Shown: piece by piece, positions 1 to 32,000 of the stretch | Layout of the letters: each line of letters starts with the position of its first letter | Position numbering within the stretch: position 1 is the stretch's first letter | Assembly: GCF_000025505.1 (NCBI RefSeq) | Contig: NC_013849.1 | Location: 2,040,001-2,072,000, forward strand | From: Ferroglobus placidus DSM 10642 | Lineage (GTDB): Archaea > Halobacteriota > Archaeoglobi > Archaeoglobales > Archaeoglobaceae | Length of the DNA stretch: 32,000 nucleotides | Reading direction: 5' to 3' | The notes under the pieces: model-generated | Database searches by the model: none | What the model was told of the DNA's origin: nothing | Seen by the model: only the letters and a program-made list of their open reading frames with translations | Translations under genes and position numbers: made by a program

Positions 1-258
1 TGAAAATTTCCTCGTCGCTGTAAGCTTTTCCCTCTCTTATCACGTATCATGATGTTTCGCTGTCTTGTTATTAACGGTTACCCATTTCCAGCTAAAAACT
101 TAGAAAGATTTTTATAATGCTTCGAACAACAAACATGTAGCAGTTCATACTATAATTTTATTTAATGAAATTCTCAATTTATCATTATTAATTACAATTA
201 TGTTTATCCGAAAATATTAGGGGAATATATCTTGTGCAGCAAAATTTGAAATTCGAAC

Positions 259-2142
259 ATGATAAGTTACCACGAGACAGTAAACGAAATGTACGAGAGG
301 GTTAGGGAAGAGGAACTGAGTAACGTCGCGGACAGATACGAGGCGCAGAAATTAAAGTGCTCCTTCTGCGCTCAGGGTTTGAGCTGCCAGCTTTGCACAA
401 TGGGTCCCTGCAGGCTTAGCGATCTAAATCCCTTTGGAGCTTGTGGACTGACGAAAGCTGGAGTAGCTGTCAGAAATTTCGTTCACAGAAACATTCTCGG
501 AGCTTCAGCCTACACCTACCATGCCATTGAGGCTGCAAAGACTCTTAAGGCAACGGCTGAAGGTAAAACTCCCTTCGAAATTAGGGATGTGGAGAAGCTG
601 AAGTGGTTCGCAGAACAGCTTGGGATAGACACGAGCAAAGATGTAAAAGAGATAGCCAAAGAAGTGGCTGATTTTGTGATTAAAGATCTGAGCTCTCACG
701 AGAAGAGCAAGCTTGTGGAAATTTTCGCTCCAAAGAAAAGGCTTGAAGTTTGGGAAAAGCTTGGATTAATTCCAGATGGTGTTTTTCAGGAGTTACTCAC
801 CGCAGCAACTTCCGCTATGACCAATGTAGACTCAAATTACGTCAGTCTGGCTAAGAAGGCTATGAGAATGAGTATTTCAACGATTCTGGCTGCTCAGCTT
901 TCCCTCGAAATAATTCAAGACGTACTTTTCGGAACTCCAACGCCGCATGAGGCTTACGTAGATCTGGGTATTCTCGATCCCGACTACGTGAATATCGTTG
1001 TAAACGGGCACGAGCCTTTCGTTGGAATGGCTCTCATAAAGCTTGCGGAGAGAGAAGACGTTCAGAGAAAGGCAATTGAAGCTGGGGCTAAAGGTTTGAG
1101 AATAGTCGGTTCGATAGAGACTGGACAGGAAATTCTTCAGCGAGTGGAATCTCCTGTCTTCGTCGGTCTGACGGGAAACTGGATTACCCAAGAATTCCTA
1201 CTTGCCACCGGAGCAGTTGATGTGTTTGCCGCAGACATGAACTGCACGGTGCCGAGAATAGTGGACTATCAAGAGAAATTTAAATTCAAAATAGTTCCGG
1301 TAAGCAAATTAATCAGACTCGAAGGAATCGACAGCGGACTCGATTACGAGCCGGAAAAAGTTGAAGAAATTGCGAAGAAGATTATCGACCTGGCTATAGA
1401 AACCTTCAAGGAAAGAAGAAAGAGCGTCGAGCCGAGAGTTCCAAAGAGAAAGCAGAAGGTTCTCGTAGGATTCTCAACTGAAGCCATTCTTAAAGCTTTG
1501 GACAACGATCTCGGAAAGCTTGTAGAGGCTATAAAAAGCGGAGCCATAAAAGGGGTAGTCGCTTTAGTTAGCTGTGCAACACTGAAAAATGGAAAGCAGG
1601 ATGAAAACACCGTCACAGTTGCTAAAGAACTGATTAAGAGAGACATACTCGTGCTATCGATGGGTTGCGGAAATGCTGCTTTGCAAGTAGCTGGATTAAC
1701 GAGCTTGGATGCTATTAAAGAGGCTGGCGAGGGACTCAGAAAAGTTTGCGAAAGTCTTGGAATTCCTCCAGTCCTCAGCTTTGGAACCTGCACGGACACC
1801 GGAAGACTTGCTTACCTCGTTAAAGTTCTGGCGGATTACTTGGGAGTGGACATTCCCCAGCTTCCGATAGCAGCTACGGCTCCAGAATACATGGAGCAAA
1901 AGGCTACGATCGATGCAATATTTGCGATAGCCTACGGAGTAACAACCCATGTCTCTCCAGTTCCACCGATAACCGGAAGCGAAGAGGCTGTCAAACTTCT
2001 TACTGAGGATGTCGAAAAACTGACGGGAGGAAAAGTCATCGTGGAGGAAGATCCGGTAAAAGCCGCTGAAAAGATATACGAAGCGATAATGGAGAAAAGA
2101 AGAGAACTCGGACTTGAGGTTGAGGTTAAAACGAAGAAGTAA
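259..2142 (+). CDS. cooS: Anaerobic Ni-dependent carbon-monoxide dehydrogenase, catalytic subunit (CooS type)
   Basis: 627-aa ORF. The N-terminal Cys cluster CSFCAQGLSCQLCTMGPC and the overall length and layout are typical of CooS/CdhA-type CODH. AT-rich upstream region. Confidence 0.9.
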   Translation: MISYHETVNEMYERVREEELSNVADRYEAQKLKCSFCAQGLSCQLCTMGPCRLSDLNPFGACGLTKAGVAVRNFVHRNILGASAYTYHAIEAAKTLKATAEGKTPFEIRDVEKLKWFAEQLGIDTSKDVKEIAKEVADFVIKDLSSHEKSKLVEIFAPKKRLEVWEKLGLIPDGVFQELLTAATSAMTNVDSNYVSLAKKAMRMSISTILAAQLSLEIIQDVLFGTPTPHEAYVDLGILDPDYVNIVVNGHEPFVGMALIKLAEREDVQRKAIEAGAKGLRIVGSIETGQEILQRVESPVFVGLTGNWITQEFLLATGAVDVFAADMNCTVPRIVDYQEKFKFKIVPVSKLIRLEGIDSGLDYEPEKVEEIAKKIIDLAIETFKERRKSVEPRVPKRKQKVLVGFSTEAILKALDNDLGKLVEAIKSGAIKGVVALVSCATLKNGKQDENTVTVAKELIKRDILVLSMGCGNAALQVAGLTSLDAIKEAGEGLRKVCESLGIPPVLSFGTCTDTGRLAYLVKVLADYLGVDIPQLPIAATAPEYMEQKATIDAIFAIAYGVTTHVSPVPPITGSEEAVKLLTEDVEKLTGGKVIVEEDPVKAAEKIYEAIMEKRRELGLEVEVKTKK

Positions 2143-2160
2143 TTTTTCCCATTTTTTATC
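2143..2160 (+). terminator. Oligo-T tract directly after the cooS stop (archaeal-type terminator candidate)
   Basis: tttttcccatttttta follows the stop codon. Archaeal RNA polymerase terminates at T runs. Not tested. Confidence 0.3.
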
Positions 2161-2371
2161 GTCCCAACAATTGGTTTATGAGGGTGCGTCCAAGCGTAGG
2201 TTGACAATAACTTAATCGTTACAGAATTAAGGATGGGGAAAGTTTACTAACTCTGGGATTTAGATAAGAGAGCAGGCATAATCTGTTACACGCCCGAAGA
2301 GTTTGAAGAAAAGAAAAATTAATTCCCTCGTTTTCGTTGACTTTCCGAAGAAGGAGAAGAGAACGTTTGTG

Positions 2372-2584
2372 TTAACCACCAGAAATGTATCTTTTTTCAA
2401 GGTATTCGCCCCTGCCTTTCTTTGCCTTTCTCCCAAGCTCTACTGCATCGTCCTCAGTAAGTTCGGAATTTTTCAGCAATTCGTTTACCCATCTCAGCTC
2501 GTCTATTCTACCTACTACAATCTCGGCGATGCGTTTAGCTACCTCCTCGCTCACGTTTGGAGGAACTTTGATTTTGATTTCCAT
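2372..2584 (-). CDS. Small hypothetical protein, 70 aa from the ATG, charged and helical; possible antitoxin-like protein
   Basis: The ORF track gives 2372..2599 from a TTG. An internal ATG at 2584 is preceded by gtga. The composition (MEIKIKVPPNVSEEVAKRIAEIVV...) looks like a real protein, unlike the two low-complexity + strand ORFs that overlap it. Confidence 0.4.
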   Translation of the reverse strand: MEIKIKVPPNVSEEVAKRIAEIVVGRIDELRWVNELLKNSELTEDDAVELGRKAKKGRGEYLEKRYISGG

Positions 2585-2658
2585 TGCATTCACTTTCAAC
2601 TTGCGATTATTAAAATCTTCTCCCCTTTCTTAAGAAGAGAGAAAAGATGACATCCGAT

Positions 2659-3000
2659 CTAAATTTTTAACCGCCTGAGCTTTTCTATTCCTGCTCTTAG
2701 CCTCTCTTCTTCTTTCATCTCAGCCAGTTTTCTCAGCTCTCTTTCTACGTCAAGCTCCTGTCCGATTAAGTTTTCCTGCTCCATCGGATCTCTTCTGATG
2801 TTGTATAACTCATCTTCTCTGTCCGGATTGACTATCAGCTTCCACTCCTCATCTCTCACCGTAACTCTGTAACCTTCTTCGAGTTTGTTCTCGACTATCG
2901 GTGGTGTGTATTCGACATCCTCAAGCAAGATTGGCTGAAGAAACTTTGTAATTAAGGCAAAACTGACGAGGAAAGAACATGAAAAATTTTTTCGCTGCAT
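2659..3000 (-). pseudogene. 3' fragment of a sulfatase-like (alkaline-phosphatase superfamily) gene; the 5' part is missing
   Basis: The translation ends ...EDELYNIRRDPMEQENLIGQELDVERELRKLAEMKEEERLRAGIEKLRRLKI. ELYNxxxDPxExxNL is the classic sulfatase C-terminal motif. It parallels the C-terminus of the 25388..26827 gene. The upstream part is replaced by the glmS 3' end at 3010. Confidence 0.7.
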
Positions 3001-3009
3001 TTTAAATCA

Positions 3010-4785
3010 TTACTCGACGGTGACGCTTTTAGCCAAGTTTCTTGGCTTGTCTATTTCGCATCCTCTTTCTCTTGCGGTGTAATAGGCTAATAGCTGCAAA
3101 GCAACCGAATGAGTAACTGCTGAAAATATCGGATTTGTCTTCGGAACTCTTATAACAAAGTCAGCATACTTCTCTACTTCTTTATCCTCTTCATCTGCAA
3201 CGACAACGACAATCGAATCTCTCGCTTTCACCTCTTTTATGTTATTTAGCATGATTTCGTAGGTGTGGTCTCTAACTAAACTCGCCACAACCGGAGTTTT
3301 TTCTCCAAGCAAAGCGAATGGTCCATGCTTTAGCTCTCCAGCCGGATAACCTTCAGCGTGAATGTAGGAGACCTCTTTCATTTTTAGAGCTCCTTCAAGT
3401 GCTACGGGTCCTCCAACCTCCCTTCCTATATATATTAGATTCTCGTACTTTGCCAAAAGCTTCGAAATTCTCTCAATTTCCTCCTTGCTATCGAGTATTC
3501 TCTTCACAACTTCTGGGAGAAGTCTCAGTTCTTTAAGAAGTTCTACTTTCTCGGATCTCGGAATGTGAGAGAGCTTTAAAGTTATCAAATACAAAACTAC
3601 CAGCTGGGCGATGAATGACTTCGTAGCAGCAACGCTTATCTCCGGACCAGCTCTCGTGTAAAGTACGAAGTCAGCAATTCTCGTGGCTGTGCTTCCGAGA
3701 ACATTTGTTATCGTCAGAACTTTAGCTCCTCTCTTTTTCGCTATCCTCATAGCTTCAAGCGTATCTGCAGTTTCTCCAGACTGGGTTATGCTGATAACAA
3801 GAGTCCTTCCCGTCGGAGGTTGATGATAAATGAATTCAGAAGCGTATTCAACTTTAGCAGAAATATCAGCAAGTTTTTCTATGAAGTATTTTCCAATCAG
3901 ACAGGCGTGATAGGATGTTCCGCATGCGACGAAAACTATTTCGGAAACTCCAAACGCAAAGCTGGCGTCGATCGTAATTTCATCGTCCAAATATTCAGAA
4001 AGCGTATCTTCGATGACTCTTGGTGTTTCGTGAATTTCTTTAAGCATGAAGTGCTCGTAACCACCTTTTTCCGCATCCTCTATGCTCCACGGGATTATCT
4101 CAATCTTCCTGTCAATCTCCTTTCCGTCGTGGAAGATTGTATAACCACCATTGTGAATTCGCAATACATCCCCATCTTCAAGGTAAACGACTCTCTTCGT
4201 GTAATCAAGAATTGCCGGGACGTCCGAGGCTATTATGTACTCCTCATCTCCCACCCCCAAAACGAGGGGACTTTTGTGTCTTGCAGCAACGAGTTCATCC
4301 TTCTCGGCATGCAAAGCCACTATGGCGTAAGAACCTCTAACTTTTTCCAGAGCTTTCATCACCGCACTCAACAAATCTCCGCTGTAGTTTTCCTCGATCA
4401 AATGGGCAATAACTTCCGTATCTGTTTCAGACTTAAAAACATGCCCCCTTTTTTCCAACTCCTCTTTAAGAGACTGGAAGTTTGAGATTATGCCGTTGTG
4501 AACGATAGCTATCTTTCCACTGCAGTCCGTATGGGGATGAGCGTTTTTCTCGGAAGGTTTTCCGTGGGTAGCCCACCTCGTGTGACCGATTCCTATCTTT
4601 CCGTTACCAACATCGTAAGCTTCAACGTCTCCGATTGCTCCAACCTTTTTGATCAATTTTAATTCGTTTCCTTCTTTAACGGCGACTCCCCAAGAATCGT
4701 AGCCACGATATTCAAGCCTTTTGAGGGAGGAAATTATGACGCTGTCAGCTTTTCTAAAACCAATGTATCCAACTATCCCGCACAT
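3010..4785 (-). CDS. glmS: Glutamine--fructose-6-phosphate aminotransferase (isomerising)
   Basis: 591 aa. N-terminal MCGIVGYIG with a Cys nucleophile, two SIS-type domains, and the C-terminal ...KSVTVE. Confidence 0.95.
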   Translation of the reverse strand: MCGIVGYIGFRKADSVIISSLKRLEYRGYDSWGVAVKEGNELKLIKKVGAIGDVEAYDVGNGKIGIGHTRWATHGKPSEKNAHPHTDCSGKIAIVHNGIISNFQSLKEELEKRGHVFKSETDTEVIAHLIEENYSGDLLSAVMKALEKVRGSYAIVALHAEKDELVAARHKSPLVLGVGDEEYIIASDVPAILDYTKRVVYLEDGDVLRIHNGGYTIFHDGKEIDRKIEIIPWSIEDAEKGGYEHFMLKEIHETPRVIEDTLSEYLDDEITIDASFAFGVSEIVFVACGTSYHACLIGKYFIEKLADISAKVEYASEFIYHQPPTGRTLVISITQSGETADTLEAMRIAKKRGAKVLTITNVLGSTATRIADFVLYTRAGPEISVAATKSFIAQLVVLYLITLKLSHIPRSEKVELLKELRLLPEVVKRILDSKEEIERISKLLAKYENLIYIGREVGGPVALEGALKMKEVSYIHAEGYPAGELKHGPFALLGEKTPVVASLVRDHTYEIMLNNIKEVKARDSIVVVVADEEDKEVEKYADFVIRVPKTNPIFSAVTHSVALQLLAYYTARERGCEIDKPRNLAKSVTVE

Positions 4786-5958
4786 TCACAACACCTTCGC
4801 CACATCATCAATCTTTCCGCAGATAACTTTCAGCGGAGCGATCTCGCATCTATTGCCTATAACTGCTCCACCTCTCAAAACGCTACCAGCTCCTATTTTG
4901 CACCCTTCACCAACGAACGCTCCAGATTTTACTTTGCGAAGCTCGCCATCCACTTTTACCTCGGCGCTCTCGCTTATAGTAACAATTTTCGGCTCAAATA
5001 TCGTTCCAGAATCGATCACTGAATCTCTAACGTAGCTATCAGCTCCAATAACAACGTTCTCCCCGATAACGCAGTTTTCAATTCTGCAGAACTCTTCCAC
5101 TTTTGTGTTATCTCCTATTGAGGTGGAGGGAAGAATTACGCTGTTAGCTCCTATCTCGGAGTTCACTCCTATAATAACGGGACCTTTTATGAAAGATCCG
5201 CTCCTGATTATACTTCCCTCACCAATGACAACATCTCCAACAATTGTTACTCCGCTCTCTACTTTTCCGGCTATACTCTTCCCTTTATGTTTCAAAGCAA
5301 GATCGTTAACCTTCAGAATATCCCAAGGATAAACAATATCGAGCCAAAGTCCTTTGCTTTCCACGGTAAAGAAATCAATTCCGCTTTCGATCATCACGTT
5401 AACGACGTTAGTAAGGTCTCTCTCGTCTCCTATAAATTCGAAAATCCTATCATCGAGCAAATATATTCCAGTGCTTGCGAGATAACTTACTTCCTCCTCT
5501 GGTTTTTCGATTATCCTCTTTACTTTTCCATTTTCAACCTCCAAAACCCCGTACTTTGTCGGCTCTTCAACCACTTTGTAAACAACCGAAAACGTGTCGT
5601 AGGATAAAACGTCTTTTAGAGTTTCCGAATCGATAATGTTGTCCCCCGGAAGCACGAGGAATTTTCCTTCAACGAGATCTTTTGCCTGTTTTAAAGCGTG
5701 AGCTGTTCCAAGCTGCTGTTTCTGTGTAACGTACTCGATTTTCACACCAAATTTCTCACCGTTGCCGAAGTAATCTATCACCCTCTCCTTTTTGTAACCA
5801 ACTACCATTACGATCTCTCTTATTCCAGCTTCCTTTAGAGCGTCAACGACGTACTCCAGAATTGGTTTGTTCCCGACTTTTATCATAACCTTCGGTTTGT
5901 TAGCCGTAAAAGGGCGCAGCCTCTGCCCTTCTCCCGCTGCAAGAATAACAGCCTTCAT
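4786..5958 (-). CDS. Bifunctional sugar-1-phosphate nucleotidylyltransferase / left-handed beta-helix acetyltransferase (archaeal GlmU-like)
   Basis: 390 aa. N-terminal LAAGEGQRLRPFT...KP nucleotidyltransferase signature and C-terminal hexapeptide repeats. Its TGA stop abuts the glmS ATG (tgaatg). Confidence 0.85.
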   Translation of the reverse strand: MKAVILAAGEGQRLRPFTANKPKVMIKVGNKPILEYVVDALKEAGIREIVMVVGYKKERVIDYFGNGEKFGVKIEYVTQKQQLGTAHALKQAKDLVEGKFLVLPGDNIIDSETLKDVLSYDTFSVVYKVVEEPTKYGVLEVENGKVKRIIEKPEEEVSYLASTGIYLLDDRIFEFIGDERDLTNVVNVMIESGIDFFTVESKGLWLDIVYPWDILKVNDLALKHKGKSIAGKVESGVTIVGDVVIGEGSIIRSGSFIKGPVIIGVNSEIGANSVILPSTSIGDNTKVEEFCRIENCVIGENVVIGADSYVRDSVIDSGTIFEPKIVTISESAEVKVDGELRKVKSGAFVGEGCKIGAGSVLRGGAVIGNRCEIAPLKVICGKIDDVAKVL

Positions 5959-5967
5959 ACAAACACC

Positions 5968-7176
5968 TCAAAATATGACGGAATTTGGCTCAACGTAACC
6001 GTCAACAACAGCTCCCGGGGCTATGAAAACGTTATTACCGATCATGGATCCGACGTTAATCGAGACGTTGATTCCGGTCTTAACGTTATCTCCGATTACT
6101 GCTCCGAATTTCTTTCTACCGGTTTTTACAACTTTTCCCTTAACAGCTACGCTTATCTCTCTCTCATCAAGCCTCAAATTCGCTATCTTCGTCCCGGCTC
6201 CAAGATTGCAGTTCTCCCCGATTATCGAATCTCCTACGTAGTTGTGGTGAGGTGCGTTCGAATTTCTCATGATTATCGAGTTTTTTACTTCTACAGCATT
6301 TCCCACATGGCAGTTATCGCCGATGGACGTGTAGGGGCGAATGTAACAGTTTGGTCCGATTTTACAGTTTTTTCCTATGATCGTTGGACCTACGATGTAA
6401 GCTCCGCTCATAACAACGCTCCCCTCTCCTATCACGACGTTACCCTTTATCACAGCCCCCTCTTCAACCTCACCTTCAATCCTTCTCTCGATTCCAGAAA
6501 GGAGGATTTTGTTCGCCTCAAGCAGGTCCCAAGGGTAGCCGACGTCAATCCATTTCTCTATTTCAACAGCTTTAAATTTCAAACCTCTTTTAACAGCTGC
6601 CGTTATCGGGTCGGTTATCTCGTATTCGCCTCTAACGGAAAGTTTCGTCTCTCTGACAAACTTCAAAATCTCATCGGTAAATACGTAAATTCCAGCATTT
6701 ATAAGGTTTGTCGGTGGGACATCGGGCTTTTCGATAATTTTCTTAACAAAACCTTCTTCAACTTCGACAACCCCGTAATTTTCCGGATTCTCAACTTTTT
6801 TCACAGCTATTGCCAAATCGTGATCGAGAAGCTTTTTTATTTCATCAGCAAAAACAATTGTGTCTCCGTTCAGCATGAGAAATCTTTCTTCAAGTAGATG
6901 CTCAGCAGACAATAAAGCGTGGGCTGTACCAAGCTGTTTAGCTTGCCTGACATATCTTATCCTAGCTCCTTTAAACCTCTCTCCAAAGTATTCTCTAATC
7001 GTCTCTTCTCTATATCCAACTACCAGAACGACCTCGTCTATTCCAGCATTAACGAGGTTTTCGATGGTGTGGTGAAGAATCGGTTTGTTCGCTACGGGAA
7101 GCATCACTTTTGGCTTCGTATACGTCAAAGGACGCATTCTCGTTCCTTCTCCGGCTGCCAGAACTACTGCCTGCAC
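5968..7176 (-). CDS. Second GlmU-like sugar-1-phosphate nucleotidylyltransferase / hexapeptide acyltransferase (tandem paralogue)
   Basis: 402 aa. LAAGEGTRMRPLT motif and a hexapeptide-repeat C-terminal half. GTG start at 7176. A GGTG sits in the 9-nt spacer to the downstream paralogue. Confidence 0.85.
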   Translation of the reverse strand: MQAVVLAAGEGTRMRPLTYTKPKVMLPVANKPILHHTIENLVNAGIDEVVLVVGYREETIREYFGERFKGARIRYVRQAKQLGTAHALLSAEHLLEERFLMLNGDTIVFADEIKKLLDHDLAIAVKKVENPENYGVVEVEEGFVKKIIEKPDVPPTNLINAGIYVFTDEILKFVRETKLSVRGEYEITDPITAAVKRGLKFKAVEIEKWIDVGYPWDLLEANKILLSGIERRIEGEVEEGAVIKGNVVIGEGSVVMSGAYIVGPTIIGKNCKIGPNCYIRPYTSIGDNCHVGNAVEVKNSIIMRNSNAPHHNYVGDSIIGENCNLGAGTKIANLRLDEREISVAVKGKVVKTGRKKFGAVIGDNVKTGINVSINVGSMIGNNVFIAPGAVVDGYVEPNSVIF

Positions 7177-7261
7177 AAATTATACTTATTGACTCAACAA
7201 TTATAAAGACCTTGCCCTAAAGATGAAATTATAAGTTTAAAAATAAATGTGAGGAGGTCAA
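7177..7261. promoter_or_regulatory. Divergent promoter region between the glm operon (-) and the diacetamido-sugar operon (+)
   Basis: 85-bp AT-rich spacer. On the - strand, tttataa (7199..7207 region) lies about 24 nt upstream of the GTG at 7176, suggesting a leaderless transcript. On the + strand, tttaaaaataaa (7236..7247) is followed by gaggaggt (7251..7258) and the ATG at 7262. Confidence 0.4.
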
Positions 7262-8347
7262 ATGATACCCGTAGCAACACCCATGATTGGTGAGGAGGAA
7301 ATTCAGGAAGTTGTAGAAGTCCTGAAATCTGGAATGATCGCTCAAGGAAAGCGTGTGGAGGAGTTTGAAAAGCTGTTTTCTGAGTACGTTGGAGTTGATT
7401 TTGCAGTAGCAGTGTCAAACGGCACAGCTGCTCTGGACATCGCTTTAAAAGCCTGCGGGATTGGAGAAGGAGATGAAGTTATAACGACGCCTTTCACATT
7501 CATAGCATCAGCCAACGCTATACTTTTCCAGAGAGCAAAGCCTGTTTTTGCCGACATTGAAGAAGACACATACAACATAAATCCGGAAGATGTTGTCGAA
7601 AAAATTACCCCGAGAACGAAAGCCATTATCGGAGTGCATCTCTTTGGACAGCCTTTCGATTTGAAATCAATTCTCGAAATCTGCGAGGATCACAATCTAA
7701 TTTTAATAGAGGACTGCGCTCAAGCCCACGGAGCTGAGTATGACGGAAAAAAGGTGGGAAGCTTCGGAGTTGGATGCTTTTCGTTTTACGCAACGAAGAA
7801 CATGACCACAGCGGAGGGTGGAATGATAACATCCAACGATGAAAGAATTGCAAAACTTTGTAAACTCTTGAGAAGCCACGGAGAAAGCAAAAAATACTTC
7901 CACGAAATTCTCGGGCATAACATGAGAATGACTGACATTCAGGCGGCCATAGGAATCGTACAGTTGAAAAAGCTTGACTGGATGAACGAGAGGAGAAGGA
8001 AAAACGCCGAATATTACAACAAAAATATTAAGGTTGAGGGTTTGAGGAAACCGAAAGAAAAGTACGGAAAACACGTTTACCATCAGTACGTTTTGTATCT
8101 CGAAGAAGATTTTCCGATGAGCAGGAACGAATTTTCACGGTATTTGGCGGAAAAAGGGATTAGTAACGCGGTACATTATCCAAAGCCGGTTTATCTGCAA
8201 CCACTCTACAAAAAACTGGGGTACGAAGAAGGGTTGTGTCCAGTGGCTGAAGAGACGGCGAAAAGGGTAATAAGTATTCCTGTGCATCCTTTACTGACAA
8301 GGAATGAACTTGAATACATCGTGATGACAATTAACAAAGTTATATGA
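7262..8347 (+). CDS. DegT/DnrJ/EryC1/StrS-family PLP sugar aminotransferase (WbpE-like)
   Basis: 361 aa. The ...FSFYATKNMTTAEGGM... motif has Lys in the PLP-binding position, and the architecture is typical of the family. Confidence 0.9.
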   Translation: MIPVATPMIGEEEIQEVVEVLKSGMIAQGKRVEEFEKLFSEYVGVDFAVAVSNGTAALDIALKACGIGEGDEVITTPFTFIASANAILFQRAKPVFADIEEDTYNINPEDVVEKITPRTKAIIGVHLFGQPFDLKSILEICEDHNLILIEDCAQAHGAEYDGKKVGSFGVGCFSFYATKNMTTAEGGMITSNDERIAKLCKLLRSHGESKKYFHEILGHNMRMTDIQAAIGIVQLKKLDWMNERRRKNAEYYNKNIKVEGLRKPKEKYGKHVYHQYVLYLEEDFPMSRNEFSRYLAEKGISNAVHYPKPVYLQPLYKKLGYEEGLCPVAEETAKRVISIPVHPLLTRNELEYIVMTINKVI

Positions 8348-8470
8348 TAATGATGACAATAATAAACTAAATTTTTCTGTATAGAAAAAGTTAAATACAG
8401 TAATTTCATTATTTTAATTATCAAGTCGTTATTGATATTGAAACTTGAAGGAGGTTTGGTGCAGCACAGA

Positions 8471-9394
8471 ATGATATTTGGGGTTTTGGGAGTAGGAGTA
8501 ATGGGGAAAAACCACGTTAGGGTTTTGAACGAGATAAAAAAAGTCGACGAGGTTGTCATTTACGATGCAAAAGATGAGAGGGTTAAAGAAGTTTCAAAAG
8601 AATTTGAGGTGACACCAGCGGCTTCGTTTGAAGAGTTTTTGAGCTATTGTGATGCAATTTCAATCTGCACGCCAACTTCTCAGCATTACGAGCATATAGC
8701 AAGATGCCTGAAAAACGGTAGGAGAGATAAATCGATATTTGTAGAAAAGCCGATAGCTTCCTGCTACAAGGAGGGTTTAGGGATTCTAAAGTTAATAAAA
8801 GGGAAAGAGCTCGTTTTCGGAGTAGGACACATAGAGCGATTCAATCCGATAATCAGAGAAATCTGCGATTTAGATGTGGAGATAGAGTATGTAGACATAA
8901 AAAGACACAATCCTTCTTCTTCAAGAGTAACCGACACGACCGTTGTTGAAGATTTAATGATACATGATATTGACATAGTTTTTAACGTGCTGTTACCAAA
9001 CAAAGACTTCAGACTTTCTGCAAGCGGAAACAAGAATATAATGCATATTCTTGCAAAGTTTGACGATACTGTAGTTTCCCTTTCAGCCAGTAGAATTTCC
9101 TCAAAGAAGATAAGAAAAATACACATCGAAAACCACAACCTGACTATCGAAGGAGATTACATGGATCAAGAGCTTTACATATTCAGAGGTCCTCAGATAT
9201 ATCGGACTGTAAACGAAAAATACGTTCAGGAAAATGTGATGGAGAAGGTGCTTATAAACAAAGTTGAACCACTGAAAGTTGAACTAAAATCATTTGTCGA
9301 TTGCGTTAACAGCGGAGAAGATTTCTCCGTCACAGCTGAACAAGCTGTAAACAACTTAAGAATATGTGAGCTCATATGGAAGAAAGCACGTTAG
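8471..9394 (+). CDS. Gfo/Idh/MocA-family NAD-dependent sugar oxidoreductase (WbpB-like)
   Basis: Rossmann N-terminus MIFGVLGVGVMGKNH plus an EKP motif. The ORF track starts at 8432 with an alternative codon. The ATG at 8471 or the GTG at 8459 (after ggagg at 8450..8454) is a more plausible start. Confidence 0.8.
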   Translation: MIFGVLGVGVMGKNHVRVLNEIKKVDEVVIYDAKDERVKEVSKEFEVTPAASFEEFLSYCDAISICTPTSQHYEHIARCLKNGRRDKSIFVEKPIASCYKEGLGILKLIKGKELVFGVGHIERFNPIIREICDLDVEIEYVDIKRHNPSSSRVTDTTVVEDLMIHDIDIVFNVLLPNKDFRLSASGNKNIMHILAKFDDTVVSLSASRISSKKIRKIHIENHNLTIEGDYMDQELYIFRGPQIYRTVNEKYVQENVMEKVLINKVEPLKVELKSFVDCVNSGEDFSVTAEQAVNNLRICELIWKKAR

Positions 9395-9966
9395 ATTTTC
9401 ACGCTCATTCTACAGCTATAGTTGAGAGCGACGAGATTGGAGAAGGGACGAAAATTTGGCACTTCGCTCACGTTAGAGAGAAAGCGAAAATTGGAAAGAA
9501 CTGCAACATAGGCAAAGGAGTTTACATCGACACAGAAGTGATTATAGGGAATAACGTGAAAATTCAAAACTTTGCAACGATTTACAGAGGTGTGATTGTG
9601 GAGGATGACGTTTTTATCGGTCCAGCGGTAGTTTTCACAAATGATTTGTATCCAAGGGCTTTTATCTGGAGCGAAGAAAAAATAGAAAAAACAATTGTGA
9701 AAAAAGGGGCAAGCATTGGAGCAAACTCAACAGTAATCTGTGGAATTGAAATTGGGAAATACGCTATGGTAGGTGCGGGAAGCGTTGTCACGAAAAGTGT
9801 TCCACCTCACGCTCTCGTTTACGGGAATCCAGCCAAGCTGAAAGGCTTTGTCTGCTACTGCGGGAGAAAGCTGGAGAAAATTTTAAAGAAGAAAGCTGAA
9901 AGCTTCGTCTATGAATGTCATAACTGCGGGGAAGTTGTAGAAATAAAGAAGGAGTGGTTGAGGTGA
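9376..9966 (+). CDS. Hexapeptide-repeat N-acetyltransferase (WbpD/WlbB-like) with a C-terminal Cys4 tail
   Basis: 196 aa. Left-handed beta-helix repeats (IGKNCNIGKGVYI, IGNNVKI, IGANSTV...). The tail reads CYC...CHNC. Overlaps the upstream gene by 19 nt. Confidence 0.85.
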   Translation: MEESTLDFHAHSTAIVESDEIGEGTKIWHFAHVREKAKIGKNCNIGKGVYIDTEVIIGNNVKIQNFATIYRGVIVEDDVFIGPAVVFTNDLYPRAFIWSEEKIEKTIVKKGASIGANSTVICGIEIGKYAMVGAGSVVTKSVPPHALVYGNPAKLKGFVCYCGRKLEKILKKKAESFVYECHNCGEVVEIKKEWLR

Positions 9967-11144
9967 AGGTAGCGGTTGTTGGCTTGGGTAAGGCGGGTTT
10001 ACCATTAGCTGCAGTGATAGCTGAATCCGGCTTGGAAGTTGTGGGAGTCGATCTGGATGAGGAAAAATGCAAGATGATTAATTCAGGGATAAATCCAATT
10101 CCTGAAGAGCCGGGGTTGGATGAATTAATAAAAAAGCACGGGGGAAAAAAGCTTAAAGCCACGCCGAATTACGAGGAAGCAAAGGATTGTAAAGCTTACA
10201 TAGTTATAGTCCCTTTACTTCTCGACGAAAACAAAAATCCCGATTTCAGCGTTCTCGAATCTGCCTTCAGAAGCATAGGAAAAATTCTGAAAAAAGGAGA
10301 CTTGGTTGTTCTTGAAACGACGGTTCCTCCGTTTACAACCGAAAATCTTGTGAAAAGATGGCTTGAAGATGAAAGCGGTTTAGAGCTCGGAGATTTTTAC
10401 TTAGCTTTCTCTCCAGAGAGGATAATGACTGGCTACAGCATATCAAGGCTGAGAGAATTTCCGAAAGTGATAGGAGGGGTTGATGAAGAAAGCGGGAGAA
10501 AAGCTTATGAGCTTTACAAAAAGTTTGTGCCAAACCTTCACCTCGTTTCGAATGCGAGAACTGCCGAGTTTATAAAAATCATAGAAGGCTGCTATAGGGA
10601 TGCGAACATAGCTTTAGCAAATGAACTTTTTAAAATCGCTGAAGAAATTGGTGCTGACTTCTTTGAATCGAGAGAGAAAGCCAATCACGAGTTCTGCCAC
10701 ATTCATCTTCCATCGACCGGCGTTGGTGGACACTGCATTCCAGTATATACTTGGTTTCTAATCAATGAGATGGAAAAAGGAGAGAAATTTGAATACGTAA
10801 GATTGCTGAGGACTGCAAGGGAAATAAACGACGAAATGATAAATTACTGGGCTGAGAAAATCGTTATGGAATGTATGAGGGTAAGTAAGCCATTGAGTGA
10901 AGTAAAAATTTGCATTAAAGGCATAACTTTCAGAAAGGGAGTTAAGGAAATTTACCACAGCAAAAATCTTGCGTTGGCGAAACTTTTAGCTGAGAAGGGA
11001 TTGGATCTGGGAGTTTGGGATGAGTTGTTCACGCCGGAAGAAGTTGAGAAGCTTGGGTTGAAATGGAGGGAGCCGGAAGAAGCTGATGTTGTGTTCGATT
11101 GCTTCGAACTGAAATTATTTAGTGAAATGAACAAAGAAAAATAA
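9954..11144 (+). CDS. UDP-N-acetyl-hexosamine 6-dehydrogenase (WbpA/WecC-type nucleotide-sugar dehydrogenase)
   Basis: 396 aa. N-terminal VAVVGLGKAGLPLA Rossmann motif and the catalytic GGHCIP motif. GTG start overlaps the previous gene. Confidence 0.85.
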   Translation: MVEVKVAVVGLGKAGLPLAAVIAESGLEVVGVDLDEEKCKMINSGINPIPEEPGLDELIKKHGGKKLKATPNYEEAKDCKAYIVIVPLLLDENKNPDFSVLESAFRSIGKILKKGDLVVLETTVPPFTTENLVKRWLEDESGLELGDFYLAFSPERIMTGYSISRLREFPKVIGGVDEESGRKAYELYKKFVPNLHLVSNARTAEFIKIIEGCYRDANIALANELFKIAEEIGADFFESREKANHEFCHIHLPSTGVGGHCIPVYTWFLINEMEKGEKFEYVRLLRTAREINDEMINYWAEKIVMECMRVSKPLSEVKICIKGITFRKGVKEIYHSKNLALAKLLAEKGLDLGVWDELFTPEEVEKLGLKWREPEEADVVFDCFELKLFSEMNKEK

Positions 11145-11253
11145 AAAGTTCGTAGCAGAGCACGATTTTATTCAATAACAACATAAAAATCTTCAACGAC
11201 CTCTTTAACAAATAGAACATGGTTATCCTTTGTGACAAGGAACTGTCAAGATG

Positions 11254-11512
11254 TTATCCCATATTATGCAATTCCACAAAGCTCTTCAACCAGCTCTGAA
11301 TGTAATCGAAGGAACTGTTAAAGGAAGACCTGAGAAACTCTTTGTTCTTCTCTTCAGCAGAGAAAAGAGATTTCCACTGCATTTCTTCTCCCGAAAGCCA
11401 GATGAATAAACACTCCTTTGTATCAACATCTATTGCATTCCAGACGAAGAGTTGCCTGTTCATTAACTTCAGTTTCGTTTCGTCTATCGCAATTAACCTT
11501 CTTTTCTTCCTT
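11254..11512 (-). mobile_element. Remnant of a DDE transposase gene (IS6-like), 5'-truncated and internally deleted
   Basis: The frame reads ...RKKRRLIAIDETKLKLMNRQLFVWNAIDVDTKECLFIWLSGE... These are the D..D region motifs of archaeal IS6-type transposases as I remember them. It then jumps to a short C-terminal-like tail. There is no N-terminal HTH region and no usable start. Confidence 0.5.
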
Positions 11513-11725
11513 TCAGGAGGCTTTAAGATTTTTTGATTCGTAGCTTATTTTTTGAACCCTAATCCAGTTAGCTTTCGCAATTTTTACCGCATCCTCTCTT
11601 TCTCCTCCTTCAACAACACATTCCCTGTAGACGGCTTCCGGCACGATCACCTCGCTAAAAAATGATTTCAGCAAATCTAACTTCCCAATCTTCGCAAGAT
11701 GGATGAGCGGTGATGAATTACTCAC
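11513..11725 (-). pseudogene. Truncated DUF3368/COG2405 PIN-like toxin (N-terminal half only)
   Basis: VSNSSPLIHLAKIGKLDLLKSFFSEVIVPEAVYRECV is the conserved N-terminus of this family. About 70 aa remain of what I recall as a roughly 150-160 aa family. The likely GTG start at 11725 overlaps the antitoxin stop. The C-terminal half is replaced by the IS remnant. Confidence 0.6.
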
Positions 11726-11975
11726 TACCTTTTGCAAATGCGATATCCTCCTCAAGTTCCTTTATCGTGTAATGTCTTTCAACTTTCCTTCTGGCGAGCT
11801 CCTCTATGAACTCCCACTTGCTCATCTCAGCAAGCTTCCTTGCCTTGCCCATGGATAGGATTCCTCTCTGGTAGAGGGCTATTGCCAGCTCTACTTTTAA
11901 AAACCTCTCTTTGTCTTTCTCAGGTAGCTTCATCGAAGCCAGCACGTCATCCGGAATGATTATCATTGCACCCAC
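11718..11975 (-). CDS. UPF0175-family antitoxin
   Basis: 85 aa (or from the ATG at 11966). ...ELAIALYQRGILSMGKARKLAEMSKWEFIEELARRKV matches the UPF0175/COG2886 pattern. It sits directly upstream of the DUF3368 gene. Confidence 0.7.
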   Translation of the reverse strand: MGAMIIIPDDVLASMKLPEKDKERFLKVELAIALYQRGILSMGKARKLAEMSKWEFIEELARRKVERHYTIKELEEDIAFAKGSE

Positions 11976-12205
11976 AACAGAACCTACGATGTAGAACTAA
12001 TAAACTTTTTCTGGATACCAGGCACTGGCAAACTTCAACCATTGTTTCTGAACAGAACAATCGGAAGTTGAAGAGAGCGAGCCAAAAGAGGTTTGCTGAA
12101 AGATTTGCTCTGAAAGAGGTTTACTCAAAAGTGATTGCAAAAGTTCCTCGAGAATTTTTGTAGATCATTTTATGATTCAACGCGAACCAGTCTTTGAGAA
12201 ACTGA

Positions 12206-12361
12206 AAGATCGTGAAGTTAGAGGGGGTCGAAGGTTATCAAAAGCTAAGAAGCTGGGATGCAAACGGCTACGACTTGCAAACATCACGAATAAAGAGGAT
12301 AGCAACGTTTGACGAAGATTTTAGGAGGGTTGACTTCTTGGAGATTTTAGATTTAAGCTAA
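12206..12361 (+). pseudogene. C-terminal remnant of a PIN-domain (VapC-like) gene
   Basis: The startless frame ends ...RIKRIATFDEDFRRVDFLEILDLS*. Positions 12317..12350 are a 34-bp perfect copy of 14490..14523, the 3' end of the intact PIN gene. The codons just upstream differ only at synonymous positions. Confidence 0.55.
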
Positions 12362-12366
12362 TTCAA

Positions 12367-12465
12367 TTAAATCTTCAACCTCCTCGCAACGCTTCTCAAC
12401 TTCTCCTCTTCCCTCCTCTTCTTCAAGTGCCTCTCAGCCAGTTTTCTCAGTTCTCTTTCTACGTC
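12367..12465 (-). pseudogene. Terminal 32-codon remnant of a sulfatase-like gene
   Basis: Translates to DVERELRKLAERHLKKRREEEKLRSVARRLKI*, versus DVERELRKLAEMKEEERLRAGIEKLRRLKI* at 2659..2751. The nucleotide stretch 12432..12466 matches 2718..2752 with one mismatch. Confidence 0.6.
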
Positions 12466-12569
12466 AGGCTACATCTAATTTAGTTTTCTTATTTCCCTAA
12501 GATTACAACTGATGCATGTGTTGTGCATGAACAAATTCTTTTTAAACTATATGCATACACAGTTGTCTG

Positions 12570-13838
12570 ATGAAGATATCCATAATCGGTTCTGGATACG
12601 TTGGGTTGGTTACTGGCGTCGGATTTGCTGAACTCGGTCATGATGTTGTTTTCATAGATGTTGATGAGCAAAAGGTCGAGATGATCAATTCTTGCAAGCC
12701 ACCAATTTTTGAGAAAGGGCTGAAAGAGCTCATGGAAAAGAATAGGGGGAAATTTTACGCAACTAATGATTACGCATCTCTCAAGAATACTGATATAACG
12801 TTCATCTGTGTAGGAACCCCATCGAGAAAAGATGGTTCAATAGATTTGAAATACGTTGAATCTGCTTCTAAGGAGATAGGAAAGGTTTTGAGAGGTAAAG
12901 AAGAGTTTCATACGGTTGTCGTCAAAAGCACAGTTATTCCGGGAACTACTGAGGAAGTTGTAAAGCCAATAATTGGAAAAGAATCTGGCAAAGAAGCATT
13001 CAGAGATTTTGGATTGGCTATGAATCCAGAATTTTTAAGGGAGGGTAACGCAGTTGAAGACTTCTTCAATCCGGATAGGATAGTTATTGGAGTTAAGGAT
13101 GAAAGAACAAAGAAAATCCTTGAGAAGCTTTACGAACCCTTCAATTGTCCGAAACTTATCACGGACATAAAGACCGCTGAGATGATAAAGTACGCATCCA
13201 ATGCATTTCTAGCTACGAAAATTAGCTTCGCCAACGAGATAGGGAATATATGCAAGAAGCTTGGGATCGACGTTTACAAGGTGTTCGAGGGCGTTGGATT
13301 GGATCACAGGATAAATCCCTCATTCTTTAGAGCTGGGATCGGATTTGGAGGGAGCTGTTTTCCTAAAGACGTTAAGGCGTTGATCAAGAAGGCTGAAGAA
13401 CTCGGTGAGGACCCGAAGCTACTGAAAGCTGTTATCGAAGTAAATGAGAGACAGCCGTTGAAGATGATAGAGCTTTTAAAGAAGCACATTCCCAACTTAG
13501 AAGGAAAGAAGATAGGTTTGTTAGGTCTGGCGTTTAAGCCTGATACGGATGACGTAAGAGAGAGTAGAGCTATACCGATCGTTAAAGCTTTGCTGGAAGA
13601 GGGGGCAGAGATTATAGCCTACGATCCGAAAGCTATTGAGAACTTCAGGAAATTTTTCCCTCAAATAGAATATGCTAACTCAGCTGAAGATGTTATTGCA
13701 AAATCAGATGCAGTGTTGATAGTAACGGAGTGGAGGGACTTTGAAGAGCTCGATTACAGCGGTAAAATTGTTATCGATGGAAGAAGAGTTGAGAAGGCTA
13801 TGAGGGAAGCTAAGATATACGAAGGGGTGTGTTGGTAA
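12570..13838 (+). CDS. ugd: UDP-glucose 6-dehydrogenase
   Basis: 422 aa. N-terminal MKISIIGSGYVGLVTG and the catalytic GGSCFPKD motif. Confidence 0.9.
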   Translation: MKISIIGSGYVGLVTGVGFAELGHDVVFIDVDEQKVEMINSCKPPIFEKGLKELMEKNRGKFYATNDYASLKNTDITFICVGTPSRKDGSIDLKYVESASKEIGKVLRGKEEFHTVVVKSTVIPGTTEEVVKPIIGKESGKEAFRDFGLAMNPEFLREGNAVEDFFNPDRIVIGVKDERTKKILEKLYEPFNCPKLITDIKTAEMIKYASNAFLATKISFANEIGNICKKLGIDVYKVFEGVGLDHRINPSFFRAGIGFGGSCFPKDVKALIKKAEELGEDPKLLKAVIEVNERQPLKMIELLKKHIPNLEGKKIGLLGLAFKPDTDDVRESRAIPIVKALLEEGAEIIAYDPKAIENFRKFFPQIEYANSAEDVIAKSDAVLIVTEWRDFEELDYSGKIVIDGRRVEKAMREAKIYEGVCW

Positions 13839-13870
13839 ACTATTTTAAATTCGAACTTCAGAGTAAGTTC

Positions 13871-14098
13871 ATGCCAAAAGTTATAGAGGTGATATACGAG
13901 AACGGAGTATTCAAACCTCTTGAGAAGGTTGACCTGCCGCAAGGGGTAAAGGTTAGAATAGAAATCAAAGAGGAACCCGGTAGAATTACCGAGGAATTTA
14001 TCAACGAATTGGAGAAAATTGTGAATACCTTGCCGAAAGTGAAGGTCGATTTCAGAAAGCTTGACGAAATGTATTATGAAGGAAAAATGCTTTATTGA
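13871..14098 (+). CDS. DUF104-type antitoxin
   Basis: MPKVIEVIYENGVFKPLEKVDLPQGVKVRIEIKEE is the DUF104 signature. The ATG at 13871 is preferred over the track start at 13829. It overlaps the downstream PIN gene. Confidence 0.7.
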   Translation: MPKVIEVIYENGVFKPLEKVDLPQGVKVRIEIKEEPGRITEEFINELEKIVNTLPKVKVDFRKLDEMYYEGKMLY

Positions 14099-14537
14099 TA
14101 CGACAGTAATTCTCAAGGTAATTCTGGAAAGTGACGTTGAAATCTTGAGAAATTTATCCGAATATTACGTATGCACATCTGTAAACGTTCTCGAAGAGGC
14201 TACATTCAAAATAATAGTTAGCAGTGTTCTCGAAACGATGAGTGTTGAAGGAGCTAGTATTTATAAAATCAAAGACGAGTTTGAAAAAGGAACTGGCAGA
14301 GATTTAATTTTAAAGAGGTTGCACGCCTTAAATTTCTTGAAGAACAATCTTGTCGTTCTTCCCATCGACGACAAAATCTTCGAATCGTCAAAAGAGATGA
14401 TTAAAAAGTATAATCTTTTGCCGAATGATGCTTTAATCGTTGCTACTTGTAAGTATTACGGGATTAGGAAGATCGCTACATTTGATGAGGATTTTAGGAG
14501 GGTTGACTTCTTGGAGATTTTAGGTGATGAAATATGA
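14076..14537 (+). CDS. vapC: PIN-domain ribonuclease toxin (VapC-like)
   Basis: N-terminal CFIDTTVIL and C-terminal ATFDEDF acidic motifs. Its stop overlaps the galU ATG (ATGA at 14534..14537). Confidence 0.8.
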   Translation: MKEKCFIDTTVILKVILESDVEILRNLSEYYVCTSVNVLEEATFKIIVSSVLETMSVEGASIYKIKDEFEKGTGRDLILKRLHALNFLKNNLVVLPIDDKIFESSKEMIKKYNLLPNDALIVATCKYYGIRKIATFDEDFRRVDFLEILGDEI

Positions 14538-15370
14538 AGGTCAGGAAGGCTGTGATTCCAGCTGCAGGATATGGAACCAGGATGCTTCCGATTACTAAAG
14601 CCCAGCCCAAGGAGATGGTGCCGGTAGTCCACAAGCCAGTGATCCAATACGTTGTCGAGGAGGCTTATCATTCCGGCATAAGAGAGATTCTGATAATAAC
14701 GGGTAAGCATAAGAGGGCTATCGAGGATCACTTTGATAGAAGCGATTTAACCAAGAAAGATAAGTACACGGAAGAGCTCGATAGAATTTTGGAAGAGGTG
14801 AACATATTCTTCGTGAGGCAGAGAGAGCAGAAGGGGTTGGGAGATGCTGTAAGGTATGCTGAGGCTTTTGTTGACGATGAGCCTTTTGCTTTGTTGTTGG
14901 GAGATAACATTACGATTCCTCCCTGCACGAAGATGTTGATCGATGCTTTCGAGAAATATAAATTTACGGTAATCGCCTTGGAAAGAGTTCCTTTGGAAAG
15001 AGTTTCCTTTCACGGGATAGTTAAGGGTTCAGAAGTCGAAAAAGGTGTTTACAAACTCGAAGATCTAATTGAAAAGCCGAAGATTGAAGAAGCACCATCA
15101 AACCTCGCCGTAATCGGAAGGTATATACTTGTTCCAGAGATTTTTGATTATTTGAAGGATTTGAAGCCCGGATACGGTGGAGAGATTCAGCTCACAGACG
15201 CTTTAAGACATATGTGCAGAGATTTCGACGTTTACGGAATTCTGTATGATGGAAAGAGATACGACATCGGAAACAAGCTGGAGTGGTTGAAGGCTAACAT
15301 TGAGCTGGCTTTGAAGGATGAAGAGCTGGGGGAAGAGTTTAAAAGATGGTTAATTAAGCTGAGAATATGA
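14534..15370 (+). CDS. galU: UTP--glucose-1-phosphate uridylyltransferase
   Basis: 278 aa. KAVIPAAGYGTRMLPITKAQPKEMVPV N-terminal signature and GalU-like length. Confidence 0.9.
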   Translation: MKVRKAVIPAAGYGTRMLPITKAQPKEMVPVVHKPVIQYVVEEAYHSGIREILIITGKHKRAIEDHFDRSDLTKKDKYTEELDRILEEVNIFFVRQREQKGLGDAVRYAEAFVDDEPFALLLGDNITIPPCTKMLIDAFEKYKFTVIALERVPLERVSFHGIVKGSEVEKGVYKLEDLIEKPKIEEAPSNLAVIGRYILVPEIFDYLKDLKPGYGGEIQLTDALRHMCRDFDVYGILYDGKRYDIGNKLEWLKANIELALKDEELGEEFKRWLIKLRI

Positions 15371-15993
15371 CTTTTAGACCTCAAGTACCAAAGGAACATT
15401 ATTTCAAAGGATACGATACAAAAGAGAGATGGATCAGTTACTGGTATCAGATAAACGAAGTTCTAAAAACCAATCCAGAGACAGTTTTGGAAGTAGGAAT
15501 AGGAAATAAAACTGTAAGTGACTATCTGAAAAAATTAGGTATATGTGTTACGACAGTAGATATCGACGAGGATTTAGAACCAGATTATGTATGTAGCGTT
15601 ACGGAACTTAGCAAATACTTTGAAGAGAATTCTTTTGATACTGTCCTGTGTGCCGAAGTTTTAGAGCATATGCCGTTCGAATATTTTGAAACGGCTTTAG
15701 AAGAGTTGTGGAAAGTTTCGAAAAAGTATATAATTTTATCTTTGCCGCATTTTGGGCTGGGATTTAATTTAAGCTTAAAAATTCCTCTATTGAGGCGAAT
15801 AAACCTTACAATTAAAGTTCCTTTGCCACTTAAACATAAATTCGATGGACAGCATTACTGGGAAATAGGAAAGAAAGGATATCCTCTGAGAAAAATCAAA
15901 ACAGTGTTATCAAGAAAGTATTACATAGAAAGGACATATCTGGTTCCAGAAAATCCATACCATAGATTTTTCATATTGAAAAAGAGAAACTGA
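15367..15993 (+). CDS. Class I SAM-dependent methyltransferase
   Basis: 208 aa. Motif I VLEVGIGNKT and the downstream acidic loop TVDID, then VLCAEVLEHM. ATGA overlap with galU. Confidence 0.8.
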   Translation: MTFRPQVPKEHYFKGYDTKERWISYWYQINEVLKTNPETVLEVGIGNKTVSDYLKKLGICVTTVDIDEDLEPDYVCSVTELSKYFEENSFDTVLCAEVLEHMPFEYFETALEELWKVSKKYIILSLPHFGLGFNLSLKIPLLRRINLTIKVPLPLKHKFDGQHYWEIGKKGYPLRKIKTVLSRKYYIERTYLVPENPYHRFFILKKRN

Positions 15994-16010
15994 AAATTTA
16001 TGCGAATAAT

Positions 16011-17192
16011 TTATGCAAGTTTTCTATATATTGTATAATATTTTTCACCAATCTTATTCCAGTCATAATTCATTTCTACTTTTTCTCTTGCTTTGATTGC
16101 TATTTTGTAAGTTAGTTTATCATCACTGAATAAATTCAAGACTCTATCGGCGATTGCTTCAGGATCTCTCGGCGGAATTAAAAATCCTGTTTTTCGATCA
16201 TCAATCATTTCATCAGCTCCAACTGCTGCATCAGTAGCAACAAGGGGTATTCCGCTAGCCATAGCTTCTAACCTTACTGGTGAGAAGCTCTCAGATAAAG
16301 AAGGATGCACAAAAACTCTACACCTTTTGTAAAATTCGATAATTTTCATTTTTGGAATGTGTCCATGAAACTTAACATTTGCTTCAATACCAAGTTTTCT
16401 AACTAGTGCTTCAAGATATTCTCTTCGTGGGCCATCGCCCAATATGTGTAATCTAGCAGTTGGATATTCTTTTAAAATATGCGGCATAGCTTTTATGAGG
16501 TATTCAAAACCCTTTCTCTTTATTAATGCTCCAACAGAAAGTATTTCAAAATTTAATGGAGGTAACGAAAATATAAACTCATCTAAATTTACGCCTATTG
16601 GTATTACTTTAATTCTATTCCTATCACCGATAATTTCACCATAAATTTTCCTCGTAGTATTATTTACTGCAATTATGATGTCTGCCTTGTCTAAAGTTTC
16701 CCTAAAAGCGAAATCAATGACATGTGATCCTAATTTTCTACATAGCTTGACTATATAGTACTCCAAACAAATAAGATCGTGTTTTCTGCCACTCCAGATA
16801 ATGTAATCGTCATAAAAAAATAAATGCTTCGCTTGGACTGGTCCAACTACATACGGATAGTCTCTAACGGCATTCATTAATGCGGATAAGTTATATCCAC
16901 CGTAAGGTAGGTTGAAGCTATGAACTATAGAAACTTTTTTTTGTTCTAAAAATTTTTTAACTGCTCTAAGCAATTTAATTTGGAAGAATATCCTATCGAT
17001 TGTTCTATGGTTTGATGTTAATTTTATAAAAGTAACGTTTTTTAAATCGAGCTTTGCGAAAATATCATTCACAATTGCATAAAATTTAACATCATAGTTC
17101 TGCAAATGCCTGAGAATATTGTAGCTTTTCGCATAGCCATACGTTACCAGATTGAAGTCTGCTGGAGCAGCAAGTACGGTTATCATCTGCAT
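16011..17192 (-). CDS. Glycosyltransferase, GT-B fold (group 1 / GT4-like)
   Basis: 393 aa. C-terminal FVHPSLSESFSPVRLEAMASGIPLVATD, an EX7E-type motif. Very AT-rich gene. Confidence 0.85.
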   Translation of the reverse strand: MQMITVLAAPADFNLVTYGYAKSYNILRHLQNYDVKFYAIVNDIFAKLDLKNVTFIKLTSNHRTIDRIFFQIKLLRAVKKFLEQKKVSIVHSFNLPYGGYNLSALMNAVRDYPYVVGPVQAKHLFFYDDYIIWSGRKHDLICLEYYIVKLCRKLGSHVIDFAFRETLDKADIIIAVNNTTRKIYGEIIGDRNRIKVIPIGVNLDEFIFSLPPLNFEILSVGALIKRKGFEYLIKAMPHILKEYPTARLHILGDGPRREYLEALVRKLGIEANVKFHGHIPKMKIIEFYKRCRVFVHPSLSESFSPVRLEAMASGIPLVATDAAVGADEMIDDRKTGFLIPPRDPEAIADRVLNLFSDDKLTYKIAIKAREKVEMNYDWNKIGEKYYTIYRKLA

Positions 17193-17431
17193 CAGGTACT
17201 CAAAAATTGATTTAAAAATTTTCTACCTTATTTTAAAATTATGCAGAGTTCTACTCATTTTGCTCTGTTTCTTGCTAAGCTCTTTTTTAGCCGTATTATC
17301 TATTCTGCTTGCTATTATATTGAATTTGGTGTCGATTCTTTTAGGCCAGATTATGCGTCACGTGATAGTTTCCTACTCTGAAGCTGAATTCCGCTGGTGC
17401 TACTAAAACTTGCATCGAAAGTTAGAAAAAT

Positions 17432-18139
17432 CTAATGGTTTAATTTCTTTTCTGCTACAACGATCATATCCCACTTAGTCATTTTTCCGAAAAGACCTGA
17501 TTTATCTGCAAGCTTATCTAAAAAGAAATAAAATTGATCTGGTAGGGGTAAGTAGGGATTAAAGGCAATATAATCCAAAAGTATTACATTAAAACCCACG
17601 TTTTTCAAGATGTTAATTAGCTCGTTGGATGTATATTCTCTCAAATGCTCGTCTGTAGGTCCGGGAACGTAACGCTTCCCTTTAATTTTGCTTATTAATG
17701 ATCGGGGCAGAGCTGTAAATCTGCTTCTGTTTGGCGTAGTGAGGAGAAGAATTCCACCGGGTTTAAGGACTCTGTAACATTCTCTTATAAACTGCTCACC
17801 CTCAATAAAATGTTCTATGACCTCGGTTGATATAATTAAGTCAAACGATTCATCTTTGAGAGAAAGGTTTCTCGCATCAGCTTTGAGAAAATGAATGTTC
17901 TGGGAAACTACCACACTTGGCGTTTTAAGAGCGATATCTAATCCCACGACAAAAGGCTTTTTCATTTCTCTTAATGCAGTTTTATAATAATAATCTGTAA
18001 AACGACCGTCATTACAGCCGACATCTAAAATAGCTATTGTTTTATGATTTGAGAAAGGATGTCGTAAAATCCAGCTCAGTACCCTAAAAACAGTTTTCCT
18101 TTTTTTGTTCCAAGCGTATTTCACTTTGTTGCTCTTCAT
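17432..18139 (-). CDS. Class I SAM-dependent methyltransferase
   Basis: 235 aa. Motif I ILDVGCNDGRF, then DLIISTEVIEHF and VLKPGGILLLTTPN. Confidence 0.85.
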   Translation of the reverse strand: MKSNKVKYAWNKKRKTVFRVLSWILRHPFSNHKTIAILDVGCNDGRFTDYYYKTALREMKKPFVVGLDIALKTPSVVVSQNIHFLKADARNLSLKDESFDLIISTEVIEHFIEGEQFIRECYRVLKPGGILLLTTPNRSRFTALPRSLISKIKGKRYVPGPTDEHLREYTSNELINILKNVGFNVILLDYIAFNPYLPLPDQFYFFLDKLADKSGLFGKMTKWDMIVVAEKKLNH

Positions 18140-18351
18140 AATTTCCCCATCTTTTTCAGCTTTTCTATATGACTTCTTATTTTTTCTTTTTCATCTTCAG
18201 CTTTTATCTCTTTTCTTTCGCCTTTTTCGATTTCGAGCCACGGAACTTTAATTAACGCTGGAATGTGAATAAACGGAGGGTGCTCGTAGATTCTTATCGG
18301 AAATTGATAAGTGGACTCTCCGAAAGCTTCACTATTAAATTTTAGCTGGTG
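18139..18351 (-). pseudogene. Startless 71-codon open frame coupled to the methyltransferase start (probable 3' remnant of a lost gene)
   Basis: The stop-to-stop frame ...YEHPPFIHIPALIKVPWLEIEKGERKEIKAEDEKEKIRSHIEKLKKMGKL* has no ATG, GTG or TTG except near its end. Its TGA (18136..18138) overlaps the methyltransferase ATG (ATGA). Family not recognised. Confidence 0.3.
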
Positions 18352-18396
18352 CTATGAGTACCTGCAACACAGTAATTATTGGGACAGACCGCATAG

Positions 18397-18405
18397 TTTT
18401 TAAAA
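18397..18405 (+). promoter_or_regulatory. TATA-box candidate for the rml operon
   Basis: tttttaaaa is centred about 27 nt upstream of the rmlA ATG (18428) with no obvious RBS. This fits a leaderless archaeal transcript. Confidence 0.35.
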
Positions 18406-18427
18406 TCTTATTCACAAGATAACACCA

Positions 18428-19483
18428 ATGAAAGCCCTAATTCTTTCTGGCGGGCATGGAACTCGGTTGAGACCTTTAACCTACTCTCAACAGAAACAGC
18501 TCATACCTGTTGCAAACAAGCCGGTTTTATTTTATGCTATAGAGGATGTTATAGAAGCCGGTGTTAAGGAAATTGGGATTATAACCGGTCCGAATCGAGA
18601 GCAGGTTATTGAAACTGTCAACTCAGTTGATTGGGATGCTGAAATTACTTTCATTCATCAAGGAGATCCGAAAGGCTTGGCACATGCGATTCTTGTGGCT
18701 GAGGAATTCCTCGATAACGAAGAATTCGTAATGTATCTTGGTGATAATATCCTTAGAGATGGTATTGTTGATCATGCTAACAAGTTCAAGGAATTGAATC
18801 CGGACGCACTCATACTACTTACAGAGGTTGAAGAACCTCAACGCTTTGGAGTTGCTGAATTAGATGAAAACGGCAGAGTGAAGAGGTTAATAGAAAAGCC
18901 AAGAGTACCGCCATCTAACTATGCATTGGTTGGTGTTTACTTTTTTAAGCCCATAATTATAGAAGCTTGCAAAAATATCAAACCCTCTTGGAGGAACGAG
19001 CTTGAGATTACAGATGCAATTCAATGGCTTATCGACAACGGTTACAGGATTGAAGCATCTATTGTTACAGGATGGTGGAAAGACACTGGTAAGCCGGAGG
19101 ATATTTTAGAAGCTAACAGGCTCGTTTTGGATGAAATTGATGCAAAATGCGAAGGAATTTTGGAGAACTCGAAAGTTGTTGGAAGGGTTGTGATCGAGAA
19201 GAATTGTGTTGTTAAAAACTCAATAATAAAAGGTCCTTGCGTTATCGGGAAGAATTGCGTAATAGAAAACTCCTATATAGGACCTTACACATCCATAGGA
19301 GATAACTGCAAAATCGTGGAAACTGAGATTGAGGACAGCGTTATTATGGAGGGTAGTGAGATAATAAATGCTGGAAGAATTGTAGAGAGTTTAATAGGCA
19401 GAAATGTCGTAATTCGAAAGGGAGATTCGAAGCCGAGTGGTCAGAGATTCGTTGTGGGAGATAGCTCGCAAATAGTGTTGTGA
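18428..19483 (+). CDS. rmlA: Glucose-1-phosphate thymidylyltransferase, long form (with C-terminal hexapeptide domain)
   Basis: 351 aa. LSGGHGTRLRPLTYSQQKQLIPV signature and a beta-helix C-terminus. First gene of the rmlA-B-D-C series. Confidence 0.9.
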   Translation: MKALILSGGHGTRLRPLTYSQQKQLIPVANKPVLFYAIEDVIEAGVKEIGIITGPNREQVIETVNSVDWDAEITFIHQGDPKGLAHAILVAEEFLDNEEFVMYLGDNILRDGIVDHANKFKELNPDALILLTEVEEPQRFGVAELDENGRVKRLIEKPRVPPSNYALVGVYFFKPIIIEACKNIKPSWRNELEITDAIQWLIDNGYRIEASIVTGWWKDTGKPEDILEANRLVLDEIDAKCEGILENSKVVGRVVIEKNCVVKNSIIKGPCVIGKNCVIENSYIGPYTSIGDNCKIVETEIEDSVIMEGSEIINAGRIVESLIGRNVVIRKGDSKPSGQRFVVGDSSQIVL

Positions 19484-19487
19484 TAAC

Positions 19488-19995
19488 ATGAAAGTGCTAG
19501 TTACAGGAGGTCTGGGCTTCATAGGGAGTAACTTCGTAAGGTATATCTTAGAGAGGTATTCGGATGTTGAAGTTATTAACGTGGATGCAATGAAATACGG
19601 ATCGAATCCAGCAAATCTCAAAGATGTCGAGAACGACGAGAGGTATTCCTTCATTAAAGGCGATATATCTGATTATAAACTTATGTCTAAACTCGTAAGA
19701 GATGTAGACATTGTAATAAATTTCGCAGCGGAGACACATGTTGATAGGAGCATATCCAACCCGCAATCTTTTTTACAAAGTAACGTTGTTGGAATTTTTA
19801 CAATACTCGAAGCTTTGAGAAGGGAAAATCCTGAAGCTAAATTAGTTCACATCTCTACGGATGAAGTATACGGGGATATTTTAAACGGATCTTTCAGGGA
19901 AGATGATAGATTGAAACCTTCTTCACCGTATTCAGCGAGTAAGGCAGCTGCGGATATGTTTGTTCTTGCTTATGTAAGAACTTATGGCTTGCACG
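19488..19995 (+). pseudogene. rmlB: dTDP-glucose 4,6-dehydratase, 5' part (interrupted by the IS)
   Basis: MKVLVTGGLGFIGSNF..., the catalytic YSASKAA, then ...RTYGLH. After that the frame runs into IS sequence. It joins in frame with 21219..21712. Confidence 0.9.
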
Positions 19996-20009
19996 ACTTT
20001 GGGACAAAA

Positions 20010-20978
20010 TTACCTCATCACCCTCACAGCAAATATGTTGTGCCAAAGCCCGACAGCAAACAAAGCCATCTCTCTCCTGTCCTCCCTCCTCTGCCTTATC
20101 AACCATCCAAATCTCCTCTTATCAGCAGAAAATCCTGCCTCACTTAAGTTCCTCTTGAAGTACCTCTTCAGAAACCTATAAGGAGCTTCAACAATCCTCT
20201 CGATAACCCTCAACCAGTCAAATCCTATTCTGGCAAGATTTCGCTTTGGAATGACGTAGACAGCTGTCTCAGCATCAAACAGCCTCAGAGTCTTCCTACT
20301 GCTGTAATACTTATCCAGAGAAATCGAGTTTACCTTCACCCCCATGCTTTTGAGCATTCCTAAAGCCTTCTCAAAGGCATCTTTCTCAGATCTGTCAGAA
20401 TAGCCAAAGCCAACGTACATTCCCGTATCGATGTCAATTATCCTGAAAACGTATCTGAAGTCTTTACCTTTCCTTTTTAGATTGCTTCTATAGTGCTTAG
20501 TGATGGTTAGGCTGTATCCTGTCCCATCTCCTGAAAAATCTCCTGAAACTCCTTCCTCTCTAAGCAGAAGGATGAAGAGGTTGTGTAAAGCCATTCTAAC
20601 TTCTTCATCCGAGTATAATCTTTCTATCGTTTTGTAGCTAACCTTTATCCCGAATAAAGGTTCAAACAGCTCTAAAAGCTCCTCAATATCTCTGTTTGAT
20701 TTGTCCATCAGCCTTGCAAACAGAAAGAGCATAACTCTCTTCTCCAGATCAACTTTCTTTGGTCTTCCCACCCTCTTTTGCACGGTTATCACAGAAATAG
20801 CCTCTCTAACGTATTCAGGGAGTTTTCTCAGCCTTTCCTTAACAACTTCTCTCTTCCTCTCCCATTCTGTGTACGGATACTTTTCCTTCTCCTCCTGTCT
20901 TATCTCCTCTGCAATTTCATCCAAAACATCCAGAAGTTCCCTTACAAACTTCCCTGTCACTCTGAATCCAAGGTTCAT
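20010..20978 (-). CDS. IS transposase (ISA1214-like)
   Basis: 322-aa ORF that fills the element. It sits between the IRs and is unrelated to the rml context. Confidence 0.85.
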   Translation of the reverse strand: MNLGFRVTGKFVRELLDVLDEIAEEIRQEEKEKYPYTEWERKREVVKERLRKLPEYVREAISVITVQKRVGRPKKVDLEKRVMLFLFARLMDKSNRDIEELLELFEPLFGIKVSYKTIERLYSDEEVRMALHNLFILLLREEGVSGDFSGDGTGYSLTITKHYRSNLKRKGKDFRYVFRIIDIDTGMYVGFGYSDRSEKDAFEKALGMLKSMGVKVNSISLDKYYSSRKTLRLFDAETAVYVIPKRNLARIGFDWLRVIERIVEAPYRFLKRYFKRNLSEAGFSADKRRFGWLIRQRREDRREMALFAVGLWHNIFAVRVMR

Positions 20979-21029
20979 GTTCTGATTCCAACCAAAAAGT
21001 ATTTAAGTATTTCTATGGATATACTTAAC

Positions 21030-21188
21030 ATGAGGAGGGTTGAAGTGAAGAAGGGAGATTTTGTTCTGAAAGAGGAGGTTGAGGTTGTTTTCGAGAAGAG
21101 AGTCACGCCTTTCGGTAATTCAGCAAAGGTTGATGTGCCCAAGAGGTATATTGGGTGGAGAGCGTATGTGATTGTTGTCAGGGATTAA
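21030..21188 (+). CDS. Small transposon-encoded protein (DUF2080-like)
   Basis: MRRVEVKKGDFVLKEEVEVVFEKRVTPFGNSAKVDVPKRYIGWRAYVIVV. The TPFGNS...VPK..IG pattern matches the archaeal transposon-associated DUF2080 family as I remember it. An alternative ATG lies at 21015. Divergent from the transposase. Confidence 0.65.
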   Translation: MRRVEVKKGDFVLKEEVEVVFEKRVTPFGNSAKVDVPKRYIGWRAYVIVVRD

Positions 21189-21208
21189 AGGAATTTTGTC
21201 CCAAAACC

Positions 21209-21712
21209 GGCTTGCACGCTATGATTACAAGGTGCACGAATAACTATGGACCCTATCAGTTCCCGGAGAAGCTGATTCCTAAGACAATTATCAGAGCATC
21301 GATGGGTCTAAAAGTGCCCATTTACGGGACTGGCAAGAACGTTAGAGATTGGATCTACGTTTTGGATCACTGCGAAGCAATAAATTTAGTGATGAGGGAA
21401 GGAGAGAAAGGTGAGATCTACAACATCTCAAGCGGGGAGGAGAAAACTAATTTAGAAGTCGTGAAAACAATTCTCGATCTCATGGGCAAGGATGATAGCT
21501 TAATCGAGTTCGTTGAAGACAGACCAGGACACGATATGAGGTATAGCTTAGATTCCTCAAAAATCAGAGAAGAATTAGGTTGGAAACCCAAGCACAGCTT
21601 TGAGGAAGGGATAAGGGAAACTGTGAAATGGTATCTGCAGAATGAGTGGTGGTGGAAACCTTTAGCTGACGAAAGAGTGTTGCATCCGACTCCTTGGAAG
21701 CTAAGGTGGTAA
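21209..21712 (+). pseudogene. rmlB: dTDP-glucose 4,6-dehydratase, 3' part
   Basis: Reads GLHAMITRCTNNYGPYQFPEKLIPK...DRPGHDMRY... Removing the IS plus one repeat copy gives an uninterrupted 1002-nt (334-codon) reading frame. Confidence 0.9.
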
Positions 21713-21744
21713 TGTTTAAAAAGTGTCATTTCAAACATATCACC

Positions 21745-21990
21745 ATGGTATCTGATGTGGAAATAATTAAAGATTTGGATAAACAGGGTAGGTTGGTATT
21801 GCCAAAGGAATGGAGGGAAAAATACGCTAAGAGGGGGAAAGTAATTCTGAAAGTAGAGAACGACACTATCGTAATAAAGCCGTATAAATTAGCGGATCTA
21901 ACGGAATTCTTCGATAAAATTGAGGTTGACATTAAGTCCGATCTATCTGACTGGAAATCTGTAAGGAGGGAGCTACTTGAGGTTCGTTGA
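21745..21990 (+). CDS. vapB: AbrB/SpoVT-type antitoxin (VapB-like)
   Basis: MVSDVEIIKDLDKQGRLVLPKEWREKY...IVIKP is the swapped-hairpin motif. Overlaps the downstream PIN gene. Alternative start at 21712. Confidence 0.75.
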   Translation: MVSDVEIIKDLDKQGRLVLPKEWREKYAKRGKVILKVENDTIVIKPYKLADLTEFFDKIEVDIKSDLSDWKSVRRELLEVR

Positions 21991-22393
21991 TGCAAGCGTT
22001 TTTGTTCACGCATATCTTAAGCCGAAAAGAAAACTTAAGCCTAATGAAGTTAAGGTGAAGGAATCTGCCAAAGAGATCGTGAAGAGAATCAACGATGGTG
22101 AAGAAGTCGGTATAACTGTCGTGCAGATAACTGAGATAGCAAACCTGTTGGAGAGTTATTTACCTCTTAGCGAGGCTCTGAAGGTTGAGGAGTTTCTTCT
22201 ATTAGCTGGAAACGTGAAGGTTTTTGATGTTACGAAGAAAGATTGTTTGAAAGCTGTGAAGATAGCCAAGGAGAAAGATGTTGGATTGAGCGATGCGATA
22301 GCTTACGTGGTAATGAAGAAAAACAGCGTTGGGGAGATATATTCGTTCGATACCGATTTCGACAAGCTTGATGTGACAAGGGTTACAGAGTGA
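21977..22393 (+). CDS. vapC: PIN-domain toxin (VapC)
   Basis: 138 aa. N-terminal RFVDASVFV, then ...LSDAIAYV... and a C-terminal SFDTDF motif. TTG start. Confidence 0.8.
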   Translation: MRFVDASVFVHAYLKPKRKLKPNEVKVKESAKEIVKRINDGEEVGITVVQITEIANLLESYLPLSEALKVEEFLLLAGNVKVFDVTKKDCLKAVKIAKEKDVGLSDAIAYVVMKKNSVGEIYSFDTDFDKLDVTRVTE

Positions 22394-22397
22394 TAAC

Positions 22398-23270
22398 ATG
22401 AGAATTTTCATCACTGGGGGAAGCGGTCTTTTGGGAAGCAAATTGGCTGAGATAGCTTTGGAAAAGGGGTATGAAGTTTATTCTGGTTACAACAGTCATA
22501 AGCCCGAGTTTGGTAAGCCGGTTAAGTTTGACTTAGCTAATTCAGATAGTGTTGTAAGAGCTATTAGCGAAGTTAAGCCAGATGTGATTGTCCACTCTGC
22601 AGCACTTACAGATGTTGACAGGTGCGAAGTTGAGAAAGATCTAGCCTATAAGATAAACGTTGAAGGAACTAAGATCGTTGCTGAAATGGCAAGAAAGGTT
22701 GGAGCTTACATGGTTTACATCTCAACGGATTACGTTTTCGATGGAGAGAGGGGGATGTACAAGGAGGAAGATGAAACCCATCCCATTAACTATTACGGCT
22801 ACACGAAGCTGTTAGGAGAGAAATACTGTCGGGATTTCTGCATTGCAAGAACTTGCGTTATATACGGAGCGAAACCGGCAAGCGGTAAGGTTAACTTCGC
22901 TTTGTGGTTGATTAACAAGCTCGAGAACGGAGAAAGCGTTAAAATCGTTACTGATCAGTTTATTACTCCTACTTTAAACACCAACCTTGCTAAGATGGTT
23001 TTTGAATGTGCAGAACGGAAGCTAAAAGGAGTTTTCCATTTAGCTGGAGCAACGAGAGTTTCGAGGTTCGAATTCGCTAAAGAAATTGCAAGAGTCTTTG
23101 GATTGGATGATAGTTTGATTACTCCATCAAGAATGGACGAAATAAACTGGATCGCTAAAAGACCAAGGGATTCGTCTCTCGATACTTCTAAAGCTCGGAA
23201 TTTGCTCGATGAAAAACCTTACGAGTTGAGAAAAGCTTTAAAGACTCTTAAAGATGAGATTGAGGTGTAA
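22398..23270 (+). CDS. rmlD: dTDP-4-dehydrorhamnose reductase
   Basis: 290 aa. MRIFITGGSGLLGSKL, STDYVFDG and YGYTKLLGE (the YxxxK motif). Confidence 0.9.
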   Translation: MRIFITGGSGLLGSKLAEIALEKGYEVYSGYNSHKPEFGKPVKFDLANSDSVVRAISEVKPDVIVHSAALTDVDRCEVEKDLAYKINVEGTKIVAEMARKVGAYMVYISTDYVFDGERGMYKEEDETHPINYYGYTKLLGEKYCRDFCIARTCVIYGAKPASGKVNFALWLINKLENGESVKIVTDQFITPTLNTNLAKMVFECAERKLKGVFHLAGATRVSRFEFAKEIARVFGLDDSLITPSRMDEINWIAKRPRDSSLDTSKARNLLDEKPYELRKALKTLKDEIEV

Positions 23271-23272
23271 CT

Positions 23273-23389
23273 ATGCTTCCCGGCATAGTTATCAAGCCCT
23301 TAAAGAGGTTTGCAGATGAGAGGGGATTTTTCACCGAAATAATGCGTAAGGACTGGGACATCTTAAAAAGCAAACCCAAATGTTTTTAA
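23273..23389 (+). pseudogene. Duplicated 5' end of rmlC (38-codon stub)
   Basis: MLPGIVIKPLKRFADERGFFTEIMRKDW..., then unrelated sequence and a stop. Positions 23301..23356 are identical to 24036..24091. The first 28 nt differ from the real rmlC at 8 positions, mostly synonymous. Confidence 0.8.
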
Positions 23390-23392
23390 GAT
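23360..23392 (+). promoter_or_regulatory. Perfect 10-bp inverted repeat at the left edge of the inserted cassette (operator or hairpin candidate)
   Basis: atcttaaaaa (23360..23369) and tttttaagat (23383..23392) are separated by a 13-nt loop. The repeat lies about 20 nt upstream of the ATG at 23412, and the right arm resembles a TATA box. Confidence 0.35.
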
Positions 23393-23411
23393 TTAGGATG
23401 GAGAAGAAATT

Positions 23412-23660
23412 ATGATTTCGATAAGAAGAGAAGTTCATGAAGAGATTTTGAAAAGACTTCTCACTGAGCTTGAATATTACGAGGCTATTATCGCTAAATT
23501 TGAGAAAAAATACAAATGCTCTTTAGATGAGCTAGAAAGAAAAATTGAAAGAGAAGGTGTGCCTTTAGACAACCACGAAATTTGGGAAGATAGTATAGAA
23601 TGGAGAAATGCCGTTGAAGAGGTAGAAAGACTAAAGAAGCTCATAGAAGAGTTAAAATGA
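23412..23660 (+). CDS. 82-aa coiled-coil protein, putative partner or antitoxin of the downstream gene
   Basis: Charged, helical sequence. ATGA overlap with the next ORF. Family not recognised. Confidence 0.55.
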   Translation: MISIRREVHEEILKRLLTELEYYEAIIAKFEKKYKCSLDELERKIEREGVPLDNHEIWEDSIEWRNAVEEVERLKKLIEELK

Positions 23661-23995
23661 CTGAAATCCTTAAAAAAGTCGCAAAGAAGTTGCTGGATTA
23701 CGACATCGTATTAAAAGTGGAATTTTTGGGGACAAAGGTCAGGGCTTATTTGGTTAATGGATACGTTCTTGATGTATATTATAACCAAACGCTTGGAAAA
23801 TATAGCTACACACTAATAAGAGAGAACAGGAGAATAATTGGATGGGATAACGCACCGCACCACGTATCTGTAAGAACACATCCAGACCATTTTCATGACG
23901 TAGATGGAAAAATTAAGCCATCGTATTTGTCTGGAAATCCTCTGAAAGATTTGAATGAAGTCCTAAATGTTATTAGGAATGTGTTATTGGATTGA
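23657..23995 (+). CDS. DUF6516 / TumE-like putative toxin
   Basis: 112 aa. IGWDNAPHHVSVRTHPDHFHD resembles the (Y/W)DNAPHH...FPHHKH signature of the TumE/DUF6516 family as I remember it. Its last codons and stop lie inside the duplicated rmlD 3' sequence gattgaggtg. Confidence 0.6.
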   Translation: MTEILKKVAKKLLDYDIVLKVEFLGTKVRAYLVNGYVLDVYYNQTLGKYSYTLIRENRRIIGWDNAPHHVSVRTHPDHFHDVDGKIKPSYLSGNPLKDLNEVLNVIRNVLLD

Positions 23996-24007
23996 GGTGG
24001 TGTAATC

Positions 24008-24508
24008 ATGCTCCCTGGTATAGTTGTTAAACCTCTAAAGAGGTTTGCAGATGAGAGGGGATTTTTCACCGAAATAATGCGTAAGGACTGGAGTGATATT
24101 TTCAAAGATGAGATAGTTCAGGCGAATCTGTCAATTACCTATCCAGGGATCGTTAGAGCCTGGCACAAACACGAGAGGGGACAAGTTGATTACTTTGTCT
24201 GCATTAAAGGAGCAATCAAAATTTGTGTCTACGATGAAAAAACTCAGGAGTTAGCTGAAATTATTTCCACTGGAGATAATCCTCAAGTTGTCAGAGTTCC
24301 CGGGCACTACTGGCATGGGTTTAAAGCTATCGGCGTTGAGCCAGCGATGTTGGTCTATTTCGTGAGTAGGTTGTATGATTACGAGAACCCTGACGAAGTG
24401 CGGAGACCTTGGAACGATCCTACAGTAGTTCCAAAGATAATAAATGGTAGAACTGACGATCCCCGCTGTAACAAGCCGTGGGACTGGTTCTACCCACCAT
24501 ATAAATAA
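24008..24508 (+). CDS. rmlC: dTDP-4-dehydrorhamnose 3,5-epimerase family (cupin)
   Basis: 166 aa. FADERGFFTE, WHKHERGQVDYF..., and the rml context. Confidence 0.8.
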   Translation: MLPGIVVKPLKRFADERGFFTEIMRKDWSDIFKDEIVQANLSITYPGIVRAWHKHERGQVDYFVCIKGAIKICVYDEKTQELAEIISTGDNPQVVRVPGHYWHGFKAIGVEPAMLVYFVSRLYDYENPDEVRRPWNDPTVVPKIINGRTDDPRCNKPWDWFYPPYK

Positions 24509-24601
24509 AATAGTTTGAAATGTTTATAAAAAATTTTATAAAATGGAGATGAGGGTAATGCCTCAGTAATGTTTATATTCAATTAGTTGGATAAATCGGT
24601 G

Positions 24602-24886
24602 ATGATGTGTCCGCATTGCAAATCGATAAAAACTGTGAAAATGGGCTGTTATTACACGAAATCTGGTGAGAGGAGGCAGAGATACAAATGCAAGAGCTGC
24701 GGGAGAACTTTCGTTTTGAATCCGATAAAGCCGAGGAATTATCCCGAGGAATTTAAGGAGATGGTAGTTAGAGCTGTTGTGAAGGAGGGTGTAGGGATAA
24801 GACAAGCGAGCAGAATTTTCAAGCTTTCTCCTAACACTGTGACAGCTTGGGTAAGAGAATTTTCTAAAAAAAGACCTGAGAAATGA
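24602..24886 (+). CDS. IS1 InsA-like zinc-finger/HTH protein (orfA)
   Basis: MMCPHCKS...YKCKSCGRTF zinc finger followed by an HTH region (GIRQASRIFKLSPNTVTAWV). A GGTGAT sits immediately upstream of the ATG. Confidence 0.75.
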   Translation: MMCPHCKSIKTVKMGCYYTKSGERRQRYKCKSCGRTFVLNPIKPRNYPEEFKEMVVRAVVKEGVGIRQASRIFKLSPNTVTAWVREFSKKRPEK

Positions 24887-25301
24887 GATTAGATCGGAAA
24901 AGCCTGTTATCGAGTTAGATGAAGCTTGGAGTTTTGTTAAGAAAAAGGAAAACGAAATCTGGATTTGGATTGCTTTAGAGAGAAATTCCCGAAAAATAAT
25001 AAGTTATGCAATAGGAGATCGTTCTGTGGATACTTTCAAGAAATTGTGGGACGGAATTGGCGATGAAATAAAGCGGAAAGCAATTTTCTACACGGATCGC
25101 TGGGACGCTTATAATTTGATTCCTTACAGGCAGAGAATCGTAAGAAGAGGAGGAACGAACCACGTTGAAAGGTTATTCTTAACTCTGAGAAATGATAATC
25201 CGAGATTCGCAAGAAAATCAATCAGATTCTCAAAATCCTCGGAAATGCTCGAAAATTCTTTTAAATTGTGGATTCATTACTATAATTTATCAACATTATA
25301 G
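24855..25301 (+). CDS. IS1 InsB-like DDE catalytic part (orfB), no start of its own, +1 frame relative to orfA
   Basis: The frame is open from 24855: ...ELDEAWSFVKKKENEIWIWIALERNSRKIISYAIGDRS...FYTDRWDAY...NHVERLF..., the IS1 DDE motifs. It overlaps orfA across the A7 run at 24866..24872. Confidence 0.7.
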   Translation, partial: ENFLKKDLRNEIRSEKPVIELDEAWSFVKKKENEIWIWIALERNSRKIISYAIGDRSVDTFKKLWDGIGDEIKRKAIFYTDRWDAYNLIPYRQRIVRRGGTNHVERLFLTLRNDNPRFARKSIRFSKSSEMLENSFKLWIHYYNLSTL

Positions 25302-25387
25302 TGACACTACCGAGATGAGAACCAATCAAGTCTTTCAGAGGATAGCAAGAGGGTCAGAGATAGTATTCGTTGACACAATTATCTCAG

Positions 25388-26827
25388 CTATATTTTTTTC
25401 ATCATCTTTAATTCACTTATTTTTTGGCTGATTAATATTTTCTCTTCTTTGCTCCTTAGGTCGCTTAGCCAAGCAAATAATCTTTCTTTGAGATCTTTAA
25501 CAATTTCGGGTCTATCTTCAACAATATTCTGAACTTCCTTTGGATCACTCTTTAGGTGATAAAGTTCTTCAATCCCTCCGTGAATTACACCACAATATCT
25601 ACATGTCGCAGCTTCTTTTGAGGGAGAATATATATACTTCCATTTTTTAGTTCTGATAGCCATTTTCCTTTCAGTATAAGACTCTTCAGCAACTATGAAA
25701 GAGCGAGGAGAGTTTGTTTCTCCACTCATTACTGGAACTAAAGATTCACCGTCAAATTCAGATCTATTAAACGGGATATTTAAAACATCTAAGATAGTAG
25801 GTACAACATCAACATGTTGAACAAAATCTTTAATCCTCTTTCGCTCAAAATCGAGTGGTATATTACTGAAAATTAAAGGAACATGTATGGACACATCATA
25901 CAAACCATGGTGATCAAAAAAATCCCATGTTCTGTTAAACTTTCTCCATGATCAGAGGTTATTACAAAAATTGTATTATCATAAATCCTCTTATCTTTGA
26001 GAAAATCTATTAATCTTCCAATCTCTTGATCAACATATCTTATTGCTGAATCGTACATTGCAATCACTTCTTCAGCAGTTGTTTGCTCCCCAAAAGCCTT
26101 CAGTAAATAGTCTTTCCACTCTTTATTGTTTATATTTGTGAGCAATTCTTTTAATTCTTTACTCTTCCCTTTTCTCTTGGGTTTAAATTCAGTATAAATA
26201 TCTTCTGGAGCACTATAAGGTGTGTGTATCCCAATAATGTATGAAAAGAAAGAAAGGTTTATCACAGTTACTAATGAGTTTTAATGCTGTATCAGTTAAT
26301 TCAGTTGCAGCATAAGTAGATGGCAAAATATTCTTATTTCTAATCTTTTTAATGAGTTCCGTAACTTTACCTGAAAAAGTTTTAGGAAATCGGCTTATAA
26401 TTTTTGAAAATACTACAGATAATGTTGAATGCTTTTTCTGTATAGTATCTCCAAAATAATATTCAAACCCTTTTTTGTGCCATCTGCCAAGCCAGTCTAT
26501 TCCAAAGGTGATATAACCGTTGTCTCTTAATATTTCTGACAAAAACCTAATTTTTCGTTTATAGAACTCCTGAATCATAGAATTTGTAACTTTTGAGCCA
26601 TGATTTCTTATACCGTGAGATATTGGATATTTACCCGAAAGTATTGTGGTAACTGAAGGATCTGTAGCATTAGCACAACTAAAAGCATTTTCGAATAAAA
26701 CACCTTCATTGACCAACTTATCTATGTTGGGGCTGGTCTTTTTTGTGTAACCATAACAGCCTAAATGGTCTGCTCTAAGAGCATCTATTATTATCATGAC
26801 AACATTACTTTTTATCATTAACATCAC
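25388..26827 (-). pseudogene. Sulfatase-like alkaline-phosphatase-superfamily enzyme, broken by two frameshifts
   Basis: Three consecutive ORFs (26213..26827, 25873..26265, 25388..25903) join to form one sulfatase-fold protein: IIIDALRADHLGCYG..., HYWDTHT|PYSAPE, SDHGESLTEHGIF|(F)DHHGLYDVSIHVPLIF, ELYHLKSDPKEVQN. Confidence 0.8.
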
Positions 26828-26852
26828 CTATTGTTTTATAGCCTCAGTATTT

Positions 26853-27620
26853 TTAAACAAATAAAATTCCAATTCCATATCCCCCGTGATTCCAATCTTT
26901 GACGATCTCTTGGTATTTGTATCTTTCTCTTATTTCTTGCCAGAATTTTGGAACTCCTCCGACATTATCTTCTGGGCCAGGAACTATATCATGAAAAGCA
27001 ACTATGCCACCTTTTCTAACAATGGGCGAATACATTTCAAAATCTTTTTTAACACCTTCATAAGTGTGATCTCCATCGATAAATAGAAATTCTATCTTTC
27101 GTCCATTAAGAATTCTACTAACAGTATCTAAAGTTTTTGGATCGTGAGAATCAGCTCTTATCAAGTGGATTTTTTGGTCTGGCAAAGCAAACGCTTTATA
27201 GAGTGGGACTTTCCAGTCAGGATAACCACCCCCGAATTTTCCGCCTGGTAAGTCTATACTTATGATCGTTGCATCTCTTGCAACTACTCGCGTGAACAAG
27301 AATAACGTTCCACCGTTTGCTGTTCCTATTTCTAGGATAACCTTGGGTTTTCTATCTGATAACAGTTTCAGAAGTTCTGTTATCTCCTCTTTAACCTGCA
27401 TAGGTCTGATTAAACCGGATAACCAGCTAAACGAAAAATCTACAAGTTCTTCAATCGAATTAAATTTGATTCCTTTAATTTTTCGTATAGCATAAGGTAT
27501 GATAAGTCTATGATACTTCTCTCTGAGATTCAACTTGAATTTTACGAAATCCCAGCTTTTCCTTGCGAGTGCTGAAAGTCCTTCATTTTTTGCTATTTCT
27601 ACTGCTCTATCGATCGACAT
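26853..27620 (-). CDS. Class I SAM-dependent methyltransferase (Methyltransf_24 / CmcI-like)
   Basis: 255 aa. VILEIGTANGGT motif I and FLFIDGDHTYEGVKKDFE, typical of this O-methyltransferase group. Confidence 0.8.
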   Translation of the reverse strand: MSIDRAVEIAKNEGLSALARKSWDFVKFKLNLREKYHRLIIPYAIRKIKGIKFNSIEELVDFSFSWLSGLIRPMQVKEEITELLKLLSDRKPKVILEIGTANGGTLFLFTRVVARDATIISIDLPGGKFGGGYPDWKVPLYKAFALPDQKIHLIRADSHDPKTLDTVSRILNGRKIEFLFIDGDHTYEGVKKDFEMYSPIVRKGGIVAFHDIVPGPEDNVGGVPKFWQEIRERYKYQEIVKDWNHGGYGIGILFV

Positions 27621-28615
27621 CTATCATCAACCTCGATATTGCATTCTTTAAACAATTGGCAATATGCCTCTTCCATTTTAAGTTGATATTTTTCACTTAC
27701 TAATGCCAAACTGCACAACCATATATAGTATCCTCCAACATTGTTTCTTCCCAATCTTTTACCGACCCATGATTTACATCCATAATACGACCACATAGCA
27801 CTCGTAAACAGTTTTTGTCTTTGATTTCCATGTCTTGCTAGAGTTAACGTCCAATTTCTATATCCCAATACATCCCACAATTTTTTTAATGGCGTGTTTT
27901 CGCTCCTATTGTTATGTTTACTTAAACTGTAACCTCTCCAATGATACGCTATCGCTGATGGAACAAATTTAGCTTTCCAGCCATGCTTGTAAGCTCTCCA
28001 AGAAAGTTCAACATCTTCACCCATAGACCATAGTTTTTCCCAAAATAAACCAACTCTCTTAAGCATATGAACTCTATATAGGACAGCACATGCACAACAA
28101 CCAATTACGTCAGATAGTTCATCATATTGCCCTTCATCACACTCATTTTGACCTCTGTCGATTACGTACCCTAACCCGTATGTCCAAGAATACTTATCTC
28201 CATATCGGAAGATTAAACCTGTTGTATCAAGGATTTTATCATTCCAAGCTTTGTAAACTTTTGGTTGTACCATTCCTAATTTATCGTACCTTTCCATTTC
28301 TTTAACAAGTTCATATATGCAATCTTCTTCAACCCAAGCGTCGTTGTTAAGTAGAAAAACGTAATCATAACGCTTATTTATTGCCAATTTCATCGCTTGG
28401 TTATTACCTCTACAAAAACCGATGTTTGAATTATTTAAAAATTTGAAATCTATATGACTTTCATTTTTGCTAATCCAGGAAGAATAATTCTCACTCCATC
28501 CATTAAAGACAAGAGAGACATCAACATCGGCATTAACTAAACTTCGTATTGCTTTTTCAGCCATTTTTGTCTCTTTATACGTTATAACTATTCCCAAGAT
28601 CTTTCGATTTTGCAT
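27599..28615 (-). CDS. Glycosyltransferase family 2 (rhamnosyltransferase-like)
   Basis: GIVITYKE..., NIGFCRGNNQA, FLLNNDAWVEED (DxD-type) and GEDVELSWR. The ATG at 28615 is preferred over the GTG at 28627 because gaggtg lies upstream. Confidence 0.85.
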   Translation of the reverse strand: MQNRKILGIVITYKETKMAEKAIRSLVNADVDVSLVFNGWSENYSSWISKNESHIDFKFLNNSNIGFCRGNNQAMKLAINKRYDYVFLLNNDAWVEEDCIYELVKEMERYDKLGMVQPKVYKAWNDKILDTTGLIFRYGDKYSWTYGLGYVIDRGQNECDEGQYDELSDVIGCCACAVLYRVHMLKRVGLFWEKLWSMGEDVELSWRAYKHGWKAKFVPSAIAYHWRGYSLSKHNNRSENTPLKKLWDVLGYRNWTLTLARHGNQRQKLFTSAMWSYYGCKSWVGKRLGRNNVGGYYIWLCSLALVSEKYQLKMEEAYCQLFKECNIEVDDRCRSIEQ

Positions 28616-28628
28616 GGAAAATAACACC

Positions 28629-29648
28629 TCAGATTTTAACTAATTCTTCAAACTTCTCCTTAAACTCCCTACCCCTCTTCCCCGGCTCGAACTCCTCAGA
28701 CTCTTTTTTGTATAGCTCCGACATTATTCTTCTTACCTCGCTGTCAAGTTTGAAGTATTCGACTATACCTTCAAAAATTCTGTTGAGCGGTTGTATGAAT
28801 TTGTTACCGTCGTAATTCAAGCCGAACTCTCTTTTAACTTGCTCTTCTACTCTCTCGACTATCTCCTTAGTTCCTGTCATGGTTGAAACAACAACAGGCA
28901 AACCAGCTCTCATCGCCTCGAGCGTTGCTACCGGATAGGCTGAGCATCTTCCGGCGTGAACGAAAAGGCTTGCCTCTTCGAAAACCTCGGAAAGATCTTC
29001 TACGTAGCCCAAAACCTTGACGCCCTCGACCCTTTCATACTCTTTTGGATGCCCTTTTCCGACGATCCAAAGCTCAAGCTCTGGGATTTGCTTTTTCGCT
29101 ATTCTAAATTGTTCTACCAAAACGTCCATGCCTATGCTGAACCTCGGCTGTCCTACAGACACGATTACGTTCGATTCAAGATTTGGCTTGACTTTACCGA
29201 GTTTTTCATAACTGTCTTTTGGAATTGCTGGCCTTACAACTTCGATCGGAACGTCGATTATCTTCTCTGCGTATTCTTTCACAAAGGGAGACACAGCAAT
29301 GGCGGCATCCAAAACCTTAGCGGAAATTCTGTGAATTAGAGTTTCGGCAGTGGAGTAGTGAGGTTGTCTTTCAACGAGATTTATGAAAGTTTCATCCGCC
29401 AAAAGACCTACAACAAATCCATTTTTTCTGAACAACTTCTTCCGCAAATACATCGGAAACATTGGCATTCCGCCCTCAAGTATGTAAACGTCATAATCTG
29501 GATATTCCCTTGCCATTTTTAAACCTTCAACGAACTTCACAAATCCATTAACATCTTTATGATAAGCTGGATAGACATCAGCCTTCACAGCTTCAACGAA
29601 CGGTTCGTGAGCTGGATGCATTCCTGCATAGACGAACAGCACCTTCAT
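28629..29648 (-). CDS. Glycosyltransferase, GT-B fold (group 1-like)
   Basis: 339 aa. C-terminal ...LFVHAGRCSAYPVATLEAMRAGLPVVVS, an EX7E-like motif. First gene of a four-gene - strand operon. Confidence 0.8.
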   Translation of the reverse strand: MKVLFVYAGMHPAHEPFVEAVKADVYPAYHKDVNGFVKFVEGLKMAREYPDYDVYILEGGMPMFPMYLRKKLFRKNGFVVGLLADETFINLVERQPHYSTAETLIHRISAKVLDAAIAVSPFVKEYAEKIIDVPIEVVRPAIPKDSYEKLGKVKPNLESNVIVSVGQPRFSIGMDVLVEQFRIAKKQIPELELWIVGKGHPKEYERVEGVKVLGYVEDLSEVFEEASLFVHAGRCSAYPVATLEAMRAGLPVVVSTMTGTKEIVERVEEQVKREFGLNYDGNKFIQPLNRIFEGIVEYFKLDSEVRRIMSELYKKESEEFEPGKRGREFKEKFEELVKI

Positions 29649-29848
29649 TTTAAGATTTGCTAACTCAGGTTGTTTAAAAACGTTTCTTACTTCTCAACAT
29701 AAGCTAAAAATTCGGTGGTGAATGAATTTCGGGCATGTTTTGAAAACAATATTTGATCTAAACGAGCCTTAATTGGCTTAAAATCTTATGCAGATAAATT
29801 AAAGCTCGAACAAAACCTTTATCAACTTTTTTGACCAATTTATCGACT

Positions 29849-30064
29849 ATGCAAGAAACTACCACTCTCGTTGACCTTCTCAAGGAACTCAGAGAAATCA
29901 GGAAAAAACTCGACCGTATTGAGGAGGCAATCGAAGACCTCATCGATTCCACGTTAACTCTGGAAGAGGATGAACTGCTCGAAGAAGTCAAAGAAAAAAT
30001 AGAGAAGGGCGATTTTTCCGAGTTTATTCCGCTCGAAAAACTCGATGAGGCTTTGGAAGAATGA
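29849..30064 (+). CDS. Small acidic coiled-coil antitoxin (RelB-like partner of relE)
   Basis: 71 aa from the ATG at 29849. Its stop overlaps the relE ATG (ATGA at 30061..30064). Confidence 0.55.
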   Translation: MQETTTLVDLLKELREIRKKLDRIEEAIEDLIDSTLTLEEDELLEEVKEKIEKGDFSEFIPLEKLDEALEE

Positions 30065-30315
30065 GCTACAGCGTTTTTCTTCATCCGCAGGTCGTTAAAT
30101 TTCTCAAGAAGATTCCTAAAACGGATGTCGAAAGGATCAAAACTAAACTCGCCGAACTTTCCGATCCTACTCCGTAAAAGCCGTCAAGCTGAAAGGTAAA
30201 GATGCATTCAGAGTTAGGATCGGAGACTACAGAAATTCTCTATACCGTTGATGATTCCAAGAAAGTCGTTGTGGTCTTCAAAATCGATAAGAGAAGCAGA
30301 GTTTATGATCGATAG
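30061..30315 (+). pseudogene. relE: RelE/ParE-family mRNA interferase toxin with two frameshifts
   Basis: MSYSVFLHPQVVKFLKKIPKTDVERIKTKLAELSDPTP* is in frame 0, VKAVKLKGKDAFRVRIGDYR is in frame +1, and ILYTVDDSKKVVVVFKIDKRSRVYDR* is back in frame 0. The RVRIGDYRILY motif is typical of archaeal RelE. Confidence 0.75.
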
Positions 30316-30395
30316 TTCTCATCAACTGGCTCGGATGCAAATTTGCACCTGATTAAATTAAAGCTTGGACAATAGAACATTTCAGCGAAAGATAG

Positions 30396-30896
30396 CTATA
30401 CGCCTAAGCGTTCTCTTAACCACCGATTGTACTCCTCGAAGATTTTTTCTGGAATGGGGTTCATGACTGGAACATCCCTTACTTTCCGCATTAGCTTTAA
30501 ATCGACAGTGTAAATTGTGGCTTTGAACATTTTGGCTAATGCTACAATGTATCCATCCCAAGACTCAACGCTGTAACCTAAGGCATTCGTTAGCGAATCC
30601 AATGCAGTATCAACGCTGATATCTTCGTAAAAAGCTGGGGATCGAGTTTTCAGCGTTCTCGTAAGGGCTTCGTATGCGGATACCTTTTCTACTTTCAGAT
30701 ATCTTGTCAAAATGTGGTAAGCATCTAAGATTGCTGACATTGGGATTACACACTTCTTCTTCCACTTTAGAACATCCGATAAAAATTCAAGTGCAACATC
30801 TTTGGCCGGATTCTCAAAGTGAGATATCACTATTAGCCCAACATCTATTACTCCTTCAATCCGATCTTTTCCAAACCGTATTTTCTCGTCATCCAT
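30396..30896 (-). CDS. PIN-like toxin (VapC-like)
   Basis: 166 aa immediately downstream of, and overlapping, an AbrB-type antitoxin. Acidic positions (VIDVG..., SWDGYIVALA, IYTVDLKL) are compatible with a PIN fold. Assigned mainly from context. Confidence 0.6.
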   Translation of the reverse strand: MDDEKIRFGKDRIEGVIDVGLIVISHFENPAKDVALEFLSDVLKWKKKCVIPMSAILDAYHILTRYLKVEKVSAYEALTRTLKTRSPAFYEDISVDTALDSLTNALGYSVESWDGYIVALAKMFKATIYTVDLKLMRKVRDVPVMNPIPEKIFEEYNRWLRERLGV

Positions 30897-31120
30897 TTTT
30901 CTTCCTCCTCAACTTCAGAAACAAAAGCTTTCGGTGCGTTATTCTTCAAAAATTCAATCAAATCGTCCACCTTTTTCTCAAGATCCTCTCTTTGAACTCT
31001 AATTACTATTTCGTCTTCTCTTACACTCAGCGTAAGCTCGGAGTTCTCGTGAATGCCAAGCCTCTCCCTAATCTCCTTCGGCAGAACTATTCTCCCATAC
31101 CTGTCAACCCTCACTTTCAC
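30848..31120 (-). CDS. vapB: AbrB/SpoVT-type antitoxin (VapB)
   Basis: (M)KVRVDRYGRIVLPKEIRERLGI...IVIRV is the swapped-hairpin motif. GTG start. Confidence 0.8.
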   Translation of the reverse strand: MKVRVDRYGRIVLPKEIRERLGIHENSELTLSVREDEIVIRVQREDLEKKVDDLIEFLKNNAPKAFVSEVEEEEKWMTRKYGLEKIGLKE

Positions 31121-31227
31121 GTTAAACCATTGGATTGGAAATTTATAAAATTTTTGGCGAATGGCAAGTTGAATGGCAAAAAACTGCTTTTGGTCATTCT
31201 CTGGAACGAATTTACTTCAAAACTTCA

Positions 31228-31508
31228 TTATTTCTTCGCCTGAGCCAAATACAGCGCGTCGTAAATCGGAACGCTTTTCTCGACTGCGGTCTCTAGGGTA
31301 TTATTTTTGCTTTTTCGTCCGAAATACTTCTGTACAGAACGTGGTGCTTCCAGATAGCGTTTAAAACTTCAGCCAGCGCCAGTGTTATAGAACGTAAATC
31401 GCTCTCCTGCAAATATCGCTCAATAGCCGCTCAGTTTTCCTCTCTCAAGACGTATTTGGCGAGAGAAGAGGAGTCAATTACTATCGCGATTCCCCTCTCA
31501 CGTACTTT
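31228..31508 (-). pseudogene. Decayed PIN-domain gene
   Basis: The frame reads KVRERGIAIVIDSSSLAKYVLREEN*AAIERYLQESDLRSITLALAEVLNAIWKH... There is no start codon and an in-frame TGA at 31431..31433. A frameshift then precedes ...LETAVEKSVPIYDALYLAQAKK*. Confidence 0.5.
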
Positions 31509-31640
31509 TCAGCGGTTCCCTTTTCAGCTCCCGGTAAGTTTGCCAATTAGATGTTGCATTTTGAGTTTACGTGTGTCAGCACAGAAGTTGCTTAAATGCA
31601 ATTGATGAGTTTAAGTGAGAGAGGTAAGAAATAAACAGGC

Positions 31641-32000
31641 TCAGATCTGCCCTAGATACCTTTTCTTCAAATCTTCCAAGACTTCTTCAAGCTTTTTACC
31701 TTTAGCAAGCTTTTCAACTGCTTCTGTGTCCAAAACTAAATACTTGCCACTCTTCAAGCCGTATTTGATCATCTCCTTGTCTCCTGTCCAGATAGGGGCG
31801 TTTAGCTTTAAAGACAGAGCAATAAAAGGAGTGTCACTTTCATCAAATTGCCTTGCTATTTCATAAGCTTCTGGGATTTTGTCAAAATAAACATACTCTC
31901 CGCATATACGAATTCTCTTGGGCAAAACTTGTGTGATTGCAAACCACAAATCCCTCTCGCTAAAATCCGTATATTTGGAGATCTTGTCGTAATGTCTGAG
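31641..32000 (-). CDS. PIN-like nucleic-acid-binding protein, 5' end beyond the window
   Basis: The frame is open to the window edge (...LRHYDKISKYTDFSERDLWFAITQ...). ESDTPFIALSLKLNAPIWTGDKE is typical of a PIN C-terminal region. Confidence 0.55.
   Translation of the reverse strand, partial: LRHYDKISKYTDFSERDLWFAITQVLPKRIRICGEYVYFDKIPEAYEIARQFDESDTPFIALSLKLNAPIWTGDKEMIKYGLKSGKYLVLDTEAVEKLAKGKKLEEVLEDLKKRYLGQI

Follow-up and report, generated by a model that had tools for sequence, protein, structure and literature searches.

Toxin-antitoxin cassettes at gene junctions of nucleotide-sugar operons in Ferroglobus placidus and related archaea

We analysed a 32,000-nt stretch of the genome of Ferroglobus placidus DSM 10642 (contig NC_013849.1, positions 2,040,001 to 2,072,000; hereafter the window, numbered from its first nucleotide), in which three toxin-antitoxin (TA) type gene pairs lie in-line between genes for sugar-nucleotide synthesis. 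The flanking genes were assigned by Pfam as ugd, galU, rmlA, rmlB, rmlD, and rmlC. An earlier note, made from the sequence alone, had described the layouts ugd-[DUF104+PIN]-galU, rmlB-[AbrB+PIN]-rmlD, and rmlD-[82 aa+TumE-like]-rmlC, with the pairs co-directional with the biosynthetic genes. Domain searches and the sequence bear out all three layouts and the orientation (3/3 pairs), except that what was taken as the rmlB gene is really a 3' fragment, rmlB being split by an IS5-type element. The note's "roughly ten" TA-type genes or remnants come to nine by our count: the six genes of the three pairs, a UPF0175 antitoxin gene (11718-11975, minus strand; Pfam) and a truncated PIN/DUF3368-like toxin remnant (11513-11755, minus strand), both upstream of ugd, and an ORF with a PIN_2 domain at the edge of the window (31641-31949, minus strand; Pfam PF10130, E = 1.6e-20). 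A search of Rfam across the window returned no RNA families. All features below are on the plus strand unless marked otherwise.

The first pair lies between ugd, encoding UDP-glucose 6-dehydrogenase (12570-13838; Pfam, and so named in F. placidus record ADC66499), and galU, encoding UTP-glucose-1-phosphate uridylyltransferase (14534-15370; Pfam). ugd is the first gene of its own operon, and a TTTTTAAA box ends 23 nt upstream of its ATG. Past the end of ugd, a TATA-like box, TTTTAAAT (13843-13850), the putative cassette promoter, lies 20 nt before the ATG of a 75-aa AF2212-like/DUF104 antitoxin (13871-14098; Pfam PF01954, E = 1e-16). The antitoxin reading frame overlaps by 23 nt that of a 153-aa PIN-domain VapC-type toxin, PIN1 (14076-14537; Pfam PF01850, E = 1e-18), in which the acidic residues are conserved. 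As had been claimed, the PIN1 stop overlaps the galU ATG (ATGA, 14534-14537), and the galU ribosome-binding site, GGTGA, falls within the 3' end of PIN1.

The other two pairs are in the rml operon, whose first gene encodes an rmlA-type glucose-1-phosphate thymidylyltransferase (18428-19483; Pfam) and is also preceded by the TTTTTAAA box, ending 23 nt before the ATG. Pfam matches and the insertion boundaries delimit an rmlB 5' fragment (19488-19995; pseudogene half) and an rmlB 3' fragment (21209-21712). The intervening IS5-type insertion sequence (19996-21208, minus strand, 1213 bp; Pfam/NCBIfam, terminal repeats) has 14-nt perfect terminal inverted repeats, a 10-nt target duplication (GGCTTGCACG), an IS5-type transposase gene (20010-20978, minus strand), and a DUF2080 accessory ORF on the plus strand; its insertion is recent. 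We note that this element had been overlooked, as had the rmlC stub and the TATA-like box of each antitoxin gene described below. A sulfatase gene near the rml operon is frameshifted.

Downstream of the rmlB 3' fragment, a TATA-like box, TTTAAAAA (21715-21722), lies 22 nt before an ATG at 21745 and inside an inverted repeat, ATGTTTAAAA/TTTCAAACAT (21712-21738), which together form a candidate promoter and operator. This ATG begins an 81-aa AbrB/SpoVT-type (MazE-like) antitoxin (21745-21990; Pfam E = 3.5e-5, NCBIfam AbrB E = 5.6e-6). An in-frame ATG at 21712 was ruled out as the start, the homologues being 81 aa long and the extension not conserved. The antitoxin gene overlaps by 14 nt that of a 138-aa PIN-domain VapC-type toxin with a TTG start, PIN2 (21977-22393; Pfam PF01850, E = 1.8e-13). 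Of the acidic residues, D5, D106, and D125 do not vary across 10 sequences, and E42 hardly varies. The four nucleotides noted earlier (TAAC) separate the PIN2 stop from the ATG of rmlD, encoding dTDP-4-dehydrorhamnose reductase (22398-23270; Pfam).

The 141 nt between rmlD and the third pair hold an rmlC 5' stub (pseudo-fragment from 23273), part of the left copy of a 93-nt direct repeat (23264-23356) that includes the original rmlD-rmlC junction. The right copy (23999-24091) is 89% identical, and most of it is the first ~84 nt of rmlC (24008-24508; dTDP-4-dehydrorhamnose 3,5-epimerase family, Pfam). A TATA-like box, TTTTTAAG (23383-23390), is found 21 nt before the ATG of an 82-aa putative TumA-type antitoxin, p82 (23412-23660), whose family was assigned through near-identical relatives with a precomputed PF27273 MJ0235 match. 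The p82 stop overlaps the start of a 112-aa TumE/DUF6516 toxin (ATGA, 23657-23660), which extends from 23657 to 23995 (Pfam PF20126, E = 8.6e-15; 54.9 bits versus a cutoff of 23.4) and ends twelve nucleotides before the rmlC ATG. The window pairs are predicted to be type II systems, two of VapBC type and one of TumA/TumE type.

Related loci, designated by L numbers, help to delimit the third cassette. p82-TumE is kept as a unit in L004 and L085-L089, and p82 is 87-90% identical in L004 and L085; the TTTTTAAG box is its left edge, common to these two loci, and TTTTTAAGATTTA is the left edge across three differing upstream contexts. Because L085 and L087 have the same stub-to-promoter joint, preceded there by a TumE 3' remnant, we favour, as the probable origin of the 93-nt repeat, a tandem duplication in an ancestor and later recombination with an empty allele. 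The same evidence led us to drop homology-facilitated illegitimate recombination of a donor fragment.

The description of the pairs as having almost no spacer holds on their 3' sides, where the distance from toxin end to following start codon is -4 (PIN1-galU), 4 (PIN2-rmlD), and 12 nt (TumE-rmlC), but not on their 5' sides, where spacers of 32, 32, and 141 nt (DUF104+PIN, AbrB+PIN, and p82+TumE) each carry a TATA-like box. In a local TATA-box distance test, such a box was present at 3/3 antitoxin starts (20-22 nt before the ATG) versus 0/6 toxin or downstream starts, with a background of 2.9% of positions and 5.7% of ATGs. This test replaced a scan for bacterial sigma-70 promoters and hairpin terminators, whose counts equalled those of shuffled sequences and which is irrelevant to an archaeal host. 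Boxes of this type also precede ugd, rmlA, and orf339 at the same spacing. Since the antitoxin boxes resemble those of the operon-first genes ugd and rmlA, each antitoxin likely has its own promoter, and all three pairs appear to combine this with a leaderless antitoxin start. The box also accompanies the cassette between loci: TTTTAAAT and its spacer are identical in L081, and GTTAAATAAT is kept in all AbrB-PIN2 loci with differing spacers. The premise that the pairs lack promoters of their own is therefore probably wrong. An own promoter does not appear to be universal among cassettes: the spacers of the L003-type DUF104-PIN and L033 MNT-HEPN cassettes lack a TATA box, and both cassettes look fully operonised.

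No hairpin terminator flanks the TA pairs, and an oligo-T scan found no T-runs at cassette ends, although T5 runs are equally common within genes and the scan is hence non-discriminating. Because no terminator of either kind was seen and the ribosome-binding site lies within the toxin 3' end, the downstream sugar gene is likely co-transcribed with the TA pair, as the earlier note had supposed; it would probably be transcribed by read-through from the operon promoter plus the TA promoter. In a regulatory reading, the pairs have become part of operon control: the autoregulated TA promoters serve as internal promoters for galU, rmlD, and rmlC, or toxin activation ties the supply of nucleotide sugars to growth arrest. 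Archaeal operons commonly have internal promoters, and each downstream gene is tightly coupled through its ribosome-binding site in the toxin 3' end. Of 7 intact cassettes examined, 5 have the inverted repeat across the TATA-like box and AbrB start (the junctions in L026, L027, and L031 match those of L003/L030), and with rmlB interrupted by the IS, the AbrB box is the nearest plausible rmlD promoter in this strain. Long-term selection on the TA genes also equals that on the sugar genes: at saturated dS the TA genes are under purifying selection with dN/dS of 0.04-0.11, as are the genes that flank them (for the TA genes, 0.07 versus L081 for the DUF104 antitoxin, 0.04-0.11 for AbrB, 0.05-0.08 for PIN2, and 0.075 for TumE). 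The pairs are conserved in relatives, where dN/dS is 0.04-0.24, and are not chance associations. We nevertheless consider regulatory exaptation quite unlikely, on the evidence of how these junctions vary.

We compared the junctions in about 38 related rml operon lineages, counting lineages as groups after collapsing them at 97% nucleotide identity of rmlD and excluding the window; many of the loci come from metagenome contigs, and taxonomic binning may be wrong for some (e.g., L003 as Wolframiiraptor). The rmlB|rmlD junction is empty in 21/29 groups, has a gap of >300 nt in 6/29, and carries scars in 2/29; the corresponding numbers for rmlD|rmlC are 12/26, 12/26, and 2/26. At rmlA|rmlB, a TA pair was found in one of 23 scorable groups (MNT-HEPN, L033), and three further large gaps are not evidence of TA genes, rmlC lying in between in at least L010. 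Empty junctions measure 1-2 nt (TGGTAG-T-ATG and GAGGTGTAA-CT-ATG). Likewise, ugd and galU overlap directly (TGATG) in L040 and L042, and L038 has a 2.4-kb pile of cassettes at this junction.

The cassettes found at these junctions belong to at least seven TA families (AbrB-PIN, RHH-PIN, DUF104-PIN, TumE, ParE, MazF, and MNT-HEPN). RHH-PIN occurs with a ParE-like pair in L002, DUF104-PIN in L003-type loci, MNT-HEPN in L049 and L033, and UPF0175-MazF stacked with p82-TumE in L085-L089. Some loci retain stubs of toxins or antitoxins (a PIN2 stub and AbrB pseudogene in L002, a PIN stub in L004, and DUF104 stubs in L002 and L081), which nested replacement of cassettes appears to have left, and L028, L029/L034, and L063 have deletion scars. 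The TA insertions, roughly 12 of them independent, all run in the direction of the operon, and only IS/TnpB elements are otherwise oriented. The numbers of gains and losses are uncertain, since the rmlD phylogeny is a neighbour-joining tree that was not bootstrapped. Unrelated toxin families (PIN, TumE, ParE, MazF, and HEPN) swap at one junction, many junctions are empty, cassettes decay to scars as the flanking genes stay, and the AbrB-PIN pair also persists away from any operon, all of which argues against a purpose-built regulatory circuit and against the earlier suggestion that the toxins couple growth arrest to glycan expression.

The cassettes also behave as mobile units. They are patchily present in syntenic loci, and the F. 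placidus genome carries another copy of AbrB-PIN (95% and 93% identity). In L090, an AbrB-PIN pair with its TATA-like box persists outside any operon, in a free-standing TA island with rmlB and rmlD fragments still around it. In L081, a ~140-nt ugd-DUF104 duplication flanks a UPF0175-DUF3368 insert, and identity between the window and L081 is mosaic, with 100% tracts amid 80-97% sequence. We found no recombinase near the cassettes and no shared repeats at their ends besides duplicated target gene fragments; site-specific integration, as an integron cassette or integrase-borne island, was rejected for want of a recombinase and att-like repeats. Of the three meanings proposed earlier, hitch-hikers marking recombination joints is the best supported, by junctions that are empty or hold unrelated families, stubs, or scars, by the mosaic identity, and by the rmlC stub and the L081 ugd 3' duplication, both of them scars of recombination or duplication at the edge of a cassette.

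Another of those meanings, that the cassettes are kept because post-segregational killing stabilises an exchangeable glycan block, has points in its favour. TA-type genes are dense in the window, the cassettes are old and intact, and they sit within the most conserved, horizontally shared block (rml proteins are 73-86% identical among the closer Archaeoglobi-type contigs). Their persistence fits addiction, but the operon is not protected: rmlB is disrupted by the IS, the nearby sulfatase gene is frameshifted, and L090 has an intact AbrB-PIN pair amid decayed rml genes. Many lineages have lost cassettes yet retain the operon, and the second F. placidus AbrB-PIN copy could neutralise the toxin and cancel addiction. 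We regard island-level addiction as unlikely. A defence hot spot, where the cassettes are abortive-infection-type genes and the junctions are integration hot spots of a defence or surface-variation island, strikes us as improbable. Toxin families at one site are diverse and turn over much as in defence hot spots, the island has surface-glycan functions and IS elements, and an AAA_21 ATPase adjoins several TA pairs in the L090 island. However, no link to viruses was found, and we recognised neither a recombinase nor an att site nor any other defence system in the window. Moreover, this proposal concerns the use of the cassettes to the cell and is compatible with our preferred account of their arrival.

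That account, which we think is probably correct, is that long-lived selfish TA cassettes nest at permissive junctions of a recombining nucleotide-sugar gene set in Archaeoglobi. The junctions appear to be recurrent sites of landing and turnover. A cassette would survive there only under three conditions: (i) it has the orientation of the operon, (ii) it lacks a terminator, and (iii) its toxin 3' end supplies the ribosome-binding site of the next gene. Survivors would then all be in-line and tightly abutted downstream. The first cassette would turn a junction of 1-2 nt into ~650 nt of dispensable DNA, a nest where newer cassettes insert into or replace older ones. Tandem duplication and illegitimate joins would contribute to the changes, as would internal deletion and homologous recombination with empty alleles. 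A bolder version, possible but on balance doubtful, is that the nests are self-reinforcing: the first cassette makes the junction a safe harbour, the highly conserved flanking enzyme genes provide homology arms by which cassettes pass from one lineage to another, and promoter-bearing cassettes take over downstream transcription, placing part of glycan precursor synthesis under TA autoregulation.

The window pairs do not reveal a new kind of system. Two resemble VapBC, with a small upstream antitoxin overlapping a ~140-150-aa PIN toxin with conserved acidic residues, and the F. placidus record names both as VapC family toxin and antitoxin; the difference is that these predicted toxins are wedged among biosynthetic genes, with the next start fused to the toxin stop. 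The third resembles TumE-TumA in having a DUF6516/TumE protein with a small overlapping gene upstream. Only proteobacterial subcluster 1a TumE-TumA pairs have been validated, TumA neutralising a toxin that targets translation (Durairaj et al. 2023, PMC10584680). The archaeal partner differs in being an MJ0235-family 82-aa protein with a putative antitoxin role. An MNT-HEPN module lies within the lysine operon of Thermus thermophilus HB8 and is absent in HB27 (Makarova, Wolf, and Koonin 2009, PMC2701414). That case likewise involves a two-gene TA module present or absent in an otherwise syntenic operon, but here at least seven families revisit the same junctions, with stubs, stacks, and scars, and some occupancy is ancient (saturated dS). 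In E. coli, ccdO157 is a chromosomal TA locus at a fixed intergenic site, between folA and apaH, and is decayed in some strains. It shares with our loci a conserved intergenic site with presence, absence, and decayed copies; unlike them, its site is outside an operon, does not abut the next gene translationally, and holds a single family. A literature search on TA genes with Ferroglobus, rmlD, or insertion hot spots returned nothing directly about such an arrangement. The TA families and their mobility are already known, and the junction hot-spot pattern is modestly new.

These loci provide a sequence-resolved case of TA cassettes that enter operons, persist, replace one another, and outlive the operon, a turnover that would proceed without a recombinase and without breaking host gene expression. 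If the promoter assignments hold, TA promoters drive part of the expression of the downstream sugar-activating genes, an under-appreciated route by which selfish cassettes rewire archaeal operon expression. The rml junctions would also offer a convenient natural setting in which to measure the gain and loss of TA cassettes and the competition between them. We note that toxins with a dN/dS of 0.05-0.08 at saturated divergence are more strongly conserved than pure parasitism would require, which may reflect some benefit to the host, such as defence or regulation.

An exact-sequence look-up identified the window proteins as ADC66499-ADC66514. The window is a glycan-precursor island, encoding GlmS and several sugar-1-phosphate nucleotidyltransferases, one DegT aminotransferase, two nucleotide-sugar dehydrogenases, glycosyl- and methyltransferases, and the products of rmlA, rmlB, rmlD, and rmlC. 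Three toxin-antitoxin (TA) pairs lie among these genes: (i) an AF2212-like/DUF104 antitoxin (13871-14098) and a PIN toxin (PIN1, 14076-14537), between ugd and galU; (ii) an AbrB-type antitoxin (21745-21990) and a second PIN toxin (PIN2, 21977-22393), between rmlB and rmlD; and (iii) an 82-aa putative TumA-type antitoxin (p82, 23412-23660) and a TumE/DUF6516 toxin (23657-23995), between rmlD and rmlC. Assignments are from Pfam and NCBIfam, except for p82, placed in the MJ0235 family by the precomputed annotation of near-identical relatives. The acidic PIN residues are kept in PIN1 and PIN2 alike, and the GenBank annotation already names the TA genes as such. We also observed a PIN_2 gene at the window edge, adjacent to uncharacterised ORFs of 108 and 166 aa (segments 29593-30060 and 31474-31540) that had no match in a family search, and a weak RHH_12 ORF near these segments, which are 92% identical to 9218-9683 and 9825-9890 of the related locus L081.

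The earlier note had described the pairs as wedged in line between nucleotide-sugar genes with almost no spacer. On the 3' side this is exact: the stop codon of PIN1 and the start codon of galU overlap (ATGA, 14534-14537), TAAC lies between the PIN2 stop and rmlD, and 12 nt, with GAGGTGGTG, lie between the TumE stop and rmlC. At all three pairs the ribosome-binding site of the sugar gene is in, or just past, the last toxin codons. On the 5' side the description does not hold, as the spacers are 32, 32, and 141 nt. Nor did the note mention that rmlB is interrupted by a 1213-bp IS5-type element (19996-21208) with a DUF2080 accessory ORF. Its terminal inverted repeats (14 nt) and target duplication (10 nt) are both perfect, which argues that insertion was recent; because rmlB is split, this strain probably lacks an active dTDP-rhamnose pathway, unless a second rmlB exists. 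Also unmentioned, the 141 nt past rmlD open with the original rmlD-rmlC junction and continue with an rmlC 5' stub of ~84 nt. Junction and stub together form the left copy of a 93-nt direct repeat, and the right copy, 89% identical, begins the intact rmlC. Directly 3' of rmlC, an IS1-like remnant (24587-25301; InsA-like 99 aa and a truncated DDE_Tnp_IS1 fragment) marks the end of the conserved rml block. A sulfatase/phosphoethanolamine-transferase-like gene (25388-26827, minus strand) is broken into three overlapping frames of 171, 130, and 204 aa, and a separate sulfatase C-terminal fragment at 2659-3000 (minus strand) has 76% nucleotide similarity in L081.

For ugd, rmlA, and orf339, each the first gene of its operon, TTTTTAAA ends 23-24 nt 5' of the ATG and there is no Shine-Dalgarno sequence, the pattern expected of an archaeal gene that has a TATA box and starts leaderless. 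TATA-like boxes of the same kind, at nearly the same distance from the ATG, precede the DUF104 (TTTTAAAT, 13843-13850), AbrB (TTTAAAAA, 21715-21722), and p82 (TTTTTAAG, 23383-23390) genes. In a hexamer-level test, a box stood at promoter distance at 3 of 3 antitoxin starts and at none of the 6 starts of toxin or downstream sugar genes; across the window, 2.9% of positions and 5.7% of ATGs have such a box. Related AbrB-PIN2 cassettes all have GTTAAATAAT immediately 3' of the rmlB stop, while the ~20 nt from box to ATG vary; the box is kept even in a free-standing copy with no operon upstream. Similarly, the left edge of the p82-TumE cassette is TTTTTAAGATTTA in three differing upstream contexts. 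An inverted repeat covers box and start in 5 of the 7 intact AbrB-PIN2 cassettes examined (the L026, L027, and L031 junctions equal those of L003/L030 in this comparison); in the window, the repeat ATGTTTAAAA...TTTCAAACAT is a candidate AbrB operator. Scans found no oligo-T run or hairpin terminator beside any of the three pairs. The boxes at antitoxin starts, their comparative conservation, and the lack of flanking terminators make it most likely that each of the three TA pairs has a promoter of its own and that each downstream sugar gene shares a transcript with the pair before it. Some cassettes elsewhere have no box: the DUF104-PIN pair of the L003 type and the MNT-HEPN pair of L033 begin 5-12 nt past the upstream stop codon, and only a ribosome-binding site precedes the start of at least the former. 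Within the galU coding sequence, a TATA-like TTTAAAA in the stretch 15330-15366, at promoter distance upstream of the methyltransferase gene (15367), is a possible internal promoter, or chance.

RmlD scans yielded 20 genome loci and 59 metagenome loci (L-numbers), the closer ones mostly from Archaeoglobi-type contigs. Collapsing the loci at 97% rmlD nucleotide identity gave 38 lineage groups, with the window left uncounted. Junctions were classed by gap (<=30 nt), scar (31-300 nt), or gap >300 nt. The respective counts were 19, 0, and 4 among 23 scorable groups for rmlA-rmlB; 21, 2, and 6 among 29 for rmlB-rmlD; and 12, 2, and 12 among 26 for rmlD-rmlC. One of the four long rmlA-rmlB gaps is the MNT-HEPN pair (L033 1362-2061), the sole TA occupancy identified at that junction among the 23 groups; in at least L010 the gap contains rmlC. 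Empty junctions have the sequences TGGTAG-T-ATG and GAGGTGTAA-CT-ATG. At rmlB-rmlD, AbrB-PIN2 is found in the window and in L003, L022, L023, L024, L026, L030, L031, and L041, and L002 has an AbrB pseudogene, a 40-nt PIN2 stub, and a new RHH-PIN pair. The rmlD-rmlC junction holds DUF104-PIN (L003 type), DUF104 with a PIN stub and p82-TumE (L004), a DUF104 stub with a ParE-like pair (L002), MNT-HEPN (L049), a DUF6036-like pair (L053), or a p82 pseudogene, UPF0175-MazF, a TumE 3' remnant, an rmlC stub, and p82-TumE (L085-L089). All four presence/absence combinations of these two junctions occur, and internal-deletion scars persist in L028, L029/L034, and L063. The ugd-galU junction is empty, with a TGATG overlap, in L040 and L042; in L038, AbrB, PIN remnants, and a TnpB element are piled up there over 2.4 kb; and in L081-L084 the order is ugd, a DUF104 stub, a 1.45-kb insert (UPF0175-DUF3368), a duplicated ugd 3' end, and a DUF104-PIN1-galU block 92% identical to the window. 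All TA insertions are co-directional with the operon; of the inserts, only IS/TnpB elements are not.

We found no recombinase or att-like repeat accompanying the cassettes, and the scars point to general recombination as the route of movement. The joint of stub to p82 promoter in the window is identical in L085/L087, where an L004-type TumE 3' remnant sits before the rmlC stub; together these indicate an ancestral tandem duplication of p82-TumE and the rmlC 5' end. The first ~38 nt of the window stub are unlike the true rmlC start, its last 55 nt are identical to true rmlC, and it adjoins rmlD exactly as rmlC does in empty-junction alleles, as would be expected had the first copy later been lost through recombination between this allele and an empty one. 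At rmlD-rmlC, the right end of the DUF104-PIN cassette retains the original GGAGGTGTA(A/G)CT of the rmlD 3' end while rmlD gains a new tail, and therefore the rmlC initiation region is untouched by insertion. In L090-L093 (L090 4380-5310), an AbrB-PIN2 pair with 86% nucleotide identity to that of the window lies in a free-standing TA island, still bordered by ~190 nt of degenerate sequence from the 3' part of rmlB and by 20 nt from the 5' end of rmlD; either the pair persisted after the operon was lost, or it is a copy that left the operon. The island also contains UPF0175-DUF3368, a second MazE-PIN pair, an IS240 fragment, a DUF104 remnant, and an AAA_21 ATPase. The window matches L081 as a mosaic, with 100% identical tracts amid 80-97% sequence, which shows ongoing recombination between lineages. 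Tracts of 100% at 14284-14400 (inside PIN1) and 15424-15660 (inside the methyltransferase gene) suggest recent gene conversion.

Comparison of the window with its relatives gave saturated synonymous divergence (dS of at least 1), both in the TA genes and in their flanks. dN/dS was 0.04-0.11 for AbrB, 0.05-0.08 for PIN2, 0.075 for TumE, 0.07 for DUF104, and 0.24 for PIN1, with 0.02-0.08 for the rml genes. Saturation together with low dN/dS argues that the cassettes have long resided in the operon, diverging along with it and retaining function, and are not recent debris.

VapBC and TumE-TumA are families already described (PMC10584680), and TA mobility was noted in 2009, including a module within a Thermus lysine operon (PMC2701414). 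In our literature searches we found no description of cassettes with putative promoters, from several TA families, repeatedly occupying particular operon junctions and nesting there.

The simplest account of the cassettes is neutral-to-selfish. TA cassettes would enter junctions rarely, and only insertions that are co-directional, terminator-free, and respectful of neighbouring genes would survive. Addiction, and possibly also defence benefits, would uphold intactness, and a seeded junction would offer a much larger harmless target, such that later cassettes nest inside; TA-into-TA insertions make up about half of the inferred events. Outside the window, F. placidus encodes a second AbrB+VapC pair (ADC65230/ADC65229) that shares 95% and 93% identity with the pair inside the rml operon; the AbrB of this copy (ADC65230) could cross-neutralise the embedded toxin, relaxing addiction. 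The suggestion that the toxins couple growth arrest to glycan synthesis through a dedicated link is unlikely, because unrelated families swap at one site and many related operons have no cassette. Persistence of the cassettes lends slight support to the proposal that they stabilise the island, but the operon around them is disrupted here, and L090 no longer has it.

Follow-up and report, generated by a model that had tools for sequence, protein, structure and literature searches.

A candidate TumE-TumA toxin-antitoxin cassette at the rmlD-rmlC junction of Ferroglobus placidus, probably integrated by homologous recombination with its own copy of the rmlC start

Genes and features at the rmlD-rmlC junction

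The window analyzed, a stretch of 32,000 nucleotides from the genome of F. placidus DSM 10642, carries two small genes between rmlD and rmlC, flanked by two copies of the junction itself (Table 1). The open reading frames of the pair overlap by 4 nt (ATGA), and rmlC lies 12 nt downstream of tumE in the same orientation. At the amino acid level rmlC is 80-90% identical to the rmlC of Archaeoglobi.

Table 1. Features of the rmlD-rmlC junction region (positions within the window)
Feature	Position	Strand	Basis
rmlD (dTDP-4-dehydrorhamnose reductase), upstream flank	22398..23270	+	TIGR01214, 263.6 bits (cut-off 224); Pfam RmlD_sub_bind, E = 3.7e-77
Left copy of junction repeat: Shine-Dalgarno GAGGTG, rmlD stop, spacer, rmlC nt 1-84	23258..23356	+	Repeat search, gapped alignment
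rmlC stub ORF, intact, 38 aa (MLPGIVIKPLKRFADERGFFTEIMRKDWDILKSKPKCF)	23273..23389	+	Sequence; aligned to rmlC alleles and other stubs
56-nt tract, letter for letter the same as 24036-24091	23301..23356	+	Proposed tract of crossover, gap repair or gene conversion
Cassette left end: diverged stub tail (GACATCTTAAAAAG), then conserved AAATGTTTTTAAGATTTA	23357..23411	+	Comparison with other loci
tumA-like antitoxin candidate, 82 aa, Pfam PF27273 (MJ0235)	23412..23660	+	Precomputed Pfam
tumE toxin candidate, 112 aa, GWDNAPHH...PDHFH motif	23657..23995	+	PF20126
Right copy of junction repeat: tumE stop, Shine-Dalgarno GAGGTGGTG, spacer, nt 1-84 of functional rmlC	23990..24091	+	
rmlC, intact (cupin-type dTDP-4-dehydrorhamnose 3,5-epimerase family)	24008..24508	+	Pfam dTDP_sugar_isom, E = 2.1e-13

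IS elements are present in the vicinity, splitting rmlB 3 kb upstream and situated 80 nt downstream of rmlC. Since rmlB is split, selection on rmlC may be relaxed at present. The window also holds an AbrB/PIN (vapBC) pair at the rmlB-rmlD junction; an rmlD stub was looked for upstream of that pair and nothing convincing was found. An Rfam search over positions 21000-26000 gave no match, and PADLOC returned sub-threshold matches only.

The toxin and antitoxin candidates

The 112-aa protein had been described in an earlier note, made from the sequence alone, as DUF6516/TumE-like, and the HMM check bore this out: it matches the Pfam family TumE (PF20126, formerly DUF6516) with 54.9 bits against a gathering cut-off of 23.4 (E = 8.6e-15), residues 31-108 aligning with profile positions 2-78 of 81. 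Against NCBIfam NF045777, the equivalog of the experimentally tested TumE, it scored 14.6 bits where the cut-off is 90, with only residues 49-86 aligned, and it is therefore assigned to a distant subfamily. The AF2 model (pLDDT 86.2, pTM 0.81) consists of a helix at residues 3-12, seven strands and a helix at residues 95-111. This predicted fold agrees with that published for the TumE-TumA superfamily (DUF6516/PF20126) by Durairaj et al. (Nature 2023; PMC10584680), an alpha+beta fold of two helices on a seven-stranded antiparallel sheet for which no fold match was found in the PDB. Our PDB sequence and fold searches likewise gave no significant match for TumE or its partner. Both tumA and tumE are under purifying selection, with dN/dS values of 0.04-0.19. 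Six gammaproteobacterial TumE-TumA pairs were shown experimentally to be toxic and neutralised, and one inhibited translation (PMC10584680); TumE of F. placidus is predicted to be toxic.

The 82-aa partner was present in all genome loci with TumE and lay upstream of it in 80/80 metagenomic loci examined (39-86% identity), with an invariant motif, HEIWEDSIEWRNA.EE. Its AF2 model (pLDDT 92.9) is all-helical with three helices, and the fold search returned only generic coiled-coil matches (E > 0.5) with no recognisable DNA-binding fold. DNA binding and autoregulation are typical of the antitoxins of type II systems. For TumA both were predicted in the published study (PMC10584680). A TATA-like sequence, AAATGTTTTTAAGATTTA, is located at 23383-23395, 17-29 nt upstream of tumA, and is kept in seven of the numbered comparison loci (designated L001, L002 and so on), namely L002, L003, L082, L083, L005, L015 and L167; the tumA-tumE pair probably has its own promoter there.

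The architecture thus supports the proposal of a putative toxin-antitoxin (TA) pair. Only as regards experiments is the pair uncharacterised in archaea: relatives already carry the name TumE family toxin at NCBI, and the Pfam family MJ0235 covers the partner. The TA pair itself is consequently ordinary. A literature search found no paper dealing with MJ0235 or with F. placidus TA systems. Viral contigs and plasmids contained no TumE relative, and no carrier virus or plasmid was found.

One suggestion was poorly supported, namely that the tumE reading frame ends inside borrowed rmlD 3' sequence. The 10-nt segment in question, GATTGAGGTG, holds the rmlC Shine-Dalgarno sequence. The closest cassette, that of L167, where vapC stands upstream of the stub, carries the same GGATTGAGGTGG, and its tumE 3' end and Shine-Dalgarno sequence are the same as in F. 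placidus. L002 and L166 carry GGACTGAGGAGGT, and the rmlD of L002 has a different end. With the same tumE 3' end in L167, L002 and L166, the case for GATTGAGGTG as borrowed rmlD sequence is weak; judged by these comparisons, the so-called rmlD 3' end is mostly the rmlC Shine-Dalgarno sequence and travels with the cassette. A derivation of the toxin tail (VLNVI...) from the rmlD 3' end was also rejected, on three grounds: the C-terminal helix is native to the TumE fold, an equivalent helix is encoded by TumE genes that lie away from rml genes (L084, L019), and the L002 mazF tail aligns end to end with L019 mazF.

The junction repeat and related junctions

A repeat search identified two direct copies of 93 nt that are 89% identical (23264-23356 and 23999-24091, spacing 735), which gapped alignment widened to 23258-23356 and 23990-24091 with an indel of 3 nt (GTG) ahead of the TAA. 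The duplicated junction flanking the two-gene cassette, as first described in the earlier note, was thereby confirmed. The window contains the 54-mer starting at 23303 exactly two times, where 0 matches would be expected at random. Counted from the start of rmlC, the copies have mismatches at nt 6, 9, 12, 19, 21, 24, 27 and 28 and are identical over nt 29-84 (56/56), so that the reported pattern of 8 mostly synonymous mismatches in the first 28 nt followed by 56 identical nt was found again. The clustering of the mismatches is non-random (P = 7e-5 for all 8 falling within the first 28 of 84 nt). Seven of the eight are synonymous, the remaining one exchanging Ile for Val (P = 8e-4 for at least 7/8, given 28% expected), which argues that each copy evolved in its own lineage as the 5' end of a working rmlC. 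Nucleotides 1-28 of the stub are identical at 26/28 positions to the working rmlC of L002.

The 56/56 identity goes beyond mere conservation, since each of 20 related rmlC genes shares only 39-51 of the 56 nt with the window over nt 29-84. The left copy remains homologous to rmlC, though diverged, as far as about nt 97 (23357-23370), where it matches an rmlC allele with one codon fewer; the identical tract therefore has diverged homology on either side. Assignment of nt 29-84 to donor or host was attempted and failed because the tract is too conserved. The sequence context upstream of the left copy (GAGGTGTAACT ATG) equals that of the empty site of L001.

Alignment of the rmlD-rmlC junctions of relatives, the check proposed with the original observation, revealed both empty sites (L001, L006, L007, L010, L014 and L017) and filled ones (A. 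veneficus, G. acetivorans, L002, L003, L005, L015, L166 and L167). Stub and cassette are found together in Archaeoglobus veneficus, Geoglobus acetivorans and several MAGs, and the F. placidus cassette is not a one-off. The right end of the stub (GGGAYATCTTAAAAAG) and the promoter-like box are common to all tumAE-filled loci. Internal deletions differ among the stubs, reflecting erosion of varying degree, and outside F. placidus the start codon is lost, the frame is shifted or deletions are present. The left part of the L019 stub matches the rmlC of the same genome at 46/48 positions, that of the G. acetivorans stub has a lineage-specific 17-mer in common with its own rmlC, and the L002 stub, taken with the mazF tail that precedes it, corresponds to the functional arrangement in L005 and L011. 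Across the 56-nt tract, stub and resident rmlC differ at 6-7 positions in L002, L003 and L167.

Six different TA families were identified at the rmlD-rmlC junction across archaea, five of them besides tumAE. A stub is located upstream of tumAE cassettes and of one mazEF cassette (L019) only, ending at approximately the same rmlC position (about nt 95) in both, and the other TA families have none. In L002 the order is psi-tumA/mazEF (older), stub, tumAE, rmlC.

Based on the fraction of identical fourfold-degenerate sites, divergence in the cassette is significantly lower than in either flanking gene in 3/4 comparisons: 0.77 in the cassette and 0.42 in the rml flanks for L002, the closest long locus (p = 2e-5), 0.60 and 0.31 for A. 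veneficus (p = 5e-4), and 0.82 and 0.45 for L166 (p = 9e-4). In these the cassette is younger than its flanks; in the comparison with G. acetivorans it was not significantly so. Values of pS were 0.30-0.37 in the cassette and 0.74-0.81 in the rml flanks. Between L002 and L005 the order is reversed (rmlD pS 0.55, tumA pS 0.76), and the trees are therefore incongruent. The mosaic among F. placidus, L002 and L167 requires more than one exchange. Fourfold sites so much less diverged than those of the flanking rml genes indicate that the cassette moves between lineages.

Integration of the cassette and comparison with known systems

These observations are probably best explained by a type II cassette of the TumE-TumA superfamily, 735 bp in length, which integrated by homologous recombination with its own copy of the rmlC start. 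TumE would be a translation-inhibiting toxin, putatively a His-dependent RNase, neutralised by the small helical MJ0235-family protein encoded just upstream. The right end of the cassette would consist of the rmlC Shine-Dalgarno sequence and ~30-100 nt from the start of rmlC, acquired from a previous host, and entry into the 5' end of the resident rmlC would occur by Campbell-type (circle) or "ends-in" (linear fragment) recombination. Because the element supplies a new 5' end, rmlC would stay intact, and the host's own 5' end would be displaced upstream as the stub. To the left of the 56 identical nt, which may represent a tract of crossover, gap repair or heteroduplex correction, the left copy would be host and the right copy element; to the right of it the left copy would be element and the right copy host. 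The arms agree with such an insertion: the left copy has the upstream context of an empty site, and the upstream arm of the right copy and the downstream arm of the left copy match cassettes in other genomes. The 735-bp unit was found to contain neither terminal inverted repeats nor a recombinase or transposase gene. How the cassette moves, including the intermediate (circular or linear) and the sequence of events, we infer from the comparison of loci, and the identical tract could equally have come from later gene conversion between the two copies in the F. placidus genome. The best reading of the repeat was judged to be the one suggested earlier, in which a diverged allele of rmlC took part in recombination or gene conversion and the breakpoint fell within that gene.

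A single ancient insertion in the ancestor of the Archaeoglobaceae, followed by vertical descent, is a rather unlikely alternative in which nt 29-84 of the stub would have been converted locally from rmlC and the rmlC 5' end replaced by another allele when strains swapped the rml region by ordinary homologous recombination. The identical stub end in all tumAE-filled loci does indicate one founding event, gene conversion acts readily on short direct repeats spaced 735 bp apart, and cassette and flanks are similarly diverged in comparison with G. acetivorans. The significantly lower fourfold-site divergence of the cassette in the other three comparisons and the incongruent trees speak against descent of this kind, as does the stub itself, whose nt 1-28 (ATGCTTCCCGGCATAGTTATC...) still look like an intact functional allele, which is unexpected for an old pseudogene when stubs elsewhere are degraded. 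It also seems improbable that TA cassettes are inserted by a site-specific integrase working in trans, with the 56 identical nt as its attachment core in the rmlC 5' end. Archaeal integrase cores of 40-60 bp are known, an identical core between host and element arms resembles attL/attR, and the stubs of tumAE and of the L019 mazEF end at about the same rmlC position; however, only F. placidus has two identical copies of the core, a shorter stretch of perfect conservation is not evident in L002, L003 and L167, other TA families occupy the same junction without a stub, and no integrase lies in or beside the cassette, the nearby mobile genes being IS transposases.

With IS elements on both sides of the locus, a transposase target-site duplication might be considered, but a repeat of 99-102 nt that is 89% identical with clustered mismatches, around a unit lacking terminal inverted repeats and a transposase, makes this hardly credible, in line with the earlier exclusion of such a duplication; an assembly artefact is no more so, the same architecture being present in independent assemblies of other species. 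It is very doubtful that the pair regulates or assists rhamnose or glycan synthesis, having co-evolved with the rml operon. It is co-oriented with rmlC, packed tightly against it and recurrent in rml operons of Archaeoglobaceae, yet it is absent from many rml operons and stands in unrelated contexts in most metagenomic loci, close relatives in Freyarchaeota lying beside a DUF433/DUF5615 pair and Rad50/Mre11-like genes. The five other bona fide TA families at the same junction and the validation of the family as TA in bacteria (PMC10584680) also argue against a role of this type.

The movement of chromosomal TA pairs between genomes is poorly understood, and integration by way of a cassette-borne rmlC start would leave the concrete, testable footprint seen here: a 735-bp recombinase-free cassette, neutral divergence below that of the flanks, and a mosaic of host, identical and element sequence in the duplicated piece of the target. 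In different archaea, at least six TA families have come to occupy this one junction within a surface-glycan operon. More tentatively, TA cassettes of thermophilic archaea may spread without a recombinase, using a fragment of the target gene as a portable homology arm, with the junction recording arrivals, the newest next to rmlC, and with toxin 3' ends being shuffled. If this were true, each integration would restore the target gene and leave the previous 5' end behind.

Among known systems the pair resembles TumE-TumA in having the Pfam domain above threshold, the same predicted alpha+beta fold, and a bicistronic order with the toxin downstream of a small partner. It differs from the tested pairs in its archaeal host, in falling short of the NCBIfam equivalog, and in its helical MJ0235 (PF27273) antitoxin, whereas for one cluster-1 gene the published study noted a RelB-like partner (PMC10584680). 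TumE-TumA, tested so far only in gammaproteobacteria, is hereby extended to hyperthermophilic archaea with the MJ0235 antitoxin family. The chromosomal type II modules of thermophilic archaea, VapBC, MazEF, HEPN-MNT and ParDE, have the same size and gene order and occupy the rmlD-rmlC junction elsewhere, but their toxin fold is different. As in integron arrays, the cassettes are small, promoter-proximal, often TA and inserted in one orientation at one site, with the newest apparently next to the fixed end, judging from the order in L002; unlike integrons, the locus has no integrase, attI or attC, and the repeats are fragments of the target gene.

In E. coli, e14 and phage 21 integrate into a protein-coding gene, icd, and carry a replacement end for it. 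The displaced native end is left there as a stub on the far side of the element, as here, and the element's diverged copy of the end differs mostly at synonymous sites; in both cases the target gene remains intact because the element supplies the displaced end. Those elements, however, run to tens of kb and bring an integrase gene of their own, and it is the 3' end of the target that they replace; the present unit, of 735 bp and free of any recombinase gene, replaces the 5' end. Engineered plasmids are the known setting of Campbell-type insertion-duplication and "ends-in" integration, and to our knowledge no natural TA cassette has been described as spreading routinely in this way. The likeness to integration of the Orr-Weaver and Szostak type lies in the direct duplication of the homology around the insert and, as in ends-in gap repair, in the same sequence in both copies across the repaired gap with parental sequence outside it.

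The junction repeat

The direct repeat described in the earlier note is real: its two copies can be aligned with a single 3-nt indel. They differ at rmlC nt 6, 9, 12, 19, 21, 24, 27 and 28, and nt 29-84 (the identical tract, 56 nt) are the same in both. The probability of all eight differences landing in the first third by chance is 7e-5, and seven are synonymous changes (P = 8e-4, with 28% expected). Only 39-51 positions of the 56-nt tract match the window in a set of 20 related rmlC genes; the clustering of the differences and the 56-nt identity are beyond chance. Past nt 84 the left copy runs on as GACATCTTAAAA, which, judged by comparison with rmlC of L019, L015 and Geoglobus acetivorans (L numbers denote loci from other archaeal genomes and MAGs), is still recognisable rmlC of an allele one codon shorter. 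The identical tract therefore has diverged homologous sequence on both sides.

Features of the window and of the compared loci
Locus	Feature	Coordinates	Remarks
Window	12-mer at rmlB	19480-19491	
Window	insertion sequence, ~1.2 kb	19998-21205	splits rmlB; perfect 14-nt terminal inverted repeats TTTGGGACAAAATT / AATTTTGTCCCAAA
Window	ORF of this insertion sequence, 322 aa	20010-20978	minus strand; no match in Pfam search
Window	AbrB/MazE-type antitoxin and PIN toxin (vapBC-like)	21745-22393	exactly between rmlB and rmlD
Window	12-mer at rmlD	22390-22401	
Window	rmlD	22398-23270	
Window	left copy of repeat	23258-23356	
Window	stub ORF, 38 aa	23273-23389	rmlC first 84 nt and diverged tail
Window	spacer, 22 nt		between stub ORF and tumA
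Window	tumA, 82-aa ORF	23412-23660	
Window	tumE, 112-aa ORF	23657-23995	ATGA overlap with tumA
Window	right copy of repeat	23990-24091	
Window	spacer, 12 nt		between tumE and rmlC
Window	rmlC, full length	24008-24508	
Window	IS1-like element	24587-25301	80 nt downstream of rmlC
Window	sulfatase-family gene	25388-26827	minus strand; three consecutive ORFs of 171, 130, 204 aa
L013	AF2212-like/PIN	830-1479	also L004, L005, A. veneficus, L167
L002	UPF0175/PemK-MazF	2106-2751	also L011, L019
L002	mazF-like 3' end	2700-2753	
L005	tumE 3' end	9950-10000	
L008	AF2212-like antitoxin gene remnant	9391-9445	10 codons (MPKIIEVNNI*), right after rmlD
L008	ParE pair	9469-9985	
L019	tumAE	7362-8001	
L019	rmlC stub, then UPF0175/MazF cassette	8980-9844	at rmlD-rmlC
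L025	PIN_2 pair	9327-9967	Methanophagaceae MAG
L040	MNT/HEPN pair	9499-9985	Methanophagales MAG

Empty and filled rmlD-rmlC junctions

The comparison with related junctions proposed in the earlier note revealed both empty and filled sites (RmlC scan, one genome per species, 80 loci). Empty junctions, with 3-11 nt from rmlD to rmlC, were found in L001, L006, L007, L010, L014 and L017, and that of L001, GAGGTGTAACT ATG, is identical to the left copy of the window. The tumA-tumE unit (the cassette) lies between rmlD and rmlC in L002, L003, L005, L015, Archaeoglobus veneficus and G. acetivorans, and directly upstream of rmlC in L166 and L167, short metagenomic contigs in which rmlD is absent. The sole exception is L019, where it is located between rmlB and rmlD. 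Upstream of tumA all filled loci have in common the right end of the displaced rmlC 5' end (the stub), GGGAYATCTTAAAAAG, and then AAATGTTTTTAAGATTTA, a TATA-like box 17-29 nt ahead of the start codon.

The stub is complete and open in F. placidus; complete with a frameshift, GTG start and stop codon in L002 and L003; complete with the start codon missing in L167; shortened by internal deletions in A. veneficus and G. acetivorans; and reduced to its last few bases in L005 and L015. The stub end therefore dates from a single founding event, and the stub itself can be lost.

The proposal that the tumE ORF ends in borrowed rmlD 3' sequence was not supported. Only a 10-nt identity, GATTGAGGTG, is involved, and 6 of its bases make up the Shine-Dalgarno sequence of rmlC. 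The tumE end of L167 is the same as in F. placidus, L002 and L166 have GGACTGAGGAGGT there, and L002 rmlD ends differently; the rmlD match therefore comes down mostly to functional convergence, with one C-to-T change in addition. Derivation of the C-terminal helix of the toxin from rmlD was tested and rejected. The last ~47 nt of L005 tumE are 94% identical to the L002 mazF-like 3' end (also P0012), the common tail being VLNVIKEI[IV]GAEEV, and 3' ends with the rmlC junction have therefore been exchanged between toxin genes of different folds.

Mode of arrival and age of the cassette

Transposition was rejected because no inverted repeats or recombinase were found in the 735-bp unit and because the two repeat copies, 99-102 nt long, are not identical; this agrees with the earlier note, which had argued against a transposase-made target duplication. 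The main points of its alternative, recombination with a diverged rmlC allele, were right. The upstream arm of the left copy is the host's native rmlD/rmlC junction. The upstream arm of the right copy (tumE 3' end and GGATTGAGGTGGTGTAATC) and the downstream arm of the left copy (stub tail and promoter-like box) recur in L167, the closest cassette, there in another host context, after a vapC. Either of two routes would leave host sequence outside, element sequence inside and the common tract between. By one, a circle would integrate through a single homologous crossover. By the other, 'ends-in' integration, a fragment broken within its homology would have its gap repaired from the chromosome, giving the same sequence across the gap in both copies. 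The synonymous divergence of nt 1-28 (7/8) fits integration because both 5' ends would have served a working rmlC in separate lineages until joined. The identical tract, which is too conserved for assignment to donor or host, could reflect either conversion at integration or gene conversion that took place between the copies afterwards.

Loci in other genomes add support. Over its first 48 nt the L019 stub matches its own genome's rmlC at 46 positions, and the G. acetivorans stub and rmlC have a lineage-specific 17-mer in common. The L002 stub and the preceding mazF 3' end match the functional order, mazF/tumE tail then rmlC, of L005 and L011; tumAE seems to have entered an rmlC there that was already preceded by a mazEF cassette. 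Joined as the presumed native allele of F. placidus, stub nt 1-28 and rmlC nt 29-140 share 89% identity with the first 140 nt of L002 rmlC, against 78% for the remainder (p = 0.005), so that exchange tracts appear to end inside rmlC. More than one exchange is needed to account for the relations of F. placidus, L002 and L167. Homologous, recombinase-free integration via a piece of the target gene that the cassette brings along is, on this comparative evidence, well supported but not proven.

Identity at fourfold-degenerate sites was calculated between F. placidus and four loci (Fisher p). For tumA+tumE and rmlD+rmlC, respectively, it was 0.77 and 0.42 with L002 (p = 2e-5), 0.60 and 0.31 with A. 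veneficus (p = 5e-4), and 0.48 and 0.38 with G. acetivorans (not significant); with L166, for tumE and rmlC only, it was 0.82 and 0.45 (p = 9e-4). Nei-Gojobori pS between F. placidus and L002 was lower in the cassette (0.30-0.37) than in the flanks (0.74-0.81), an order reversed between L002 and L005 (rmlD 0.55, tumA 0.76). The histories of cassette and flanks are thus incongruent. Apart from the G. acetivorans comparison, the cassette is younger than its flanks, and it has been exchanged among lineages with rml genes saturated at silent sites, but always at the same junction (except in L019).

Surrounding genes and related toxin-antitoxin modules

The genes of the window form a surface-glycan cluster and encode UDP-glucose dehydrogenase, nucleotidyltransferases, glycosyltransferases, rmlA and a rhamnosyl O-methyltransferase-like protein. 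With rmlB split, this strain may have a broken rhamnose pathway. In the IS1-like element the InsA-like zinc-ribbon/HTH ORF stands apart from a short DDE_Tnp_IS1 fragment, which means that the element is frameshifted or degenerate; the apparently broken sulfatase-family gene is probably a pseudogene. The 12-mer GTGATAACATGA, which lies before the start codons of rmlB and rmlD and overlaps them, is likely their common translational-coupling signal. The L002 contig is binned as 'Candidatus Heimdallarchaeota'; its locus is nearly identical to L003, a Geoglobus MAG contig (L002 vs L003/L086), and the label probably stems from misbinning in the public record.

The rmlD-rmlC junction is a landing place for toxin-antitoxin modules generally. 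Five families besides TumAE, namely AF2212-like/PIN, UPF0175/PemK, ParE, PIN_2 and MNT/HEPN, occur there in other archaea, ANME-1/Methanophagales MAGs included, in a list drawn only from loci chosen for containing rmlC. The remnant in L008 suggests that the ParE pair took the place of an older vapBC cassette. The AbrB/PIN pair recurs at the rmlB-rmlD junction of L004, and its antitoxin alone at that of L008; an rmlD stub upstream of the pair in the window was looked for and none was found. In L019, an Archaeoglobus MAG, the stub before the UPF0175/MazF cassette shares its approximate end position in rmlC with the stubs of tumAE cassettes.

Both cassette proteins are 100% identical to F. placidus DSM 10642 proteins. 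HMM searches upheld the DUF6516/TumE assignment of the 112-aa protein, with 54.9 bits against Pfam PF20126 (TumE, formerly DUF6516; cut-off 23.4) and 14.6 bits, below the cut-off of 90, against the NCBIfam equivalog model. A search of the local Pfam copy gave no match for the 82-aa protein; precomputed annotation assigns PF27273 'MJ0235' to this protein and to all its relatives. The AlphaFold model of the 112-aa protein (38 homologues, pLDDT 86) consists of seven strands preceded and followed by a helix, the TumE fold given by Durairaj et al. 2023 (PMC10584680); PDB searches gave no match, and likewise none is given for TumE in that paper. In the 112-aa protein, GWDNAPHH and PxHFH are among the nearly invariant residues. 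The model of the 82-aa protein shows three helices (pLDDT 93), its structural neighbours being generic coiled coils only; the protein has the invariant motif HEIWEDSIEWRNA.EE. A relative of it lies directly upstream of a TumE relative in 80/80 metagenomic loci (39-86% identity), and dN/dS values of 0.04-0.19 for tumA and tumE indicate purifying selection on both.

Six gammaproteobacterial TumE proteins are toxic and neutralised by their partners, and one inhibits translation (PMC10584680). Family membership and architecture make the present pair a type II module of the TumE-TumA kind; that it is toxic in archaea is presumed. The mode of arrival is the part of the finding worth pursuing; the pair, with its putative toxin, is a new archaeal member of a known superfamily, relatives of which have already been named by NCBI.
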